Virus record (IMG/VR): IMGVR_UViG_3300025732_000016 | Source of the DNA: a virus | Taxonomy: Duplodnaviria > Caudoviricetes | DNA length: 64,000 bases | Strand: one strand, 5' to 3' | In this document: piece after piece, positions 1-64,000 of the stretch | Layout of the letters: each line of letters opens with the position of its first letter | Position numbering within the stretch: position 1 is the stretch's first letter | The notes under the pieces: generated by a model | The model's database searches: none | Told to the model about the DNA's origin: nothing | The model's input: only the letters and a program-made list of their open reading frames with translations | Program-made: the position numbers and the translations under genes

Positions 1-605
1 TAGGCGAACTTTCCCTCTCGATCGAGGAACTGGTGGCGGTGAATGTCGCCGAACATCCCGTAGTGGCAACCCCTGAACAGGGTGAGATCAACTTCTCCCT
101 CTGTCGCGTAGTCAGAGTCCGTCAACGCACCCTTCACGACACCGTGGAAGATGGAGATGACAATGTCACCTTCACGACTCACACTCTCCCAGCCGTCCTC
201 GTCGAAGGGGCAAAAGTTGGCGATCCGCACTCCGTCCATGTGAGTCGGATAGTTCCCAGAGCCCTTCAGGAGCTTCACTCTGTCATTAGAGAGCGCCCTG
301 ATGATGGGACTGATGGCGTCCTGACGATCCGGGTTGTGGATGAGACCGTCGTGGTTTCCAAGTGTGACATAGGTGGGAGCAATCTCAGAGAAAGAGTTAA
401 ACCACCAAGTGAGGTGCTCAATGATCTCAGGAGAGATTCCCTGAGTCTTGGTGTGGACTATGTCTCCCGCAATGACGATGGCATCGACCTTCTCTTTCCT
501 GAGCTGCCGGAAAGCCTCAGAGAAGACGGTCTTGTACTCTTCATGACGAGAGAGGCCACGCCAGTGTACGTCTGCGAAGTGAGCAATTTTGTAAGTGCGA
601 CTCAA
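1..605 (-). CDS. Mre11/SbcD/T4 gp47-like metallophosphoesterase (recombination nuclease subunit); partial, runs off the left edge
   Basis: Not in the ORF track; translated by hand from a TTG at 605 that overlaps the primase TGA (TTGA): MSRTYKIAHFADVHWRG...IAGDIVHTK...VTLGNHDG...IFHG...FGDIHRHQ. All five calcineurin-like phosphoesterase motifs are present. Confidence 0.88.
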   Translation of the reverse strand, partial: MSRTYKIAHFADVHWRGLSRHEEYKTVFSEAFRQLRKEKVDAIVIAGDIVHTKTQGISPEIIEHLTWWFNSFSEIAPTYVTLGNHDGLIHNPDRQDAISPIIRALSNDRVKLLKGSGNYPTHMDGVRIANFCPFDEDGWESVSREGDIVISIFHGVVKGALTDSDYATEGEVDLTLFRGCHYGMFGDIHRHQFLDREGKFA

Positions 606-1552
606 AGTATCGATCCTGAGCTGATGTTTCTGATGAGATGAAATAGGCGATCATTCGGATTCCACAGCGTGGCTTCCTGCTTTGCCCTCTCTAGCTCTTC
701 ACTTGGCATTTCTCCAACATCTTTGTAGCCTCCAGTCTCTAGAAATCTAACACCAACTCCATGAGAGAACAAGAGCTTTGCGATGTCGTGAGCTTTCTTT
801 CTCACGTCCTTATCCAGTGCGAGTATGACTGGTGTCTGATTGCCAACAATTCTCTGAAAGAGAGCGTGTGAGGTTGAGAGGCTCGAACCCAGCAGACACG
901 TTGTGTTGCCACCGACGGATATGAGGTCGAATGGCCCCTCTACAATAGTTAGCTCTTTCGACCAGTCGATGTCAATCTCATTGAAGATTACGTCCCTCCT
1001 CTCAACTCTCGGGTTGACGTACCTCACCGAGGCGTCATCGATTGCCCTGCCGGTCCAGTAATTGAGCTTTCCCTCGCAGTCGTAGGAAGTGATGACTGCA
1101 CGGCGGCGGCACTTGCCCTTCAAGGCAGTACCGATCCTGTAGCGCCAGATCTCTCTCTCACCGATACCTCGATGATCGAGGTATCGAAGGACGGCATTGT
1201 AGTCTGGGTCGAGTCGTTGGGTGACGAGCGGGACGAAGCCATCGGGAAGGTCGAGGACCTCTTCAGGCTCCGGCTCATCGATGTACTTCTTCTGCTCAGC
1301 GCTGCCGAACTTCTGCAGCCAGCCCGATCGAGACTCCTTCGCGTACTTGCCAAGAAGCGAAGCGATAGACCTGCCTTTTGTCCCGCAGACCCAACAGTGC
1401 CACCTCTCATCATCTAGCTTGACGACGAGTTTGTACTTGTCCTTGTGCTGGCACTTGGGACACTTGAAGCTCGCATTCACACCGTCTTTCGAGAGGTATC
1501 CCGTACCGATTGCGGAGGAAAGGTACCGTAGCCTTTCAACAGCGTCTATCAT
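602..1552 (-). CDS. DnaG-like DNA primase (Zn finger plus Toprim)
   Basis: N-terminal CPKC...CWVC zinc-binding domain; Toprim motifs IVEGPFD and LALDKD; C-terminal KDVGEM. Confidence 0.9.
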   Translation of the reverse strand: MIDAVERLRYLSSAIGTGYLSKDGVNASFKCPKCQHKDKYKLVVKLDDERWHCWVCGTKGRSIASLLGKYAKESRSGWLQKFGSAEQKKYIDEPEPEEVLDLPDGFVPLVTQRLDPDYNAVLRYLDHRGIGEREIWRYRIGTALKGKCRRRAVITSYDCEGKLNYWTGRAIDDASVRYVNPRVERRDVIFNEIDIDWSKELTIVEGPFDLISVGGNTTCLLGSSLSTSHALFQRIVGNQTPVILALDKDVRKKAHDIAKLLFSHGVGVRFLETGGYKDVGEMPSEELERAKQEATLWNPNDRLFHLIRNISSGSIL

Positions 1553-1568
1553 GTTCTATCGTAGATCT

Positions 1569-2198
1569 TTATTCCCGTATTTTCAAGCCGGCATTTGCGA
1601 GGAGGAACGCGTCGGCAGCATCCACGCATCCATCGACGAGGACGGTCTCTCCCTTCCTCTTTCCCGCCTTCATCACTCTCGTCGGCCACACGGACTCATT
1701 GGTTCTATCCATCGCCCACTTGACCACATGCAGCTTCACGTTCTCACCCTTTGGGACCTTCAGACCGACCACGCTACGGGCTCTAGTGGAGGTGATTGAC
1801 ATGGGAGCAATGCCCCAGATCTTCCAGCAGAGGTGTGAGACTATCGCGTTGAACTTCGCGAGTGTGACGATCGTGTGGGCTGTGGAGCCACCCGCTCTGA
1901 AACCGAGGACGTTCTCCTCTACGAAGATCCCGGCGGGTCTCGGTAACGATCGAAGGCCCTTCTCCACGAGGTCCGCCTTGTCATGGTAGGTGGGCAGCCC
2001 AGCGATCTCAAACCAGCCGAGGCGGAAGAGTGAGCCGTCAGGGTTTACCAGTGACCACCCAGTGCAGGACGTCGAGATGTCGAGACCGAGGTAGACCTCA
2101 GAAATCGAACTTGACTTTGATGACAAACTTATCTGAGAGCCGCTTTGCGATTGGTTGTGCAAGCTCGGCTCTTCCGACAATGTTGAGGTTCTCGTCAT
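1569..2198 (-). CDS. RuvC-like Holliday junction resolvase (true start probably downstream of 2198, e.g. TTG at 2126)
   Basis: YLGLDISTSCTGWSL first strand with catalytic Asp, IFVEEN Glu, C-terminal DAADAFLLA acidic pair. The ORF-track N-terminus overlaps the upstream structural gene. Confidence 0.85.
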   Translation of the reverse strand: MTRTSTLSEEPSLHNQSQSGSQISLSSKSSSISEVYLGLDISTSCTGWSLVNPDGSLFRLGWFEIAGLPTYHDKADLVEKGLRSLPRPAGIFVEENVLGFRAGGSTAHTIVTLAKFNAIVSHLCWKIWGIAPMSITSTRARSVVGLKVPKGENVKLHVVKWAMDRTNESVWPTRVMKAGKRKGETVLVDGCVDAADAFLLANAGLKIRE

Positions 2199-4350
2199 GG
2201 AAATTAACTCTTGAGATGTAGACTATCGGATCACCCGCTTCGTTAGCGTAGTCCGAAGCCGTCAAAGGAAGGTAAGACGGCATTGAGCTCGAGTTAATCT
2301 GGTACGCAGGAACCGTGACGTTCGTCGTGAGCAGGGGGACAGAGTGCTCACCCTTGAATGAAACTTCAAAAGAGTCCTTGCCAAAAAGCTCGCCGAAATA
2401 AGGTGAAGTAAGGACTGCGAGCCCCTCCTCATACAACAGAGTTCCAACACTGTTCCACTTTGCGTGAGTGGTGCTAGCATTCGCTCTATAGAGACCACCC
2501 ATCCCGTTGTCTTTCACTTTGAAGGAGAGAAGACCTTGACTGCCAGTGAAAGAGGGGTCAGTGAGCTCATAGGAGCCCGGATGTATCTTGCTTCCATAGA
2601 AGAGGTTAGAAGCGTCGAAGATCGTGATGAGATTTGAGGATTGATCTTTTGTTCTTTGGAAGATTGTAAGAGATGAGCCGACAGGGTTGCTCATCGAGGT
2701 GGGAGTCGCTCCACCAACTTCATCTGCCATTCCTTCATTCTCAAACCCAAGATCGAGAGGGTCGCCAAGCATCTCACTAAGATCTACGTTACCAGGTGTG
2801 TTCCTGTAGAACGGTGATGAGGCTGATGTCAGAAGAGAGAAGTTGGGGAAGAACTTTCCATTATCGCAAGGAAGAATGAGAAGGTTCTTTCTGACAGCAG
2901 ACGCTGTCGCAAAGAGATACTGGTTGGCTTCAAGACTCGACAGGTTCTGCTGTGTTATGATTGAAGCCGTCATGTTTAGCAGTCTAGGGAAGTATCCTGA
3001 CGCGTACTCTCTGAGATGATTCTCGGCATTGATGAGGTGTCCACCGACTCCGAATGAGAGATCAGTTGCGAACGGTGCGTTCGTTGAAGTCGTCACAGAT
3101 TGAAAAGGAGTGTACATTACCTCTCTAGTGAGAGATTCGTGACCGAAGAAAGGACCGAGGTAGAATTTCAGCGTGCTATCAACTGATTCGACTCCGTTTT
3201 TTGCTCCCGACCTGATGAGTTCAAGATTTCTGTAGTCCTGCCAGATGCGAATTTCATGAAGCTCACCGCCGAACTGATGGGACATTTCATACGTGGGAAA
3301 TGCTGGCGCGGTTCCAAACGGATTTGTGAAACCCTCTTCAACTGCAGTGTCTTCATCGAAGAAGCCGTGGGTCCCGTTAACTCCATCGTAATAGTTTCCG
3401 ATGAAAAGAGCTCTAGAATGCTCTACGTAATCAGTTCTCGTCACAGACTCAGAAGGAATGTAGAAGTCACCAGATCTTACTCCGTCGATGAAGAAAGAAC
3501 CAGAGCCAAAGTCCGAGTTCAGTCCGCCCCATCTCACAGCAACGTGATGCCATCCATTGAATGTGATTGAGTCATCACTCAAAAATACGAGATCACTTGG
3601 ATACGGTCTAGCATTATTGGCTATGCTGAGGTCGACTGAAGATGGTGGGATATCTGCACTTTGTGATAGCTGGACCATCACGCGAAAAGAATCGGGATTT
3701 CCGAAAGCGTCAATGCTGCTGCCGCTCACAAGCGAGATCGCGAATGACGAGGAAACGTGAAGTATCGTTCCTGCGCGATGAGTACCAGAGACTCTCATCG
3801 TTGGCTTGACGTAGAACTCAAACGTGAAAGCGCCGCTGGGTGTCAGTTTCGGTTGCGATCCGACTGTCGGGTTCGCGTAGACTAGAGCAGAGCCGCTCGC
3901 GAAACCGGAACCCGACATGAAGTTGAGAGAGAGGTAGTTCGTGTATCCCCAGTAACTTGAGGGATACGCAGTTGCGTAGTAAGGATATAGGATTGATCTG
4001 ACTACGCCTTTCCTCTGAGTGTCACTCGTGAAACGGAATGATGGCTCAAACCTCAACACCTCAACCTGTTTTGATCTTCTTGGAGAAGTTGAAGCGCTGT
4101 TCACAAGATCCATGTACTTCGAGATCGCGCGACTCACATCGCTGCCAGAAGTTGCAGTCTCCAAAGTTGACTCGAGGCTCTCGTCATCGAACGTATCTGA
4201 GAACGCTACGTACTTCTCAGAGGGGCTCGATTGCGGGAAAACTCTTACAGCTCCTGTCACACCAGACGAGGAAGAAGAGAAAGTCCTCGACGGGCGTGCG
4301 ATGAATGTGTAATTCTCGAAGAGTCCCGCCGATGTCTTGATGAGGGACAT
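2098..4350 (-). CDS. Virion (baseplate/tail) protein with LamG-like domain and C-terminal tail-collar-like domain
   Basis: LamG-like FTFEFYVKP...GWHHVAVRW...FFIDGV...LHEIRIW. C-terminus ISRVNFHDENLNIVGRAELAQPIAK...VKFDF is paralogous to that of the 4361-5638 protein. Confidence 0.7.
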   Translation of the reverse strand: MSLIKTSAGLFENYTFIARPSRTFSSSSSGVTGAVRVFPQSSPSEKYVAFSDTFDDESLESTLETATSGSDVSRAISKYMDLVNSASTSPRRSKQVEVLRFEPSFRFTSDTQRKGVVRSILYPYYATAYPSSYWGYTNYLSLNFMSGSGFASGSALVYANPTVGSQPKLTPSGAFTFEFYVKPTMRVSGTHRAGTILHVSSSFAISLVSGSSIDAFGNPDSFRVMVQLSQSADIPPSSVDLSIANNARPYPSDLVFLSDDSITFNGWHHVAVRWGGLNSDFGSGSFFIDGVRSGDFYIPSESVTRTDYVEHSRALFIGNYYDGVNGTHGFFDEDTAVEEGFTNPFGTAPAFPTYEMSHQFGGELHEIRIWQDYRNLELIRSGAKNGVESVDSTLKFYLGPFFGHESLTREVMYTPFQSVTTSTNAPFATDLSFGVGGHLINAENHLREYASGYFPRLLNMTASIITQQNLSSLEANQYLFATASAVRKNLLILPCDNGKFFPNFSLLTSASSPFYRNTPGNVDLSEMLGDPLDLGFENEGMADEVGGATPTSMSNPVGSSLTIFQRTKDQSSNLITIFDASNLFYGSKIHPGSYELTDPSFTGSQGLLSFKVKDNGMGGLYRANASTTHAKWNSVGTLLYEEGLAVLTSPYFGELFGKDSFEVSFKGEHSVPLLTTNVTVPAYQINSSSMPSYLPLTASDYANEAGDPIVYISRVNFHDENLNIVGRAELAQPIAKRLSDKFVIKVKFDF

Positions 4351-4360
4351 TGATCCCTCC

Positions 4361-5638
4361 TTAGAAGTCCAGTCTCACTCTAACTGTCAAATCCTTCTCA
4401 TCGTTCTTCTCGATGGGTCTTGAGAACTTAGCAACTGCAAGGAGCCTATTCTGCTCATCGTAGAGTCCCACTGTTGTCGGATACGTGAAAGGTCTCGCGT
4501 CATTGATTCCGAGTGACTCCTGCGCCTGCATCACAACTAGATTTCCAGAATCGTCAAAGTATGTTGGATTGTTGGAGTAGTTGAACTCATCAGCGCCAGC
4601 TCTGCAGAAGAACAGAGTTGAGTTCACGCTCGTCAGATTCTGGAATGTGATTCCAGTAAGAGACCCAGACGACATTCTAGTGGTTGTGAAGTACGTGACA
4701 AGGTCATCCATGGACGCAGAAACCATGAGATCGGGTATTAGCGTAGCGCTGGGGTTTGAAGATGGGAATGAGCTCGAACCAACGATAGTCTGGTTAGAGA
4801 GCGCGGGAGATACCGCTCCGGTTACTGCGCTAATAACACCTGACACGTGCTGGTTCGCATAGCAGATCTTCTTCAGGTCAAACACTGCGATGCCCGCATC
4901 GTACCACAAGAGACCTACTGTCTTTGAAGTGTCTGCAGAGTCTATGATAGATCCGACCCTACCGCCGAACAGATTGGCAAGATTTGACGCTTGAGTGGAG
5001 TCAGTGAAGATTGCACTGCCCGAAGGAGATGTAATGTTTACGTTACTGCCAGTGTATCCGTTCGCAATATCAGTGTGAAAACCAGTGGCTCCATCATACA
5101 CTCCCGTCGTATAGAATCGCATCGCGAAAGTGTTTCTCTTGATCGCATCACGTGCAAACAGTCTCTTGAAGGAAATAAACAGAGCCTCGTCTATTCTATC
5201 AGTCGTTGTTGTAGAAGTTGTAGGAGCGAAGAAAGAAGTCTCAGAATCTCCAAGAAGCTTCCCAGCAAAGAGCTTGTACATCTCTACTTTCTCTCTCATC
5301 ATGAGAGAAGAGGTGGCGTACAGGTTCTTACCACGAGAATCGACAGCCTGAACTGCGTCGAGTGCAGTTGAACCGCTCCAGTACAACCCCACGGTTGTGT
5401 CAAACATCGCGTTAGAGACTTGGAGAGTGTAGTCTTGATCGTAGACTGTCTGGAACAGCGACGAGGTCACTGCGTAGTTTGTGACGCCATCAGACGACGC
5501 AGTAACAAAGATAGCGTACTGCTTTCTCGTAAACGATCCAGAGATATCCTGCTGTACGATGTCAACGAGCTGCGAGAGCTGTGTCTTCACAGACTTAATG
5601 TCGCTGCTAACGTCGAGATCCTTGAATGTAGTTGCCAT
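4361..5638 (-). CDS. Virion structural protein with C-terminal tail-collar-fibre (DUF3751-like) motif
   Basis: C-terminus YPTTVGLYDEQNRLLAVAKFSRPIEK...VRLDF resembles the EIGLfD.dG.liAva motif of tail-collar fibre proteins; S/T/G-rich; lies in the structural block. Confidence 0.62.
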   Translation of the reverse strand: MATTFKDLDVSSDIKSVKTQLSQLVDIVQQDISGSFTRKQYAIFVTASSDGVTNYAVTSSLFQTVYDQDYTLQVSNAMFDTTVGLYWSGSTALDAVQAVDSRGKNLYATSSLMMREKVEMYKLFAGKLLGDSETSFFAPTTSTTTTDRIDEALFISFKRLFARDAIKRNTFAMRFYTTGVYDGATGFHTDIANGYTGSNVNITSPSGSAIFTDSTQASNLANLFGGRVGSIIDSADTSKTVGLLWYDAGIAVFDLKKICYANQHVSGVISAVTGAVSPALSNQTIVGSSSFPSSNPSATLIPDLMVSASMDDLVTYFTTTRMSSGSLTGITFQNLTSVNSTLFFCRAGADEFNYSNNPTYFDDSGNLVVMQAQESLGINDARPFTYPTTVGLYDEQNRLLAVAKFSRPIEKNDEKDLTVRVRLDF

Positions 5639-5652
5639 CTGTCTGGGCTCCG

Positions 5653-6354
5653 TTATGTCTTTGTGATACTGACGGTGAGATCAGTTGTGATGCCCGATCT
5701 TGCTCCAATGATTCTCACAGGCGTGGTGATAGTAGATCCGTCGCCGTAAGTCGTGAAGTCCGAACTCGTATTCGTGAGAATGGTCCGCAGATTGAATGTC
5801 GCGGTAGGAGAAGCTCCAAGAGCAGATATGATTTCGTAAACGTCCACGCCGTTCGGTTGAGAAACTTCGACAGGAGCGCTGATGGCGAGAAACCGGCGAT
5901 TCAGCTTCACGAAGAACAGATCTTCAGCAAGCTCTGCGTTCACGGTAGACTCTCCAGATGGTGGAGATTGTGTAATGAGAACCTGCGTGAACCCGCTGGA
6001 GGTGCTTGACGCTACAAGATTCACCGCTCTAGAACTGATCGATGCTCCGCCCGTTGAAGCAAGCGTTAGGCTCGGGTAAGCCGTAAGAGCCACTGCGCTA
6101 ATACTGACACAGTTGTACTTCAGCGCAAGATCGGTGTTGGTCTGCGCTTCAAAGACTGGAGTGTTCTTCTCAATCTTCTCTTTACCGACTGTAAGGCCGA
6201 ATCTTGTGATGATGCCGTAATCGACCTCATCATCAGCAAAAGAGAATCTTCTGATTGAGAAGCTGTTATCGTTGGCTGCTAAAAGCTGCCTACCGAGGTC
6301 CGTGAGGACTGCGTCAACGACTATGTTGGCGTTTGAATTGTCGAGGAAACCCAT
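5653..6354 (-). CDS. Virion structural protein, N-terminus resembling the start of tail-collar-fibre domains
   Basis: MGFLDNSNANIVVDAVLTDLGRQLLAANDNSFSIRRFSFADDEVDY; paralogous N-terminus in 14306-15196; upstream AGGAG. Confidence 0.6.
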   Translation of the reverse strand: MGFLDNSNANIVVDAVLTDLGRQLLAANDNSFSIRRFSFADDEVDYGIITRFGLTVGKEKIEKNTPVFEAQTNTDLALKYNCVSISAVALTAYPSLTLASTGGASISSRAVNLVASSTSSGFTQVLITQSPPSGESTVNAELAEDLFFVKLNRRFLAISAPVEVSQPNGVDVYEIISALGASPTATFNLRTILTNTSSDFTTYGDGSTITTPVRIIGARSGITTDLTVSITKT

Positions 6355-6383
6355 GGTGCTCCTGATGTCTTACTCTTTTACAC

Positions 6384-8096
6384 TCACGTAGAACGTAAAT
6401 CGTTGATGGTGATCGGAACAGCGACCTGTTCCGCCCTTGTTGTATCTATCACATTCATGTAGTACTTCGCACCGGAAGAACCATACTTTATGAGCTCTAG
6501 ATCGTTGCCCTTTCTGTCGGTCACTTGCAGGTATTCTGGATCAAACACTATGCTAACGGAAGAGACTCCACTCCTCGTGATAGTGTCTAGAGTTAGAGTA
6601 CCCGAGACGTCAACATAGAGATTTGGGTAAGGTCTTGGAGCGTTTGCGGGAGACACGCACTTGACAACGATGTTGTTCAGTCTTCGGTTGAAACTCACTT
6701 TGTACTGCGACGAATAATTCGAGACGTAACCATGAGCATCTACGCAGCAAATAGCGTAGATGTACTCTGAGCTCCTTCCGAAGTCGTGATCAATTGCTCT
6801 CCTCACAGGAAACTTAGTTCTCACAACGTTGACAGGAAGCGGTCTTTCGATCCTCCTGAAGTTCACGACACTCTGGTCAAAGTCAAATTCTTTCAACAGC
6901 GTAAAGGGCTCTGTGAGGCTCTTCCTCCTGAAGAGCTGGAACCTTGTTACGTCTCTTGACCTGTTTACAGGGAACTCCCATCGAATAGCGAGTTCGCTTC
7001 TTTGGTGATCAAAATTGAACCTGACATCTGATGGAGGGGGCGGCGGGACATATTCTTCAGTGGTCACTGAAGAGACGTTAGAGGGAGCAGAAGAGATAAG
7101 AACTTTGCTCGTTACGCTGTCACCTCGACGCAAGAGAATCTCTGGGACTTGGATCGAGTAAACCGCCCTAACGATGTACGAATACCTCGTACCGTATCTT
7201 ACGTTATAGTCAATGAAGCTGTTAGTTTTTGGATCAACTGCACCGACTAAAGTTTTCTCGCGGCGTCCACTTGAGAACTCTTCGACTCTCTCTATCATGA
7301 AACCAACTAGCTTGAGCTTTTTGCTAACTTGGACGTCGGCTCCCTTGACCCTTCTCTCGAAGAATGTGACGGGTGAAAGAATGGAAGTGAAATCTTTGTC
7401 AGATATAGTGGGAGGCTTTCTTCTCTCTGAGTCTTGTCTTTCAGTGAGATATTTTGACATCAGTCCAGCAGCGACTGGTGAGCGACTTGGAGAATCAGTT
7501 TCCGCTGAGGCGACTACGTCTGCAACTACTTTATCATACACCAGCATCGTTACTGGAAGACCTGATGCGAGCTGGAACTTTTCTGCTGGGATTTCTTCAC
7601 CGTTAGTGAAGAAACTCATGTTATTGGCAGAATAGTTCACTGCAAGTGACTGCAAAGTATCTGAGTCTACAGAACCTGATATTGCGAGAGAGAGCGACAT
7701 TGCCTTGTCAGTAGGGTTGCCCGTGATACCGCGAATGCGACACGATCTCTCGATAGAATCATACGCTCTCTCCAACAGACCCGTGTCTTGCAAAGTTAGA
7801 TAGGTGTTTGACATGTTCGGCACGTCTTCAATGCTATGAACTCTGTCAATGTCGCTAACAAACATCGCGTAATCTACGTTGTCCCCCACCTCTTCGTTTG
7901 CTGATAACTTTGGAGCCTTAAAGCTAAGAGTTACTTCTCTTGGAGACCCTTCTCTCGAAGACCTGTATTGAGTAGTGTCATCAGTCGCAGATTCTTCGGG
8001 AACGTAGTACCTGTAAGTGAACTTGGTCACGAGACTAGTCGGTTGTGAAAGACCGACAGTGGCGAGAACGTTCGAGTAAAGTGTCTTTTTTGTCAT
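6384..8096 (-). CDS. Structural protein with two fibronectin type III-like domains
   Basis: FIDYNVRYGTRYSYIVRAV and PPPPSDV...LAIRWEFP...RFQLFRR...YIYAICCVDAHGYVSNYS are FN3-like signatures. ATG at 8096 follows the upstream stop directly (ORF track starts at 8111). Confidence 0.6.
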   Translation of the reverse strand: MTKKTLYSNVLATVGLSQPTSLVTKFTYRYYVPEESATDDTTQYRSSREGSPREVTLSFKAPKLSANEEVGDNVDYAMFVSDIDRVHSIEDVPNMSNTYLTLQDTGLLERAYDSIERSCRIRGITGNPTDKAMSLSLAISGSVDSDTLQSLAVNYSANNMSFFTNGEEIPAEKFQLASGLPVTMLVYDKVVADVVASAETDSPSRSPVAAGLMSKYLTERQDSERRKPPTISDKDFTSILSPVTFFERRVKGADVQVSKKLKLVGFMIERVEEFSSGRREKTLVGAVDPKTNSFIDYNVRYGTRYSYIVRAVYSIQVPEILLRRGDSVTSKVLISSAPSNVSSVTTEEYVPPPPPSDVRFNFDHQRSELAIRWEFPVNRSRDVTRFQLFRRKSLTEPFTLLKEFDFDQSVVNFRRIERPLPVNVVRTKFPVRRAIDHDFGRSSEYIYAICCVDAHGYVSNYSSQYKVSFNRRLNNIVVKCVSPANAPRPYPNLYVDVSGTLTLDTITRSGVSSVSIVFDPEYLQVTDRKGNDLELIKYGSSGAKYYMNVIDTTRAEQVAVPITINDLRST

Positions 8097-8097
8097 G

Positions 8098-11000
8098 TCA
8101 CTCAGCCTCAACTTTTATCGAGCACAAAGAAATTTCTCTAGCAGCAGTGTCCCTAAGCTGCTGCCCATCCTGTTGAACAATCAAGTCATTCGGATCGTAG
8201 ACAAAGCAATACACTCTTTCGAAAGGGTCTGGTGTCAAGACTCGATTCGCAGAAGTACCTGCCGTGAAGATTCCCGAATCTAGCAGTTTTAGCAGCAAAC
8301 TGTGGTCAGAAGGAGTCGTAAGATCAGGTGATTTGCCACTAAGACTTGAGTACGGTATCACAGCGTAGTTGCCGTCGACAGTCTGCTCGAGGAAATCAGA
8401 CGCAGTGAGAGAACCTCGAGGTATTAGCCCTTCTCTAGCTGTACCAAGCAAAGTCAAAAGCTGACCTGCTGCAGTGGCAGAAATTGATCGTTTTGAAGAG
8501 CACACTGAGTACGCGCTGAAGTCTATCCCGCTGACAACTCTTACTGTCGCTTTCAATATCGCATCAACAACGTGAAACCTGATCGCGTCATCGACGATTG
8601 ACCTGGATATGTTGGGTAGACTCTGATCGTCTCCCGCAGAACTAAAGTTTCCGCCGCTTCCTATGAACGATCGACACTCTTCATAAGAGCAGCTTACCCA
8701 AGTGCTAGTTCCCCTGTCGTAACACTCAAAAGAAACTGCGCCAGATGAAGCAACTCCAAGAGGAGTTAGATTCTCGTCTATTTCGTCTGTGATGTAGCAA
8801 TTGACGAGCGGATGAAACCTTCCAATAGTCAACGGAGTAACAGATGCGTAAGGGTTCTGTATCGACCGCGCAGCCAACGTCAATGAGTACTTTGAAAGAT
8901 TCTTATTCATTGACAACTGTCCTGAAGCGACTTTGTCATCTTTGACTTCTATCTCTGATCTGCTTAGCATCGAACAAAGACCCGCTGGGATCCCCATAAC
9001 AAGGCACGTCTTATCAGATGACAAGTCATTTTTGTAGTAGCTGTAAAACCACCTAGCAGCGCTAACATCGTAGATGCTAAGAGACTCTTCGAAAGACTCA
9101 CTTACTCCTCGGTACATCTTCTCCTTAAGAGAGAGCGAAGAAGCCACTTCACTGCTGAAGTTTGCAACAACATCATTTCTTACGCGAGTTGAAACACTCG
9201 CAGTTTTTTCTGCAACTGACGTGATAGCGTTTGAAAAATTTTCACAAGAAGTGTTGATGATATCAGCAATCGCAGCCAGTGATGCCACAGCTATTTTTGT
9301 GCTCTTTTGTCTCTTGACCAGATCATTCAGCACTGACGCAAGACTGTTATACATCACAGTGCTTGTAGTCGCTGAGAGACCTGAACTCGTGTGAGCACTG
9401 GACAGGTATGTCGTTACGTCTCCGCTTAACTGAGAAGCAGATTCACAGAAACTAAGAATCTCGTAGAAATTACTGTTGACGCTAAGATACCATACAGTCG
9501 ATTGCTGGGTGTAAGAGACAGTCTCTGTGCCTCCTCCAGTCGTGCTCTTCGTGTAAGTGATTTGTTCATCTTCCAGGACACCAACGTAACCCGGTCCCAA
9601 GAAATAGTTGACCAGGTTGCCCATGCACTCGAAGATCACATCGATGATTCCCCTCTTAGTGCAGGTACCGTTCCCAGTAATGAACAGACCATCGGGAGCT
9701 ACGTCGTCTAATGTCTTCCCATATAGCTCTTCATAGAGAGCGACAAGCTCATCGTAGAACTCGAGTATCGAGTTTGCGATAGTTTTCCCATTCTCACTCC
9801 TCGAAAAATTCTTGAAGCCATCGTAGACTTCTGTGAAGAGCACATTACCCGTTGAAGGATACCCACCCCTTCCTGATATGAGAGAATCTTTCACGCTAGT
9901 CAATACACTGCTGGCTCGTGGAGCATTGTAGTTCCACCCTTCGATGCTGTAGTCATTAGCGTACTCCGAGCTTCCTCCTGGTGTAAAGCTGGGTGACAAC
10001 CAGATCGAATTCCCCCAGCTGTTCCTCGCCGCGCTCGTTGTTGTCGAGTCGAGTTGCAGCAACTTACCCTTCGTGAAGTGCAGGCTATCAGAAGGAAAGT
10101 TCTTGATCCTTTCTGGTTCGTTGAAAATTGAGTCTACGTTAGGAGTCGGAGCAGCTTCTAGAGTCTTAGTCTTGAGCTTTCTGCTACCGACTTTTGCTCC
10201 TACAGTGCGCGGGCTGGTACCAGAAGTATCCCCACTATCTTCTATCTCTGACTTAGATTCATTCACCTCATCATATTCTTCTGACGTTCCCGCATCGAAA
10301 GCATACTCTTCATCAAGAAGAAGCGTAAGTAGCACGCCTCTCATGAAACCATTGAACTTGGTTGAGCTCGTAGAAGTCTTCATTGCGAACGCCATCATCA
10401 AGGCGTCAGTGATCTCAGCGTTGTTGGTAAAAGTTGAAGTCTCTTTACCGGAATGGAGAGTCTCAAACGAATCCTTAAGCTTCCCGAGAAGACGAAGATA
10501 AATGTCGATAGGAGTGCCAGCTTCATTTGCTGAAGCTATTCCTGTCTTAGTCTTGGCTGCCTCGTAAGAATTAGAAAAGCTTGTCGAAACTTTGCTGGTG
10601 AAGTTGCTTATTCCGCTAGTTGAAAGTTTCTTGACTGCTGGGTTGATGATGCCTTCGTAGTGAGAAGGGGTGATTTTATTGTCAGTCTTCAAACCTTGAG
10701 ACTCAAAGACGTTGCTGCCTGAGTACATGGTGGGTGTACTTATCACTGCACTGCTGGTCACACCAGTAAAAGTGTCTGTGAATACTCTAGACAGAAACTC
10801 CGCGCACGATGAGACTTTTGACAGTCTCGAAAGACTTGAGTAGTTTGTTATTTTGCCATCGTCAAAAAGACGATCTTTTGAAGTGACCTTTGCGTCAACA
10901 GAAAAGTACCCCTTTGATAATCCCACTAAGAGAGTTCCTTGGGTAGTAGAGGTCGTGCTTTCTGCTGACGCTGCTGCTGCAACTTTGCTAATGGTTTTGA

Positions 11001-11706
11001 CTATCCCAGTGCTGGTGTCTTTCTTCGGATCAAGCCCGAACGAAGACAGGCTGGTGTCAATGACTGTTGACCCATACTTTTGGGGCAGTTTGGAGTAATA
11101 CTCTGCGATCTTTTCTTCTACGTTTGCCCAAGAAAGTCTCAAATCTAGATTCTTAGAGAGCTCATCTGCTGTGTTCGACAGGCTCAAGAAAGAATTAACA
11201 GCTTCTGTGGTCTTTTGAAGATCAGAGGTTGCCTGCTCCTCAAGAGATTGCATAGTTGCAGCAGTCGACTCTTCATTCTTCAGAGTTTCGTAGATGTAAT
11301 CGTAGTCAGACTTCATCAGACTCGACTCGAAATCTGCTATTGCAAGTGATTGTTCTATGGAGGCAGCCGTCTTCTTGGCGTCTGATGCAGGAGTGTTAAA
11401 AATGTCCACCGAAGCTAGCAGCACTGGCCGCTCCATGCTTAGTGACAATTTTCTGCCTTGAGTCGTCGTAAGCTGCTCGAGCTGCGTCGAATTGTCTGGT
11501 AGGACAGGGAAATCCATTCTTGAGTCAAACTTCGCTGTTCCGATCGAATCTCTCGAAAAGAAAGAATCTCCTTGTTGCACAGTGTCGGGAACTGCGGGTC
11601 TTCTAACTTTTTTCCCCGGAAGAGAACCCGGACCTGTTGCAGCAGGCTTGGGAGCGAGAGGTTGCACAGTGAGCTTTGAAGCTCTAGTAGACCTTTTGAT
11701 GGGCAT
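8098..11706 (-). CDS. Large hypothetical virion protein (1202 aa, S/T-rich, predicted helical segments)
   Basis: Long open frame coupled by a TAATG overlap inside the structural block; no recognisable domain. Confidence 0.75.
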   Translation of the reverse strand: MPIKRSTRASKLTVQPLAPKPAATGPGSLPGKKVRRPAVPDTVQQGDSFFSRDSIGTAKFDSRMDFPVLPDNSTQLEQLTTTQGRKLSLSMERPVLLASVDIFNTPASDAKKTAASIEQSLAIADFESSLMKSDYDYIYETLKNEESTAATMQSLEEQATSDLQKTTEAVNSFLSLSNTADELSKNLDLRLSWANVEEKIAEYYSKLPQKYGSTVIDTSLSSFGLDPKKDTSTGIVKTISKVAAAASAESTTSTTQGTLLVGLSKGYFSVDAKVTSKDRLFDDGKITNYSSLSRLSKVSSCAEFLSRVFTDTFTGVTSSAVISTPTMYSGSNVFESQGLKTDNKITPSHYEGIINPAVKKLSTSGISNFTSKVSTSFSNSYEAAKTKTGIASANEAGTPIDIYLRLLGKLKDSFETLHSGKETSTFTNNAEITDALMMAFAMKTSTSSTKFNGFMRGVLLTLLLDEEYAFDAGTSEEYDEVNESKSEIEDSGDTSGTSPRTVGAKVGSRKLKTKTLEAAPTPNVDSIFNEPERIKNFPSDSLHFTKGKLLQLDSTTTSAARNSWGNSIWLSPSFTPGGSSEYANDYSIEGWNYNAPRASSVLTSVKDSLISGRGGYPSTGNVLFTEVYDGFKNFSRSENGKTIANSILEFYDELVALYEELYGKTLDDVAPDGLFITGNGTCTKRGIIDVIFECMGNLVNYFLGPGYVGVLEDEQITYTKSTTGGGTETVSYTQQSTVWYLSVNSNFYEILSFCESASQLSGDVTTYLSSAHTSSGLSATTSTVMYNSLASVLNDLVKRQKSTKIAVASLAAIADIINTSCENFSNAITSVAEKTASVSTRVRNDVVANFSSEVASSLSLKEKMYRGVSESFEESLSIYDVSAARWFYSYYKNDLSSDKTCLVMGIPAGLCSMLSRSEIEVKDDKVASGQLSMNKNLSKYSLTLAARSIQNPYASVTPLTIGRFHPLVNCYITDEIDENLTPLGVASSGAVSFECYDRGTSTWVSCSYEECRSFIGSGGNFSSAGDDQSLPNISRSIVDDAIRFHVVDAILKATVRVVSGIDFSAYSVCSSKRSISATAAGQLLTLLGTAREGLIPRGSLTASDFLEQTVDGNYAVIPYSSLSGKSPDLTTPSDHSLLLKLLDSGIFTAGTSANRVLTPDPFERVYCFVYDPNDLIVQQDGQQLRDTAAREISLCSIKVEAE

Positions 11707-14309
11707 TATCTCAGTACTCTATGGTAAGATGTGGGTTGTGCATCAATCGTCTGTGAGCTTAACTGCAGAGACGCCTGCTCAGTAAGCGCCTGGGTGCTCG
11801 TGGTTTGATTTCCGACTATTTGAGCTTCAGCTATGGTGGCTGCTGTGAAGGGGGTCACTGGCCTTATGATTATCGAAGACTCTGGCATCGGAGCAGGATT
11901 GAATGCTTCGATGGGCGGAGATCGCGGAACCACGACTATTGAAGACAGACCGCTGCTGGTTTCTAGCTTCTTCTTCTTGCTCTCTCGTGGTGAAGACTCT
12001 TTCCTCTCAATATCAACTCGATAGTAGTCTTCATAAGCTGAGTCTGCAGATTCAGCAGTGTCAACGACCACTTGCGAGTTAACAGCAACTACCGGGTCTC
12101 TCCAGGCTTGCCCATTGACAAAATTAACTTCGAGAATTGAAGGTAAAGTTTTCGGACGATAAGTTGAGATCTCGAATGAGTCTCCAGGAGTAAGGTCAAG
12201 GTAAACTGGACGAACTCTGTATTTCACGACTCCGACCCTTTCATAGAGCTCCCTGTCTTCGAACGCAGTAACTCTAAACGAGCAACCCAGTAGACACTCA
12301 ACCCCATCAGCTGATCCGAACACTTGAAAATGATCGACTTCAGTTAGGTCACCGTCATACAACCATTCTATTAGATTAGAGTCTCTCATAGTCTTCGTAA
12401 GAAAGATTTGTGAGACTGAGCCCCTGAGACGTGTGGTGGGAACTTCAATCACCCTCTTTATTCCGCTATCAATGATTGAGAAATCAGCTCCAGATTTGGA
12501 GTCTCTTGTAAGAGCGGCGTCTGATGGCAATGACTGTAGATACCTACCGCCAAAAGTCCCAAACTTGTACAGGGGCTGTGATGGGATCAAAGACGAAGGT
12601 GATTTAATGCCCAGGGAGAAAACGTAGACAGCTCCTGCAGAACTCGAAACCTTGTCGATGAAATCGAAGCCAGTGCTGCCTATCGAGATCTCTTTAGTGT
12701 AAGATTGCTCACCAGTCTCTAGATCTATTCTCTCTATCTTGCAAGAGAATACTTCTGAGTAGAGATTCGGATCAGAAACATAGCCATCTGCAGAGAGAAT
12801 AGTTGGCGAAACGCCGCTTGCGTTGATCGAGTTTATGAGATTCGTGAGGTCCTGTCTACCAGAGTCAGTAAAATCAGCAGTAATCTTGAACTTCACTTTT
12901 TGATCGCCGATGAGCGCTGGTGGAGAAACACGCAGTGAAGCATTGCTGTATTGCGTCCTATTCTCATAAACAACGACATTACAACTTTCTTTCTTCCTTT
13001 GCTTACGATCGTATGAGATGATCTTCGTTTCGTATGTGCAATCCGTCTCAGGGAAAGTGATAGGAACTCTTACGTTGTTTTCATTGGCTATCCGAGTCCG
13101 CGCTAGCTCAACAAAAGTTCTCTCTCCCTTAGTCATGTTTCTAACCATAACAGCGACTGATATGCTACCGGGTGGCAGTTTCTTGATGATCACTACAGAG
13201 TTTATAGCATCATTTGTCACGTAGAATGGAACTATTGAGGGCTTTGAAGAGTTTGATTGGCCCGAAACTTTGCTTCTCTTTGACGGCAGTCCATAAACTT
13301 CGCTCTTGAACGGAATAGAAAGTCTTCCGAGTCCCTCAGAAAAGTAGTGAGTTCTCTTAATCTTCGGCTTCTTTGAGCGAGACTGATTGTCTTCTCCCGT
13401 GAACTCTGTTGAAGTCAAAGAGCCCACAGAAATGATGTCTCTCACGAAAGAAACATCACTCACAATTGAAGAATTGAACACGTTATTGTCAGTGATTTTC
13501 CCACTCGGATCACTAAGCGCCAGTTTTTCCATTTCGCTGATGATCAGAGACGGTCTCACATTCACTTCAACATATTCTATCGGGGTCCCAGTACGATCTA
13601 GATAGCTAAACTCGTAGACGCTAGAGCTTAAGAACTCTCTGAGAGTCATTTCAACTTCTTGCTCGAAGATCTGGTATGCTGAGTAGATCTTCATGCGACG
13701 ATAGTCGCTTTGAGAAGCGACCGGCCTTGTGTAGTACGAAGGAAGCAGCTTCGACATTGCGTTAGAAGAGCTCTTCGCGGGATCAAGAACAGGAAACGGT
13801 TCTCTTAGAGTCGCAGGATCTATTCCAGCCTGAAGTTTACTGAGCAGATAATCTCTATCTGACTGCGGTTTAGCTGGAGCTGAAGCTATCTCTTGAGTAG
13901 CAGGTACCGACTGCAAGTAGTTATACTGTATGGGATAACCTGACTTCAGCGATGGAATAGCGGAGTCAGGGAGTGATCTCATGACATCGAAGTTGTGGAT
14001 TGCAACAGTGACGCTCTTGACATTCTTGTCATGTTGCAATTCAATAGAAGAAATGCTGCTGAAGCTCGGGTCAGAGCTCACGCCTGATTGCGTTGAAGCA
14101 GTTGCAATCTGTGGGTTGACAGATGTCTTGAGCTCAAGACGCACTGTTCTCCCGCCGTCTGCGACGACTCTAATAGAGTTAAAGGCGAACCTGATCGTGA
14201 CATAAACTAGCGGTTCATTCCGGTTTGGAGATCTAAACAATCTCACTCTAGATATCGGAGGGCTCTCAACTCTCAGGACGCCCGAGGTAAATTTTGCCAG
14301 CGCTCTCAT
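11706..14309 (-). CDS. Large hypothetical virion protein (867 aa) with a possible FN3-like domain near the C-terminus
   Basis: Long ORF with ATGA coupling to the upstream gene; LIEWLYDGDLTEVDHFQVFG...VKYRVRPVY is FN3-like. Confidence 0.7.
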   Translation of the reverse strand: MRALAKFTSGVLRVESPPISRVRLFRSPNRNEPLVYVTIRFAFNSIRVVADGGRTVRLELKTSVNPQIATASTQSGVSSDPSFSSISSIELQHDKNVKSVTVAIHNFDVMRSLPDSAIPSLKSGYPIQYNYLQSVPATQEIASAPAKPQSDRDYLLSKLQAGIDPATLREPFPVLDPAKSSSNAMSKLLPSYYTRPVASQSDYRRMKIYSAYQIFEQEVEMTLREFLSSSVYEFSYLDRTGTPIEYVEVNVRPSLIISEMEKLALSDPSGKITDNNVFNSSIVSDVSFVRDIISVGSLTSTEFTGEDNQSRSKKPKIKRTHYFSEGLGRLSIPFKSEVYGLPSKRSKVSGQSNSSKPSIVPFYVTNDAINSVVIIKKLPPGSISVAVMVRNMTKGERTFVELARTRIANENNVRVPITFPETDCTYETKIISYDRKQRKKESCNVVVYENRTQYSNASLRVSPPALIGDQKVKFKITADFTDSGRQDLTNLINSINASGVSPTILSADGYVSDPNLYSEVFSCKIERIDLETGEQSYTKEISIGSTGFDFIDKVSSSAGAVYVFSLGIKSPSSLIPSQPLYKFGTFGGRYLQSLPSDAALTRDSKSGADFSIIDSGIKRVIEVPTTRLRGSVSQIFLTKTMRDSNLIEWLYDGDLTEVDHFQVFGSADGVECLLGCSFRVTAFEDRELYERVGVVKYRVRPVYLDLTPGDSFEISTYRPKTLPSILEVNFVNGQAWRDPVVAVNSQVVVDTAESADSAYEDYYRVDIERKESSPRESKKKKLETSSGLSSIVVVPRSPPIEAFNPAPMPESSIIIRPVTPFTAATIAEAQIVGNQTTSTQALTEQASLQLSSQTIDAQPTSYHRVLR

Positions 14310-15196
14310 TCGACTACCAGATCAAATAGGTTGACAAAAGTGGGATTGCCATATCCGTCTTCAAAAACTTTCCCAACGAAGTAAATCGTTCTTTGCCTTC
14401 CACTTTCTCCGCGAGAAGCAATCTCACCATAACGTATGATGTCAAGCTTCACCAATCCGCTTGAAGAGCTTTCGAATAATTGCATGCTCACTTCATTTCT
14501 GTCAGTGTACTTAGACAGACTGATTCTTTGAGAATCAAGAGACGCAATCTCCGCCAGAAGCTTGTTCTCAGTTATCGGATCTTCTTTAACATCAGCATAC
14601 TCTCCCAACGAAATTTCGTTGCCGACAGTGCTAATAGTTCTTTGCACTGGCGGAAGGTAGAGAAAGTTAACAAGCTTACCCAGTCTCTTATCTGCAAAAA
14701 GACTTTCGACATCATCGATCGAAGAAGTTGAGGGCTCTCCTCTGAATGGTCTCTCATTGCTGACTGAGAAGCTGACTGATTCTGGCCTGACTGATAGACC
14801 CGGGTCTTCGAGTATAACGTCTTTAGTGGAGATCAGTCTCTGGTTGTCAAAAGCCTCTAGAGAGCCAGAAAAGATTAGATTTTCTACGGCGTCGGTTGAT
14901 TGGTAGGGATTCGCTTTCCCGCTTCTAGTGACCATGTAACCGTCACCACTGAAGCTGTTCAAGTCACCGTAATCATCAGAAGTGACTGTTATCTCATCGT
15001 TTGGCGTGCTGAACGCTTCAAAACCGACTTGTAGCGGATTTACTGCAACTCCGCTTCCGTCGTCTTCATAAGTTGCTCCAAGATCAGAGAAAGATACGTA
15101 CTTTACTGTGATCCCACCGTCAATCAGTGAGGTTCTTCCTCTTGACGTGAGACGTGCGTCTATCACACGAGTTTTACTGTCTAGTAGTCCAGCCAT
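14306..15196 (-). CDS. Virion structural protein, paralog of 5653-6354 at the N-terminus
   Basis: MAGLLDSKTRVIDARLTSRGRTSLIDGGITVKYVSFSD aligns by eye with MGFLDNSN..VVDAVLTDLGRQLL...FSIRRFSFAD. Confidence 0.65.
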   Translation of the reverse strand: MAGLLDSKTRVIDARLTSRGRTSLIDGGITVKYVSFSDLGATYEDDGSGVAVNPLQVGFEAFSTPNDEITVTSDDYGDLNSFSGDGYMVTRSGKANPYQSTDAVENLIFSGSLEAFDNQRLISTKDVILEDPGLSVRPESVSFSVSNERPFRGEPSTSSIDDVESLFADKRLGKLVNFLYLPPVQRTISTVGNEISLGEYADVKEDPITENKLLAEIASLDSQRISLSKYTDRNEVSMQLFESSSSGLVKLDIIRYGEIASRGESGRQRTIYFVGKVFEDGYGNPTFVNLFDLVVE

Positions 15197-15200
15197 GTGT

Positions 15201-15208
15201 ATATGTAG
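15201..15208 (-). promoter_or_regulatory. Putative late promoter motif CTACATAT, 4 nt upstream of ATG (leaderless)
   Basis: Intergenic instance of the recurring (A/C)TA(C/T)HTA motif; no Shine-Dalgarno before the ATG. Confidence 0.4.
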
Positions 15209-15254
15209 GTGCTGCTTAAGCTAATAGGCACATACTCACATGTGAAGGAACCAC

Positions 15255-16106
15255 TCAGGAAAGTTCAGTGTAAGTAGTTGTGACAGTCTCAGTAACCTCT
15301 GACTCGTCCTTGTCGAGGTAGCTTCCAAATATCCTGCAGTATGTATCTTGGTTCGTGCTCAATCTGTAGCTCGAACTAGCCAACGGAGTGTAAATCGGAG
15401 GTGTAGTCTTCTGCGTTGTTGACCAGTAGAACTTCTCTACTGGTCCTGATAGCACGTCAAAGAATTGACCGTGGCGAAGCGGCGAGAGAACATATGAGTC
15501 ATTGACAACTGTTCCGACTATTGATGTAGTCCCTGTCGTTGGCAGCCAAGTCTCAGAATAATCTAGCTGCCCTTCTCCTCCTGTGAAGCCTCTAGTTCTT
15601 ATGGTGCCTAAATCTGGAAATGGGCTTGTAGGAAAACCACCAGAAACTATCGTGGTATTTCCTCTTTCACCTCTTGAAACCTGTCTCAATTTCACAATAG
15701 CATTTGCTCCTACTATCTCAGCGCTTGCTGAGATTTTCGGACCGATACCCACAGACAGACTATTGAATGCTTCAATGAACAATTCCATGAGATCAGAGCC
15801 AGCGATTCCATTGCTTGAGTACGCCACGTAAGCAACATCGCCTGAAACATCTACGAAATTCGCCTGACTTCCTGGGTAGTTGTTGCTTGACATGATCAAT
15901 CGACCTTTCTTGCCAAGAGTGTCAGAATAAGAGAACGAAACGCTATCATACGAACCAAGAGAACCGTAGATGAAACTTTTCTTAAAAAGAATGGTTCCTG
16001 TCGCTGCTGTGCTGGAGTTTGGATAATTGCTCCCATAAACGTAGTCATCGTAAGCTATCTTGGGAGAAGTAGCTTTGAAGAAGTAGTTGTTGAAGTTTGA
16101 AGCCAT
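15255..16106 (-). CDS. Hypothetical virion protein (283 aa)
   Basis: Coupled by TAATG to the upstream LamG protein; S/T/G/Y-rich. Confidence 0.7.
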   Translation of the reverse strand: MASNFNNYFFKATSPKIAYDDYVYGSNYPNSSTAATGTILFKKSFIYGSLGSYDSVSFSYSDTLGKKGRLIMSSNNYPGSQANFVDVSGDVAYVAYSSNGIAGSDLMELFIEAFNSLSVGIGPKISASAEIVGANAIVKLRQVSRGERGNTTIVSGGFPTSPFPDLGTIRTRGFTGGEGQLDYSETWLPTTGTTSIVGTVVNDSYVLSPLRHGQFFDVLSGPVEKFYWSTTQKTTPPIYTPLASSSYRLSTNQDTYCRIFGSYLDKDESEVTETVTTTYTELS

Positions 16107-19100
16107 TAGATTCTCCTCGCTCCCGCATCCAGATAGAATCTTCTAGCTGCAGCTGGGTCGGTGTTTCCGTCTATCAGACCTTTCGGACCCTCCGAGCCAG
16201 TGTAAATTCTTGTGTACATTGAGCCGCTCAATAACTCCCCGTTGAAAAGGAATGACCTGTCAGAGATGATTTCTTCACCGTAATATGAAGAAATCGCTCC
16301 TTGCTGTGGACTCGATCTCTTTGGCAAGTTGATCTTCTCGCTAGAGACAAAGTCTCCGATGAGGACGATCTCAGCCTCTCCCGTGCCTATTCTCAGTCTT
16401 GAATCAGGCAGAATCTGATTGTAGTCTTCTTTCAAGTGTGTGTTCTTGAAAACTCTATTTGAGCCATTGTACTGTAGACCACCTCCCCGATTCTCCCCAC
16501 TAGTTGGGCCGTCGAGAAGACCATCACCGGGCAAATCATCTGTATCGACGTCGGGTGGTCCGAAAGTACCAGCGTCAAGACCCAATATCAACTCGTCTTC
16601 AGGTTCAAGAACTATAGGGTTATAAATTTGCCTTTCGCTATTTGTTCCGACTTGAAACGCTGATATGAACCTCCATCCGTAGTATCCCATGTAGAGGTTA
16701 CCGTGGGCGACGCTCCACTCGTCTGCAGCACTCACAGACGTATACCTTCCGAACCATCGAACGGCACTAGTATCGCCCACAGGGATGCCAGCGTTTATTG
16801 ATTGCGGATCTGAGATGCTCTCGTGTAGAAATGAACCCTTGTTGATCTGCTCTACACCAGTTTTTGCAGAATAGAAATCATGCGGAAAGAAAGAAAGACC
16901 AAACTGTTGGACAGTTCCTCTTTGCGCTGACCACGTCATGTCGGAGAGAGTTCCCTCAGACGGCTTAGATGGGCCCGCGAGGTTGACCAGGGCACGACAA
17001 TAAGAGGGAACCATAGAGAGTTGAGCATCAACGCTGCCTGTAGGAAATCCCGGATCGATCCACCCAGGAGTTGGTCCTGTGAGAGTCGTGAAATTGTCGG
17101 GTTGTATCGAAGAATATGGGTTCTTCAGTGAAGTTACGGCCATCAACGGGGGTCGTGTCCCACCGAGCCATCTATTGCACAAGAGAGTTACACCGGGGGC
17201 GACAGCAGTTGTGGCAGCAGTCGGTTGTGAATGATTGCCGAGAGAAACGTAGCTGTAAAGACGTATCGGCGGCGTCGAAAAGTCACCCTCTCTGTAAGCA
17301 AAATCTCTCTTCGAGCTCGCAGTTATCGGAATCAAACTTGGAGCGACTTGACACTCTGGCACCATGCTTGGCAGCATGGTAAGATTCAGAAATCTTGAAT
17401 CCGTATAGATTTGCGAGTCGGCGGCAGATGGAGCAGCTGGGTTCAAGAACCTTGTGACGCCCCAGTTCTTCGAATACTGTGGTGTGTGAAGAATCGCATT
17501 ATCAGTAGAGATTCTGGTGAGAGACTGGCTGAAAAAGTCTATCGATGAATCTGGTTGTGTGAGGCCTGTGTATAGCCCACCCGAATTGTAAGGAGAGACA
17601 CTCGGTAGCAATTGCCACTTTGAAGTAGCATCAGTGAAAAATCCATCGGTCCAGGCGCCTCCGAAGGAAGCAGAGTTATAGTAGCAAATAGAAGCGCTAG
17701 CTATCAGGTATCTTTTTGAAGTGCTCCAGTCAGCAGCAGTGTCCCTCTCTCTTGATACCCTTCTCTGTCGATACACAAAGAAGACATAATTGTCGAGATC
17801 CTTCTTGTTGGTGATTTGCCGATTCCAAACACTCACTGAGGCGGGCTCGATACCGGGATTCAGCCCAAAGCGTCTTTCAGCGGTGACTGGTATTCTAAGC
17901 TCTATTCTCTTCAGAATGAAGGGCCTATCAATGAAGTTCTTGAGCTTTATCGTTTCGTGATCGAAACCGTGGTACCGAGGAGCATTGGGGGCTCCAAACA
18001 TGCTGGTTGGCCACCCTATTCTCTCATAGCCTGCCTGCCTTAAATGCTCGACATGATTCACAAAGTAGCCAAACTGCGGAGACCAAGCAAATTGCGCCAT
18101 TATCTTATTAGACGACTGTTCTATGTCACCGTCTTGAAACAATCCACCTGTGTAGCCGTTACCTTCTAATCGTATGAAATTTGAAGCAGAAGCGCTGATT
18201 TTCGTGTAGTTGTTGTCGGAGGTCAGTGATGTCTCTGCAGCGTATCTCTTCTCTATCCACTTTTTCAGCACTGGACTGTAATACAAGAAACCAGTGCCGA
18301 TGAAGTCAGAAGAACCATCGAGTAAGAGAACTGTTGACAATTCCGGTGCTCCGAGGGACCATCCGGAGTAGTCAAACCTCGCGGCAATCGTATTCGTGTC
18401 CTCGTTCGGAAGCGGCACTCTTATCAATGCACTGCCTGATGCGATAACATACTCATCGTCGATCACGGGACTTGTCAAGTCTGCTGCATCGCTGAATGCT
18501 GGTGTTCGCTCATGATCAACGAGAAGGTTTCCATCAGAGAAACCCACGTTCACTTCTGGAGCCAAGAAATTTTCCTGGTACACTTCAGATGTTGAAATCG
18601 TAGAAGAATCAACGAAAGCTGCAAGCTTTGAAACTGGGCTCGAGTCGTAAAAGCCAGAGTTTGCAGCATTTTTTGATTTTTTTCTATCAACAAGTCCAAG
18701 AAGCCTCTTGGGAGCAGAAGTGTAAGACGTTCTTCTCTCTGTATAGACTCCGTCAATCACACCTTTGTATATTGCCTTGATCTCAGGACCGCTTAGGACT
18801 CTATTCCACACAGCTAATTGAGCTATTGCGTCGCCGTTACTTAGACTTCCACTGAAGAACGTATTCACTATTGGTTGTCTAAGAGTCTTGTTCAACAACT
18901 CAGTCGTTGGGTACCTGGGAGTGTTGTCTCCCTGGAGACCCAACAATCCGTCCTCGTAGAAGAAGGGAGAATGTCCAGCAGGAAAAGGTCCCCACGCCGG
19001 TGTCGTATAGACCAGCTCACCGTCTAGCCACATCTCACAAAGGCCCTCCTGTCCAGTCTCAGAAGTGTTGAAAAGAGGAGAGACCTCTGCTCCTAGTACA

Positions 19101-19804
19101 CTGCTCATGTTCACTTTGCGTGGTCGTTCAGCAGCTCTCTGAACATACACAATGTGGTGCCACCCTGAAAGACTGGCGGGATAGTACACTTGAGAACCAG
19201 TGGGAGGTTGTCCCACTGGGAAATACCTACCTCGATAGGATAGTTGAGCGCCAGATCCACTGATGACTGCGCCAGAAAGGCCTGCTGTTTTAGTCGTTGA
19301 TGCGATGACAAAAACTTGCCCTGGTAGGGCAGACCCGGTCATTGTGTCAAGAATAAAAGTAGCCTTCGAAGGTCCCGCATCCCACCTTGCTAAATTAAAC
19401 TGCAGACCAGCAGACCCAGAAGTCTGGATCACGTATGAAGAGCTTGTCGATGATATCGATGGTGAGACTGTGCTACCACTGACCCAAACTGAAAATGTGA
19501 GCTCTTTTGTCGTGAAACTAAGATAGTCTGAGACTACTGGTATTACTTGCTTCACATTTGAGCTAGAACCTGCAGCAAGACATCTTGTCGTTGATGCAAA
19601 CTTGCCCGTAAACGGAGAAGTTAAATTTACCGCTCCCGCGATTGGAAGCGGAAAGTTTAGACCAGTGACAGTTTCAGCTGGATCTTTGATAGACTGTTGG
19701 AAGGCAAGGCTAGAGCTCAAATCATAGATTCTGCCGCCCTCAGTCAGGGAGAAGAGCACTCTAAAGTCTTCGAGGGGACCAATGTTTCCGCCGAGTTTTG
19801 CCAT
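16106..19804 (-). CDS. Large virion protein (1232 aa) with N-terminal LamG/concanavalin-like domain
   Basis: LTFSVWV...SGWHHIVYVQ...MWLDGELV...IAQLAVWNRVLSGPEIKAIY is a LamG-3 signature. Confidence 0.72.
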   Translation of the reverse strand: MAKLGGNIGPLEDFRVLFSLTEGGRIYDLSSSLAFQQSIKDPAETVTGLNFPLPIAGAVNLTSPFTGKFASTTRCLAAGSSSNVKQVIPVVSDYLSFTTKELTFSVWVSGSTVSPSISSTSSSYVIQTSGSAGLQFNLARWDAGPSKATFILDTMTGSALPGQVFVIASTTKTAGLSGAVISGSGAQLSYRGRYFPVGQPPTGSQVYYPASLSGWHHIVYVQRAAERPRKVNMSSVLGAEVSPLFNTSETGQEGLCEMWLDGELVYTTPAWGPFPAGHSPFFYEDGLLGLQGDNTPRYPTTELLNKTLRQPIVNTFFSGSLSNGDAIAQLAVWNRVLSGPEIKAIYKGVIDGVYTERRTSYTSAPKRLLGLVDRKKSKNAANSGFYDSSPVSKLAAFVDSSTISTSEVYQENFLAPEVNVGFSDGNLLVDHERTPAFSDAADLTSPVIDDEYVIASGSALIRVPLPNEDTNTIAARFDYSGWSLGAPELSTVLLLDGSSDFIGTGFLYYSPVLKKWIEKRYAAETSLTSDNNYTKISASASNFIRLEGNGYTGGLFQDGDIEQSSNKIMAQFAWSPQFGYFVNHVEHLRQAGYERIGWPTSMFGAPNAPRYHGFDHETIKLKNFIDRPFILKRIELRIPVTAERRFGLNPGIEPASVSVWNRQITNKKDLDNYVFFVYRQRRVSRERDTAADWSTSKRYLIASASICYYNSASFGGAWTDGFFTDATSKWQLLPSVSPYNSGGLYTGLTQPDSSIDFFSQSLTRISTDNAILHTPQYSKNWGVTRFLNPAAPSAADSQIYTDSRFLNLTMLPSMVPECQVAPSLIPITASSKRDFAYREGDFSTPPIRLYSYVSLGNHSQPTAATTAVAPGVTLLCNRWLGGTRPPLMAVTSLKNPYSSIQPDNFTTLTGPTPGWIDPGFPTGSVDAQLSMVPSYCRALVNLAGPSKPSEGTLSDMTWSAQRGTVQQFGLSFFPHDFYSAKTGVEQINKGSFLHESISDPQSINAGIPVGDTSAVRWFGRYTSVSAADEWSVAHGNLYMGYYGWRFISAFQVGTNSERQIYNPIVLEPEDELILGLDAGTFGPPDVDTDDLPGDGLLDGPTSGENRGGGLQYNGSNRVFKNTHLKEDYNQILPDSRLRIGTGEAEIVLIGDFVSSEKINLPKRSSPQQGAISSYYGEEIISDRSFLFNGELLSGSMYTRIYTGSEGPKGLIDGNTDPAAARRFYLDAGARRI

Positions 19805-19805
19805 C

Positions 19806-20672
19806 TCACATCCTGTCGCTATACACTATTGAATCGGTTCCGTTCAAAACGTTAAGAAACGTCCACCCTGCAGAAGCAGATTTCTTGTCTCTTTTCTTGT
19901 AGTACGATCCCGCTAGCCCTGAGGCTATCACTCTACTCATCTCTGGGTCCTCGGTTATTGAGCTCATGTTCATCGTTGCAATAGCGCTCAGCTCTGATGC
20001 ATCTCCCGTATCGTAGCTGTCGATAAATGGGAAAATTGCTGTGCTTTCTTGATCCTGGTATGTAGTGAACTCATTGATGTGGTCTTCGCTTCCAATCTCA
20101 AAATACTTCGGTGACATGGACAAGGTTGAGGAGTAGTCTCTGTCAATTTCTTGGGTGATAGAGTAGAATTTTCTATCAACGCCCTCAGAAGTATCTCCAA
20201 GCGAAGCTTTCATTCCACGCTTCGCGTATTGTGGGAGGAAGCGAAATCCTACGAGCTCTGCTCTAGTCTCAAAGACTCCCACTGTTCCATCTTCTACTGC
20301 AGGATCAGCATACCCAAGCGCTGTCAATATTGTGGGATATAAAGCCAGTCCCTCATCTGTTATGTACGTGACTGGATCGAAGTCACCGATATCAGTGAAG
20401 ACGATCTCACTCGGCAGCCCTTGCCCAAGAGTTCTCCTCTCTGCGAAGCTGCTTGGAGCAGAAGTGATGGAGCCAGCAACGTCCATGTCAATGAGGTTCT
20501 CATCAAAGAAGTTGTCATCAACAACTCTGCCCAAGTAGACCATCAGATCGCTAGAATTTGGTCGAATCCTGAGAATCGAAGTGTTAAACTGCTGCTCTTT
20601 TGTGAGAACGTTTACACCTTCTCTTCTTTGCTCGAGGCTTCCGCTTTGTTGGTCAGTAATCGTTGACGCCAT
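19806..20672 (-). CDS. Hypothetical structural-block protein (288 aa, acidic)
   Basis: Open frame with TGATG coupling to the upstream gene; no recognised domain. Confidence 0.7.
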   Translation of the reverse strand: MASTITDQQSGSLEQRREGVNVLTKEQQFNTSILRIRPNSSDLMVYLGRVVDDNFFDENLIDMDVAGSITSAPSSFAERRTLGQGLPSEIVFTDIGDFDPVTYITDEGLALYPTILTALGYADPAVEDGTVGVFETRAELVGFRFLPQYAKRGMKASLGDTSEGVDRKFYSITQEIDRDYSSTLSMSPKYFEIGSEDHINEFTTYQDQESTAIFPFIDSYDTGDASELSAIATMNMSSITEDPEMSRVIASGLAGSYYKKRDKKSASAGWTFLNVLNGTDSIVYSDRM

Positions 20673-23600
20673 CAGATTTTCTTAAGCTCCGCAGTGATGA
20701 GTGAAAGTCCAATCGTACCTCTAAGATTTCTGCGATCATTTTCACCGAGATAGATGTCTGCCCAGTTGTATCGTATCTTGTTCCTCTCAAGCATGTGGCT
20801 CTCAACTACGAGGTTCACGCCTCTGAAGTCAGTGTTGAACGGAAGAAGCTGCTCTACCAATCTTTCGATGTTAGATTCAAACCACTTAGCGAACAGAAAC
20901 ACGTTCTTGAAAGCGACAGGGTCTGTGAGACGATTGAAGTACACTTCCCTTAAGTGTCTCTCACCTGTATACTCAACAGAAAACATGTCGGCGGGATTAC
21001 CGTAAAGATTGTCTAGAACTTCATGACCGCCAAACATGAGTGCCATGTCTTCATTAAGAGCTCTGACGGTGCTGATCTCGATTCCGAAACGATTGTCGTC
21101 AATCGGGACTTCTGCGGGATCGACCCTGTACACAGGCAGATAAGACCCACCATACTTCTCAGAATTTTCTTCCAGCTCCCATGACCTGACTCTCACCTTC
21201 ATATCAGATGATGACTCGTCAAAATACGTGTCTATTGCGTTGTAGATCATCTCGTAAGGAAAGAAGATCTGCGAACTGGCAGGGAATCCAGAACCTGACA
21301 GGCTCAATCCGTTCTGCGTGAAATCTGTTATCACAATATTGCCTGACCCATTAGACGCCGTCAGGACCTGACTCAGACTCGCATCTATCCTGAGCCTTTC
21401 GAAAGAACCGCTTTCGCTGGTTACAAAGTTGAAGTTCAAGGAGGGATCGACTACTCCGACGTTTTGTGGGTTTCTTACGTGCTCCTGCCACTCGCTTCCG
21501 CTCAAGTGCTTGGACCAGAATCTTATCTGTGATGTTCCACCATTGAAACTAGAGAGCTTAGACTTAGAAGACAAAGACGAATCATTCAGAAAGATTGAAG
21601 AAGCGCCGTCAGTAACTGTTGATGTTCCAATCTCAAAGTATGAGCCGCTTGAATTGTATACTGCACCAACGTTTGAGAACGCATCGTTGGTGTCTGGTAT
21701 CACCACGTTTGCATAGCTCTCAGAAAGAACAAGACTCTCTCCAATGCTCTTTCCGAATCTTAGAAACCACTTGCTGGTTGTTGAAGACTCTCTCTTTCTT
21801 GAAAAGGAAACATAGAAAGGATACCCATCGTACACTGGGAGGTTGTTCATCGAGATTGAGAAACGCTCTGGGTCGGTCGTGTCTGTAGAGTACGCTCCGC
21901 TTAGTGTGAGATTGCCTCCGAGACCGCCAATTGTCCCAGACCTCTCAAGAATGAGATTAAGAAGAAGAGACTCTCCATACGAGCCAGTGTTGAAGAATCT
22001 CACGAGAGAAGTGTCTCTTGTTTCAAAGTCTGAGGTACCGAACTTAAAGTGACTCTCAAAAGAAAAACTTCCAGAAGTCATCAGTCCGTCTGATGGTCCG
22101 CCAGCGATGAACGGCTCTCCTGGTTCTACTCTGCTGGCGCTCAGATAAGGTGATGTAAGAAGATAAGACCCAGTCTGAGTGAACATTATCGATTTTTTCG
22201 TTGACTTTCTGCCAGTGATGTAGCCAGATCTGGCTCCGCCGTATTCTTTGAATCTCAGCGTTACGTCTGGATCGATTCCCATTGACCGTATGATGCTCTT
22301 TACTGAGTTGACGGTGCCCTTGCTCTTGATCAAATTGGGCATGTTTGTGAGTATTCTACGCCAGATAGTAGACTCGAGCTGATACAGAGCATTGGTTCCT
22401 ATGCTGGCATCCTGTGTAAGATTATCACCGTGAAAGTACTGCAGGTATGTCGGTGAGCTAAACAACCTCGGAAGCTCTATCCCGTACTCTTTCGCCAAGA
22501 ACGGAAGAAAAGTATCTGCTATCCCTCCCTGCTCATCATAATCGACTTTGTCGAGCTTCGACATCTGGTCAAGGTACATCTTGAGTTCATCGAACTGCTT
22601 CGCCCAAACGAGAAGGAGCATCGTAATCATCTGTACTGAACCGAGCTGTGTCGCCCTTGGAAGACTTCCACCATCAGAGAAGTCTCTGCCGATCTCACCG
22701 TCAACTGATTGCAGACCAAGTTCTGTCTGCTCTTCTTCAAGATAGTGCGAGGGTATGAGCTTGAGAATATAATTCGGGTTGTTACCGTCGTAGATCGTGG
22801 CTTCAGCAAGGAGAGATTGGTTGAACGTTATTAGTGAAGTGTAGTCAGGGAACAAAACAGGATTGTAAATCTCTCTCTCAGAAAAACTTGCTGGTCCACC
22901 GGTGTCAGTATTTGAGTCTCTTAACGAAAGGTCGAAGTTTGTGATTGTCGAGTGTAGCCCGTTCCCAGACGAGTCTACGACGAAAGAATTTCTCGTGTAT
23001 GATCCTGATGGCTCATTGAACTTAAAGTAGAGTTTCAGATCAGATCTAATCTCAGTCGGATTCTTTGAAACGAAATCTATGTCTTGAGAAGTTCTGTTTC
23101 CTACGAACACTTTAAAATCGTCAAGTGAGGCGCTAAGAGTGTTTTTTGGCAGAAAGCTAAAACCGCTTGTCTGGTGAAGACTTCCAGTTCCTATGTAGAG
23201 CGGAGAGCTATTGCTCGTAGACACTTCAACTTCGCTGATCGAATTTGAAGAGCTTGCAAGCGTGCCAGTCAAATACACTTGTAGCTTGTTAATCCCTGGT
23301 CTTCTGTTGAAGATTGCTGCTACGTCGATCCAAGAACCCTTATTGACTGGAGTGCTAACTGATAGAGAAGTTGAGCCTGACGTATAGGCAAAGAGAATAT
23401 CTGCTTGTTGTGGACTCACTGAATGAGAAATAGCCAGCGTGTATCCTGACCCAGCATTTATTCTCTGAGCTATTATTTGATTGTCATTTTGTTCGGGTGG
23501 AACGAAAAGCTTGAACTGGAAAGATATGCTCGACCCGGCAGGATCGAGCACAGACGCACCTGACTTATTTTTTGAGAGTTCTGGGAACTTGGATCCCGCA

Positions 23601-24013
23601 GAATCAATTACTTCTATGTAGGAGTCATCCCTAAACGACAGACTATTAAGAGATCTTGGAAAGTTGTTGTAAATGTAAGACTCGAACCCGCTCAAGCCAT
23701 CGAAGAAGTCTTCGATCTCTCTGAACGTCCCATCAAATGGGAAATTATTGATGATAGTATCAAAAGCAACGTTTACATTCGCAACCGCAGAACCAAAGAA
23801 AGTGTGCTTTGAAAAGTCTGACCAGTCAATTGGTAACTGCTGAGTTGACTCTAGCGGACTTCCTTGAGCAGAATATCTGAATGAGTCTTGTGAGGGAGAC
23901 TGCGTAGACTCTTGGTTCTTTAGAGAAGTCTCGCCTGCGCTAAAACTACCGCGTTGTAAGGCTAGAAGAGTCTCAGTTCGCGTGTAATCTGTCACTCTCG
24001 AGTTTCTTGCCAT
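20672..24013 (-). CDS. Baseplate wedge-like protein (P2 gpI/T4 gp7-like core) flanked by two LamG domains
   Basis: LPFLAKEYGIEL...WRRILTNMPNLIKSKGTVNSVKSIIRSMGI is a gpI-type motif. LamG-like segments SFQFKLFV...WIDVAAIF...LDDFKVF and FSFESHF...SQIRFWSKHL. Confidence 0.72.
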   Translation of the reverse strand: MARNSRVTDYTRTETLLALQRGSFSAGETSLKNQESTQSPSQDSFRYSAQGSPLESTQQLPIDWSDFSKHTFFGSAVANVNVAFDTIINNFPFDGTFREIEDFFDGLSGFESYIYNNFPRSLNSLSFRDDSYIEVIDSAGSKFPELSKNKSGASVLDPAGSSISFQFKLFVPPEQNDNQIIAQRINAGSGYTLAISHSVSPQQADILFAYTSGSTSLSVSTPVNKGSWIDVAAIFNRRPGINKLQVYLTGTLASSSNSISEVEVSTSNSSPLYIGTGSLHQTSGFSFLPKNTLSASLDDFKVFVGNRTSQDIDFVSKNPTEIRSDLKLYFKFNEPSGSYTRNSFVVDSSGNGLHSTITNFDLSLRDSNTDTGGPASFSEREIYNPVLFPDYTSLITFNQSLLAEATIYDGNNPNYILKLIPSHYLEEEQTELGLQSVDGEIGRDFSDGGSLPRATQLGSVQMITMLLLVWAKQFDELKMYLDQMSKLDKVDYDEQGGIADTFLPFLAKEYGIELPRLFSSPTYLQYFHGDNLTQDASIGTNALYQLESTIWRRILTNMPNLIKSKGTVNSVKSIIRSMGIDPDVTLRFKEYGGARSGYITGRKSTKKSIMFTQTGSYLLTSPYLSASRVEPGEPFIAGGPSDGLMTSGSFSFESHFKFGTSDFETRDTSLVRFFNTGSYGESLLLNLILERSGTIGGLGGNLTLSGAYSTDTTDPERFSISMNNLPVYDGYPFYVSFSRKRESSTTSKWFLRFGKSIGESLVLSESYANVVIPDTNDAFSNVGAVYNSSGSYFEIGTSTVTDGASSIFLNDSSLSSKSKLSSFNGGTSQIRFWSKHLSGSEWQEHVRNPQNVGVVDPSLNFNFVTSESGSFERLRIDASLSQVLTASNGSGNIVITDFTQNGLSLSGSGFPASSQIFFPYEMIYNAIDTYFDESSSDMKVRVRSWELEENSEKYGGSYLPVYRVDPAEVPIDDNRFGIEISTVRALNEDMALMFGGHEVLDNLYGNPADMFSVEYTGERHLREVYFNRLTDPVAFKNVFLFAKWFESNIERLVEQLLPFNTDFRGVNLVVESHMLERNKIRYNWADIYLGENDRRNLRGTIGLSLITAELKKI

Positions 24014-25521
24014 TACTCACTCACTACCAGTCTGAAACTGTTGCTTGACACTTCTAAGACTTCCCCAGCAGCAGTAATCTTGAACTCAAAGGACAACGGC
24101 ACTCCAGTCGGAAGAGAGTCAGTTTGAAGTGTAGCGTATGGGGAAAGAGAATCAATTGACATTTTAGAACCAGAATCGTCAAAATCAAACAAGAGTCTAC
24201 CCGTCCCAACGTCTCTCAATCGATATCTGCACTCTGCAAGACTGAGAGGCTCCGGCTCAAAGGCAAACTTCGAAGACCTGTTTTGCTCGTAGTCGTCGTA
24301 GAAAGAAACTCTAATCTTCAGCGGTGTTCCCTTGTTGATCGTGGGCTGAGTTGACAGCATCGAGTATCGAAGCTTTCTGTAACCCCCAGACTTTGTTGAT
24401 GCAAGCTGATTATAGAAAGTTACGCTCCCAGAGTAATACGACACTGTCTCATCTAGAGAAGTCCAGTTTTCGTTGAATGTTATGGAACCGCTGACTCGCA
24501 GTGCTTCGCTTAGAGTCACGCTACCGCTTATCGTTGATGGGTCGCTTGAGTAGAAAGCAACAGATGCAGAGTAGATTCCAGTGAGCGCTCCACCCTGAGT
24601 GACTTGTGAACCTGTTGCATACTTGACAAACGACCCAGTAGAAAGCTTTACTAGCAAGCAATTGCTGCCGACGACCCCAGTCAAGGAGGAGCCAGAGACT
24701 ATGTTGGCGTACTGTCCCCTGACTATGTTATGCAGACAAAGAGAGCTCGTAAGATTGAAGAAAGACGAGCTGTGATTATCAATGATGCTGTCATCATACG
24801 ATAGAGTAAGAGACGGTCTAAGAAGCTGATCTCTCACGTGTCTTGAAGCGAACCTTTTCACGAATCTAGTTGTTGTGTCCTGCTCTTGTGAGTCAATGAA
24901 TGACACTCTGAAACCGTAGTCTGGTACGATGCCTGCGATTGTAGCTGACACCACGCGTGTAACATCTACCAGCAGATCTTCAGTGCCAGCTTCGAACAAC
25001 TGGGTCGAGCCGAGGTTGACCACGCCGTTACCGTCCAGAAGATTTCCACTCGCGTAGTAGTCAACTCCAGAATCTCCGAGAGTTCCAGACTTGAACGCAC
25101 CAGAAAGGTTCCAAAGTGAATCAGCAGAACTGCTTAGAAAGTTGCATGAATCAACATCTGCAAAAGAGATTACGTCTCTTCCAAATCCTTCGGTGAAGGA
25201 TTTTGCAAGCGGGAAGACTTGCACCCTGAAATCGTGCGGGACTGGTTGTCCCGCAGAAATGCTCTTCAGAGAAAGAGAGGCCTTGAAAGTAGAGTCCGAT
25301 ATTTTGAGAGAAGATGATGATAACTCTTTTGCCCTAGAAAGATCAAATTTCACTAAGATCCTCGAGAGCTCTATTGCACCTGTGACGTAAGTCGACTCAT
25401 CATACAGCTTGAACAAGTCCAGTGTACCAGCTCGACCCACATTACCGGACACTGCTCTCGTCGAATCGACAATCTTGTCAGTAACGTAGGTATCAGCAGA
25501 TGAGCTTGCAATTAGAATCAT
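24013..25521 (-). CDS. Virion protein with DNRLRE-like domain
   Basis: ASSSADTYV...NVG...ELSRILVKFDLS...ASLSL...DLLVDVTRVV...DYGFRV...RFASR...RPSLTLSY matches the DNRLRE/CBM96-like pattern. Confidence 0.6.
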   Translation of the reverse strand: MILIASSSADTYVTDKIVDSTRAVSGNVGRAGTLDLFKLYDESTYVTGAIELSRILVKFDLSRAKELSSSSLKISDSTFKASLSLKSISAGQPVPHDFRVQVFPLAKSFTEGFGRDVISFADVDSCNFLSSSADSLWNLSGAFKSGTLGDSGVDYYASGNLLDGNGVVNLGSTQLFEAGTEDLLVDVTRVVSATIAGIVPDYGFRVSFIDSQEQDTTTRFVKRFASRHVRDQLLRPSLTLSYDDSIIDNHSSSFFNLTSSLCLHNIVRGQYANIVSGSSLTGVVGSNCLLVKLSTGSFVKYATGSQVTQGGALTGIYSASVAFYSSDPSTISGSVTLSEALRVSGSITFNENWTSLDETVSYYSGSVTFYNQLASTKSGGYRKLRYSMLSTQPTINKGTPLKIRVSFYDDYEQNRSSKFAFEPEPLSLAECRYRLRDVGTGRLLFDFDDSGSKMSIDSLSPYATLQTDSLPTGVPLSFEFKITAAGEVLEVSSNSFRLVVSE

Positions 25522-25530
25522 TTCACACTC

Positions 25531-27363
25531 TCACGCAGAAGTAACGACGACGTCATTCGCCGGGTATCTAATCTCAAAGATCCCACCTTGGGGTGGGAGT
25601 ATTATCCCGCGAGAAGTCGCGTTTTCCATGTCGTAAGTATAGTTCGAGTACACAGAGTCATCTATTGTGCCAGATTTGTTAGTGAACTCTAGCGAGACAA
25701 GAGAAAGAACTCCCGGCGTGTTTATGATCGCGCTAGTTACGTCAGCGATGATAATCGGTTGATCGACTTGGAACAATCCAATGTTCAGCTGATTTCTAAT
25801 CGCTTGACTAACAGATTGCAGGACTTCAAGAGAAATGTAGCTCGGAGCAATAATCACTGATGCCTTGACAGTGTAATTGACGATTGGTGAGTCAACGATG
25901 TCAACAGCATCAGAGATTAGACGAAGTTCATTCAGATAATTTCTCAAGTTGAGCTTTAGAGAGTCAGACGCTCTTGAAAGTCTGCCAGCTGTATCGTATC
26001 CAAGAACGTAAAGCTGCTTTGACAAAGGGTTGGCGGGATTGCTCCTGCATCCTGCTTTTGAAACTTTTCCGAATCTACTTGGAAGAGAGTAGACTCTTGC
26101 GATTAGATCTTCTTTTGTCACTACTCTCAATTGCGAATTTTTTGCAGCTGGTATTTGCATTCTAAGGTCTTCGATGCTCGGTTGACCAGCTCCGCCACTT
26201 GCAGCCTCACTGTTGATAACATCGATTGACGCTCTAACAGCTGATGCAATTGCGTTTGACGGAAGTCCAGGAAAAGCCATCGAAAGAGAAGAGATGCTTC
26301 TTATTGAGTTAGCAGAAACGTTGTGCAAAAGGCCGCCGCCATACTCGTAGACAATCGTTAGAGTAGTGTTAGAGGGAGCAACTCCAAGAGATTTAGAGCG
26401 CAGCAGGCTGTTCGGGTCTAAAGAGTACCTCGGGACTGAGCTTTTTCCGTACAGAGGTAACGCTAAGCTGGAAGGGTCAAGAACAGTTTTCTCGTCCAGC
26501 GAGTTATCTCCTCCTCCAAATGTCAGCGTTGTTTCACGTGTAGTGATATTTGTCGAGACCGTGAAGCGTCTTGGAGCAGGTATAACTTCAAGACTGTCAC
26601 TCACAATGTTGTTGTCATACGAGTTGTTAGTGACTGAAGCGTACACAGTGTCCTGTGTTAAAGACTCTACTTCATAGTAGGAATTTCCCTCAGTGTCGAT
26701 TACGCTGATTATCCTGGACACAGAAGGGTTAGGCAACGTCACAGCATAGAACGGGTTGTATCCTGAGGGTGTGCTAAAGGTAGCGGATGCTCTAGTTGAT
26801 GATGTAGCAATGACCTGCCTTGACAAGACGTAAGTCAGAGGGTTGCCGCTGTCGTCCGTCTCTCCTACTATCACTGTAGCCTTGAGAAATCCGTCCCTGT
26901 CTCTTTCGTTGAAGTTGAGATCATCGACAGTCGTGAAGGTTACTTGAGCAGAAGAAACTGCAACCGTTCCAGCCAAGACTATTGGTAGAGCATCGCTTTG
27001 GGGAACGTATCCATTGACAGTTGATACTGCTGGAACTTCGATCAAAAGAGTAAGCGTCACAGTCGCAGGGCTCGAACCCGTAATTTTGACGCCTGCATTT
27101 CGAAGATGTCTCTGTATATTCACGAGCTCTACAGAATCTGACCACGATAGTTCCGTGAACTGATGGTCAAGATAGTAGCTCATCGTATCACCGACAGAAG
27201 CGGCCAGATCTATGAACATTCCACCAAGACCGGCTTCACTGAAATCCTTGATCTTGTCAGGGAAGAAAGTCTGAGCGTATCTGATGAGATCAGACCGCAA
27301 ATCCTGAAAATCTTTCGATAGATAGCTTCTTTGCGGCTGATTAGTGTTGTTGCTTCCTGCCAT
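25531..27363 (-). CDS. Baseplate wedge protein, T4 gp6/baseplate J-like
   Basis: YLSKDFQDLRSDLIRYAQTFFPDKIKDFSEAGLGGMFIDLAASVGDTMSYYLD N-terminus; YEYGGG and QLRVVTKEDLIARV motifs; adjacent to a gp25-like gene. Confidence 0.9.
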   Translation of the reverse strand: MAGSNNTNQPQRSYLSKDFQDLRSDLIRYAQTFFPDKIKDFSEAGLGGMFIDLAASVGDTMSYYLDHQFTELSWSDSVELVNIQRHLRNAGVKITGSSPATVTLTLLIEVPAVSTVNGYVPQSDALPIVLAGTVAVSSAQVTFTTVDDLNFNERDRDGFLKATVIVGETDDSGNPLTYVLSRQVIATSSTRASATFSTPSGYNPFYAVTLPNPSVSRIISVIDTEGNSYYEVESLTQDTVYASVTNNSYDNNIVSDSLEVIPAPRRFTVSTNITTRETTLTFGGGDNSLDEKTVLDPSSLALPLYGKSSVPRYSLDPNSLLRSKSLGVAPSNTTLTIVYEYGGGLLHNVSANSIRSISSLSMAFPGLPSNAIASAVRASIDVINSEAASGGAGQPSIEDLRMQIPAAKNSQLRVVTKEDLIARVYSLPSRFGKVSKAGCRSNPANPLSKQLYVLGYDTAGRLSRASDSLKLNLRNYLNELRLISDAVDIVDSPIVNYTVKASVIIAPSYISLEVLQSVSQAIRNQLNIGLFQVDQPIIIADVTSAIINTPGVLSLVSLEFTNKSGTIDDSVYSNYTYDMENATSRGIILPPQGGIFEIRYPANDVVVTSA

Positions 27364-27845
27364 TAGCTCACCGTTGCGATTATAACTTCTATGAGTCTCT
27401 GCTTGCTGTTCAGCCCAGGAACGCTGTAAGTGACTCTAACTGCCACTTTTCCCGGTGTTGTGTACGTTTGTGGGATCTGCACGGTCTCAAACGTTTGTAG
27501 ATTGACGAATGGCAAATACTTTCTTGCAGCAGTCCTTATGCGATTAATCGCCTCGAAGTCACCCTCTTCAGTCCCAAGCTCAAAAGCGATTTCTCTCAAA
27601 TTTGCCCCGTAATCATGACGGAAGATCCTTTCACCGTGATTTGTCAGAATCAAATTGCGCAGATTGTCGCTAACCGTGTCTTCAAGACTGTAGTGCATCT
27701 TAAAGAGACCGTCTTTCTCAAGACCAGACTCAAGAGGAGTTTTTATTCCTATCGGTGTACTCTCTACACCGGCTACAGAACGAGACTTGTATTCGACGTC
27801 GGTCTCTCCAACAGAGCTGAAATCGTATTTTTTCGCGTCTGCCAT
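27363..27845 (-). CDS. Baseplate wedge protein, T4 gp25/GPW-like
   Basis: VSDNLRNLILTNHGERIFRHDYGANLREIAFE...IRTAARKYLPFVNL is the GPW_gp25 signature. Confidence 0.9.
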   Translation of the reverse strand: MADAKKYDFSSVGETDVEYKSRSVAGVESTPIGIKTPLESGLEKDGLFKMHYSLEDTVSDNLRNLILTNHGERIFRHDYGANLREIAFELGTEEGDFEAINRIRTAARKYLPFVNLQTFETVQIPQTYTTPGKVAVRVTYSVPGLNSKQRLIEVIIATVS

Positions 27846-27858
27846 TCGACCTCCAAGA

Positions 27859-27866
27859 TTAGGTAT
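27859..27866 (-). promoter_or_regulatory. Putative late promoter motif ATACCTAA followed by GGAGG RBS
   Basis: Intergenic motif instance upstream of the gp25-like gene. Confidence 0.42.
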
Positions 27867-27880
27867 GCGTAATCACGAGT

Positions 27881-28135
27881 TCATGATGAGCCTGGAGCAA
27901 CTGTTGACGCAACTACCGGGTAAGTAGTTGCTGTTCCTACCACAGGGATGCCAGGATTGATAGTTACTGTGATGCTAGTGACATACGCGTCTACTGCGCT
28001 GGCGATGTCTGCAGACAGTTGATTGATAATCGCTTCAGGGTCAGCTCCATCCTTCGAGCCGTTGTCCTTGGCATCGATGAAAGCTTGCTTGATCGTCTGC
28101 TGCATAGTAGCTTTTCCAGTTGCAATGATGGGCAT
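27881..28135 (-). CDS. Small hypothetical baseplate-associated protein (84 aa)
   Basis: Directly follows the spike gene; helical N-terminus and a beta-rich tail VTINPGIPVVGTATT. Confidence 0.65.
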   Translation of the reverse strand: MPIIATGKATMQQTIKQAFIDAKDNGSKDGADPEAIINQLSADIASAVDAYVTSITVTINPGIPVVGTATTYPVVASTVAPGSS

Positions 28136-29557
28136 TTACTCTCCAAAGATTCTCTTTGACTTGAGGTTCGGTATCTCACCCTCTCTAGACTCCATAGCGC
28201 TCTTCAAAGTCGATGCTGCTTGGTTCAGTTGCACTGACGGAGCTCCGTAGCCAGGTGTAGTGTGTGTACTGACAGTGTCGCAAAATGACTTCACGTCTGC
28301 TATGATAGCCTTTAGCAGATCTTCAAGTTGCTTGTACCTGACGTAGGGTTGGGAAGTTCCTGGTGCGTCAGAGTCTCCTTCCTCAAGACCACCATCTGCA
28401 GAGGACCTTCCGAGATGAATCTCCTTTGCAGAAATCTGCAGGATCCCGTCGGGGCTCATCACTATTGCAGAGAGATCGTCATCTTTTGCGCCTTCTTTGA
28501 TGATTCTAATCGAACCATTTACGCTTCTGTCAACGTCAGATCTCGCAATGAAGCGAAGATGATCTGCCTTCACAGCGACTGATGCTCCTGAGTAATCTAT
28601 CGGAGGCTCTGCAGTTTCAAACGTCGACGGAGTAGAATTGAGAGTGTTGAAATTGTAATCGACGTCAGTTTGCTGCGACACATAAACTCTAGCAGCGTCA
28701 TCAAGAAAGTCTGGGTCTCCCTCTGTGGGAGAAATGCTCTCAAAGTCCGCAATCCTCTTAGAGACTTCAGTGAAATTTCTTCTATTCAATCTTACCGGAG
28801 GAAGAGTCCTACCTTCAACCTCTCCTGTCGAGAGCCACCTCGACCTACCAGCGACAATATCAATCGTTCCAGAAAAACTTGCGGGTGACTCAGCTGAAGC
28901 TGGAGTCGGACTCTCTCCCGGGTCCTGCTCTACTGCCCAACCGTGATCAGTTGTTAGTGCGATCGTGGCGTTATTCGAACCTTGCATGACCAGATCACCA
29001 GGGCGCTTTATGTACCTCGGAACGGGTTCAAAGACAGTCTGAGACAAAGACTGACTTGTACCAGAGAGTATGAGATCGTAGCTGTTCCCTTCTGGGGTCT
29101 TGGCTAGAGAGATGTTTGGAAAATCATCGACAGCCGGCGGCGAGGGCACTAATCCCACTTTTGTTGCAGTCGTAGACTCTTGCTTTGAGTCAGAATTGTT
29201 TCTGTCAAAGTGTGAGAAATTGACGTCCTCAGATGTCTCATCACCGTGGACCCTTGAAATCCAGTACCCTATGCTGGTACCGTCTCTGTCAAAGATGACC
29301 CAGACCATCTCAGACGGCTTCACGGGCATTGATATGTGAGATGAGAAAAATGGATAACAAAGAGTATACGAGCTGCCTGCCTGGTCAGCGCCACGTGTAA
29401 CTCTTCTAACTACAACGCTTCCCCTGGGTATTCTTTCGAGAGGAACAGATATCTTTGCGGCGGTGAGCTGAGTCGCAATTTCTGACAGACTGTCTGGACC
29501 CGTATGGATCGCCGTTACGACTCCCTTCTCAAAAGTGACTTTGGAGAACTCTGACAT
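28136..29557 (-). CDS. Baseplate central spike/hub protein (gp5/gpV-like)
   Basis: N-terminal OB-like CYPFFSSHISMPVKPSEMVWVIF, PGDLVMQGSNNATIAL, beta-rich middle, C-terminal coiled segment with HTTPG; position upstream of gp25/gp6. Confidence 0.65.
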   Translation of the reverse strand: MSEFSKVTFEKGVVTAIHTGPDSLSEIATQLTAAKISVPLERIPRGSVVVRRVTRGADQAGSSYTLCYPFFSSHISMPVKPSEMVWVIFDRDGTSIGYWISRVHGDETSEDVNFSHFDRNNSDSKQESTTATKVGLVPSPPAVDDFPNISLAKTPEGNSYDLILSGTSQSLSQTVFEPVPRYIKRPGDLVMQGSNNATIALTTDHGWAVEQDPGESPTPASAESPASFSGTIDIVAGRSRWLSTGEVEGRTLPPVRLNRRNFTEVSKRIADFESISPTEGDPDFLDDAARVYVSQQTDVDYNFNTLNSTPSTFETAEPPIDYSGASVAVKADHLRFIARSDVDRSVNGSIRIIKEGAKDDDLSAIVMSPDGILQISAKEIHLGRSSADGGLEEGDSDAPGTSQPYVRYKQLEDLLKAIIADVKSFCDTVSTHTTPGYGAPSVQLNQAASTLKSAMESREGEIPNLKSKRIFGE

Positions 29558-29917
29558 TCAACCCCCGATTGCGTCAAACATCTCATCGGGAGTCATCTTC
29601 TCTCCCTTCTCCGCCGCAGAGATCATGTCAGCGAGCTTGATGAGCTGCTCATTGCACTTGCCCATCCTCTCAAGATACCTAACCAGCATAGGGCCCATTG
29701 CGACGTGTTCTTGAGCGCTTCCCGCCATTGACATGTAGAGCTGTACGTAAAGAGCATGAGCTGACTCTCTGTCAGTGACGGCATTCTGATAGATCTCCTT
29801 CCAGAGCATCTTCTTCTTGTCATCAGTAGTTGCAAGAGAGTCAAGAAGATCGCCAAACTCTTTGATTTTCTTGTTGCTACCCTCGATCTTCTTCAGAAGT
29901 TCATCTGCTGAGCTCAC
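29558..29917 (-). CDS. Hypothetical helical protein (119 aa)
   Basis: Clean ORF, coupled to both neighbours. Confidence 0.7.
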   Translation of the reverse strand: MSSADELLKKIEGSNKKIKEFGDLLDSLATTDDKKKMLWKEIYQNAVTDRESAHALYVQLYMSMAGSAQEHVAMGPMLVRYLERMGKCNEQLIKLADMISAAEKGEKMTPDEMFDAIGG

Positions 29918-30657
29918 AGGATTCCTCCCTCATCGCTAACGATGTCCTTATAGTGTCTGCGAATCACCGCCATCGCTAAAGAAAGCTGCTTTTGATTTAC
30001 ACTCGCTATTTCCCTGACGTAGAGAAAGACTGCTCTCTTGCTGAGCAGGTCGATCTCATCAGCGTTCTGGAAGACCATCCTCAGCGCAGTCATGGTTGAC
30101 TTTTCGTGCTCCTCTGTCAGTCTCTTCTCGATCTTATCAAGAACTTTCAAGATCAAGTCCTTTCGACCAGCGTCGATTAGAATGTCATCAGGAGACTGTA
30201 TAATGCTGTGGTTCGATATGGTTCGCCTGTCGGCTTGAGAGAGCCTCGTTACGTCCTCGATCGAAACGCTTCTGATTCCGTCCTTCGTCCTCTTCTTTGA
30301 GTGTATGATCAGCCAGTTCCTGGCGACAACGTTGAAGTAAGAGAAAGCTTTCGTGCCTCGACTGGGGTCGAACTTGTGCATGTTCTCATACAGAAAGCAG
30401 ACGCAGTCAGACTTGACTTCGTGAACGCTGTCTGCTCCCTTTGCAAAACCGTAAATGTATATGAGATTCTCAACGAGCTTGTTGAAAGCCGGCATAATCT
30501 CGTCAACGTAGATCTTCTCTTTCGTCTTGGAGTCTTCCTCAGAACGGTACTTGACCATCGAGTCTTGCACTTCAGGTCCAAAATAAAGCTGCTTTGGCTC
30601 AGCCTGCTTGGATGAAGAGACTGTTCTCTTTCTACCCCTCATCAGTCTCCTCCTCAA
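29914..30657 (-). CDS. Phage sigma factor, T4 gp55-like late sigma candidate
   Basis: CVCFLYENMHKFDPSRGTKAFSYFNVVARNWLI resembles sigma region 2 (FDPxrGxkFstYa); N-terminal LYFGPEVQDSMVKY; located beside the baseplate block. Confidence 0.65.
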   Translation of the reverse strand: MRRRLMRGRKRTVSSSKQAEPKQLYFGPEVQDSMVKYRSEEDSKTKEKIYVDEIMPAFNKLVENLIYIYGFAKGADSVHEVKSDCVCFLYENMHKFDPSRGTKAFSYFNVVARNWLIIHSKKRTKDGIRSVSIEDVTRLSQADRRTISNHSIIQSPDDILIDAGRKDLILKVLDKIEKRLTEEHEKSTMTALRMVFQNADEIDLLSKRAVFLYVREIASVNQKQLSLAMAVIRRHYKDIVSDEGGIL

Positions 30658-30925
30658 TGTTAGCTATACTTCCCGCGACGCGCAGGATGGCTTCTCTGCA
30701 ACCTTTCACGTCATCAACGACTCTCTTGATCTCTGGTGAATCAAAGAAGATCGGGATCTCAAGGACTTTTGAGATAGAGCGATACCGCTCATCGAGTATC
30801 TCGAGAGCGGCCTCAATCTCATCTTCAACTTTCAAGATGATCTTCGAGAACTTCCAGAGGTAGTAAGTAGCAAAACCAAGAGCAGCCGTCTCAACGATTA
30901 GGAGCGCAGAAAGGAAGTACATCAC
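30632..30925 (-). CDS. Small membrane-anchored coiled-coil protein
   Basis: Hydrophobic N-terminus YFLSALLIVETAALGFATYYLW followed by a heptad-like acidic helix. Confidence 0.65.
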   Translation of the reverse strand: MMYFLSALLIVETAALGFATYYLWKFSKIILKVEDEIEAALEILDERYRSISKVLEIPIFFDSPEIKRVVDDVKGCREAILRVAGSIANIEEETDEG

Positions 30926-32079
30926 AGCAAGTCTCCAAGCTCTTTATCATATCGAGCTGAGACTGCTTCGAATGAATACTCATCCCTAATCCGCTTACCA
31001 AGCTCAGTCGCCCACTGTTTCGGAACGACCCGGGATTCAACGAACTTCTTGGCCCTCTTCTTGAAATCTTCCTCCTTCGGCTGCGCCCACCTCGCTCCCT
31101 TGACAAAGATTTCGTTGTCGACCCTGCTCTCAGGAATCTCAGAGAGCGTGTAATCGACTCCAATGTGCTTGCCGAGCCTCATGAAGTCCATGTGACCCGA
31201 CCAATCAGTGCAAATGATAGGGAGATCACACGCAGCAGCCTCAAGAATCGGAAGCCCATAACCCTCTCCCTTTGTCAATGTAAGAAGAGCGTTGATCTTC
31301 TTTGACTTGTAGAGAGAGATGATCTCTTTCGTTGTCATTTCTCCGTTGAGTAAGTGGACTCTTGGGAAGAGACCTTTTCTCACTTCACTCACCAGCGTCT
31401 TGAAGATGTTGGTGAGTTGAGCTCTGTGAATCGAACAGTTAGTTCCCAAGTTAGACTTGATCACAAGAGAGACGTCCTTCCTGTCCTTGAACTCCTCGCA
31501 GAACCACTTCACGGCGTAAAAGATGTTCTTCCTATCAATCTCGGGTCTCATGCCAGTGAGCTGCCCGACCATCAAGAAGTTGGTCATTGTCTCAATTTCT
31601 GGTAGTTCCAACCCATCATTCACAGTGAAGACCTCGTCTGGAAAAGACTCAGGAACGACTCTTGTATCAACACTAAGATTGCCACTCTTCTGAAGAACTT
31701 CCTTGCAGAAAGAAGATGGGACTACGACTCTCTCCATCCTATTGCACGCTTCTACCCACGCTGGATTGCACTTGTCTGTTTCAACGATCGCAGACATTCC
31801 TACGTTAATGGCGCCCTCAACCCTTTGCCACTCATTCGGAAGTTGCAAGGAGATGATAACATCTGGCTGTCTCTGCGGAGACCCCGTCTTTTTCATGATC
31901 TCACTAATCAGTCCATCCTCCGCTTCTGGATTCACATGCCAGCTTGTAATACCCCAGGGCAGAAGATCAACAGTGAGATCAACGTTCTTCGAGTTTAGCC
32001 AGCGAAAGATCTGTCTTGCATGCGTTCCGTAACCAGAAATTGAGAGAGCAGGAGCTCTCAACACGACGCTCTTTCTCAT
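30922..32079 (-). CDS. Glycosyltransferase, GT4-like (GT-B)
   Basis: ISGYGTHARQI N-terminus; RKNI; TKGEGYGLPILEAAACDLPII (EX7E). ATG at 32079 gives an ATGA overlap (ORF track starts at 32121). Confidence 0.88.
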   Translation of the reverse strand: MRKSVVLRAPALSISGYGTHARQIFRWLNSKNVDLTVDLLPWGITSWHVNPEAEDGLISEIMKKTGSPQRQPDVIISLQLPNEWQRVEGAINVGMSAIVETDKCNPAWVEACNRMERVVVPSSFCKEVLQKSGNLSVDTRVVPESFPDEVFTVNDGLELPEIETMTNFLMVGQLTGMRPEIDRKNIFYAVKWFCEEFKDRKDVSLVIKSNLGTNCSIHRAQLTNIFKTLVSEVRKGLFPRVHLLNGEMTTKEIISLYKSKKINALLTLTKGEGYGLPILEAAACDLPIICTDWSGHMDFMRLGKHIGVDYTLSEIPESRVDNEIFVKGARWAQPKEEDFKKRAKKFVESRVVPKQWATELGKRIRDEYSFEAVSARYDKELGDLL

Positions 32080-33350
32080 ATCGACACCACCTTCCAGTTC
32101 CTGGACTTTTTCTTCTTCCACTCATCAATCAAGTTGCCAAGAGTTTCGTGCCACATGTCGATGGTATTTTGAAGGGAGAACTCGCTCTCTACGTAACTCT
32201 TCGCCTTCTCTCCAAGATTCTTTCTCCCCTCTGACCCCATCTCATAGAGCTTCAAGATTCCCTCTGCTACAGTTTCATTGGTAACGTAGTCTTCGTAGAT
32301 GTACGGGACCTGCTGGCTCCCTACGAGAGTTTTCATTTCAACGGGCAATGCGACCCCATTCTCAGTCCCATCCCTATGATCAACGACTTGACGAGTCAAA
32401 CCGCCTGTCTTGAGAGCAACGATTGGCTTACCCACACTCATTGCCTCGAGTGTAGAAAGTCCGAAACCCTCTGCAAAAGAAATGTTTAGAGTAAAATCTG
32501 AGATATTGTAGAGAACATTCATCTTCTGGAACTCTATTCTCTCAGCAGAAAATGTAACGTTGTTCTCTACGCCGAGCATCTTTGAAACTTCGATAAGATT
32601 CGGTCCTTCCTGATCAAGAGGATCAGTGTGCATAAGAAGAGTGGCGTTCTTATGACCGTGTTTGGATTGCAGCTTATCGAGGAACAGTTTCCATGATTCA
32701 ATGACGTCTGCAGGCCTCTTTCTCCTCGCATTGCGATTATTCCAGAAGCCTACAAAATGATCAGCTCTTCCCGGGCCGAGGAGCTGAGTCTTCCAGTTCT
32801 TGACATCTGCTTCTGGCAGAATGTGGAATATCTCAGTGGGGACTGCGTGGGGAATGAAGTTCGTCTTTTCGGGGAACATTGACTTACAGATCTCATATGT
32901 CAGATGTGAGTGGCAGTTGATGAGATCAGTTGCCTCGTACATGTAACGATTGAACTCAGGTGCAGGGTGATTATCCCACACATGCCACCAAGCGATGGGA
33001 CAAACCTGGTGGATCTCGTCCTCCATCTCAAATAACCAAGTGAAGAATCGAGGGTCAGTGAAGATGAGAATTGCGTCTGGTTTCTCAGTCGCTAGAGTTA
33101 CTCGCAGTAGGTTGCGATCTCCGAAGCCATCGATGGGCTTTATGATGAGATCTTCATTCACTGCGATAGTTTCGTAATTTGCGTGCTTTAGTGCAGCGCC
33201 AAACTGGCGGAAGGACCATCCGCCTTTCTGTATGAGACCCGTCAAGAGGTGTCTCGTTTGTGTACCAACTCCGCTCGTTGAGAGAGCGTGGTCAGACAGA
33301 ACTAGTACTTTCTTCTTTTGCAAGTTTGCCTCACGTATGATATCATCCAC
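32076..33350 (-). CDS. Glycosyltransferase, GT4-like (GT-B)
   Basis: LSTSGVGTQTRHL; NRNARRKR; AEGFGLSTLEAMSVGKPIV (EX7E). Confidence 0.9.
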   Translation of the reverse strand: MDDIIREANLQKKKVLVLSDHALSTSGVGTQTRHLLTGLIQKGGWSFRQFGAALKHANYETIAVNEDLIIKPIDGFGDRNLLRVTLATEKPDAILIFTDPRFFTWLFEMEDEIHQVCPIAWWHVWDNHPAPEFNRYMYEATDLINCHSHLTYEICKSMFPEKTNFIPHAVPTEIFHILPEADVKNWKTQLLGPGRADHFVGFWNNRNARRKRPADVIESWKLFLDKLQSKHGHKNATLLMHTDPLDQEGPNLIEVSKMLGVENNVTFSAERIEFQKMNVLYNISDFTLNISFAEGFGLSTLEAMSVGKPIVALKTGGLTRQVVDHRDGTENGVALPVEMKTLVGSQQVPYIYEDYVTNETVAEGILKLYEMGSEGRKNLGEKAKSYVESEFSLQNTIDMWHETLGNLIDEWKKKKSRNWKVVSI

Positions 33351-33371
33351 ACGTGAGGCCAGCAGTTAAGG

Positions 33372-33379
33372 ATAAGTAT
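33372..33379 (-). promoter_or_regulatory. Putative late promoter motif ATACTTAT
   Basis: Motif instance in the gap upstream of the GT4 pair. Confidence 0.42.
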
Positions 33380-34176
33380 TACGGTAGACAGATTCCAGCC
33401 TTGCGATAGTCGCATAAATCGCAGGCGTACTTGTTCTTCATGAACTTGCCACGGCGGACGCCGCTCACCATGTTCTTGACGAGCTTCTCACCCCTCTCCA
33501 TGGGCTTTGGACCGACTGAGATATCATATCGAGCAATCGTAGAACCGGCCTTTGCACCCTTCTTCAACACTACGAATGCGCAGCCAACGTCTCGGCTCTG
33601 TAGATCCAGCTTACGAAGAAGGTAAGACTTGTAGAGCCACAGCTGTGCGAGGACGAGCTCATCTTCCAGCTTCTCCCGACGCCATCCATACGCTGGGCCT
33701 GTCTTCCAGTCGAGAATCCAGATCTTCCACTTGGTCTTCTCCTCGTTGAGAGGAGCCCTGATGACAGAGTCCACAAATCCCTTGAACTTTATGGTCTCTT
33801 CCTCAGGAATGTCCTCATAAAGAGGGAGCTCTGCACCGAGGAGCTCCCAACCAGGATGTTCGTTCTCCAACCAATCTGGGAAATCCGTGAGGATGTTGAG
33901 CGCCCACGTCTTCCACTTCTCGACATCAGGACGATTCTTCGCAGACCAGTCGTCCTCGATGAGTTTCAGGACTGCGGGAATGTCCATTGCCCGAGTCTTC
34001 AGGTAGTTCTCCACTCCGGAGTGCACATGCTTGCCGAAGTCAGCGTGGATCCAATCCTGGTCAGGAAGCTGAACCTTGTCTACATAGGAGAGCTTGTGCT
34101 TCCATCCACAGGAAGTCCAGCAAGCGACTTCAGAGTAAGAGACGTGCGGCTTGCCAGTGGGAAACTCAGAGCTCAT
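33379..34176 (-). CDS. PD-(D/E)XK exonuclease, Cas4/RecB-like with Fe-S cysteines
   Basis: VSYSE..CWTSC, FGKHVH, FKGFVDSVI, ILDWKTG, QLWLY, C-terminal CDLCDYRKAGIC. Confidence 0.87.
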   Translation of the reverse strand: MSSEFPTGKPHVSYSEVACWTSCGWKHKLSYVDKVQLPDQDWIHADFGKHVHSGVENYLKTRAMDIPAVLKLIEDDWSAKNRPDVEKWKTWALNILTDFPDWLENEHPGWELLGAELPLYEDIPEEETIKFKGFVDSVIRAPLNEEKTKWKIWILDWKTGPAYGWRREKLEDELVLAQLWLYKSYLLRKLDLQSRDVGCAFVVLKKGAKAGSTIARYDISVGPKPMERGEKLVKNMVSGVRRGKFMKNKYACDLCDYRKAGICLP

Positions 34177-35266
34177 TTTCCTTCCTTGACTTTTGGAGTG
34201 CTGATCCGATCACTTGATGCATGTCGTAATACTTGTACTCAGAGAGGCGACCGCCAAAGAGAACGTTTGGAGTATTCTCAGCGATGTCTCGATACTTTCG
34301 ATAGATCTCATTATTCTTTTCGTCGCCGATGGGGTAGTATGGGACCGCGTCCCTGTGCCACTCAGCCGGAAACTCCTTTGTCCAGATCGTTCGCGGAGTC
34401 TTCTCGAGGTCCTGCGGTTGGAAGTACTTGTGTTCAGTGATTCGAGTGTAGGGAACTGCTGCGTCAGTGTAGTTCACTACTGCATTGCCTTGATAATCAC
34501 CGTCCTGTGAGGTGTGCTCGAACTGGAGCGTTCGATAGTCAAGCTCACCGTGAACGTAGTCAAAGTACTCATCGATCTTCCCAGTGAACACGACCTTCTT
34601 GGCCATCCCTTCCCACTTCGTCCGATCCTTGAAGAAGTCCTCTCCAAGAGCGAGGTCACATCCCTGGAGGAGACCCTTGAAGATCTCTGTGTAGCCACCT
34701 ATCGGAATGCCCTGGTATCGGTCATTGAAGTAGTTATCGTCAAAGTTCAAGCGGATCGGAAGACGCTTGATGATGGAGGCTGGGAGATCCTTCGGTTCAC
34801 GCATCCATTGCTTTGTCGTGTAACCGTGAATGAACGTCTCGTAGACTTCACGACCTACCTGTGAGAGGATCCACTCTTCAAGATTGCGGGGATTCTCACA
34901 TGGGACTCGGACTTCTTCAAGCTTCTGTCTGGCTTCTTCGGGCGTTGTCACACCCCAGAGCTGGTGAAGAGTCATCAGGTTGATCGGGAACGAGAAGATC
35001 CTTCCTTTGTAGTTCACCTTTGGGCGATTCACATAATCGTTGAAAGCCGTGAACTGATTCACGAACTTCCAAATCTTCTCATCAGATGTGTGGAAGATGT
35101 GTGGTCCATAGACGTGGACATCAACTCCTTCTCTCTTCTCTGTGTAGCAGTTTCCGCCAATGTGCGGACGCTTGTCAATCACGAGGACAGACTTCGCCTT
35201 GCGTCGAGCCTCATGAGCGAAGACAGAACCGAACAGCCCGGAACCAACAATGATGTAGTCGTACAT
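34166..35266 (-). CDS. glf: UDP-galactopyranose mutase
   Basis: YDYIIVGSGLFG FAD motif, HIGGNCY, VHVYGPHIFHT, RYQGIPIGGYT, GRLSEYKYYDMHQVI. Confidence 0.96.
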   Translation of the reverse strand: MYDYIIVGSGLFGSVFAHEARRKAKSVLVIDKRPHIGGNCYTEKREGVDVHVYGPHIFHTSDEKIWKFVNQFTAFNDYVNRPKVNYKGRIFSFPINLMTLHQLWGVTTPEEARQKLEEVRVPCENPRNLEEWILSQVGREVYETFIHGYTTKQWMREPKDLPASIIKRLPIRLNFDDNYFNDRYQGIPIGGYTEIFKGLLQGCDLALGEDFFKDRTKWEGMAKKVVFTGKIDEYFDYVHGELDYRTLQFEHTSQDGDYQGNAVVNYTDAAVPYTRITEHKYFQPQDLEKTPRTIWTKEFPAEWHRDAVPYYPIGDEKNNEIYRKYRDIAENTPNVLFGGRLSEYKYYDMHQVIGSALQKSRKENEL

Positions 35267-35296
35267 AAGACATTGTTGACAATTAGCGCAGATTGT

Positions 35297-35725
35297 TCAA
35301 GGTTCTTGTCTGTCAGCCATCGATCTGTAGATTTTCCTCTTCAAGCCAGTAAGAGAGTACTCATGATCTCGAGAACAGTAGAAGACAGGAATCCCAAGAT
35401 CATCGCCCGTGTACTTCTTCCCGATGTAGTCTGACCCGAGTATCCTAACATCAATGTGATCGGCCCACTGTCTCAGAAGCTCATAGAGTTCCGCTTCAGT
35501 ACAGTATCGCCACACCTCGTCGACGTCTCTCAGTGAAAGCAGAATCTCGGACCTCTCCTCCCATGTCTGGACTGGCTTACACTTATCAGGACGATCCACG
35601 GTCGGGTCGTCCTGCAGTAGAACAATCAACTGATCGCATGCTGTTTCTTTTGACTCTTTGAACATTCGAACATAGCCCGGGTGGATCAAGTCAAAAGACC
35701 CTGCTATCACTCCTCTTCTACTCAT
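35297..35725 (-). CDS. Cytidylyltransferase family (TagD/RfaE-like) nucleotidyltransferase
   Basis: AGSFDLIHPGY (HxGH variant), PVQTWEERSEIL, GSDY, SRDHEYSLTGLK. Confidence 0.85.
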   Translation of the reverse strand: MSRRGVIAGSFDLIHPGYVRMFKESKETACDQLIVLLQDDPTVDRPDKCKPVQTWEERSEILLSLRDVDEVWRYCTEAELYELLRQWADHIDVRILGSDYIGKKYTGDDLGIPVFYCSRDHEYSLTGLKRKIYRSMADRQEP

Positions 35726-36689
35726 TTCTTTTGCTCACTGCTCTACCGACCTGCTTCTCCCAGTCCCTGTCTTCTGGGGGACGGACCTCGAGATTCTTGT
35801 CCCAAGCAGCTTGCATGACAGTGGGCCTCACTCCGCAACCTCTTGCGATGCTTATGAGAGCGTTGATATCCTTCGGAAAACAGTGTCCTCCGAAACCTCT
35901 CACATATCTTCCATCATGCGTAGGTACTGGACCTGGTACGGACCAATGGGTCTCTCCAAGTCTTTGATCGAATTTAGCGTATTCGACGACCTTATCATAG
36001 TCTACGTTGAGACCGTCCTTGTCAAGCTCTTCGCATATTTGAGAAACTTCATTCGCGAACGCGACCTTCACTGCAAGAAGGCAGTTGGTCGTGTACTTCA
36101 CCATCTCTGCTGTGGTAGAGCTCGTCTTGATGATTGGGACTCTTGGGAAAGCTCGCATGAAGATGTTTCTGACAGTGTTGATATACGGTCGCGGCCCTCC
36201 GAGGACTATCCTTCCCTGAGTGCGCATATCATCGAGCGCATTCGCTTCAGTGAGAAACTCCGGATTGAAGACAACGTGAAGATCTAGATCGCTAAATCTC
36301 TTGTTCCACTTCTCAGTTGATCCTGGTGGTACGGTTGACTTTATCACGGCGATTCTTTGTGGGCTGTCAGCCCCGTAGGGAGCTGACGCTATGAGTTCAA
36401 GGACATCTTCGACTATTCTTGTGTCAGGTGATCCGTCCTCATACATGGGAGTAGGAACACAAACAAAGTAAACTCCAGAAAACCCTGAGGTCCCTTCACA
36501 CTCCCTGACAAACTCAGTGATTGAGCTGGGGTACACGACGTCTCTCGTAATTTGTCTTGTAAAACCTGATATGCCTCCGCGAGCAGATTTGCCAATCTTG
36601 TCGTAGACGTAAACTGTTTCGCCCCTTTCTGAGAACACAGTGGTAAGACTACCGCCGACGAATCCCTGTCCGATGACTGCTATACTCAT
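35718..36689 (-). CDS. UDP-glucose/GDP-mannose dehydrogenase family protein lacking the C-terminal UDP-binding domain
   Basis: [43 protein letters not shown]; ends about 45 aa after the catalytic Cys. Confidence 0.88.
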
Positions 36690-37666
36690 TTGATCCTCTC
36701 TACCTCGTTGTTGAAATCAGACTCAAACATGAGTCTAGCAAGTTCTGTGAATGTCGTCTTGGGAGACCAGCCAAGGCTCTTTCTTGCTTTCGAGCAGTCT
36801 CCCTCCAACCAAGGGACCTCGTGAGGACGTTTGAGCCTGTCATCGATGACAAGGTGCTTGTCAACATTGAGACCTGCAATGTCGAATACCTCATGCAAAA
36901 ACTCACGCACAGTGTGAGTCTCACCGGTGGCGATCACGTAATCATCAGGCTTGTCCTGCTGGAGCATCATCCACATTGCCTCGACATAGTCCTTGGCGTA
37001 TCCCCAGTCGCGGAGAGCATCGAGATTGCCAAGAGCGATCTTGTCCTGTAGACCGAGCTTGATTCGTGCTGCGGCGAGGGTGATCTTCCTGGTGACGAAT
37101 GTCTCACCTCGACGTGGACTCTCATGGTTGAAGAGAATACCGGAGGAGGCGTGGATGCCGTATCCCTCGCGATAGTTCCTCGTGAGACCGTGAGCAAAGA
37201 CCTTGGCACAGGCGTATGGGGACGCTGGCATGAGACGGGTGGTCTCACTCTGCGGATGCTCTGGATTGTCGCCGTACATCTCAGAGGAGGATGCCTGATA
37301 GAATCGACAACCAGGTTGCATCGTACGGATACACTCAAGAAGACGAAGAGGGCCCATTGCAACTGTGTCTACCGTTTCCTCTGGAACCTCAAAAGACACT
37401 CGAACGTGTGATTGTGCTGCAAGATTGTAGACTTCATCAAACTTCTGGTTTGCGAACAAACGATAGAACGCACCAGAATCGTTCATGGAACCGTAGATTA
37501 GTTGAAAATTTGGGTGAGAGAGAAGATGATCGATTCTGTCAGTTGCAAGGAGTGATGTTCTTCGTTTCACTCCAACGACTCGATAACCTTTCTCGATGAG
37601 AAGCTCGGCAAGGTAGCTTCCATCCTGGCCGGTCACGCCTGTTATGAGAGCAGTCTTCATGCTCAA
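36686..37666 (-). CDS. gmd: GDP-mannose 4,6-dehydratase
   Basis: [68 protein letters not shown]. Confidence 0.97.
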
Positions 37667-38589
37667 ATGGTAACACCTCGAACACGAGGGTATCTTTCTG
37701 TGAACGCTTTTATTGTCTCTCGAAGTCCATCACGAAGCGGTGTGTACTCACCCTTCCATCCAAGAGAAAGAAGTTTCTCGTTTGATGACGGCTTCTGGTA
37801 CTGGCCATCAGGCTTGCTCTTGTCGAAATTTCCTCCGCCCTCGTAACCGATCTCTTCAGCGATCATATTAGCGAGTGCCATGATAGAGACCTGCTCAGGA
37901 TTCCCGATGTTGATAGGTTCTTCTCCGTCATAGTTCTCGGCTAACCACAGGATGATCTTTGCGGCATCACGAGCAAACGTGAACTCTCTCAGGGGCTTGC
38001 CGCTCCCCCAGATATCGACATGATCGTAACCGTAGATCTTGGCCTCATGAAACTTCCTGATGAGAGCAGGTATCACGTGTCCGCTGTTGAGGTCGTAGTT
38101 GTCATTAGGACCGTAGAGATTATTCGGAATGACAGAGATGAAGTTGCAACCGTGTTGCTGGCGGTAGGCTCGAGTCTGTACTTCCAGCATTCTCTTTGCG
38201 TAGGCGTATCCGAAGTTTGATGGGTGCGGAGGACCCAAGTGAAGCTGGTCCTCCGTCAGAGGATACTTCACGTAGGGAGCGTCTGGGTAGATGCAGGTTG
38301 AGAGGACAGAAACAAGCTTGAGACCAGATTCCTTGCAGGCTCTCATGACATTCATATTCATCTTCATGTTGTCATCAAAGAAGTCTGCTACAAAATCTGT
38401 GTTGGCCTTGACACCGCCAACACGAGCCGCGCAGTGAATGACGGTAGCAGCGTGACCCGGGTCTAGAGATGTGATTACCGAAGCAGACTCTGTGAGATCG
38501 CAATCTTTCGAAGAGATCCCTGTTGAAGAATTGTGAAGGGCAACAATCTCGCTTCCAAGAAGTCCAGTCGAGCCAGTTATCAGATGCAC
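37663..38589 (-). CDS. fcl: GDP-L-fucose synthase
   Basis: [66 protein letters not shown] start at 38589 with a GGGAG RBS (ORF track starts at 38604). Confidence 0.95.
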
Positions 38590-38629
38590 GGTGATCTCCC
38601 ACATTTCGCAAGATACAGAAGTTCAACTC

Positions 38630-39385
38630 TCAGGTATCAACAATCTCTTCGCTATGGAAGAGAAGATCCCAGAAATATTCAAACATCCAGCCGAAACCCT
38701 CACCGTTTGGCATTCCGCCGTACTGCTCCATGACTTTCTCGCTTACCATTGCAGCAGGGTTGTATCCGTGGTTTCCAACGCAGAAGCCTGTGAAGTATTT
38801 GCTGTTGTCAAACTTGTCGAGACATTTGAGATACACGCTTTTCTCATTCTGGAGTATGAGATGCTTTGGCACAGCAAAAAGACCATGTATCCCGACTTTG
38901 TATTTCTTCGGTAAGTCTTTGTCAAAAAGCTCTCTGTAGAGAGAAAGATGGTTACCGTAGAAGAAGTTTACTCTTCGAAAGTTCTCATCGTCAAGCTGCT
39001 CTTGAAAGAACTTGTTCTGCTGTTCTACTTTGTAAGAGAAATTGTGATAATCTCTCTCACCAAGATTCTTGAGCATGCTCAAGAGAGCAGGTTGATGGTC
39101 GAACGGATTCCCTTGAATAAAAGCAGTTGTTTCTGCTAAATTTTCATAATTCTTCACTATGTGATAGAGATACGTGTGAGATTCTCTTCCAACGTTTGGA
39201 AGATCACAGTGCAAGATGCTTCCTTCGCGCCTATAGACTGGTACGCGGTCAAACTCTCTTGCACTCAGTGAATTGTCTTTGTGATACACGAAGACGTTGT
39301 ACTCACTCTCGAGCTCGTGTATCCACCTTGTGTCCTCTCTATAGTGAGCCACTACCAAGTCTTTCTTTTTCAAATTAGCTCTCAC
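38630..39385 (-). CDS. DUF3431-family protein (GT-A-like, function unknown)
   Basis: LVVAHYREDTRWI, LPNVGRESHTYLYHIVKNYENLAETTAFIQGNPFDH. Confidence 0.8.
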   Translation of the reverse strand: MRANLKKKDLVVAHYREDTRWIHELESEYNVFVYHKDNSLSAREFDRVPVYRREGSILHCDLPNVGRESHTYLYHIVKNYENLAETTAFIQGNPFDHQPALLSMLKNLGERDYHNFSYKVEQQNKFFQEQLDDENFRRVNFFYGNHLSLYRELFDKDLPKKYKVGIHGLFAVPKHLILQNEKSVYLKCLDKFDNSKYFTGFCVGNHGYNPAAMVSEKVMEQYGGMPNGEGFGWMFEYFWDLLFHSEEIVDT

Positions 39386-40956
39386 TTTTTTGCGAAGATG
39401 TAATCTTCAACGACAACATAATCGAGCTCTGTGTTGTCAAGAACGTACAGAGCATCTTCTATTGTAGTGAGGATCGGCAATCCGCGAATGTTGAATGACG
39501 TGTTCAAAAGAACCCCATGTCTCGAAATTTTCGAGAACTCTGTAAGAAGTTCATAGAACTTCTTGTGTGAATCGCTAGTGACAGTTTGCAATCTTGAAGT
39601 CCCATCGGCATGAGTGATCGAAGGCAGCAGATTCTTATACTCGTCTTTCACTCTCGGAGCAAAACCCATGTATTCTAGATTGCTGTAGTCTCGAGTCTCA
39701 AAGTATCGTGGAGCATCTTCTAGTTTGCAAAAGGGAGCAAAGGGTCTATACCACTCCCTAAACTTGACCTTTGAGTTCAAGATGTCTTTCATCTCGAGAA
39801 TGCTTGGGTCGCAGACTATACTTCTGTTACCAAGAGCACGAGGTCCAACTTCCGAGTCTCCATACACGAAGCCGATGATCTTACCTTCCTTGAGCAACCT
39901 GGCTGTCTCTGCGGCAGTAGTCTTTCTAGCGCCTCTCCTTTCAACAATTTCACCGAGACTTCCTTTGTCTAGCAAGGGAATACCATTGTAAGTTACGTTA
40001 ACTCTTTCTTGGGGTCTCGTCATCGAGAATAAAGCTCCCAGCGAAAGACCGCAATCATTCGGATTGGGAGGAACAAAAACTTTCACACCAAATTCGTTCC
40101 TGATTCTCTCATTCAAGAGAACATTCAACCCACCACCGCCCGTGATTATGACTGGGTAGTTCGGAAACTTTTTGACAATTTCCGTGAACACGCTGATGAA
40201 CGCTTCTTCAAATGCTTTTTGAGCAGTAGCAGCCAGATCGTAAGCTTCCTGCTTATCAAACTTTGCATTTGCCATGGGGTTCTTCCATGGATCCTCAGAG
40301 TTTAGAAGACTAAGGCCGGTCAACTTTGACAGCTTTTGATAGTCTCTATCAAAGAAGAAGTCTCTGAAGTGTGGGAGAAGACTCTCTCGAGGGGAACCAT
40401 AAGCGCATAGACCCATCATCTTTCCAGCTAAAGAAAGCTGGTGTCTACTCTTTTCGCTTATCTCCTTGAGTATCGATGCGCAAAGAAGGTAACCTCCGCC
40501 AAAATCTGATTTTACGTTCTCTATGAGCTGGACGTTGCTTCTGCTACCATAGTAAATGTTGAAGAATCCGTCACTGCCACCACCATCAAATGAGAAGATA
40601 ATCGATTCATAGAAGGGAGACTGGTAGAAAGCGCTGGTAGCATGACACTCGTGATGCTTTCCAACCATGTAGATATTTTGAGTCTCAAAAACTCTTGAAA
40701 GAATGCTGACATCGTTAATCCCGCCATCAGCTGCAATGGCAACTGCGTCAAACCCGTCAAACTGCCAGTTGTTTATAGCGATGTCCTTACACTGACGTAA
40801 AAGAGACTCAATCTGTTCACCAGAATTGTCGACGTGAAGTCTAAAATAGCGCTTCTTCACCAAGCGCTCAAGTTCAATTACATGATATCTCTGGGTCTTG
40901 GAGTTGTAGAACGAAACGTTCGCGTCGTGACCAGCATAGATGCTTACGATTCTCAT
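39382..40956 (-). CDS. Carbamoyltransferase, NodU/CmcH/TobZ family
   Basis: GHDAN, ELERL..KR, HHECHATSAFYQSPF, FSFDGGG, AGKMMGLCAYG, GGGGLNV, PNDCGLSLG, EVGPRALGNRSI, KFREWYRPFAP, LLNTSFN. Confidence 0.95.
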   Translation of the reverse strand: MRIVSIYAGHDANVSFYNSKTQRYHVIELERLVKKRYFRLHVDNSGEQIESLLRQCKDIAINNWQFDGFDAVAIAADGGINDVSILSRVFETQNIYMVGKHHECHATSAFYQSPFYESIIFSFDGGGSDGFFNIYYGSRSNVQLIENVKSDFGGGYLLCASILKEISEKSRHQLSLAGKMMGLCAYGSPRESLLPHFRDFFFDRDYQKLSKLTGLSLLNSEDPWKNPMANAKFDKQEAYDLAATAQKAFEEAFISVFTEIVKKFPNYPVIITGGGGLNVLLNERIRNEFGVKVFVPPNPNDCGLSLGALFSMTRPQERVNVTYNGIPLLDKGSLGEIVERRGARKTTAAETARLLKEGKIIGFVYGDSEVGPRALGNRSIVCDPSILEMKDILNSKVKFREWYRPFAPFCKLEDAPRYFETRDYSNLEYMGFAPRVKDEYKNLLPSITHADGTSRLQTVTSDSHKKFYELLTEFSKISRHGVLLNTSFNIRGLPILTTIEDALYVLDNTELDYVVVEDYIFAKK

Positions 40957-41630
40957 ACACGCGCCTCCTTCTCGTTGTTTGCAGCTCTAAGAACAAAAAC
41001 ATGGTTCCCCACGCCTCCAGCGTGAGTTTTCCAATTCTCCTTTAGACCGCTTAGGTGTGGAGTTGACTTTTCTACTCTCCAGCCGTTCGACTCAAAGCTG
41101 CGCTTCCACCACGTCTCATCCTCAGCTATCAAATGAGAAACTTCAGTGTGATACTCTGGGATCCTATACGTACCGTTGTCTCCCATAGGGATAACGCACA
41201 GTAAAGAGGGGGCTACTTTAGCAAGCGTCTTGAGCATGTCACTCAGCTGATCTTCTGTTAAGTGCTCGAGCATGTCCTTCACTACAACGTGAGTGTAATC
41301 TCGAGAAGGTCTCTTCTCCCAGTCTTGGCAATTCCAACAACCATCAGGGGCATAAGCGAGTGCATACTCGCTTATGTCACATCCATCAGCCTTGATCTCT
41401 AGTATTCTGAGAGCTTTGACCAGAAACCCCTTCGCGCAACCAACATCAAGAACGTAACTTTTCTCATCGAGCTCTAGATAGTCAGCTATTGCGATTGCTT
41501 CCCTAAGAGTTCGGCGTGGCATCCACCGATAATTCTCTAGCCATCCCTTGCCGGACTCTTTGCCTCTTTCAAAGTAGTCCTCATCATAAAAGTCACCAGT
41601 GAAAGGAGACCTCGAACTTTCATTACTCAT
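40953..41630 (-). CDS. Class I SAM-dependent methyltransferase
   Basis: FYDEDYFE, VLDVGCAKGFLV, GCDISEYA, DMLEHL. Confidence 0.9.
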   Translation of the reverse strand: MSNESSRSPFTGDFYDEDYFERGKESGKGWLENYRWMPRRTLREAIAIADYLELDEKSYVLDVGCAKGFLVKALRILEIKADGCDISEYALAYAPDGCWNCQDWEKRPSRDYTHVVVKDMLEHLTEDQLSDMLKTLAKVAPSLLCVIPMGDNGTYRIPEYHTEVSHLIAEDETWWKRSFESNGWRVEKSTPHLSGLKENWKTHAGGVGNHVFVLRAANNEKEARV

Positions 41631-42682
41631 TATGCGAACTCGTTGTGGCTGGTAGGAGTAAGAGCGTCATCTATCAACTCATTTTGAGCGGCGTACTTGC
41701 AGTATGAGCAAGCATGATATCTTCTGACTCCGTTAGAATCTTGAACTCCATTATAGAAGTCAATGATTCCGTTTATATCACAAATTTTGAACTCTGGGTT
41801 CACTTTGTAGGAGTTTTCTACTGCCATCTCTGCGCAGGGACAAACGTAAACATTCCCATCAGTGAAGACAAACGGCTTGAAATTGTGCATGTAGCAGTGA
41901 TTGTTTCTTCTCTCCCCCTTCCAGTTGAAGTCTGACAGGAACGCGTACTTAAGGTTTCTTCCTTCGATGTCAACTCTTATCCTTTCGAGATCCTTTCTGA
42001 TCGTGTCAGCGTCTTTGATAGAGTTGAAAGCTATTCTAGTAGGAATCTTTTCCCTTTCCACAAATTCGAGCATTCTCTCAAAATGCTCAGGCGTTTGCTT
42101 GTTCTTTGACAGCTTCTTACCCTTCGTCTCAGACCAGTTTCCATGGATGTTCGGATTTTGTGAAGTCTCATGAGCTAGATCCCAAATGTAAGCAGCGCCA
42201 ATTTCAAGATTGGGATACTCTCTCAGAGACGCGATATCATATTCGTAGCCCTCTGTGAAACCGTACATCCCTAGTCTTATCCAAGTGAGCTTGTCCCAAA
42301 CTCCTCCGACCTTGTGCCACTTGTTGATCATCGTTCCGTTGGTTACGACACCAACTTTTAGACCCTTTTCATAAGCATAGTTTACTACTCTGCCAAAATC
42401 TGGGTGGAGAGTGGGCTCTCCACCACCGGTCAACTCCATCCCTGTTGCTCCAAGCTCAACGAAGGAGTCGATTGCCTTCTTCATTTGATCAAGTGTGAGC
42501 ATTTCCTTAAGAGCTCGATTCGCAAAGCAACAAAAGCTGCACGTCAGATTGCAAGGATTGCAAGGAGACATGTGAAACATGACTGGAGAGGGTCTCTTGC
42601 CGTCCTGCAAGAGTTGTATCTTTGGTAGATGCTTCAGTAGCTTCGAAACGTTAGAAGTGTATGTCTTTCCCTCAACCATCAA
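41630..42682 (-). CDS. Radical SAM protein with C-terminal SPASM/twitch-like cysteines
   Basis: CNLTCSFC (CX3CX2C), LTGGGEPTLHP, VVTNG; C-terminal CY...DGNVYVCPC...CSYC. Confidence 0.92.
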   Translation of the reverse strand: MMVEGKTYTSNVSKLLKHLPKIQLLQDGKRPSPVMFHMSPCNPCNLTCSFCCFANRALKEMLTLDQMKKAIDSFVELGATGMELTGGGEPTLHPDFGRVVNYAYEKGLKVGVVTNGTMINKWHKVGGVWDKLTWIRLGMYGFTEGYEYDIASLREYPNLEIGAAYIWDLAHETSQNPNIHGNWSETKGKKLSKNKQTPEHFERMLEFVEREKIPTRIAFNSIKDADTIRKDLERIRVDIEGRNLKYAFLSDFNWKGERRNNHCYMHNFKPFVFTDGNVYVCPCAEMAVENSYKVNPEFKICDINGIIDFYNGVQDSNGVRRYHACSYCKYAAQNELIDDALTPTSHNEFA

Positions 42683-43377
42683 TAGTTCTCCTTATAGCCG
42701 TGAACGATGGGGTAATTTCGCCAATCAGGCTGTCTATGAACCTCAGCCAGCCACTCGGCAGCCTCATACTCAAACCCGCATCTGCTGAAGTGAAATGTCA
42801 TGTTACAGTCAAAAGCGCAAATGCTTCTGTCGCTAATCTCACTCGAGATTGGAGGATTATAGAACGTCGTGTCATGCTCTTCAAGAGAATAGTTCACTGC
42901 ACTTTCATAGACCTGCATGAAAGAACTTGACTTATAGACACTACCACCGCAGGCTCCAAACCTGCCTGATCCTACACAGCCGCGATTTCTGAGTATCTCG
43001 CTGATTCCTTTCGGAGGCATTTGGTTGGCAGTCGGACCCTTTATATCGAATCCATCAAAATCAACTCTTTTCTGCACTAGAACATCATCCTCAAGAATGA
43101 TGATGTAATCTGTCTGAGCATGCTCGACAGCCATCTTGTGGCGATTCCAGGCTTCGATTGTTCTTTCAGAGTTGTAGAAACCTCTGTCAACACCCAAAAT
43201 GTTGTGACGCATGATAAATTTCGCGTCATAGACTTCAGCAATGTCTGTGAAGTCGCTGCCGCCGTCAGAGATCAATAGCACCGGACTGTCCGGATAACAG
43301 GCACGAAAACTCTTCATGGCCGCTTCGGTAGCTTTCTTGTTCTTGTAAACTTGGAAGAAAGCGCCCAATGTCTTCAT
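42679..43377 (-). CDS. GT-A fold glycosyltransferase (GT2-like)
   Basis: SFRACYPDSPVLLISDGG, YIIILEDDV (DXD-like), CGGSVY. ATG at 43377 with GGAG RBS (ORF track starts at 43443). Confidence 0.7.
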   Translation of the reverse strand: MKTLGAFFQVYKNKKATEAAMKSFRACYPDSPVLLISDGGSDFTDIAEVYDAKFIMRHNILGVDRGFYNSERTIEAWNRHKMAVEHAQTDYIIILEDDVLVQKRVDFDGFDIKGPTANQMPPKGISEILRNRGCVGSGRFGACGGSVYKSSSFMQVYESAVNYSLEEHDTTFYNPPISSEISDRSICAFDCNMTFHFSRCGFEYEAAEWLAEVHRQPDWRNYPIVHGYKENY

Positions 43378-43414
43378 GACGATCTCCGTGTGGCTTTTCA
43401 ATTCAAAAATAGAG

Positions 43415-44230
43415 CTATTGGGCCATCTGGTAAAATAACTCAAAGTTTCTGTGAACAGTGTTGACGTTGACTAAAACGAGAAAATCACTTACTCTTTCCT
43501 TGAGCAGATATCCGAGAGCTATCTGGTCGTTCCCAAGAAGATCATTCGGTAGCATTTTGCACGTTAGCACTTCATCAATCATCTTATGAAGTTTCTTTGC
43601 TCCATCACGATCGGTACCGAACAAGCCTCCCATAACATAAGAACGATTGTCGTTGAAGTATTCGGTTGGAAGTCTTTCTGCAGAGAACAGATCAGAGTAT
43701 GGGTAGACATAGGCTTGAATCAAAGACTTTCCCGGATGTTTGCTGATCTCATTCATGAACTGATTGCCTGGGAAATCTTTGCTGGAGCCAAAGTCAAAGT
43801 CTCCAACCAACCGAGAGAAGCCTGCGTCCATCCACACAAAGTAATCAGTGTCAAAATAGTTTTGCTCTGCAGCGTTGTTCAACCACGGGAACTTTGAAAA
43901 CTGGATTATCGAATAGAGGCTGGTCTTGCACTCGATTCGATGTGGATCCTTAACTTTAGCTTGATACTCAGCTTTGTTAAGAAGCTCATCCATCTTTGGC
44001 TTGAGATGAAAGTATGGAACTTCATCGAGTCTTTGGTTGATGATTTTAGTTTCTCTGCCTTCTGGTCTGTTCTCGAGTATGAAAGAGTTTAGCGACTCCT
44101 CACAATAAATGACCATGGAACAACTGAGCTTGAGAGTCTTGGAGAACCACTCGTAGTACTCTTCCATCCCTCTACCGTCGAACTCCTTACGACCGATGTC
44201 GAAGAGAGCAGTCACAACTGTCGCTTTCAT
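43415..44230 (-). CDS. WlaTC/HtrL-family glycosyltransferase
   Basis: TVVTALFDIGR, MVIYCEE, YSIIQFSKFPWL...NYFDTDYFVWMDAG, GGLFG, NDQIAL. Confidence 0.8.
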   Translation of the reverse strand: MKATVVTALFDIGRKEFDGRGMEEYYEWFSKTLKLSCSMVIYCEESLNSFILENRPEGRETKIINQRLDEVPYFHLKPKMDELLNKAEYQAKVKDPHRIECKTSLYSIIQFSKFPWLNNAAEQNYFDTDYFVWMDAGFSRLVGDFDFGSSKDFPGNQFMNEISKHPGKSLIQAYVYPYSDLFSAERLPTEYFNDNRSYVMGGLFGTDRDGAKKLHKMIDEVLTCKMLPNDLLGNDQIALGYLLKERVSDFLVLVNVNTVHRNFELFYQMAQ

Positions 44231-45190
44231 TTACTCTCCATGTCTGCTCATTATCTGTAGCACTTTTGGCACGTACACATCAGAAACTATGTGAGACCAG
44301 TCGAAGTTCTTTGCGTAATCTCTTATCTGCTCTCTCATCTTCACAGATGCGTTTCTATTTTCTATAATCGCGCTCTCTACGAGACGTTTGTCGTCGATGT
44401 CTTTTTCTGGTATTACGCTGATAAAAGGCAGACTAGTGTCAAGATTTGCAGATGCGTATTCGGATATCACGATCCCAAGACCCGCTGATAACGCCTCTAG
44501 ACAAACGAGAGGGTGAGCTTCTCCGTCGCTCAACAGGACCAGGTTCGCAAAATCTGTAAGACCTTCATAGATTTGAGACTTCTTCCACTCCCCAAGATAG
44601 TCGGGAGAAGAAACATCGAATTTTGGGTCTACGCAATTTCCAACGAACTTTAGACCAGAGACTCCTTGAAATTGTGACTGCCTCTTCCTCGGGTCTATCT
44701 TCGCAAGATAGACAGATTCATTGGGTTTGTTGCACTTCTCTGTGAAGTGAAATAGATCAGTCCTGACTCCGTTAGGTATCACATGTAGCTTCTCTTGTGG
44801 AATGTTCGCCTTCTTGTAAACTTCTGCGATTCCTGAGCTGAGACAGAACACGTCAATGTTCGCATTGACAAAGCCCCAAAAGATGTTTCTATAGCTTGGG
44901 TCCCACCTGTTTGGTTGTTCTAGATAGCCATAGTGGCTTGTGACCGCTACTTTCTTACAATGAAAGTACTGAGACAGAAACACGAACTCATCATATTGAA
45001 TGTGTACGAAGTCAGGTTGCAGACTGTTCACTATGCCTACGATTAGATTCGGGTCTCTTGTGTTGACTATCTCTACACGATGACCAAGACTTTCTAGCGT
45101 TTTTCGATAGTCCTCGATGAGAATCTCAACAGCTCCCCAGCCTTGAGGGGGTATTGACATTGCTCCAGGACCGACTATGCAAATCTTCAT
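44231..45190 (-). CDS. Glycosyltransferase, GT4-like
   Basis: GPGAMSIPPQGWGAVE, VIPNGV, LAKIDPRKRQ, SDGEAHPLVCLEALSAG. Confidence 0.87.
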   Translation of the reverse strand: MKICIVGPGAMSIPPQGWGAVEILIEDYRKTLESLGHRVEIVNTRDPNLIVGIVNSLQPDFVHIQYDEFVFLSQYFHCKKVAVTSHYGYLEQPNRWDPSYRNIFWGFVNANIDVFCLSSGIAEVYKKANIPQEKLHVIPNGVRTDLFHFTEKCNKPNESVYLAKIDPRKRQSQFQGVSGLKFVGNCVDPKFDVSSPDYLGEWKKSQIYEGLTDFANLVLLSDGEAHPLVCLEALSAGLGIVISEYASANLDTSLPFISVIPEKDIDDKRLVESAIIENRNASVKMREQIRDYAKNFDWSHIVSDVYVPKVLQIMSRHGE

Positions 45191-45915
45191 CTAACACCTG
45201 CGAATCTTGGAAACTCTTTCATATCTTTGTCAAGGTGAACGAACTTCGTCGGAAAGTTGTTCCTTACGTGTTCATATCCGTGTTGTGGTTGCGCAAACCC
45301 AGGGTGTAAGGTCTTTACAGAACTCTTTCTTTGTAAGAAGTATTTGTTCATGTGAGACTCATCGTGCCAAACAGCTACGATACCTTTCTCATAGTCTTCA
45401 TCAACTTTTGCCTCGAGCTCCTCTACCATCTTCACAAATTCAGTAGACTTACCGCCCCAAAGACAGCCTTGCCAGTAGTTGCTAAGATCGTAGTATCCGT
45501 CGAAGATGTTTGCTAGAGATCTGGTGTCAGTTTCGAATGTCCCGATCTTACCAATGAACCCTGGGTGTTGCACTCCGACGAGCTCATCAAGAACTTCTTC
45601 TCCAACTTCGTCGATACACCATAAGTCTGCGTCGACGAAAAAGACGTAATCGAAATCAAGCAATCTATCTCTTGCTTGATTAATGAACTTGAAGCGATGT
45701 AGAGTGATGAAGGGCCATTTTGCGTGTTCAATTTGATGAAGAGAGACTCTTTCTCTCTTGAATGTCGAATCAGAAACATCATCAGTGAACACAACATAGT
45801 TCTTCTCGAACTTTCGCAAGAAGTTCTTCTCTATTCCTTCGTAGAAGCCATCGAAGAACTTTCGATATCCTGCTGTGCCGATGAAAATTATGCCAACGTT
45901 CACAATCTCACCCAC
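45187..45915 (-). CDS. GT6 family alpha-1,3-Gal/GalNAc transferase (ABO-like)
   Basis: IFIGTAGY, NYVVFTD, KWPFITLHRF, FFVDAD (DXD), HPGF, YWQGCLWGG, AVWHDESHMNKYF. Confidence 0.92.
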   Translation of the reverse strand: MGEIVNVGIIFIGTAGYRKFFDGFYEGIEKNFLRKFEKNYVVFTDDVSDSTFKRERVSLHQIEHAKWPFITLHRFKFINQARDRLLDFDYVFFVDADLWCIDEVGEEVLDELVGVQHPGFIGKIGTFETDTRSLANIFDGYYDLSNYWQGCLWGGKSTEFVKMVEELEAKVDEDYEKGIVAVWHDESHMNKYFLQRKSSVKTLHPGFAQPQHGYEHVRNNFPTKFVHLDKDMKEFPRFAGVR

Positions 45916-46661
45916 CCAGGCTCATAAATAGTCTCCCAGGTCTTGGGACCTTTCTCCCCAAACCATTGATTCGGAGAGATTACGGCTTTGCTTCCCGAGA
46001 GCCAAGCTCCCCACCAGCTGAATGATGAGTTTGCGATCACGTGGATCGGACACATTGACATCATGCAAAGCGAAACTTCTTGTGAAGAGTCATCGACAGC
46101 AATTTGTTCTGGCAGATTCTCTTTGCACCACTTCGGATCATCGCTAAAAGCCAGAATTCTTGCGTTTGGTATGTTCTGAAGAACGACACTAATCGCGCTA
46201 TTATAGTAGTCTGAGTTGAGATTCTTATGATAACTCGAAAGGCTAAGATAGTCTCCCCTGCGTATGTGTAGGCTGCAGATTGGGCTTCCGTCCATGGATG
46301 AAAGCCTTTCTCTTGCAACTTCAACGGTTTCTTTCTTGAAGGAGAAAATCTTTCTCAAATGGTCTTGTACGTGATTGAAGTATCTCCCAGACTGGAAGTA
46401 ACCATAGAGATCAGTCTCATCTGGTACGAGAAACACGCTAGGGTCAAACTCAAAAACTCTCTCTTGATATTGGGTGAGATTTTGAGTTGTGTCTCTGTCA
46501 GAGACCTGTACTCCTTCCATCTCAAAAACTTTAGTGAGATCTTGTTCAGTTGGCAAGCAAACCTTGTAGCCTCTGGCGAAACCAACAGAGTAGAGAGTGG
46601 CAAATTGGAACATCTGGTTCCCAAGTCGCCCATTCTTACCGATACTTTGCGAAGTCAGCAT
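45900..46661 (-). CDS. GT11 alpha-1,2-fucosyltransferase
   Basis: GRLGNQMFQFA, GYFQS, HIRRGDY, FSDDPKWC, IANSSFSWWGAWL. Confidence 0.95.
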   Translation of the reverse strand: MLTSQSIGKNGRLGNQMFQFATLYSVGFARGYKVCLPTEQDLTKVFEMEGVQVSDRDTTQNLTQYQERVFEFDPSVFLVPDETDLYGYFQSGRYFNHVQDHLRKIFSFKKETVEVARERLSSMDGSPICSLHIRRGDYLSLSSYHKNLNSDYYNSAISVVLQNIPNARILAFSDDPKWCKENLPEQIAVDDSSQEVSLCMMSMCPIHVIANSSFSWWGAWLSGSKAVISPNQWFGEKGPKTWETIYEPGWVRL

Positions 46662-47332
46662 GTAATACCATACACTCTAGCGTAGTGATGTGCAACAGCT
46701 CTTGGAACTCTTGAGTCATACTTCGGATTGTGAACGTGATGGTAGGTGATCAAGCTCTCTTGTAGATTGCCGAGTCTAGCGTGGGGTAACATTCTCATCC
46801 ACAGATCCATGTCCTCGGCGAAAGGATAGAACTCCCAGTAAGAGCCTGATTTCTCGATCAAGGAACTTCTAAAAACGACAGACGGATGCCCAATAGGGTT
46901 TCGACTGTTGAAGAGCCAAGAACAGCACTCTTCATGAGTTAGCGGGTAAGAAGTGGATGAAGTCCCACTAGACTCTGAGACTATCATTTGTGTACCGAGA
47001 ACGTCAACTTCTCCTGTTTCTAAGACTTCTATCTGCTTTTTGAGTTTGTGTGGTAACCACTCATCGTCAGCATCTTGCCTCGCGATGTATTTGCCTTGTG
47101 AAATTTTGATTCCTACGTTTAATGCAGGGACTATTCCTGGCTGAGATTCAACAACTTTCACTCTAGAGTCTTTGATAGACTTTGCAATTTCGAGAGTTGA
47201 ATCTACGCTACCGTTTACGATGATGATGACTTCAATCTCTCGATAATCCTGCTTCACTACGCTGTCAACTGATCTCACAAGAGTCTCTGCAGAGTTTCTA
47301 GCAGGAATGATGACCGAGACGAGTGGATTCAT
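46655..47332 (-). CDS. GT2 glycosyltransferase
   Basis: VSVIIPARN, ALNVGI, YIARQDADD, HPSVVFR, EDMDLWMR. Confidence 0.92.
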   Translation of the reverse strand: MNPLVSVIIPARNSAETLVRSVDSVVKQDYREIEVIIIVNGSVDSTLEIAKSIKDSRVKVVESQPGIVPALNVGIKISQGKYIARQDADDEWLPHKLKKQIEVLETGEVDVLGTQMIVSESSGTSSTSYPLTHEECCSWLFNSRNPIGHPSVVFRSSLIEKSGSYWEFYPFAEDMDLWMRMLPHARLGNLQESLITYHHVHNPKYDSRVPRAVAHHYARVYGITC

Positions 47333-49251
47333 CTAGATCTCTCTCTCCAACCGACCATTGAAGCCGGCTGTTCTCTTCTAATCTTCACGCTGGGAGTGGG
47401 ATTGTTGAAGTCAAGTCTCTTGTGGAAAATCCATCCTCCCATTTCACTTTCCATCTTCGCTGCAAGACTTCTGATTTCTTCTTCAGTAACTTCCGACCAT
47501 GACTTTTCGAAGAACATGTTATTCTCAGGAACGTCTTCTTGAGTTCTATTGTAGAGACTCATCCAGTGCTTTGACCAGTAATTTTTGTAAGTGTAGATCT
47601 TTCTCTCTATGTCATACCACGAGTAGTGATAAACTCCTGGCAGCTGCTCAGTGACAGCGTTAATCCACGATTCGTAATAAGCTAAAGCTTCTTCATTGCG
47701 CAAAAGCGCATGTTGTCTAGAGATCTCTCCTTCTCGAGACATAAAGGTCGCAAAGGGAACACTTTCTCCAGTGTCGCTGTAAATGTAATCGCAGCCATCA
47801 GAGCCAGAAGAATACATTGAGCCGTCAGCATCATAAGCTCTTTGGTCTAGTGGGACGCCATGAGTGATTCTTGGATTGTTGCGACTAAGCCTCCATTTCC
47901 ATGGGTTGACGTCAACTCTTACTTTCCCTTCTCGACCCCAAAATTCGACAAGTGGTAATGCGATAATGTCAACTTCTCTTGGGAAGCTCTTAACAAGATT
48001 TCTAATCTTCGAGTAATCTTCTTCATGAACTACCTCGTCGATATCAACTTGCCAGCAGAAGTCACCCGTGCAACGCTCTCGAGCAATCGCTTTCTGCTGT
48101 CCGTCATAAAGAGCGAATCTCTTGTCGTCCCAGTCTCTCGCGTGTTGAAACGGCTTCAGACGAGGCTCAGACTCAGCGAGCTCCTGCAGCTTCTCCCAGG
48201 TTCCGTCCGTTGACCCACCGTCAACGACGATGACTTCATCACAGAACCCGAGAAGAGAGTTGATGCTCTCAATCCAGGGATACCTCTGCTCAATGCAGTT
48301 CCTCGTCTGCGTGTAACCGCTAATCTTCGGTTCCCACTCCATTGCGCTCCTGATGCCGTTCCAGAATGTTTCCCTGGCGGCGTAAAGGTAGGATTCAGTG
48401 TCGAGTGGATCGCTGGACGTGAACCACTCCTCATTTGCATGCTCGACGTTGTCATTGGTGTGAAGCTTGCAACCGAGCAGCTTAGCCTCGATGACCATTC
48501 GAGGGCAAGTGTCGCCGCCCTTTGGGAGGTAGACGAGACCCTCAGCAGTCGAAAGCTTCGTGAGGAAGTCTCCAGGAGAGACTCCGTGGACTATCTCGTA
48601 GTCATGCCCCTGTGACTTGCACCACTCTACTGCGTCATCGACTCCCTTGATCCAGGACGTTGAGCCCAATACAATCCAGCCCTTTCTCTCAGCATTTGAG
48701 TTCTTCTCCCTGAGCTGCTTGAGAAGAACCCAGAAGTCCTCTTCGAAGACTGAGGACAGGACACTCTGTGGCACGTTCTCGAGAAATGGGAAGAGCTTCC
48801 AGTATCTCTTCTGCTGTCTCTCAGACATCCACCAGAGAGACTTTGCTCCAAGGTAGAAAGTCGAGGCGAGCTTGCCCGCACTGTCGTTCTGACAGTCACA
48901 GGGCTTCTTCTCTGCTACCTCGTGCTTCTCAGGAGAACGGTACTTGCAGAACTTGTAGTCGTACTCGAGCACTGAGTACTTCATGTTAGCAACTATTGTT
49001 GGGATGAGGTCTCTGTTCAACCCCGCCCAGTTCCCAAAGATCCAGAACTTGCTGTGACCCTCCTCAAGGTTCTGAAGAGAGACGTCCTTCGTGTGGAGTT
49101 TGAATACCCTGAATGGTGATGACTTTATGAGAGCCTCAGTTGTGAGCTCCGCGCCACCCACCAGGTCCTCAGCAAAGAAGTCTGCGACGAACACAACATC
49201 GCAGACGCTCGGAACGTGCTTGTTTTGAATTTGAAATTGGCTACTGAACAT
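47329..49251 (-). CDS. Two-domain glycosyltransferase: N-terminal GT-B-like half fused to a C-terminal GT2
   Basis: GGAEL, EYDYKFC, KG...DTCPRMVIEAKLLGC; then ISGYTQTRNC, VIVVDGGSTDGT, WQVDIDE. Probable ATG at 49251 (ORF track starts at 49278). Confidence 0.82.
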   Translation of the reverse strand: MFSSQFQIQNKHVPSVCDVVFVADFFAEDLVGGAELTTEALIKSSPFRVFKLHTKDVSLQNLEEGHSKFWIFGNWAGLNRDLIPTIVANMKYSVLEYDYKFCKYRSPEKHEVAEKKPCDCQNDSAGKLASTFYLGAKSLWWMSERQQKRYWKLFPFLENVPQSVLSSVFEEDFWVLLKQLREKNSNAERKGWIVLGSTSWIKGVDDAVEWCKSQGHDYEIVHGVSPGDFLTKLSTAEGLVYLPKGGDTCPRMVIEAKLLGCKLHTNDNVEHANEEWFTSSDPLDTESYLYAARETFWNGIRSAMEWEPKISGYTQTRNCIEQRYPWIESINSLLGFCDEVIVVDGGSTDGTWEKLQELAESEPRLKPFQHARDWDDKRFALYDGQQKAIARERCTGDFCWQVDIDEVVHEEDYSKIRNLVKSFPREVDIIALPLVEFWGREGKVRVDVNPWKWRLSRNNPRITHGVPLDQRAYDADGSMYSSGSDGCDYIYSDTGESVPFATFMSREGEISRQHALLRNEEALAYYESWINAVTEQLPGVYHYSWYDIERKIYTYKNYWSKHWMSLYNRTQEDVPENNMFFEKSWSEVTEEEIRSLAAKMESEMGGWIFHKRLDFNNPTPSVKIRREQPASMVGWRERSR

Positions 49252-49291
49252 GCAGAATAGTTGTCTTCTGCGCGTCACCAGTAAACAGAAG

Positions 49292-49334
49292 AAGACTCCA
49301 CCTCAGGGCTTGAACAACCGAAAGGCGGAGTCTT
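49292..49334 (-). terminator. 12-bp RNA hairpin between the tail-fibre and glycan operons (terminator or processing stem)
   Basis: Minus-strand RNA AAGACUCCGCCU-N19-AGGUGGAGUCUU pairs fully with one G-U wobble and is followed by CUUCUGUUU. A second 8-bp stem (tcagttct/agaactga) lies at ~49344-49369. Confidence 0.55.
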
Positions 49335-49379
49335 AATAATTGTTCAGTTCTTCTTCAGTAGAGAACTGATACTCAATCT

Positions 49380-51689
49380 CTAAGACTGCTCATCCAGCTC
49401 AGGGACTCTCTCAAGGAGGAACTTATACCGCTTCCCAGTCTTGTTGAACCTGATCGAGAGGAAGTCTGGCTCTTCTATCAGAGTGTAGTCTCCCCTCTCA
49501 TTTCTGAGATGAAGATCGCCGGTGTAGATGTTAGCCCAGCGAGCAGTTGAGCTTCCAAGGTCCAGCGTTCTGTCACCGCTCGGTAGTATCGTTGTGCTCA
49601 CCTTCGCATTTGCGAACGATACTTGATCAGTGTTGATGTCATTTCCGAATGTGGTGTTTCCATTGACGACGAGACTGCTGTTGACAGTGGTGGTTCCAGA
49701 CGCGTTTCCAATTGTCAGAGTTGTTGCAGCTCCAGCAAAGTTCACAGTCGTAGCGACAGTATTGAAGACGCTCTGCGTTGTCTGGTTACCGACTAATGTC
49801 CCACCCTGAATCGTTGTTGTTCCGCCATTTGCTCCGATTATGACTGATGAACCGCTCAGCGTGAGTTCCTGTGCAACCGATGTGTCTCCTGCTGCGATCC
49901 TGAGTCCAGCACCTGCGCCAATTGTACCGCTTACTACACCGATGGGCACACCATGTCTCTCGAGCTGGAAACCATTGTTTCCAGCATTCAACCGTATGAG
50001 CGCACCGCTGATGACCAGGTTCTTGTTGCTAACAGCGCCGAACACCGCTGGGTTGCCAGCTCCGCCATCTTTGAAGTTGATGTACGAGAAGCCGTTGACT
50101 TGGAAGTCAACAATACCTCCGGTATTGGGGTTGAGCTCGATTGTGCTGCCCTTGGACGTGAGCTTTGATCCATCCGAAGAAGTTACGAAAGCTGTCGGTC
50201 CACCAAGCTCAAGCTTACCAGCCCTAAACGCCTGATAATCAACAACATTTATCGCGGCACCCACAGCGGCCGCTGTGGGTGTTGTATCAGTTCTCGCAAC
50301 CGTGAAGCCATCCGCGCTCTCATCCCAGAACATTGCAACGCTGTTCTCTCCGACGAGACCTCCTATGAAACCTCTATCGCTCAACGAGCCTGCAACCGAA
50401 CCAGAAGCAAAGCCCAGGCCTATCACTGGGTCCTGGATCTCCATCACTGTGGAGTCGATCGTTGTCGTTGTTCCGCTGATGTAGAGGTCACCCTTGACAA
50501 TCAGATTCTTGTTGACAGTCAGGTCATTGTTGACAGTTGTAGTTCCTGTGGCTGCACCGATATTGACAGTTGTTGCGGCACCTGCAACGCTGAGAGTCGT
50601 GACAGTCGTATTGAGAAGGTCAAAAGACGTTTGAGTGGAGGTGATCTTGTTTGTACCAGCGCCCGACGTGCCATTGACTGCGAGGCTTCCTGCCACCGTT
50701 GTCGTGTCAGAAACAGCATTTCCAAGTGTGGTGTTACCGTCAACTGTAAGATCATTGTTGATCGACGTTGTACCGGTGGCAGCTCCAATCTCAAGCGTAG
50801 TTGCAGCACCGGCAAAATTGACCGTGGTTGCAGACGTATTGACGAGATTGAAAGTGGTAGATGTCGTTGTTAGATCGCCGCCGTTGACTGCAAGATCATT
50901 CGAAGCTGAAACCACACCGACGAGAGTTGAAGTCCCACCCACAGTGAGGTTCGCACCGGCCTGCAGGTCACTGGAACCACTGATCACTCCGCCGTTGCTA
51001 ATAGAAGCGATAACCCCCGATGCAGTCTTGATGCTGAAGGACCCAGAGGTTATTACATTGCCACCGAATAAGGTGGCATTTGACCCAGCAGTGCCGACAC
51101 CTGCATTTGAACCAGAGAAGTAGAAGACGACGTCCGTGCCCTTGTCACTCGCAGCAGTGATGGTCTCGCCAGTCCTTGCGCCCGTGAATGCAACAGTTCC
51201 TGAGTTGTAGATGACTCCCGCTGCCGTCTCAGTGAAGAAGTTCGAGCCACCACCACCACCAGTCGAAGCAATCGTAACTGCACCGTTAGAGCCCGTTGTG
51301 ATCGTAACGTTGGTACCTGCAATGAGGTAGCTTGTTCCGTCTGCGAGCTTCGTGAGCGAACCGGTGAGACCAGCTGTCGTCGTCATTGCGCCGGATACGA
51401 CGAGTCCGTTCCTTGCAATGACTTGATCACCAATGTAGAGCGGTGATCCACCGAACAGTGTGCCGCTGATTACGACGTCACCGCCGAACACCGTTGTTCC
51501 TCTAACTGTGTAATCAGGGCTTGCAGCCGGAGAACCCGGAGAACGAGCCGCTATGTTACCTGAGACAAAGAATACTGCGTCTACGCCAGGCAGCGAAGGA
51601 TAAGTGGCATTGGGCCTGTTGGCAACAATGACCGATCCTGTGATTGCAACTATCGAGTTTGACCCCGATACGCTTCCAACTAACGCCAT
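49380..51689 (-). CDS. Tail fibre/fibre-like virion protein (769 aa)
   Basis: G/S/T/A/V-rich beta repeats; C-terminal LDLGSSTARWANIYTGDLHLRNERGDYTLIEE..L...NKTGKRYKF module typical of fibre proteins of large myophages. Confidence 0.8.
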   Translation of the reverse strand: MALVGSVSGSNSIVAITGSVIVANRPNATYPSLPGVDAVFFVSGNIAARSPGSPAASPDYTVRGTTVFGGDVVISGTLFGGSPLYIGDQVIARNGLVVSGAMTTTAGLTGSLTKLADGTSYLIAGTNVTITTGSNGAVTIASTGGGGGSNFFTETAAGVIYNSGTVAFTGARTGETITAASDKGTDVVFYFSGSNAGVGTAGSNATLFGGNVITSGSFSIKTASGVIASISNGGVISGSSDLQAGANLTVGGTSTLVGVVSASNDLAVNGGDLTTTSTTFNLVNTSATTVNFAGAATTLEIGAATGTTSINNDLTVDGNTTLGNAVSDTTTVAGSLAVNGTSGAGTNKITSTQTSFDLLNTTVTTLSVAGAATTVNIGAATGTTTVNNDLTVNKNLIVKGDLYISGTTTTIDSTVMEIQDPVIGLGFASGSVAGSLSDRGFIGGLVGENSVAMFWDESADGFTVARTDTTPTAAAVGAAINVVDYQAFRAGKLELGGPTAFVTSSDGSKLTSKGSTIELNPNTGGIVDFQVNGFSYINFKDGGAGNPAVFGAVSNKNLVISGALIRLNAGNNGFQLERHGVPIGVVSGTIGAGAGLRIAAGDTSVAQELTLSGSSVIIGANGGTTTIQGGTLVGNQTTQSVFNTVATTVNFAGAATTLTIGNASGTTTVNSSLVVNGNTTFGNDINTDQVSFANAKVSTTILPSGDRTLDLGSSTARWANIYTGDLHLRNERGDYTLIEEPDFLSIRFNKTGKRYKFLLERVPELDEQS
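49640..50870 (-). repeat. Three ~45-aa internal repeats in the tail fibre
   Basis: TTFNLVNTSATTVNFAGAATTLEIGAATGTTSINNDLTV / TSFDLLNTTVTTLSVAGAATTVNIGAATGTTTVNNDLTV / QSVFNTVATTVNFAGAATTLTIGNASGTTTVNSSLVV (coordinates approximate). Confidence 0.85.
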
Positions 51690-51717
51690 GTGATCTCTCC
51701 TTTACGAGTTTCAATGA

Positions 51718-51725
51718 TTATGTAT
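51718..51725 (-). promoter_or_regulatory. Putative late promoter motif ATACATAA followed by AAGGAG RBS
   Basis: Intergenic motif instance upstream of the 769-aa fibre. Confidence 0.45.
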
Positions 51726-51736
51726 ACGACTGCGAT

Positions 51737-52819
51737 CTAATCAAGAGGTTGAAGCATCATCTTGTAGCGCTTTCCTGTCTTGTTGTTGATGACGCAGAGA
51801 AACTCTTCTTCCTCAAGGATTGTCCAGTCTCCACGATCGTTCCGCAGGTGTAGGTCGCCCGTGTACACGTTCTGCCAGCGGAGTGCAGGAGTTCCAAGAT
51901 TGTAGGTGAAGTCGGAGTTGGGAGTGATTGAACCCTTCAAGCCAATCGATCCCGTGATCTGCATTGAGCCCGACATGAAGATGTTTGTTATGCCACCGGT
52001 ATCAGTCGTTCCAATCCTGATATTCGTTGTAACACCCGGGTCTGCCCCAAGACCGAAGTTCAAGTTCTTTGTGCTACCAACCGCGGTGGCACCACACGCG
52101 AGGTTCAAAGTAACGTTGCCAGTCCTCGCAGAAGCGACGGTGAACGTGTGTGAAGTGCTGCCCGCAGAGTTTCCTATTGAGATGCTAGAAGCTGCACTGC
52201 CCAGAGAAATTGTCGATGCATTAGTGGGAAAAACGGTGACTGTGCTAGCGTTAGTTAGGAAGTCACCGCCATTTACTGTGAGGTCACCTTCAATTGCGAG
52301 ATTACCATTTGACTGCGTGGCAGTGATAGTTGCGTTACCGCCTGAGTCCTTTAGAGTGATGCTACCTGAGTAGACGGTATTTCCGCCGAAGAGAGTAGAC
52401 TTGGTGCCGTCTCTTGAACCAGACACATAGAAGAAGACGTCCGCTCCCTTGTCACTTGGAGAGTCAACAGAGCTTTCACCACCTCGGAATGCTGCAGATC
52501 CAGTGGTGAAAATTGATCCGTTTGTCGTTGAATCGAAGAATTCGTCGACTGTTAGAGTGACACCGGTCAGAGTGCCCGAGATGTGAACGTCGCCACCAAA
52601 TGTAACCCTGTCACTGCCGCCAGTAGAGCCAGAGATGAAAAGCCACGTGTCTGAACCTGTACCCGCAAGTATGAGGTTGCCAGTGTCGACGGTGACCCCA
52701 TCGTTCCCAGCAGCCCCTGATCCGATGAGCAGAAGTCTCGGGTTTGTTGAGCTCCCCGATGCGATAAGCCTCTCTGCACGTATGCCAGAAGACTTGAAAT
52801 CTGGTGGTCTTGTAGCCAT
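51737..52819 (-). CDS. Tail fibre/fibre-like virion protein (360 aa), paralog of 49380-51689
   Basis: Shares the FF.....G.I..sG..AF.G.......SDKG.DV.FY.SGS module and the C-terminal YNLGTPALRWQNVYTGDLHLRNDRGDWTILEE...NNKTGKRYK module. Confidence 0.8.
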   Translation of the reverse strand: MATRPPDFKSSGIRAERLIASGSSTNPRLLLIGSGAAGNDGVTVDTGNLILAGTGSDTWLFISGSTGGSDRVTFGGDVHISGTLTGVTLTVDEFFDSTTNGSIFTTGSAAFRGGESSVDSPSDKGADVFFYVSGSRDGTKSTLFGGNTVYSGSITLKDSGGNATITATQSNGNLAIEGDLTVNGGDFLTNASTVTVFPTNASTISLGSAASSISIGNSAGSTSHTFTVASARTGNVTLNLACGATAVGSTKNLNFGLGADPGVTTNIRIGTTDTGGITNIFMSGSMQITGSIGLKGSITPNSDFTYNLGTPALRWQNVYTGDLHLRNDRGDWTILEEEEFLCVINNKTGKRYKMMLQPLD

Positions 52820-53064
52820 TAGCTTGTACTCGCAATGAGATATTCTGCAGTGCCGCCAGACGTATCAGACGTGATGACTAGAAAGATGTCATTTGTCTGC
52901 TTGTGAGGTGTGATAGACACGTTTGTGTGGGGAGTCATGACCACTCCGACGTTAATAGTAGAGTCTATTGCTGGATCTGTGGCAATCACTGATGACTGAT
53001 CCGCAGCCACTGACATGCTACCAAACTGTAGCACCACTTTGTTGGCTCCCAATTTCGCTCTCAT
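52819..53064 (-). CDS. Small beta-rich protein, probably fibre-associated
   Basis: 81-aa ORF coupled on both sides (ATGA and TAATG). Confidence 0.6.
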   Translation of the reverse strand: MRAKLGANKVVLQFGSMSVAADQSSVIATDPAIDSTINVGVVMTPHTNVSITPHKQTNDIFLVITSDTSGGTAEYLIASTS

Positions 53065-53375
53065 TCTGACACCACAATGATGGAAACTGACTCAGAAGTG
53101 GCAAAGCTCGCACCGACGGTGACTGTATCAGTCGTGATTGCCTTGATGAACACATTGAAGCTGTCATTTTGAGCTGTTGCAACGACGACGGGAACGCTGG
53201 AGTACGTGTGCTTGAAGTTATAGACAACCTCGTTGCTGCCTCCGAAATCTACCACGGCGCTTTCAAGGACGACAGCATCATCCGACTGGTAGGTGTACTT
53301 CGGCTCCTTTCTAAGAAATGGGTAGACTTTCGCGTAGCGATTGAGATCAATCTTACGAAAGACTGCTGTCGCCAT
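53061..53375 (-). CDS. Small fibre-associated protein, H-type-lectin/gp53-like beta domain
   Basis: VYNFKHTYSSVPVVVATAQ...VFIKAITTDTVTV...SIIVVS resembles the F...F...P.V......T...F.....w.aiG pattern; GAGGTG RBS. Confidence 0.55.
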   Translation of the reverse strand: MATAVFRKIDLNRYAKVYPFLRKEPKYTYQSDDAVVLESAVVDFGGSNEVVYNFKHTYSSVPVVVATAQNDSFNVFIKAITTDTVTVGASFATSESVSIIVVSE

Positions 53376-53391
53376 GAATCACCTCTTCGAG

Positions 53392-53399
53392 CTAAATAG
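53392..53399 (-). promoter_or_regulatory. Putative late promoter motif CTATTTAG
   Basis: Intergenic motif instance heading the fibre operon. Confidence 0.42.
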
Positions 53400-53411
53400 G
53401 AAGCTCAAAGC

Positions 53412-54725
53412 CTACAGTGATTGACTTGCCAACGTTGCGAGCGGAGATCTTTCACCACGATCGAGCCTGATGTGACCGAAAAGCTGAGAGCCCTTTAACC
53501 TCTCGATCGCGATTGTCAATCCGTTCGAGAACCTGTCGAGGTAGGGAGTGTCAACCTGCTCTGTGTCACCAAGCAGGACCATCTTAGTTCCCTCACCGCA
53601 CCTCGTCACGAGAGTCTTGATCTCGTGGATGGTGAGGTTCTGGGCCTCATCAACGATGATATAACAGTTGCTGAAGCTTCTTCCTCGAATGTAAGAAATG
53701 GGGCTCACTTCAATGATCCCGCGCTGTCTCATGGTCTCGAAATAGGTCGTGTCTCGGAAGGCATTGCGAAAGTTGTCAACGATGGGCATGAGCCACGGAG
53801 CCATCTTCTCATCGAGAGTCCCGGGCAGGTAGCCGAGATCTCTTCCCACGGGCTCGATAGATCTTGTGATGATGATTCGCTCATACTTCTTCGAGTTGAG
53901 ACCAGCCATTCCTGCCGTAAGAGCAAGGAATGTCTTTCCCGAACCAGCAAGGCCTGTCATTGCCACGAGGGGCACATCACCATCGTTCAGGAGGTGGATT
54001 GCCGCTTTCTGCTCCTTCGACCTGGGCGTTATTCCAATGGAGTCGACCTTTGCTTTTGGCTGGATGATCTTACCACCTTTCACCATTCCAATGAGGCTCT
54101 TCTGCGGATTCGTCTCTGAGACTCCCACCACGAGAGAGTTCTCACAGAGGCTCTCAGAGTTCACTGGAGTAACCCACCCATGCTGGTAATAGGATTCCAT
54201 GTCCTCATCACTCAGAGTCATCTGAGATTGGCCAGAGTACACAGGGTTACCTTCTCGAACTGCCTGTGGAACATCCCTGTAATAGTCCTCGGCAGTGATG
54301 CCAATTGCATCGGCCTTGAGCCGGAGGTTGATGTCTTTTGTGACGATGATGACCTGGTTGTCGGGCTTCGAGTGACGCAGCCAGGCAGCAACCCACAGGA
54401 GCTTGTGGTCGCCCTTCTTCAGGTCGAACTCCTTCGGAATGAGACCGTCCTCGATGTCAGACATCCCGTCGCTGACGACTCGGATGTTAACGTCGTTCTC
54501 TGGGAGGTGAATCCCATCGTGGAGACTTCCCTTCTTCCTCAAAGAGTCCAGGGACCTGTTCACTTCTCTCGCCGCGCTGCCGATGAGCTCTTTTCGATCC
54601 TTGAACCTATCGAGCTCCTCGAGAGCTATGAGCGGAATGACCACATCGTTGCCAGTGAATGCGAAGATGGAAGAAGAATCGTAAAGTAGGACGCTGGTGT
54701 CAATGACAAATGTCTTTCTGCTCAA
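53412..54725 (-). CDS. phoH: PIN-PhoH fusion protein (PhoH2/PhoL type)
   Basis: PIN: FVIDTSVLLYD, IALEELDRFK, TKDINLRLKADAIG. PhoH: TGLAGSGKTFLA, LGYLPG..DEKM.PW, YIRGRSF, DEAQN, GDTEQVD. TTG start at 54725 with GAGGG RBS (ORF track starts at 54836). Confidence 0.92.
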   Translation of the reverse strand: MSRKTFVIDTSVLLYDSSSIFAFTGNDVVIPLIALEELDRFKDRKELIGSAAREVNRSLDSLRKKGSLHDGIHLPENDVNIRVVSDGMSDIEDGLIPKEFDLKKGDHKLLWVAAWLRHSKPDNQVIIVTKDINLRLKADAIGITAEDYYRDVPQAVREGNPVYSGQSQMTLSDEDMESYYQHGWVTPVNSESLCENSLVVGVSETNPQKSLIGMVKGGKIIQPKAKVDSIGITPRSKEQKAAIHLLNDGDVPLVAMTGLAGSGKTFLALTAGMAGLNSKKYERIIITRSIEPVGRDLGYLPGTLDEKMAPWLMPIVDNFRNAFRDTTYFETMRQRGIIEVSPISYIRGRSFSNCYIIVDEAQNLTIHEIKTLVTRCGEGTKMVLLGDTEQVDTPYLDRFSNGLTIAIERLKGSQLFGHIRLDRGERSPLATLASQSL

Positions 54726-54750
54726 GTTATTGTCCCTCAGACAAGTTTCT

Positions 54751-54758
54751 ATACATAC
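54751..54758 (+). promoter_or_regulatory. Putative promoter motif ATACATAC on the plus strand upstream of the only plus-strand gene
   Basis: Same motif as the minus-strand instances, inverted together with its gene. Confidence 0.4.
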
Positions 54759-54782
54759 TTCTGACTTTCGTAACCTTCTCTT

Positions 54783-55058
54783 ATGGCAAGAGAGAAACTT
54801 GAAGTCGTTCCCCACACTACCTGCTTTGCAGAGCACGAGAAGAGGTCACTCTCCTGTGAGAAGTCTTCCTGCCGAATGTGGGTAAAGGATGGTTCCTCGC
54901 TGAACTGCTGCCTCATAAAAGCGCGTGAGCCCCACACTCTCCAAGAGATCGGTGATCTCTTTGGCGTTACCCGCATGCGGATATGCCAACTAGAGAAGTC
55001 GATACTCCGGAAAGTGGAGGCTGCTAACGATCTGACTGAGCTCAACCCTTGCGCTTAG
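54783..55058 (+). CDS. Cys/His-rich (Zn-binding) protein with sigma-70 region 4 HTH
   Basis: HTLQEIGDLFGVTRMRICQLEKSILRKV is a sigma70_r4 signature; N-terminal C..H....C....C...LNCC. Confidence 0.85.
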   Translation: MAREKLEVVPHTTCFAEHEKRSLSCEKSSCRMWVKDGSSLNCCLIKAREPHTLQEIGDLFGVTRMRICQLEKSILRKVEAANDLTELNPCA

Positions 55059-55440
55059 ATGCCTTCGCGACAGGAGCTGCGGCAACAGGAGATTCCACCT
55101 CTACGGCGGGCTCCTGCGCTGGGGACTCAGGAGATGGCTCTGGAGTAACCACTGCGGGCTCAACCACAACCGGCTCCTCGATGAGTGCCGCAGCCGCAGC
55201 TGGAGGTTCAGAAGTGATGGCAGCAGGAGTCTCCTCAACCTGCTCTTCTCTGACGGGAAGAGCAACCCCAGCAACCCCAGCAACCTCAGTCTGAGTCTCA
55301 GTATGGGTCACGGGTGCATCTTCTGTCTGAGGCACCCAACCACGCGGTCGAGAAGGCTCAACAGGGTGAGACGGGGCAACCCCACGCGGCCGTGGCGCGG
55401 GTGGCTCAACAAGAGGAGCTACCCCACGGGGCAGTGACAT
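55042..55440 (-). CDS. Low-complexity P/A/E/V-rich, likely disordered protein with three PRG(V/W)(A/V)P repeats
   Basis: LPRGVAP...RPRGVAP...RPRGWVP, acidic middle, basic end AKASKRKG; DNA-level duplication at 55340-55410. Confidence 0.6.
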   Translation of the reverse strand: MSLPRGVAPLVEPPAPRPRGVAPSHPVEPSRPRGWVPQTEDAPVTHTETQTEVAGVAGVALPVREEQVEETPAAITSEPPAAAAALIEEPVVVEPAVVTPEPSPESPAQEPAVEVESPVAAAPVAKASKRKG

Positions 55441-55646
55441 TACTCTACCTTCTCTGACTTCCGAGACTTCTCAGTCTCAACAGTCACCTTTGTGAGCGCT
55501 GCAGCTCTCGCCTTCAGGGTACGAAGTCCCTTGCGAGCCCTGACTCCTGCCGATGCATTTCCAGCAGCGTTCTTACGAACATCGAGGTCAATGCCCTCAA
55601 CGATTCCCCGAATCTCGGTCCAAATCTCCAGGATCGAATTCTCCAC
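55440..55646 (-). CDS. Histone H1-like protein, Hc1 family
   Basis: KNAAGNASAGVRARKGLRTLK matches the GNKAAGxRARK core of Hc1; GTG start with AAGGAG RBS. Confidence 0.75.
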   Translation of the reverse strand: MENSILEIWTEIRGIVEGIDLDVRKNAAGNASAGVRARKGLRTLKARAAALTKVTVETEKSRKSEKVE

Positions 55647-55866
55647 TTGCTTTTTCTCCTTCGGGAGCGATGAGCTCCTCTTTGTTGATGATGTGAGGCT
55701 TGATGACCTCTAGTACCGAGAGCATCGCTTCTCGGTTCTCTAACTCCAGGCTGAGAAGCTCAATGAGCTTCATTCTCTGGTAGTCAGTGACTCCAAAATC
55801 GTTTATTCTCTGATTGATCTCGCGGCATGTCTGAATCTGCCTGAGCCAATCTGTGTCGATTGACAT
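55597..55866 (-). CDS. Hypothetical protein (89 aa)
   Basis: Coupled by TAATG upstream; plausible composition. Confidence 0.6.
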   Translation of the reverse strand: MSIDTDWLRQIQTCREINQRINDFGVTDYQRMKLIELLSLELENREAMLSVLEVIKPHIINKEELIAPEGEKASGEFDPGDLDRDSGNR

Positions 55867-56333
55867 TAGAATGTCTCCGTCATGTCGTATGACTCGATCT
55901 TGAACTTATTCGAGCCCTCAAAAGTGAGAGTCTTTCCCTTCACTTTACCATCCTCTGACTGCCTCGTCAAGACTATTCTCTCACCCCATCTCTGGTTTGA
56001 GTAGATGAAGTGAGCTTGTTCCCAAGTAGCTATGTCACACTCATAGCTTGCAAGAACATTAGAGAGCTCTGTGGGGATCATAAGCGAGATGTCTTTGACA
56101 GTGATTATCGACGATGATTTTTCTTTCGTAGTGATCTCAGACTTGCAAAAGTCAATGACAGAATGGATCACTCCGCAATTCGTACACTCAGCGTCCTTTG
56201 GTATTACGTTACCACCATCGTCCAACACCGAGAACACTACGAACGAGTGATACACAGGATTGGGCAACCTCCTTAAAGTAGGGAGGACGCAATGGCACTG
56301 CACGAGATGCTTGATCCCTTCCATTCTGCTCAC
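55866..56333 (-). CDS. Hypothetical protein with CXC/CXXC (possible Zn ribbon)
   Basis: HLVQCHCVLP, AECTNCGVIH, FC; GTGA overlap with the upstream gene. Confidence 0.7.
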   Translation of the reverse strand: MSRMEGIKHLVQCHCVLPTLRRLPNPVYHSFVVFSVLDDGGNVIPKDAECTNCGVIHSVIDFCKSEITTKEKSSSIITVKDISLMIPTELSNVLASYECDIATWEQAHFIYSNQRWGERIVLTRQSEDGKVKGKTLTFEGSNKFKIESYDMTETF

Positions 56334-56551
56334 TTACGAAAAAATTTCTGAACCTGTCCCCAAAGCGACGGGTAAGCGTTGTTCGCAGACTGCTCAATGC
56401 TTAGCTGCACAGCTGCAACAATCTTCTGCGTCACTCTATCATCGATCCCTTCTTGACGACAAATCGTGATAATGTTGTTAGAAGTCGTGTCCTTCACTGC
56501 ACCGAAAACATTGAAGTACTGTCTTCCAAAATCAGCTTCATTCATGTACAC
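56330..56551 (-). CDS. Hypothetical protein (73 aa)
   Basis: GAGGTG RBS; coupled to the downstream gene. Confidence 0.6.
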   Translation of the reverse strand: MYMNEADFGRQYFNVFGAVKDTTSNNIITICRQEGIDDRVTQKIVAAVQLSIEQSANNAYPSLWGQVQKFFRK

Positions 56552-56590
56552 CTCATGTTGTATCGAATCATCAAGAGCGATAGTGTAAAC

Positions 56591-57046
56591 TTACCTTGCA
56601 CTCTTATCAGCCAGTGTTGAAGATACCCAAGAGTTAGGCTTCACCTGGCACTTGAAGCCGTAGGCTCCCACCATTGCAGTGAGCTCTTTTACGTACTTCG
56701 AAGACTTGTGGACGGCAGTGTTGAGATCGAGGTGAACCTCTGGGTCCCTTCCAAACTCATCTCGAATTTCGCTTGCAACTGTGAGAGATCTAACAGCCTC
56801 CTCAGTAAGCCGCTGGTGTAGGTGGCGAAAATCAGACTTTTGCGCCTGGTCCCTGACGTAGAAGAACCTGCCTCCCTTGCCCGGGTAGTACACTGCAATC
56901 ACTGTCGCAAACACCCACTGTCCACCGAGCATGTGTGAGTCTGATCCAACGAAGATCTGGACTTCCTTGTCACGAATGAGAGACTCGAGCTCTTCTGTTT
57001 TTGCCGTCTCTCCGCTTGGCCACTTCCACTTTCTTGTCGATAACAA
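56591..57046 (-). CDS. RNase H-like YkuK (DUF458) family protein
   Basis: IFVGSDSH, FATVIAVY..GKGGRFFY, RLTEEAVRS, EVHLDLN, VKPNSWVSSTLAD. Confidence 0.85.
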   Translation of the reverse strand: MLSTRKWKWPSGETAKTEELESLIRDKEVQIFVGSDSHMLGGQWVFATVIAVYYPGKGGRFFYVRDQAQKSDFRHLHQRLTEEAVRSLTVASEIRDEFGRDPEVHLDLNTAVHKSSKYVKELTAMVGAYGFKCQVKPNSWVSSTLADKSAR

Positions 57047-58232
57047 GGGCGCCTCCCGTATTTCTAACTAGCTGTCTGAACGCTTCATACGTTGAGAGGG
57101 CAATTTTGTAAGAGTCACCTGGGTACGCCCTACACCCAATCATCGTGATTCCCTTTCTCCTTGACACGAGGAAGCATCTCATGCCATGGTCAAATCTTTC
57201 TTTCACTATCTCTCTTGTATCGCCGAACTCTTCACCGATGCAGACAGAAACTCTCCTCGAAGAGATTCTCGAGATGCGATTCTGCAACATTCGCAAGATA
57301 TCAGGATCGCTGAACTGTGAGATCTCACCCCGCAGCTTTCTCAATAACTCATCTCGCCCAGCAGTATCTCTCAAGTGAACCTTGAGCTTACCGTTCTCTA
57401 CGACAACATCGTGACAGTTAGAGTCGTCCTCGTGGGAGATGAGGTTGACAGTCTCCTGCCCAATGACCGTGCTCAAGTCTGAGATCGTAAATTCGTCCTC
57501 GACCGAGGTTCCGGGAGTGAGGGGCACGATGTCAAAAACTCCCCTCTGGTTGTTGGCGAAGATCGTGCTGGCCACCTCTGAAGAGAACGCTCTCGCAACG
57601 AGCAGGACTCGAGAATTGTCAAGTGAACACTTCTCGAGGAATGTGTTCACTTGACCGACGCTCTCGATGACCCCGTCAAAAACGACTATTTGTCTGGAAG
57701 TTAGGGATCGAGAGGTGTGAAAGCTCGGAGAGACTATCACTGGATAGGACGATGACTCGTCAACAGAGATGTGTGTAATGCCTCCGACTGAGACTGAGAC
57801 ATTCCCTGTGGCTCCCGCCTGCCCGATGCTGTCGAGTAACAGGCTTCTCACCGTCTCGTCTTGGACATCGTCGATGAGAGCCGGGAGGTCGCTCTCCAAC
57901 ATCGTCCTTGTACCCGATGCCACCAGTTTTTCGCCTGATAGAAGACGCAAGAAGAGGTATGAAGAGGCGGGTGAAGCCTGCTCAGCCCTGTACGCCGACA
58001 ACAGGACCAATGAGCGAGCGATTCTTTCAATGTCACTCTTGGACTTCCAAGACGACAGGACCCTGAGAGAGTCTGCGGGTGACCCTCCCAGTGCCCTGTC
58101 CTTGAAGACCTCGACTATCGAAGAACCGATAGTCTCGATAGTCCCTTGAGCTATCTTCCTCGCCGCGGCAAGGACAGACTCACCGTCACCAGTGAGTCGT
58201 CTAGCTGTCTCTCCAGAGGTTGTTGGCGGCAA
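56970..58232 (-). CDS. Highly divergent GroEL/Cpn60-like protein lacking the GDGTTT motif
   Basis: Apical-domain-like IVVFDGVIESVGQVNTFLEKC...VLLVARAFSSEVASTIFANNQRG..DIVPLTPG...ISDLSTVIG; RISRISSRRVSVCIG; C-terminal YPGDSYKIAL...LVRNTGGALVID. Probable TTG at 58232 with GAGGAG RBS (ORF track starts at 58349). Confidence 0.68.
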   Translation of the reverse strand: MPPTTSGETARRLTGDGESVLAAARKIAQGTIETIGSSIVEVFKDRALGGSPADSLRVLSSWKSKSDIERIARSLVLLSAYRAEQASPASSYLFLRLLSGEKLVASGTRTMLESDLPALIDDVQDETVRSLLLDSIGQAGATGNVSVSVGGITHISVDESSSYPVIVSPSFHTSRSLTSRQIVVFDGVIESVGQVNTFLEKCSLDNSRVLLVARAFSSEVASTIFANNQRGVFDIVPLTPGTSVEDEFTISDLSTVIGQETVNLISHEDDSNCHDVVVENGKLKVHLRDTAGRDELLRKLRGEISQFSDPDILRMLQNRISRISSRRVSVCIGEEFGDTREIVKERFDHGMRCFLVSRRKGITMIGCRAYPGDSYKIALSTYEAFRQLVRNTGGALVIDKKVEVAKRRDGKNRRARVSHS

Positions 58233-60126
58233 AGGTGATAATCTCCTCAGCAGATTCTGGTGTGTAGCCGTAGTCTTGTACAAGCGCATTGACCATTTCT
58301 GAGTACTTCTTCTGCTGCTCGTTGTCTCTGCTCTTTGACTTCGTGACAATTCGCGCCATGTCCTTCACTGAGGAGATGAGGTAGCCCTCGATCGCCTCAC
58401 GGAGGGGCTCGTAGGAGCGGTAGTCGACCTTCGTTCCGCGCCGAATCTTCGCGAACATGTAGGCCGTCACGTCAGCTCGGAACCCGTCCTTCATCGAGCC
58501 CGTGATCCCGATCTGCTCCTCGAGAGCCTTCATGAACTTCTCGTCAGGCTCTCTCTCCTCGGAGGTGACCCTGTCCTTCATCTTCTGTCGAGTCGTGAAG
58601 GCCTCTGCGTTGTCGAGGTAGTTGTCGAAGAGAGACTGGGCCTGCTCCTCGTAGGCGGTGACGAACGCCTTTGCGATCTCTCCCTCGAGGATCTTCAGGT
58701 ACTCCTCACGGATGACCTTCTGGAGGATCTCGAGATAGTTCTTCTTCTTCTCCTCGTCGACAACCTGCTCCTTCACCTGCTTGATGAGAGCTTCGACGAC
58801 TCTCATCGGAGTGATGAAACCCTTGTCAGAGTCGGTGAGTGCAGAGTCAATTGCCTTCGTGATGAATCGGGTAGAGATTCCCTCCATACCCTCGTGCTTT
58901 GCCTCATCACGGAGGTCAGTGATGTCGACCTTGCGCGTCCTGCCCTTCTCGACAATCTCCTGGCCGTCGTAGATCTTCATCTTGGTGAGGAGGTCACACT
59001 TCTGGGAAGGCTTGAGGCGGCTCATCACCGAGAACATTGCCGCGACCTTGATCGTATGGGGAGCGAGGTGATACTTGAAGTCGGACTTGCGAAGCATCTT
59101 CTCGTAGATCTTCATCTCCTGCGTGAGCTCCAGGACGTATGGAACCTCGATCTTCACGACGCGATCGAGGATGGCCTCGTTCGTGTGCTCAGACTTGAAG
59201 CGATTCCACTCTGCCTCGTTGCAGTGTGAGAGGATGACACCGTCGAAGTAGAGCATCGAGTTCTTGCCCGGTGTCGGAACATTCTTCTCCTGGGTCGCAG
59301 TGAGGATCGTGTGGAGGAACTCGATCTCGTTCTTGAAGATCTCGACAAATTCCACCACACCGCGGTTACCGACGTTGAATGCACCGTTGAGGTTCAGGAC
59401 TCGGGGATCGTCCTCGGAGAACTTGTCCAGCTTTGAGATGTCCTCTGAGCCGATGAGGGCCGAAACGTCCTGAGAGTTGGCATCCATGGGAGGGACGACC
59501 GCGATACCCCTGCGCGCTCTCTGCGAGAAGGATGAGCGGACCACAGGGAACTTCTCGTACTCGCCCTTGAACTCTTCCATGAGCCTGTATCGACAGACCG
59601 GACAGAGGTCTCCCTCGATGTGGACACCGAGGATCTTCTCGAACTCCTCCCTCAATGACCTCGGAAGGAGGTGAAGCGGCTCCTCGCGAACTGGGCAGCC
59701 ATCGAGATGGTAGACGGGCTCTGCAGCCTTCTCAAGAGCCTTCTTCACCGCGTCGGCAAGTGCGCTCTTTCCTGATCCGACAGGTCCCATGAGAAGCAGG
59801 ACCTGCCTGCTTTCCTCACCCTTCAGGGCAGCGGACTTCAGGAATCGCATGAGCTTTGCAATGACGCGCTCATGGCCGTAGAATTCGTCCCTGAAGTAGC
59901 TGTAGGTCTTTAGCTTGTCGCTGCCGAACAGCTTTCGGCAGCGAGGATCAGTCTCATCCATTGTGCTCACACCGTATGACTCTACGGCGTCAACGAGTCT
60001 CCTCGCGGCGAGCTTTGTCACGTCAGGATCTTCCTTGACGAGCTTCAGGTAGTCGATGAAACTACCCTTCCAAGAGTCCTTCTGCGACTCAACCCTTTGC
60101 TTCTTAATGATGTCGAGAAAATCCAC
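58201..60126 (-). CDS. prkA: PrkA/YeaG family AAA+ ATPase (serine protein kinase-like)
   Basis: LMGPVGSGKS Walker A, GCPVREEPLHLLP, QDVSALIGS, FNVGNRGVVEFVEIFK, HCNEAEW, GISTRF; GTG start with GGAGG RBS. Confidence 0.95.
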   Translation of the reverse strand: MDFLDIIKKQRVESQKDSWKGSFIDYLKLVKEDPDVTKLAARRLVDAVESYGVSTMDETDPRCRKLFGSDKLKTYSYFRDEFYGHERVIAKLMRFLKSAALKGEESRQVLLLMGPVGSGKSALADAVKKALEKAAEPVYHLDGCPVREEPLHLLPRSLREEFEKILGVHIEGDLCPVCRYRLMEEFKGEYEKFPVVRSSFSQRARRGIAVVPPMDANSQDVSALIGSEDISKLDKFSEDDPRVLNLNGAFNVGNRGVVEFVEIFKNEIEFLHTILTATQEKNVPTPGKNSMLYFDGVILSHCNEAEWNRFKSEHTNEAILDRVVKIEVPYVLELTQEMKIYEKMLRKSDFKYHLAPHTIKVAAMFSVMSRLKPSQKCDLLTKMKIYDGQEIVEKGRTRKVDITDLRDEAKHEGMEGISTRFITKAIDSALTDSDKGFITPMRVVEALIKQVKEQVVDEEKKKNYLEILQKVIREEYLKILEGEIAKAFVTAYEEQAQSLFDNYLDNAEAFTTRQKMKDRVTSEEREPDEKFMKALEEQIGITGSMKDGFRADVTAYMFAKIRRGTKVDYRSYEPLREAIEGYLISSVKDMARIVTKSKSRDNEQQKKYSEMVNALVQDYGYTPESAEEIITFAANNLWRDS

Positions 60127-60134
60127 GTTCCCTC

Positions 60135-61460
60135 CTACGAGATCTCAAATTCTTCATTTTCTACGTCAGTGAACAGCTTGACGGGACCGTGCCAGATGTT
60201 CCTGATGAGCTTGACGCAGTTGTCTGCGTAATCGAGCTCGAGGTCCCTTCCGTCATGTTCATGCCGCAGTTCTAATGTATTGTCCTTTGCCACGTGATCG
60301 ACGTATATCGTCGGAATCATATTGCCGGCAATGCTCTGCAGGAGGGCGGCCCTCACCTCCTGCCAGCTTTCGTCGTCTTCGACAATGTCGTCAACTGTCC
60401 AATCAGGGTTCTTCTTGCCCTTCGGACTGAAGGTGAAGAGGTTGAGCTCTCTCGCCTTCTCCTCGGTGAGGTACTGCATGATGAAGTTCTCGTCGTTGCA
60501 GACCTCTCTCGCAAGGAAGCACTCCTCTATGCCGAATCTCTTCTCGATGTCCTTGAAGATTTCAAAACCGAGGTGGTATGGGTTGATCTTGAGACCCCAC
60601 GGTCGAAGGACAGCGTTGTGAGTCTTGAGGAAAGGGAGGTGATGCTCATCAGCGAGCTCAAGGTCATGGAGAATTCTGTAGTGCCAGAAGCTCGCCCACC
60701 CCTCATTCATAACCTTTGTCCTGATCTGCGGCCAGAAGTAGAGAGACTCGTCATGGACTATCGAGATGATGTCCCGCTGCCAATCTGTGAGCTTGTGATT
60801 GTTGTCAAGGACAAACTGGAGGATGTCATACTCAGGCTCAAGCGGGAGGTCATCGATATTGAAGTCCTTCCACTCTCCCTTCTCGTCGTTCTTGATGAGG
60901 TCGATGTACTTCTTACGAAGCTCTCTCTCGGACGGTCTCGTCCTGCCGCGACGATCGGTCTGGTAAGTGAATGCGTGGCAGGCATCGATGATCTTCTCCA
61001 CGGCCTCAATCCCTATCGTCGGGTCCTCGATGTAGGCCTTAATCCGCTTTCCGGCATTCCTGAACCTCATCGTGACGGTCGCGGCGTCAGTGTCCTTGAA
61101 CGTCCGATTGTTCTTGAAGAAGTCCGAGTGGCCGACGCAGTGCGCCATGATGAGAATCTGGAGGTACAGCGGGTTCTCCAGCATCAGGTATGCGATTGAC
61201 GGATCAGAGTTGATGATGAGCTCATACGGAAGGCCCTCAGCGCCCGCGTTGTACATGAAGTGCGTCCTCTCGAACGTCTTTCCGTACGACCAGTGTGCAT
61301 AGTGAGAGGGCATCCCGTGGTAAGCCATGTGACCGATCATCTCACGGTAGTCACAGGTCTCATAGGCTATCGGGTACCAGTCGAGGCCGTGCTTTCTCGC
61401 GATCTCGCAGATCTTCTCGTCCCATTCCTCGAGATCACTCAAGTTGTAGTCACCCATCAC
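60135..61460 (-). CDS. spoVR: SpoVR/YcgB family protein
   Basis: GMPSHYAHWSYGKTF, YELIINSDPSIAYLM, MAHCVGHSDFFKNN, PQIRTKVMNEGWASFWH, NPYHLGF, HDGRDL. Confidence 0.96.
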   Translation of the reverse strand: MMGDYNLSDLEEWDEKICEIARKHGLDWYPIAYETCDYREMIGHMAYHGMPSHYAHWSYGKTFERTHFMYNAGAEGLPYELIINSDPSIAYLMLENPLYLQILIMAHCVGHSDFFKNNRTFKDTDAATVTMRFRNAGKRIKAYIEDPTIGIEAVEKIIDACHAFTYQTDRRGRTRPSERELRKKYIDLIKNDEKGEWKDFNIDDLPLEPEYDILQFVLDNNHKLTDWQRDIISIVHDESLYFWPQIRTKVMNEGWASFWHYRILHDLELADEHHLPFLKTHNAVLRPWGLKINPYHLGFEIFKDIEKRFGIEECFLAREVCNDENFIMQYLTEEKARELNLFTFSPKGKKNPDWTVDDIVEDDESWQEVRAALLQSIAGNMIPTIYVDHVAKDNTLELRHEHDGRDLELDYADNCVKLIRNIWHGPVKLFTDVENEEFEIS

Positions 61461-62632
61461 TCACTCCCAAAGAACTTGCTAAAGACAGGCCAAACGTCAT
61501 CCTTACTCACCAGCGTGGCAGTGCGAAGAACTGGCGAGAGAGCCTTGAGATTGTTCATGAGCTTCGAGGCAGAGTCACTCTGCCAAGCGGGAGTCGAGCC
61601 CTTCGGCTTGATCTCACAGTAGCCGACCATCTGGCTGATGTCACAGAGATCCCTGTACATGTCGAAGGCCTTCGCGTTGTCTTCTTCGAAGTTGTCGCCG
61701 TCCGTGCAGTGGAACACATAGACGTTCCAAGCCGAAGGATGGTACCGCTCGTTCGCAATCTCAATCGCGAGCTCAGGAGCCGAGGAGACGTGCGTGCCAC
61801 CGGATGATCCCCTCTTGAAGAAGGAGTCCTCATCAGTCTCGAAAGCCTCAGTCGTGTGACCGATGAAGACAATCTCGACCTTCTCGTACTTGTGGCGGAT
61901 GAACTGGTAGAGGAGGAAGTAGAAGGACCTTGCGATGAACTTGATGTCCTGGGTCATCGAGCCGGAGACGTCCATCATGAAGAAGATGACGGCGTTTGTC
62001 GCCTCCTTCGGTTTCGCCTTGATGTGGTGGTACCGGAGGTCGTTGTCGTGGAATGGGAAGACCTCATTGCCGTCCTCATCCACCTCCACCTCTCCGGCCC
62101 TTCGTGCTGCCGCGAGGCGCTTTATCCGCTGGATGGCAGACTCTCTCTTGTCGAGCCGCGGTGGAATGCCCTGGGGGCGTGTGCCATGTCGCTTTGGCCT
62201 CTCCTCGAGAACTGTTCGCAGCTTCTTCCTCTCTAGCTCTGGGAGATTCAACGAGGAGAAGAGGTACTCTGCGAGCTCTTCGAGGGTAATCTCGACCTCG
62301 TAGAACTCCTCTCCCTTGTCCTTACCAGCCTTGCTGCCGGAGCCCTGCCCCTGCTGTTGACCCTTCCTTACGACCTGCCCCTTTTGGATGTCGGCGTTAG
62401 GAGCAGAGCCCACCTGCTTCTGACCCTCGTTGTCGCCATAGACGAACTGCCACTCCTTGATGCCACGAACAGGAATGCGGATCTTCTTCTTCCCATCCTG
62501 CCCAATGATCGACTCTTCAGAGACGATATCTGTGATGCCGTCTTTGATCGCTTTCTCAATCTTTTGCTTGTGACGAGAACGGTCCGCTGCGGAGCGGTCT
62601 GCTGAAGTCTTGTGTTCACGGAAGATAGACAT
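61457..62632 (-). CDS. yeaH: YeaH/YhbH (DUF444) vWA-domain protein
   Basis: DRSRHKQKI, KIRIPVRGIKE, LNLPELE, FHDNDLRY, FFMMDVSGSM (MIDAS), SGGTHVSSA, YHPSAWNVYVFHCTDGDN. Confidence 0.96.
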   Translation of the reverse strand: MSIFREHKTSADRSAADRSRHKQKIEKAIKDGITDIVSEESIIGQDGKKKIRIPVRGIKEWQFVYGDNEGQKQVGSAPNADIQKGQVVRKGQQQGQGSGSKAGKDKGEEFYEVEITLEELAEYLFSSLNLPELERKKLRTVLEERPKRHGTRPQGIPPRLDKRESAIQRIKRLAAARRAGEVEVDEDGNEVFPFHDNDLRYHHIKAKPKEATNAVIFFMMDVSGSMTQDIKFIARSFYFLLYQFIRHKYEKVEIVFIGHTTEAFETDEDSFFKRGSSGGTHVSSAPELAIEIANERYHPSAWNVYVFHCTDGDNFEEDNAKAFDMYRDLCDISQMVGYCEIKPKGSTPAWQSDSASKLMNNLKALSPVLRTATLVSKDDVWPVFSKFFGSE

Positions 62633-62638
62633 CTAGTA

Positions 62639-62646
62639 ATAGATAT
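62639..62646 (-). promoter_or_regulatory. Putative late promoter motif ATATCTAT, 6 nt upstream of the yeaH ATG (leaderless)
   Basis: Motif instance heading the YeaH-SpoVR-PrkA operon; no SD before the ATG. Confidence 0.42.
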
Positions 62647-62672
62647 CCATCCCGTGCCACTAGTAACCAGTG

Positions 62673-63041
62673 TCAGCCGTAAGACTTCTCTTTTGCCCAC
62701 TGCACTGCTGGATACAGGAAGTCTGGGCAATTCTCTTCAAGAGTTCGCCACGGCACGTACATCATGCCCTTCCTTGAGTTCGGCTTTTTGCCGCTCATCA
62801 CGACGAAGGTGACAAGGTCGCCGACTTTGTAAGAGTCTTCGGTGAGGAAATCACTCTCACTCACCCGAATGCCGCAGTCGCGCCAGGCTTCTCGCAGTGC
62901 AGTTCTCATGAGGGGTTCGTTGTGTTCTCTGCTGCCCCGTGGAATGTTGAGATAATCTCCGTCCTCAAAGACCAGGACTTTGTCGAGTGTGGGGCTAACA
63001 ATGAAGAGGCCAGCGCCCTCTTGGCGCCTGTAAGTTGTCAT
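62673..63041 (-). CDS. Nudix-fold protein with degenerate Nudix box
   Basis: GAGLFIV...KVLV...IPRGSREHNEPLMRTALREAWRDCGI (GX5EX7REUXEEXG with EE replaced by RD). Confidence 0.75.
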   Translation of the reverse strand: MTTYRRQEGAGLFIVSPTLDKVLVFEDGDYLNIPRGSREHNEPLMRTALREAWRDCGIRVSESDFLTEDSYKVGDLVTFVVMSGKKPNSRKGMMYVPWRTLEENCPDFLYPAVQWAKEKSYG

Positions 63042-63042
63042 T

Positions 63043-63423
63043 TTATACTACGTGAAATACCATCGGCATTAGTTTCTTTCGAATTGTTCGGCAACGAGAC
63101 GCCGCTTCCCTGTGCCGGTGTTCTCTCATGACCATCATGAGAAGCTTTCTAAAAATCATCGCGAGGCTCTCGCATATGTGAGAGATTTTATCATCGCCGT
63201 CGCACAATGATAGGCCTTCTTCTGCAAGAGCCTCGAGCTTGAGAAAATGTTTTGTGATGCAATCAGGACACTGCTTCGACTGGTGATTGAGGTGGTCTTC
63301 CAGCAGCGTCAGCTCCTTGCAGATCTCGCGAAGATTGTGCTCCGGCTTCATGATGGGGAGCATTGACTCTGAGAGTTTCATTCTCAGCGTGAGTGACTTA
63401 GATCCGCAAGACTTGCAATGCAT
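63043..63423 (-). CDS. Hypothetical Cys/His-rich helical protein
   Basis: ATG at 63423 directly after the cupin stop (ORF track starts at 63594): MHCKSC...NLREICKELTLLEDHL..QCPDCITKHFLKLEALAEE. Confidence 0.65.
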   Translation of the reverse strand: MHCKSCGSKSLTLRMKLSESMLPIMKPEHNLREICKELTLLEDHLNHQSKQCPDCITKHFLKLEALAEEGLSLCDGDDKISHICESLAMIFRKLLMMVMREHRHREAASRCRTIRKKLMPMVFHVV

Positions 63424-63427
63424 GCAA

Positions 63428-63435
63428 CTATGTAT
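63428..63435 (-). promoter_or_regulatory. Putative late promoter motif ATACATAG, 4 nt upstream of ATG 63423
   Basis: Motif instance overlapping the cupin stop codon. Confidence 0.35.
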
Positions 63436-63781
63436 CTCTTGCGTAGTCATCCTCAAGGCGAACGACGTCATCGAGCTCAGGAGTTGAGACCTCAACAATG
63501 TCAACGTCTCCCTTGTAAGCGCAGAAACGGTGGACAGTGCCGGGAGTGACGTGGAATGTGCTTCCTTCGCAGTAGTCGAACCGGTGCTCGACATTTGGAC
63601 CAGTCTCGATGGTCAAAAGACCGCTAAGAACCCTGATCGTCTCTTCTTTCTTGAGATGGTACTGCCTGCTCAGACGATGACCATTGTTGATGTGAAGAAT
63701 CTTACCAACGTACTTTGGCGTCTCAGCCCAAATCTCTTCGTGGCCCCAGGGCTTTTTTACTATTCTCACGCTTTCCCTCAT
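63428..63781 (-). CDS. Cupin, mannose-6-phosphate isomerase-like
   Basis: VKKPWGHEEIW, LSRQYHLKKEET, HVTPGTVHRF, EVSTPELDDVVRLEDDY. ATG at 63781 (ORF track starts at 63793). Confidence 0.85.
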   Translation of the reverse strand: MRESVRIVKKPWGHEEIWAETPKYVGKILHINNGHRLSRQYHLKKEETIRVLSGLLTIETGPNVEHRFDYCEGSTFHVTPGTVHRFCAYKGDVDIVEVSTPELDDVVRLEDDYARDT

Positions 63782-64000
63782 AAACCAGATCATATCCTAC
63801 AACAGCAGAGAAAGCGTTTACAAGCTCACCGGCAACTTTGTTGGCTTCGTCTTCTAAATCAGAAGAGAAGTGAAGCTCGTCATATTCGATTCCGCCATTT
63901 TCATGTTGAGCCAAGTGAGATAGTTCGTGAGCCATCGATCTTAGAACATCTACGAACGCTCTTCCCTTTCCGTAGATGCGAACACTTCCCTCCTCAGGGA
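63723..64000 (-). CDS. Zincin-like metallopeptidase (HEXXH); partial, 5' end beyond the right edge
   Basis: The frame stays open to 64000: ...GSVRIYGKGRAFVDVLRSMAHELSHLAQ...EDEANKVAG. Confidence 0.72.
   Translation of the reverse strand, partial: PEEGSVRIYGKGRAFVDVLRSMAHELSHLAQHENGGIEYDELHFSSDLEDEANKVAGELVNAFSAVVGYDLVYEGKRENSKKALGPRRDLG

Follow-up and report, generated by a model that had tools for sequence, protein, structure and literature searches.

A GT11-GT6 gene pair within a glycan-building island of an uncultured freshwater myovirus

Results

Organization of the glycan genes

The window, i.e. the whole 64,000-nucleotide stretch of DNA that was analysed, carries on its minus strand a head-to-tail triplet of GT2, GT11 and GT6 glycosyltransferase genes (45187-47332), all with Pfam scores far above gathering. 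As a sequence-only reading had stated, the three genes are consecutive and overlapping, the overlaps being of the ATGA/GTGA type. Read directly from the sequence, ATGA overlaps join the preceding two-domain glycosyltransferase gene (649 aa as taken here) to GT2 and GT6 to the following GT4 gene, while GT2 and GT11 share the 7-nt ATGCTGA. The GT11/GT6 junction is GTGA with the GT6 start at GTG 45903, and a 16-nt overlap with the start at 45915. The triplet belongs to a run of 19 minus-strand genes from 49251 to 30922 with a largest gap of 30 nt. This run includes gmd and fcl, whose earlier placement in the same operon thus holds in the sense of same strand, same run and gaps of at most 30 nt. 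On the minus strand, the stretch separating a fibre-like gene from the first gene of the glycan run contains a terminator-like hairpin with a U-rich run behind it (49283..49335; RNA fold −27.6 kcal/mol, z −4.8, with 0 of 200 shuffles as stable). Near-identical contigs were found in lake metatranscriptome libraries of four studies, and two contigs bridge the GT2/GT11 junction, bearing in mind that RNA libraries may carry phage DNA and that strand and transcript limits are not readable from contigs.

The gmd gene (36686..37666, minus strand; GDP-mannose 4,6-dehydratase, Pfam 2e-129) scores 438 bits against TIGR01472, for which the cut-off is 415. The fcl gene (37663..38604, minus strand; GDP-L-fucose synthase) matches the human GDP-L-fucose synthase 4e5y (E 9e-75) and keeps STCIYP and YAYAKR (the Ser/Cys and YxxxK motifs), its NCBIfam GDPFucSynFcl score of 253 bits being under the cut-off of 500. 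Judged by these matches and motifs, both genes are genuine. The phage had been credited with its own GDP-fucose supply. This is correct for the last two steps but not for the GDP-mannose supply, as neither manC (NTP_transferase, PF00483) nor manB (PGM/PMM, PF02878) was found in the 81-kb record, a fragment estimated to be ~23% complete. Because only the Gmd and Fcl steps are encoded, phage GDP-fucose synthesis would start from host GDP-mannose.

Downstream of GT6, likewise on the minus strand, lie a GT4-type glycosyltransferase gene, here named GT4a (44231..45190; Pfam Glyco_transf_4, 3e-10), and a gene for an HtrL/YibB-family protein, a putative LPS-type glycosyltransferase (43415..44230; PF09612, 4e-22) with a homologue also within the cassette of phage DSL-LC02. 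The next protein (42679..43377, minus strand; 232 aa from Met23 of the ORF) had no hit in a Pfam search. In Foldseek, its AF2 model (pLDDT 75.7) resembles GT6 structures and the catalytic domain of UGGT (TM 0.55-0.62, E ~1e-7), which suggests a retaining GT-A-fold protein with a GT24/GT6-like fold. By Pfam, the remaining minus-strand genes comprise a tailoring block of a radical SAM enzyme, a SAM methyltransferase, a NodU-type carbamoyltransferase and a DUF3431 protein (38630..42682) and, within 30922..36689, a UGDH-like dehydrogenase, a small cytidylyltransferase, a UDP-galactopyranose mutase (glf), a PD-(D/E)XK nuclease and two GT4 genes. The three glycosyltransferase genes are part of an 18-kb glycan-building island with at least ten GT-like genes in all, which was probably acquired horizontally. 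None of the 26 ORFs lying at 28-55 kb has a TM-like (hydrophobic 19-residue) segment, and no initiating transferase, flippase or polymerase family appeared among the Pfam matches of the island. The island is embedded in a virion-structural region, where it adjoins Ser/Thr-rich fibre-like genes and has baseplate genes (gp25 and gp6-like) as well as PHROG virion proteins on its flanks. The region is therefore phage DNA, in line with the listing of the record in IMG/VR as a virus, and its source is a large, uncultured myovirus from fresh water. Matches to its baseplate protein came only from an uncultured 484-kb phage, Microcystis phage Mel-JY01 and Flavobacterium phage immuto (28-32% identity), and the phage is not a member of the Kyanoviridae.

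GT11, GT2 and the first gene of the run

The GT11 gene (45900..46661, minus strand) encodes an alpha-1,2-fucosyltransferase-like protein of 253 aa that matches positions 35-295 of the 298 positions of PF01531 (Glyco_transf_11; 9e-28, 97.8 bits versus a cut-off of 23.9). Its translation holds GRLGNQMFQFA, HIRRGDY, FSDDPKWCKEN and SSFSWWGAWL, which, with FSDDPKW as the core of the third, we take to be the GT11 signature motifs. We placed the start at 46661 because the N-terminal GRLGNQMFQFA needs it; the JGI gene call truncates GT11. Homologues in cyanophages carry the annotation alpha-1,2-fucosyltransferase, and no solved GT11 structure was matched by sequence.

GT2 (46655..47332, minus strand; 225 aa; PF00535, Glycos_transf_2, 8e-30) is an inverting glycosyltransferase with the motifs DADD and AEDMD, and is kept beside GT11-GT6 at 39-46% identity in the lineage of the window. 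The NCBIfam and PDB matches are confined to the generic, nucleotide-binding N-terminal half of GT2 enzymes, and the beta-1,3-galactosyltransferase activity that had been assigned to it can therefore not be read from the sequence. We propose GT2 as the maker of the GT11 acceptor. The first gene of the glycan run (47329..49251, minus strand) encodes a two-domain glycosyltransferase of ~640 aa, with a Pfam GT2 domain at residues 338-434; the longest ORF would begin at GTG 49278. Its N-terminal part, which had no tool hit, looks GT4-like by motifs of the GGAE...E-x7-E type read from a consensus sequence. The gene stands directly upstream of GT2-GT11-GT6 in nine related IMG/VR contigs (49-56% identity), and its Atlas neighbours are viral GT2 proteins of ~640 aa.

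The GT6 enzyme

The GT6 gene (45187..45915, minus strand) encodes a retaining glycosyltransferase (PF03414, Glyco_transf_6; 1.5e-26, 93.4 bits versus a cut-off of 25) with a length of 238 aa from the GTG at 45903, which we preferred as the start in agreement with the JGI gene calls and with the alignment to BoGT6a. In phmmer searches the protein matched BoGT6a (E 6e-25) and the human ABO transferases (9e-24). The AF2 model (pLDDT 91.4) predicts a GT-A fold superimposable on solved GT6 structures, with TM-scores of 0.85-0.89 to BoGT6a (4ayj) and ~0.83 to GTA/GTB, and the nearest reviewed Swiss-Prot protein is WbnI of E. coli O86 (TM 0.84-0.86, 30% identity). The enzyme is a minimal catalytic domain (238-242 aa) that ends ~12 residues past a conserved Lys.

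Using the contact residues reported for BoGT6a and GTA (PMC3516806, PMC3961637), we found matching residues in the alignment at T14, Y17, R74, D95/D97, H117, G119, F120, Y147, W183, E186 and K230. The catalytic Glu is located in WHDES (residues 183-187; compare GTA E303 and BoGT6a E192) and K230, in H-L-x-K, corresponds to the C-terminal Lys K346/K231; both are invariant in 120 homologues. The DXD motif D95-A-D97, within FFVDADLW, is likewise invariant in homologues. Both this DAD motif and the segment YWQGCLWGG are present in the translation as described before, but DXD is not new for a phage GT6: it was described in 2012 and defines 'clade 1' of the family (PMC3516806). The acceptor positions A1 and A2 are His117 (H233/H122) and Gly119 (G/S235, G124), in QHPGF. 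His at A1 and Gly at A2 mark fucose-requiring enzymes, whereas alpha3GT has Gln and Trp there (PMC3516806).

Other positions depart from the characterised enzymes. The donor positions 266/268 are Gln149/Cys151, which match no known donor type (L/G or A/G for GalNAc, M/A for Gal). The donor segment is indeed unlike those of GTA and GTB, but the difference is a clade-wide signature rather than peculiar to this gene. Glu128, invariant in the clade, aligns to Thr245/Thr134, the residue that hydrogen-bonds the acceptor. Position A7 (Ala343/Ile228) is occupied by His227, three residues ahead of K230 and also invariant in the clade; in size it falls between Ala/Ile and the excluding Trp found in alpha3GT. 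Glu128 and His227 differ from every characterised fucose-dependent GT6. With Thr245 replaced by Glu and Ala343 by His, the exact A/B-type acceptor is not assured, and these residues suggest that the acceptor may not be the plain H-type disaccharide.

A sub-clade of GT6 with its own companions

To distinguish the GT6 proteins, we designated those with 'QGC-W / HLxK' residues as QGC type and those with Y-x-A-G-G / ALxK as AGG type. The window's GT6 sits in a separate, near-monophyletic tree group (support 0.82) of QGC type, in which Gln149, Cys151, Glu128 and His227 are invariant among 120 homologues. In contrast to its YWQGCLWGG and HLDK, the corresponding segments are Y[YF][AC]GGF.GG and ALxK in P-SSM2 and in each of the 15 Parachlamydiaceae homologues, and characterised GalNAc transferases likewise show AGG/ALxK. 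By these residues, the GT6 belongs to an uncharacterised sub-clade with altered donor and acceptor residues, which has not been described before. GT11 is present in all 19 viral loci with a QGC-type GT6, and a GT4a homologue (≥40% identity) in 16 of the 19, versus none of 50 AGG-type loci. That the sub-clade travels with a specific GT4 is a further new finding. On some contigs both GT6 types stand side by side, suggesting that their activities are not redundant.

Gene order and previous occurrence

In 25 of 85 viral loci, GT11 is found no more than 150 nt upstream of GT6; in 18 bacterial loci the two genes are adjacent. This linkage is far beyond chance, and the two genes are a conserved, translationally coupled pair. 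The triplet behaves differently. GT2, GT11 and GT6 occur together within 4 kb in 28 loci but in five different orders, and the order GT2-GT11-GT6 was seen only in the window's own lineage (nine contigs) and in one bacterial contig. The 'biosynthetic order' is therefore not a conserved feature. Neither is the full pathway the novelty it was taken for, since gmd, fcl, GT2, GT11 and GT6 were already present in P-SSM2 (gmd-fcl-GT2-GT2...GT11...GT6), DSL-LC02 (gmd...fcl...GT4-GT11-GT6) and S-SCSM1, for which gmd, fcl and an alpha-1,2-FucT have been published (PMC9602691). New in this respect is the carrier, a phage outside the Kyanoviridae.

Discussion

Proposed product and its target

We consider it somewhat more probable than the opposite that Gmd/Fcl, GT11 and GT6 build a branched determinant of A/B architecture on a chain made by other glycosyltransferases of the island. 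By homology, Gmd and Fcl would convert host GDP-mannose to GDP-L-fucose. Judging by its family, GT11 would move the fucose, most likely in alpha-1,2 linkage, to a beta-galactose-type residue of the growing oligosaccharide, and GT6, as a metal-dependent (DXD) and retaining enzyme, would then put an alpha-linked hexose on the same residue beside the fucose. The product would be a branched determinant of histo-blood-group A/B architecture. The underlying chain would be made by GT2 and the co-travelling GT4 and HtrL proteins; the weakest step of the proposal is that the galactose may be added by GT2. The characterised non-alpha3GT relatives GTA, GTB, BoGT6a, WbnI and PaGT6 all need a Fuc-alpha-1,2-Gal acceptor (PMC3516806, PMC4202792). 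The A/B-like fucosylated product put forward before is consistent with the GT11-GT6 coupling, the GT6 fold, the DXD motif and the A1/A2 residues, but is called into question by Glu128 and His227 at the acceptor site. Since Gln/Cys stand where GalNAc transferases have Leu/Ala and Gly, GalNAc appears less likely as the donor sugar than a non-acetylated hexose (Gal/Glc) or something new.

All island enzymes are soluble and the island has no initiating transferase, flippase, polymerase or membrane anchor, so that the acceptor would be a lipid-linked intermediate of the host or else a structural protein of the phage. We lean slightly towards the structural proteins of the virion, glycosylated in the cytoplasm, with a confidence just short of even. 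The host envelope is a tentative second candidate, and a target other than these two is rather unlikely.

The linear order of the pathway is less secure than the GT11-GT6 step. It is quite possible, though not what we expect, that the island carries out one large glycan assembly in which GT2 adds another sugar elsewhere, the order of the three genes is coincidental and only GT11 and GT6 act consecutively. This would fit the five orders among 28 loci, the near-confinement of GT2-GT11-GT6 to the window's lineage and the number of GT-like genes in the island. Moreover, the gene directly upstream of GT11 in Kyanoviridae is a GT4 and not a GT2, and the specific companion of the QGC-type GT6 is GT4a and not GT2. 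However, GT2 stays beside GT11 (39-46% identity) in contigs that have diverged to ~50% identity, and bacterial GT11/GT6 loci also have GT2 homologues beside these genes (25-39% identity).

In the classical 'LPS gene' reading of cyanophages, the island would remodel the host lipopolysaccharide or another envelope glycan during infection, thereby preventing superinfection or keeping progeny from being lost on cell debris. We regard this as a plausible, if not the favoured, explanation, because the characterised prokaryotic GT6 and GT11 enzymes all act in O-antigen/LOS synthesis (PMC4202792), HtrL/YibB and GT4 are LPS-type families, and homologous cyanophage clusters have been interpreted in the literature as modifying the host surface (PMC9602691, PMC12801897). 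It is difficult to reconcile with an island within the virion-structural region, next to fibre-like genes, that has no initiating transferase, Wzx, Wzy, ABC exporter, ligase or TM-like segment, and host export machinery would need to accept a tailored unit of many sugars. Furthermore, the membrane-binding C-terminal domain found in bacterial NXN GT6s is missing from the DXD clade of GT6 (P-SSM2, PaGT6; PMC3516806), and the GT6 of the window, 238 aa long, consists of a minimal catalytic domain.

The ABO likeness could also be one of family level only, the QGC-type GT6 having diverged in acceptor or donor use such that no A/B-like branch is made, for example by acting on another residue or with a donor outside Gal/GalNAc. 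Here, the invariant Gln149, Cys151, Glu128 and His227 occupy the positions that choose donor and acceptor in GTA, GTB and BoGT6a (PMC3516806, PMC4202792), P-SSM2 and all 15 homologues from the Parachlamydiaceae, which are also the source of the assayed PaGT6, have Y[YF][AC]GG and ALxK instead, and both GT6 types can share a contig. Nevertheless, we judge this divergence unlikely in view of the conserved His117, Gly119, Phe120, Tyr147, Trp183 and Glu186 and the strict adjacency of GT11 in the QGC sub-clade. A bolder variant, which we consider improbable, is that the QGC-W/His-A7/Glu-245 GT6 uses an unprecedented donor or fucosylated acceptor and, together with GT11 and the dedicated GT4, equips fibre or capsid proteins of the phage, and not LPS, with a branched, blood-group-like epitope of a 'third kind'. 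If so, this would be a widespread virion-glycosylation cassette shared among aquatic phage lineages.

According to PMC12619734, which cites Pyle 2024, phage glycosyltransferases and carbamoyltransferases are known to act on DNA. A PD-(D/E)XK nuclease gene is indeed present inside the island, but the GT6 retains the sugar-acceptor residues of ABO-type enzymes. To our knowledge, GT6, GT11, GDP-fucose, UDP-Galf and the LPS-type families have no DNA substrates, which makes it highly improbable that phage DNA (hypermodified bases), and not glycan or protein, is the substrate of the glycosyltransferases.

Comparison with known systems

The E. coli O86 locus is a Wzx/Wzy pathway with an initiating transferase; unlike an O-antigen cluster of this type, the window's island has no polytopic membrane proteins in the 26 ORFs of 28-55 kb. 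O86 combines the same three CAZy families, WbnJ (GT2), WbnK (GT11) and WbnI (GT6), with gmd and fcl, and its reaction logic, H-type fucosylation followed by alpha-1,3 addition, resembles the one proposed here (PMC4202792). The phage differs by its Gln/Cys donor positions and by the lack of manB/manC in the 81-kb record. In addition, bacterial GT6s of the BoGT6a/WbnI type have NXN and are mostly metal-independent (PMC4202792), whereas the window's GT6 has DXD. Human GTA/GTB and BoGT6a share with it the GT-A fold (TM 0.83-0.89), WHDES with the catalytic Glu, the His233/Gly235-type acceptor residues, the C-terminal Lys and, in the human enzymes, DXD. It is without the stem or TM region of GTA/GTB, and it differs at position 266 (Gln versus Leu/Met/Ala in known enzymes), 268 (Cys versus Gly/Ala), 245 (Glu versus Thr) and A7 (His versus Ala/Ile in GTA/GTB and BoGT6a).

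The 'clade 1' GT6s of P-SSM2 and PaGT6 are similar catalytic domains of ~230-240 aa with DXD and no membrane-binding domain (PMC3516806), and the P-SSM2 cluster also contains gmd, fcl, two GT2 genes, GT11 and GT6. However, the P-SSM2/Parachlamydiaceae enzymes have ALxK, while the window's has HLDK and Glu at the Thr245 position; PaGT6 of Parachlamydia acanthamoebae transfers GalNAc to H antigen. QGC-type GT6s as in the window (37-42% identity) are found in the Kyanoviridae S-CAM9, S-PRM1, B23, DSL-LC02 and ACG-2014f, whose cassettes also have an overlapping GT11 directly upstream and homologues of GT4a and HtrL (37-50% identity). DSL-LC02 resembles the window in having gmd and fcl within the same cluster, but its order is [GT-A]-HtrL-GT4-GT11-GT6 versus GT2-GT11-GT6-GT4-HtrL-[GT-A]. 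The window's phage is unrelated to these carriers, and the Kyanoviridae GT6 proteins read HPCH where the window's reads HPGF. Finally, virion glycosylation in mycobacteriophages (Freeman 2023, cited in PMC12619734) likewise involves soluble phage glycosyltransferases whose genes lie beside structural genes, without lipid-carrier machinery. These systems have far fewer glycosyltransferases than the window, two being reported in Maravista (PMC11256854).

Organisation of the glycan gene run

Every gene in the island part of the window lies on the minus strand, and 19 of them follow one another from 49251 to 30922 with gaps of at most 30 nt. Genes 2 to 4 of this run are a GT2 (46655-47332, minus strand; Pfam 8e-30), a GT11 (45900-46661, minus strand; Pfam 9e-28) and a GT6 (45187-45915, minus strand; Pfam 1.5e-26). 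They are preceded by a two-domain glycosyltransferase and followed by a GT4 gene (44231-45190, here GT4a) and HtrL/YibB. Next come an unannotated protein with a GT-A fold, a radical SAM enzyme, a methyltransferase, a carbamoyltransferase and DUF3431, then fcl, gmd, a UGDH-like gene, a small cytidylyltransferase and glf, and finally a PD-(D/E)XK nuclease and two further GT4 genes. When the junctions were read in the sequence, the GT2 gene was found to overlap its upstream neighbor by ATGA and the GT11 gene by ATGCTGA, and the GT6 gene to overlap GT4a by ATGA. GT11 and GT6 share a GTGA overlap, provided that GT6 starts at the GTG at 45903, a start that is favoured by the JGI gene calls and by alignment to residue 1 of BoGT6a. 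For GT11, a start at 46661 is needed to retain the N-terminal GRLGNQMFQFA, which is lost in the JGI call (237 aa).

The sequence-only reading had described these genes as an ABO-like pathway, with the three genes consecutive and overlapping and with gmd and fcl in the same run. The Pfam matches, the junctions and the 19-gene run bear out this arrangement, but the interpretation placed on it holds only in part. This applies to the proposed GDP-fucose supply of the phage's own. Both gmd and fcl are genuine: the former scores above its equivalog cut-off, and the latter matches human GDP-L-fucose synthase (E = 9e-75) with the catalytic motifs kept. However, no member of the manB or manC families was detected in the 81-kb record, so the phage contributes just the last two steps of GDP-fucose synthesis.

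Two other proteins of the run were analyzed. The product of the first gene (47329-49251, minus strand) is about 640 aa long; its C-terminal half contains a GT2 domain and its N-terminal half GT4-like motifs (GGAE..., E-x7-E). It belongs to a viral family of similarly sized proteins and always directly precedes GT2-GT11-GT6 in the window's lineage. A search with its 649-aa form returned only weak GT2-domain matches, including GmaR (E = 0.007). The protein could be a glycan-starting or polymerising enzyme. The unannotated protein (42679-43377, minus strand; 232 aa, no Pfam hit) was modeled with a GT-A glycosyltransferase fold (pLDDT 75.7), its nearest structures being the catalytic domain of UGGT (GT24) and GT6 enzymes (TM 0.55-0.62); homologues are present in the same cassette in phage DSL-LC02 and several IMG/VR contigs.

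A GT6 sub-clade with altered donor and acceptor residues

In phmmer searches the GT6 matched BoGT6a (6e-25) and the human ABO transferases (9e-24), with alpha3GT only at 2e-13. Its AlphaFold model (pLDDT 91.4) superimposes on BoGT6a with TM 0.85-0.89 and on GTA/GTB with TM of about 0.83. The closest reviewed protein is E. coli O86 WbnI (TM 0.84-0.86, 30% identity). Published BoGT6a and GTA contacts (PMC3516806, PMC3961637, PMC4202792) were transferred to the GT6 through a HMMER alignment. The UDP/sugar contacts T14, Y17 and R74, the metal site D95-A-D97, the acceptor residues H117, G119, F120, Y147 and W183, the catalytic E186 and the C-terminal K230 are all conserved. Acceptor positions A1 (His) and A2 (Gly) match the enzymes that require a 2'-fucosylated acceptor, whereas alpha3GT has Gln and Trp (PMC3516806, PMC3961637, PMC4202792).

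At four positions, the GT6 departs from all characterised enzymes. Gln149 occupies position 266 of GTA (155 of BoGT6a), which is Leu in GTA, Met in GTB and Ala in BoGT6a; Cys151 replaces the Gly or Ala of known enzymes at position 268 (157); Glu128 replaces the Thr of known enzymes (Thr245 in GTA, Thr134 in BoGT6a); and His227 lies at A7 (Ala343 in GTA, Ile228 in BoGT6a), which is Ala or Ile, or Trp in alpha3GT. Judged by its size, about that of Met or His, Gln149 would crowd an N-acetyl group, which would favour a plain hexose donor. The NCBIfam model NF041524 is named 'family 6 glucosyltransferase', which might point to glucose as the donor. We rejected this reading, since scores fall below the cut-off regardless of motif type: the window's GT6, those of P-SSM2, S-CAM9, DSL-LC02, B23 and ACG-2014f, and one Parachlamydiaceae protein score 171-216 bits (cut-off 250).

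Q149, C151, E128, H227 and K230 are invariant across 120 database homologues. The first four of these residues mark a type with the motifs YWQGCLWGG and HLxK (QGC type). The P-SSM2 GT6, all GT6s of 15 Parachlamydiaceae genomes and most IMG/VR matches carry Y[YF][AC]GGF.GG and ALxK (AGG type), as does BoGT6a. The only DXD-type enzyme that has been assayed, PaGT6, comes from the Parachlamydiaceae; it transfers GalNAc, depends on metal and requires H antigen (PMC3516806). All 15 Parachlamydiaceae genomes with a GT6 stand in for it here. In a FastTree analysis of 172 GT6 sequences, the QGC sequences formed a single group of 35 leaves, 32 of them with the motif (support 0.82). Its Kyanoviridae members (S-CAM9, B23, ACG-2014f, DSL-LC02) have HPCH, and the window's lineage has HPGF. 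In four loci, represented by the contig pairs L029/L030 and L036/L077, both types occur in one cluster, 0.02-1.4 kb apart, which suggests that the two differ in activity. To suspect an unusual donor, as was done from the sequence alone, is thus reasonable, and the same suspicion applies to the acceptor site, but the unusual residues are a property of the whole sub-clade and not peculiar to this gene.

GT11 and GT4a accompany the QGC-type GT6

We compared the island proteins by tblastn with GT6-bearing loci from IMG/VR (80), cultured phages (5) and bacteria or archaea (97). In 25 viral and 7 cellular loci, GT11 precedes GT6 by no more than 150 nt, and in 11 further cellular loci it lies just downstream. 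A GT11 occurs in every one of the 19 non-redundant QGC-type viral loci, and 16 of them also have a homologue of GT4a (identity 40% or more), which none of 50 AGG-type loci has. This proximity and co-occurrence argue strongly for a functional link between GT11 and GT6; by the same kind of comparison, a link of these two to the window's GT2 has moderate support. GT2, GT11 and GT6 occur within 4 kb on the same strand in 28 loci, in five different orders. The order GT2-GT11-GT6 was seen only in the window's lineage (L006-L014 and L024; 39-60% identity) and in one bacterial contig, so the 'biosynthetic order' is peculiar to this lineage.

The ordered pathway had also been put forward as the notable part of the locus, but it is not new, as public cyanophage genomes have contained these genes from P-SSM2 onwards. 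In P-SSM2, a single cluster holds gmd, fcl, two GT2s, GT11 and GT6, and DSL-LC02 encodes gmd, fcl, a GT-A protein, HtrL, GT4, GT11 and GT6. The activity of the P-SSM2 enzyme was reportedly discussed by Brew et al. in 2010. The window's cluster is another case of a known kind of phage glycan cluster. Such genes of S-SCSM1 and S-SCSM2R were published as 'cell wall synthesis and modification' (PMC9602691, PMC12801897), and the DXD-type minimal phage GT6s were named 'clade 1' in 2012 (PMC3516806). In the literature searched, neither an assay of a phage GT6 nor an identified product of the 'LPS/cell-wall' clusters of aquatic phages came to light. What the locus highlights is a well-defined and widespread GT6 sub-clade in which Gln149, Cys151, Glu128 and His227 are candidate determinants of specificity and GT11 and GT4a are fixed partners. 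The cassette is shared by cultured cyanophages, which makes the donor, and the choice between host surface and virion, directly testable.

Proposed chemistry and target

Three activities make up the most likely chemistry. Host GDP-mannose would be converted into GDP-fucose by Gmd and Fcl, GT11 (for which phmmer found no match in the PDB) would transfer fucose onto a beta-Gal-type residue, and the metal-dependent GT6 would attach an alpha-hexose to that residue as well, so that an A/B-like branch forms in a larger tailored glycan.

As to the target, a route through LPS would require a many-sugar unit to pass through host-specific export machinery, and we therefore lean slightly towards glycosylation of phage structural proteins in the cytoplasm. 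No TM-like segment was detected in the 26 proteins between 28 and 55 kb, and no initiating transferase, flippase, polymerase or exporter was found. The window's GT6 is a minimal catalytic domain; bacterial NXN enzymes have a membrane-binding domain that is missing from the DXD clade (PMC3516806). The island also lies within the structural-gene region, with baseplate gp25 and gp6-like genes downstream and two Ser/Thr-rich fibre-like genes upstream (49380-51689 and 51737-52819, minus strand; S+T 24-25%), whose products are candidate substrates. The 769-aa fibre-like protein contains repeated 'NFAGAATTL.IG.A.GTT..N..L.V.GN' units. Cytoplasmic glycosylation of structural proteins has been shown in mycobacteriophages, according to work cited in PMC12619734.

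Expression signals

A stable terminator-like hairpin on the minus strand (49283-49335) has an outer stem of 13 bp and a folding energy of -27.6 kcal/mol (z -4.8), and the U-run UUCUUCUGUUU comes after it. It stands between the fibre-like gene, whose stop is at 49380, and the first glycan gene, which starts at 49251 or 49278, and leaves no space for a promoter after it. Its position suggests that the island may be transcribed by read-through. Scans for sigma-70 promoters and terminators over 34-53.5 kb did not clearly exceed shuffled sequences, and the T4 late-promoter motif TATAAATA had no matches. Contigs at least 99% identical to the island, dispersed across 43.4-49.4 kb, were present in lake metatranscriptome libraries of four studies; these are pieces of 151-409 nt and carry no information on gaps, depth, strand or transcript ends. 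Two of them bridge the GT2/GT11 junction; a contig at the junction between the 640-aa glycosyltransferase and GT2 was left out of the count, as less than 31 nt lay on one side. These contigs are consistent with expression of the island, with DNA carry-over being possible.

The carrier phage

The record is an 81-kb IMG/VR virus fragment (CheckV completeness 23%), and two JGI contigs (169 kb and 85 kb) carry the same phage; the sequencing runs containing it are freshwater and lake metagenomes. The phage is outside the Kyanoviridae. Its gp6-like protein matched only an uncultured 484-kb phage, Microcystis phage Mel-JY01 and Flavobacterium phage immuto (28-32% identity), and when 9 kb of phage genes beside the island were searched against INPHARED by megablast, there was no match. 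The trio itself gave only short GT11/GT6 patches by blastn, in cyanophages. GC content is 0.44-0.45 over 38-48 kb, 0.50-0.56 to the right and 0.49-0.50 just to the left, which is consistent with a horizontally acquired cassette. Cyanophages are possible exchange partners, as GT4a shares 50% identity with the DSL-LC02 protein.

The UDP-glucose/GDP-mannose dehydrogenase-like protein (35718-36689, minus strand; 323 aa) has the NAD-binding and central domains and no C-terminal domain family, and may be a truncated or atypical enzyme. The PD-(D/E)XK nuclease gene (33379-34176, minus strand) lies within the glycan island. Related contigs show the same arrangement, gmd - nuclease - GT4 - GT4 (L010, L011 and L014, and partly L012), and L040 has nuclease - GT4 - GT4.

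Follow-up and report, generated by a model that had tools for sequence, protein, structure and literature searches.

A complete set of three genes, coding for homologues of YeaH (DUF444), SpoVR and PrkA, proved to be a genuine module that is inherited vertically and belongs to the core of a widespread lineage: uncultured jumbo phages related to T4, with genomes of up to ~290 kb. We suggest, giving it not quite an even chance, that this module, acquired once by the lineage, triggers bulk host proteolysis of the kind that depends on E. coli YeaG, and that the products may feed virion synthesis in starved cells. The evidence comes from the window (the whole 64,000-nt stretch analysed, part of an 81-kb IMG/VR record) and from related viral and bacterial loci. 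Features of the module and its surroundings are collected in Table 1.

Table 1. The module and neighbouring features in the window.
Feature	Position	Strand	Remarks
DUF444 / YeaH / YhbH homologue	61457..62632	-	391 aa; vWA, MIDAS intact; module gene 1
SpoVR / YcgB homologue	60135..61460	-	441 aa, or 440 aa from ATG at 61457
PrkA / YeaG homologue	58201..60126	-	641 aa; AAA+ and PrkA C-terminal pseudokinase-like domain
Truncated GroEL-like gene	56970..58232	-	420 aa; overlaps PrkA 3' end by 32 nt
Spacer before module	62633..62672	-	40 nt; element common to closest relatives
Upstream neighbour	62673..63041	-	122 aa; weak NUDIX/MutT-like match, phrog_1198 E 7e-4
RNaseH_like gene (PF04308)	56591..57046	-	E 5e-28; downstream neighbour, syntenic in many related loci
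PIN-PhoH fusion, PhoH2-like	53412..54836	-	PF02562 E 1e-52, PF13638 E 2e-30

All three genes are full-length with intact motifs, as a sequence-only reading of this DNA had proposed, and their Pfam matches lie far above the cut-offs. The first belongs to PF04285 (E 3e-107, 359.7 bits) and to phrog_19072 in PHROGs (E 7e-93), and retains the MIDAS residues D221-x-S223-x-S225, T280 and D311. The second matches PF04293 (E 7e-119, 397.6 bits) together with SpoVR_C (PF24755), keeps the invariant residues H56, E80, H107, H111, D113, E155, H260 and H281 as well as 65 of the 88 columns invariant in bacteria, and has the SpoVR fold: its AF2 model (pLDDT 85) superimposes on the AlphaFold models of B. subtilis SpoVR and E. 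coli YcgB with TM scores of 0.84 and 0.81, respectively. PrkA carries both domains of its family, PF08298 (E 1e-143, 479 bits) and PF06798 (E 8e-80, 268.6 bits), each passing its cut-off of 25 bits, and matches the solved 'serine protein kinase' 9xip (E 1.5e-108). Its Walker A motif (G114-S121, GPVGxGKS) and the Walker B acidic residues E259 and E262 are invariant in phage and bacterial rows of the alignment, N303 and R322 are kept as well, and 183 of the 230 columns invariant in bacteria are retained. The triad is complete and evidently functional. A complex prediction for PrkA 22-632 with DUF444 5-389 scored 0.01, which gave no answer and weighs neither way.

The tight packing described in the earlier reading was borne out at both junctions. 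The stop codon of DUF444 overlaps the GTG start of SpoVR in the sequence GTGA (an alternative SpoVR ATG three nt further on, used in the JGI gene call, gives a 1-nt overlap), and SpoVR and PrkA are separated by 8 nt, with a GGAGG just 5' of PrkA; the module genes are translationally coupled. In an upstream alignment of the window with three related loci (L007, L009 and L019), the spacer before the module contains GGTTACTnAG, a gap of ~17 nt and GATAYnTATWRT, followed by the ATG, an arrangement that may represent a sigma-70-like promoter. This element was not called by the consensus promoter scan and shows no enrichment in the rest of the window, and the promoter and terminator consensus scan of positions 56000-64000 gave nothing above shuffled expectation. 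The further claim that a motif shared with virion genes heads the module could not be confirmed: the 14-mer before the DUF444 ATG has three matches in the window against 2.4 expected, TTACTAG occurs once, at the module head, and TATAAATA is absent from the window.

The triad is phage-encoded. In the 81-kb record it lies between phage hallmark genes, with a T4 portal, TerL, an S77 prohead protease and an SbcC-like gene upstream and a helicase, an N6/N4 methylase and a tail lysozyme downstream, and two JGI contigs, 169 kb and 85 kb long, represent the identical phage with unchanged gene order. Contiguity with the structural genes was checked in two freshwater metagenome runs, where depth stayed even (~16-20x) across the structural genes and on through the triad, and contig pieces spanned every gene junction. 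IMG/VR classes the record as a provirus and all three families are typically bacterial, but the chance that the segment is host DNA or a chimeric assembly is vanishingly small and we reject that reading, given the hallmark genes on both sides, the lack of tRNAs in the window and of integrase families among the larger ORFs scanned of the record, the even depth and bridged junctions in independent runs, the identical synteny in 80 viral contigs including a complete genome with terminal repeats, and the absence of this permuted order from 79 bacterial loci. No near-identical DNA was present in the GenBank phage collection; the nearest portals of cultured phages, 33-41% identical, are those of Microcystis Mel-JY01, Flavobacterium 'immuto' and Rhodothermus RM378. 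The label 'Methylococcaceae TMED69' on one related contig (L086) was discarded as a host clue, being the bin assignment of an apparent phage contig. Short contigs covering parts of the operon and of the structural genes also occur in lake metatranscriptome libraries, an occurrence that does not in itself show strand, level or transcription; gaps in this cover likewise carry no meaning.

Gene order sets the phage loci apart from the bacterial ones. All 80 related IMG/VR loci that were examined show the permuted order DUF444-SpoVR-PrkA first noticed in the window; one of them lies on a complete genome of 293,409 bp that has direct terminal repeats and encodes a T4 portal. Among the 79 nearest bacterial loci, which served as the comparison set, 73 read PrkA-DUF444-SpoVR, in agreement with the statement that prkA usually precedes yeaH, the remaining six are truncated, and the phage order does not occur; in other words, the window has the three genes of the cellular-type operon side by side, but not in the order prkA-yeaH-spoVR. 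The phage copies share a single origin, forming one clade with support of 100 in each of the PrkA, DUF444 and SpoVR trees (quick IQ-TREE), and neither nesting within one bacterial clade nor bacterial synteny, the outcomes that would have pointed away from the phage, was seen. The stem of the phage branch measures 0.44 substitutions per site, and PrkA is 55-60% identical to its counterparts in Clostridia, Desulfobacterota and Binatia. These observations probably reflect one ancestral uptake of a bacterial prkA-yhbH-spoVR unit by the phage lineage; the order of the unit would then have changed to yeaH-spoVR-prkA, and a shrunken GroEL-like gene without its ATP motif would have been added.

Within the lineage the module is strongly conserved. 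DUF444 is 51-87% identical across the 80 related viral loci, and in a comparison with five large contigs identity was 66-90% for PrkA, 61-86% for the portal and 56-80% for TerL, PrkA being the most conserved of the three; judged by identity, the module is kept as tightly as the portal gene. Values of dN ranged from 0.06 to 0.27; dS was saturated in most pairs, and those for which dN/dS could be calculated gave values no higher than 0.09 (a misaligned GroEL-like pair with L007 was left out), which indicates that the module is under strong purifying selection. To judge from the sequences, it must give a strong benefit during infection, because an abundant lineage keeps the trio more faithfully than its terminase. 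The nearest copies of the phage module come from freshwater and lake metagenomes.

The module is followed by a chaperonin-like gene overlapping PrkA, as had been noted, and this gene codes for a GroEL homologue. It starts with TTG at 58232 behind GAGGAG, and JGI calls the identical 420-aa gene. A family profile matches PDB GroEL with E 1.8e-38, and the AF2 model (pLDDT 90) finds GroEL by Foldseek (E 3e-18, TM up to 0.63), with apical and intermediate domains present, so that the protein shares the fold of GroEL and of phage GroEL homologues (phrog_5725). It differs from GroEL at the GDGTTT site, where it reads SPASSY (columns in which D and T are also absent from the family consensus), and in the equatorial domain, which is incomplete: GroEL residues 419-494 (~75 residues) are unaligned. 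The protein is probably not an ATP-driven folding cage, because GDGTTT and these ~75 equatorial residues are missing and no GroES-like gene was seen. The GroEL-like gene is absent from about one third of the 80 related viral loci and from all 79 bacterial loci. On the other side of the module, the 122-aa neighbour has no Pfam match and precedes DUF444 in ~17 of 80 viral loci at 25-41% identity (tblastn); the PIN-PhoH fusion is a conserved downstream neighbour, syntenic in most related loci. Together, the GroEL-like, HSP20, PIN-PhoH and NUDIX-like genes fit a theme of starvation and proteostasis.

As to function, the reading that we tentatively prefer is turnover of the host proteome. An infecting phage would make its own PrkA AAA+ ATPase, vWA/MIDAS protein YeaH and SpoVR, and the trio would switch on bulk, largely non-specific breakdown of cytoplasmic protein, of the kind for which starving E. 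coli needs YeaG (SpdA). Host proteins would thereby yield the amino acids and ATP that a very large virion demands when the host grows slowly and nutrients are scarce, in parallel to the recycling of host DNA by phage nucleases. In E. coli, YeaG is needed for the largely non-specific degradation that starvation induces in cytoplasmic proteins and that provides amino acids and ATP; yeaG was the only gene of the trio tested in that study, in which yeaH and ycgB go unmentioned (PMC13684143). For the phage we infer joint action of the three proteins, with host proteome turnover as their output. The literature is divided on whether PrkA is itself a protease: B. subtilis PrkA, whose function requires its Walker A motif, degraded casein weakly in an ATP-dependent manner (PMC9512850), while for purified B. 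anthracis PrkA both protease and kinase activity were undetectable (PMC13001217). The SPD flux of E. coli amounts to only a few per cent of the proteome each hour, a pace that may be slow compared with a lytic cycle.

An alternative that we regard as unlikely is a regulatory takeover of dormancy, in which the phage proteins would signal and keep a starving host active, or block its dormancy, without bulk proteolysis. Roles in sporulation for PrkA and in nitrogen starvation for YeaG have been proposed earlier, phage genes that alter dormancy reportedly exist, and the closest cellular PrkA copies include those of spore-forming Clostridia. Bacillus prkA, yhbH and spoVR mutants alter sporulation gene expression, but kinase activity could not be demonstrated for the Bacillus proteins (PMC13001217, PMC9512850). 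Moreover, the module is kept on hundreds of phage contigs from freshwater and other aquatic settings, for which spore-forming hosts are unlikely, and three large intact genes conserved as well as the portal suggest a machine over a single regulator.

A more specific version of the proteolytic idea, which we consider doubtful, is that the trio forms a split FtsH-like ATP-dependent protease digesting the host proteome. PrkA would serve as the unfoldase, with YeaH in the part of MIDAS adaptor; the missing catalytic site would come from SpoVR, acting as a divergent hydrolase of the zincin fold, and the GroEL-like protein, dead for ATP, would be a holdase protecting clients or delivering them; such a protease would be a viral counterpart of starvation autophagy, passing amino acids to virion synthesis. 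The invariant H107-x-x-x-H111-x-D113 of SpoVR has the His spacing of zincins, with Val or Cys at the site of the catalytic Glu, so that an HExxH motif is not present. Among the searches made with SpoVR, the VIA fold search was the only one to point to zincins. Phmmer and profile searches against PDB gave no match, Pfam at E <= 10 returned SpoVR families only, the ESM Atlas feature search yielded no usable match and hhalign against the DUF885 alignment gave a probability of 0.5%, so none of these comparisons favours SpoVR as a peptidase. Our literature search, of incomplete coverage and not proof of absence, returned no paper tying SpoVR to zincins.

It is rather improbable that the module is instead a phage-internal remodelling or assembly chaperone, in which the AAA+ protein, its vWA/MIDAS adaptor and the GroEL-like protein would fold, mature or take apart phage complexes. 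Pairs of AAA+ and vWA proteins are commonly maturation chaperones, as in RavA-ViaA and CbbQ-CbbO; the module adjoins the structural genes, its translation is coupled to that of the GroEL-like gene, and the window encodes many proteins of >1000 aa. Giant structural proteins can be named as example clients, by analogy with MoxR-vWA pairs. The AAA+ domain, however, is of the PrkA type and not the MoxR type, the Pfam scan giving the PrkA AAA domain and otherwise generic P-loop matches (AAA_16, Sigma54_activat) below or near cut-off, with no MoxR-type family listed. The trio also occurs in unrelated small phages and in Thermus phages, whose virions are different; about one third of the related loci and every bacterial one lack the GroEL-like partner, and SpoVR would be left without a role.

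Counter-defence, in which the module would unfold or remove specific host defence or stress proteins, seems to us very unlikely. Adaptors can target AAA+ unfoldases and the MIDAS domain could be such an adaptor, and the module is located among accessory genes; yet PADLOC and anti-defence families gave nothing for PrkA beyond generic P-loop matches, and accessory counter-defence genes usually vary, whereas this module is conserved like core genes.

The PrkA/YeaG-YeaH-SpoVR module is among the most widespread in bacteria whose biochemistry is still obscure, and a 2026 study now links YeaG to global starvation proteolysis (PMC13684143). Phages offer a compact, self-contained system for learning what the machine does. 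If it recycles host protein, as in the reading that we prefer, phages of nutrient-poor waters would have an auxiliary function of a new class, bearing on carbon and nitrogen turnover in infected cells.

As a database finding, the trio in phages is not new. The novelty suggested in the sequence-only reading falls, because the operon is present in published phage genomes, where it is annotated, and common in IMG/VR: Thermus phage phiYS40 (GenBank, 2006), Ralstonia phage RsoM2USA and megaphages carry all three genes, PHROGs holds families for each of them, and at least 450 IMG/VR contigs encode PrkA. A literature search returned no paper treating the trio as a phage module, its coverage being incomplete and absence not proven.

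The closest comparison for function is E. coli YeaG/SpdA, a homologous AAA+ protein with the only defined physiological output for the family; that effect concerns a chromosomal, RpoS-controlled yeaG under starvation (PMC13684143), and the mechanism that we propose is built on it. Ralstonia jumbo phage RsoM2USA (ORF30-29-28) has all three genes adjacent and intact, but in the bacterial order with PrkA first, with a PrkA ~32% identical and no GroEL-like neighbour; the genes are named singly in the original paper, with no module discussed (PMC8504454). Thermus phages phiYS40 and TMA (YS40_056-059, DQ997624), on the other hand, have DUF444, SpoVR and PrkA in the identical rotated order, but the phiYS40 PrkA is only ~33% identical and sits on a very long separate branch, and a 616-aa ORF of no known family, unrelated to both PrkA and the GroEL-like protein, lies between SpoVR and PrkA. 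Because phage type and host differ, the phiYS40 trio was probably acquired independently. With the bacterial prkA-yhbH-spoVR units of B. subtilis and Clostridium, and with yeaG-yeaH and ycgB of E. coli, the phage module has families, domains and invariant motifs in common, while its own distinguishing marks are PrkA in last place, the added truncated GroEL-like gene and a long separate branch.

The three tightly packed open reading frames singled out by the sequence-only reading were borne out by Pfam matches, all on the minus strand. The DUF444 stop codon overlaps the GTG start of SpoVR within GTGA; alternatively, as called by the JGI gene caller, SpoVR begins at an ATG 3 nt downstream of the GTG, leaving a 1-nt overlap with DUF444. 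SpoVR and PrkA are separated by 8 nt, with GGAGG preceding the PrkA start, and the last 32 nt of PrkA are overlapped by a fourth, translationally coupled gene encoding a GroEL-like protein.

Genes of the module and other features discussed in the text (window coordinates unless another sequence is named)
Feature	Coordinates	Strand	Length	Remarks
DUF444/YeaH	61457-62632	-	391 aa	PF04285, E 3e-107
SpoVR	60135-61460	-	441 aa	PF04293, E 7e-119; SpoVR C-terminal domain
PrkA	58201-60126	-	641 aa	PF08298, E 1e-143; PF06798, E 8e-80
GroEL-like gene	56970-58232	-	420 aa	TTG start at 58232 behind GAGGAG; same product called by JGI
PIN-PhoH fusion	53412-54836	-		N-terminal PIN, PhoH2-like architecture
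Run of very large ORFs	8098-24013	-	1202, 867, 1232, 1113 aa	No PHROG match
1113-aa ORF of this run	20672-24013	-	1113 aa	Laminin_G_3
ORF just outside the run	2098-4350		750 aa	Laminin_G_3
HSP20 small heat-shock gene	L178 1542-1961			Contig of the same phage (record region L003)
YS40_058 of phage phiYS40	L004 4076-5926		616 aa	No known family

The window comprises bases 10698-74697 of an 81,484-bp IMG/VR record whose CheckV completeness of ~23% points to a full length of several hundred kb. When we checked whether the operon could be host DNA or mark an assembly break, we found phage hallmarks on both sides: T4-type portal, large terminase, S77 prohead protease and an SbcC-like protein on one flank in the record, and an XPD/DinG-like helicase, an N6/N4 DNA methylase and a phage tail lysozyme on the other. 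Two freshwater metagenome runs gave even depth, about 16-20x, over 44001-64000, and contig pieces bridged each gene junction of the operon; two JGI contigs of the same phage, 169 kb and 85 kb long, encode an identical PrkA protein with unchanged neighbours. IMG/VR classes the record as a ‘provirus’, apparently an artefact for which the bacterial-looking genes may be responsible, since the tRNA search found none, no integrase family was seen among the record’s larger ORFs scanned, and no host-like genes lie beside the operon. Very large ORFs also form a long block in the window, with Laminin_G_3 domains and one weak match to a baseplate wedge; their products are presumably tail or baseplate fibre proteins from a lineage that the phage protein families represent poorly.

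The module is a core part of this phage lineage and no recent passenger. PrkA relatives 65-91% identical to that of the window are encoded on at least 158 IMG/VR contigs (a broader scan found PrkA on at least 450), and a large protein collection yielded thousands of matches, the best 120 of which all shared 85% identity or more, on contigs as long as 290 kb. All 80 viral loci that we fetched have the order DUF444, SpoVR, PrkA; next in line, as a rule, come the GroEL-like gene, one for an RNaseH-like protein, a 155-aa ORF and the PIN-PhoH fusion, the last being kept 3’ of the module in most related contigs. One of these rotated-order loci lies on a 293,409-bp genome, complete and bounded by direct terminal repeats, that encodes a T4-type portal; four more contigs of 235-306 kb encode the portal as well. 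Between the window’s phage and these five large contigs, identities were 66-90% for PrkA, 54-85% for SpoVR and 51-77% for DUF444, against 61-86% for the portal and 56-80% for TerL. HSP20, past the high end of the window and upstream of the module by a few kb, enlarges a local proteostasis gene cluster that includes the PrkA AAA+ and GroEL-like genes.

In bacteria, prkA comes first, in line with the sequence-only reading: 73 of 79 bacterial loci read PrkA-DUF444-SpoVR and the remaining six are truncated; the rotated order occurs in none of them. The closest cellular PrkA proteins are 55-60% identical and belong to Clostridium and other Bacillota, Desulfobacterota and Binatia. A single ‘bacterial’ match at 68% lies on NHDW01000006.1 (305,838 bp, ‘MAG: Methylococcaceae bacterium TMED69’), which carries the rotated triad next to the phage-clade neighbours orf155 and PhoH; from this gene order and these neighbours it is evidently a phage contig, apparently a jumbo phage genome that is nearly complete and was placed in a bacterial MAG by binning. 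A T4-type portal and a terminase are present in the same MAG. Quick maximum-likelihood trees, one per protein of the trio, placed the phage sequences on a single branch (support 100), which fits a single ancient uptake of the entire unit and vertical inheritance since then; in the PrkA tree the phage stem is long (0.44) and adjoins a Bacillota clade with modest support (86).

In an alignment of PrkA sequences, 81 from phages and 79 from bacteria, we took the columns at least 97% invariant in bacteria and scored their survival in phages. Of these, 183/230 were kept in PrkA, including Walker A G114-S121, E259, E262, N303 and R322; likewise 48/71 in DUF444, including MIDAS D221, S223, S225, T280 and D311, and 65/88 in SpoVR, including H56, E80, H107, H111, D113, E155, H260 and H281. 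The module genes are under strong purifying selection, with dN of 0.06-0.27 against close relatives, saturated synonymous sites, and dN/dS of at most 0.09 where the ratio was computable. Within the AAA+ domain of PrkA, a bacteria-invariant Cys/His cluster (C144, H152, C175, C178; CPxxE...H...CPVC), probably a metal site, is kept by the window’s subclade (30/81 phage rows) and replaced by Asp, Ser or Ala in the other 51, suggesting that this candidate site is dispensable in part of the lineage.

The fourth gene product is a shrunken chaperonin. Its family profile matched GroEL in the PDB (E 1.8e-38), and its AF2 model (pLDDT 90) matched GroEL chains (E 3e-18), the TM reaching 0.63 for GroES-bound conformations. 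Aligned with two bacterial GroELs, it reads SPASSY in place of the nucleotide-binding GDGTTT, which the whole family lacks, and GroEL residues 419-494 are unmatched, about 75 equatorial-domain residues being missing; the protein is probably incapable of ATP hydrolysis. Between about half and two thirds of the 80 viral loci gave a match to the gene, which lies next to PrkA in none of the 79 bacterial ones; the protein has 628 relatives in a representative protein library.

What the module does can be approached from its bacterial counterparts. In E. coli, yeaG (spdA) is needed for starvation-induced, largely non-specific breakdown of cytoplasmic proteins, a source of amino acids and ATP from which new proteins can be made (PMC13684143); B. 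subtilis PrkA depends on its Walker A lysine to function and shows weak, ATP-dependent caseinolysis (PMC9512850); and carefully purified B. anthracis PrkA, grouped with FtsH/YME1-type AAA+ proteins, has neither protease nor kinase activity (PMC13001217). Taken together, the three papers make PrkA look like a partner-dependent unfoldase. A jumbo phage in starved lake bacteria would have a very large particle to fund, and would gain if the module turned host protein into building blocks. We put such recycling at somewhat below an even chance; the PIN-PhoH, HSP20, NUDIX-like and GroEL-like neighbours are consistent with a starvation/proteostasis theme. The competing readings are that the module exerts regulatory control over host dormancy, that it serves as an assembly chaperone for phage proteins, or that it acts in counter-defence.

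The operon had also been said to be headed by the same motif as virion genes, but the window shows no enrichment of the 14 bases in front of the DUF444 ATG, TTACTAG occurs at that spot only, and the T4-type TATAAATA is absent from the window. A small element at this position is nevertheless common to the nearest relatives, a -35/-10-like pair that stops a few bases short of the ATG; a consensus promoter scan did not call it. Apart from this motif the earlier observations stand, and their interpretation is supported in part.

The trio is not new to phages, given its GenBank phage carriers, PHROGs families for all three genes and the IMG/VR contigs. Searching GenBank phages with tblastn, we found PrkA in 17 records: eleven of Thermus phages, Ralstonia RsoM2USA, four metagenomic megaphages and Enterobacter LAU1. 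These copies are about 32-35% identical to the window’s and sit on long separate branches, which suggests separate acquisitions. Our literature search found no paper treating the trio as a phage module, the RsoM2USA paper annotating SpoVR and PrkA individually. In RsoM2USA the genes stand in the bacterial order, unlike in the window, while Thermus phiYS40, deposited in 2006, shares the rotated order with an ORF inserted between SpoVR and PrkA (YS40_058; hhalign rejected it as a PrkA or GroEL-like relative). The interest of the window’s trio lies in its broad, strong conservation and in a mechanism now open to testing; it is a well-documented further case of something that phage databases already contain.
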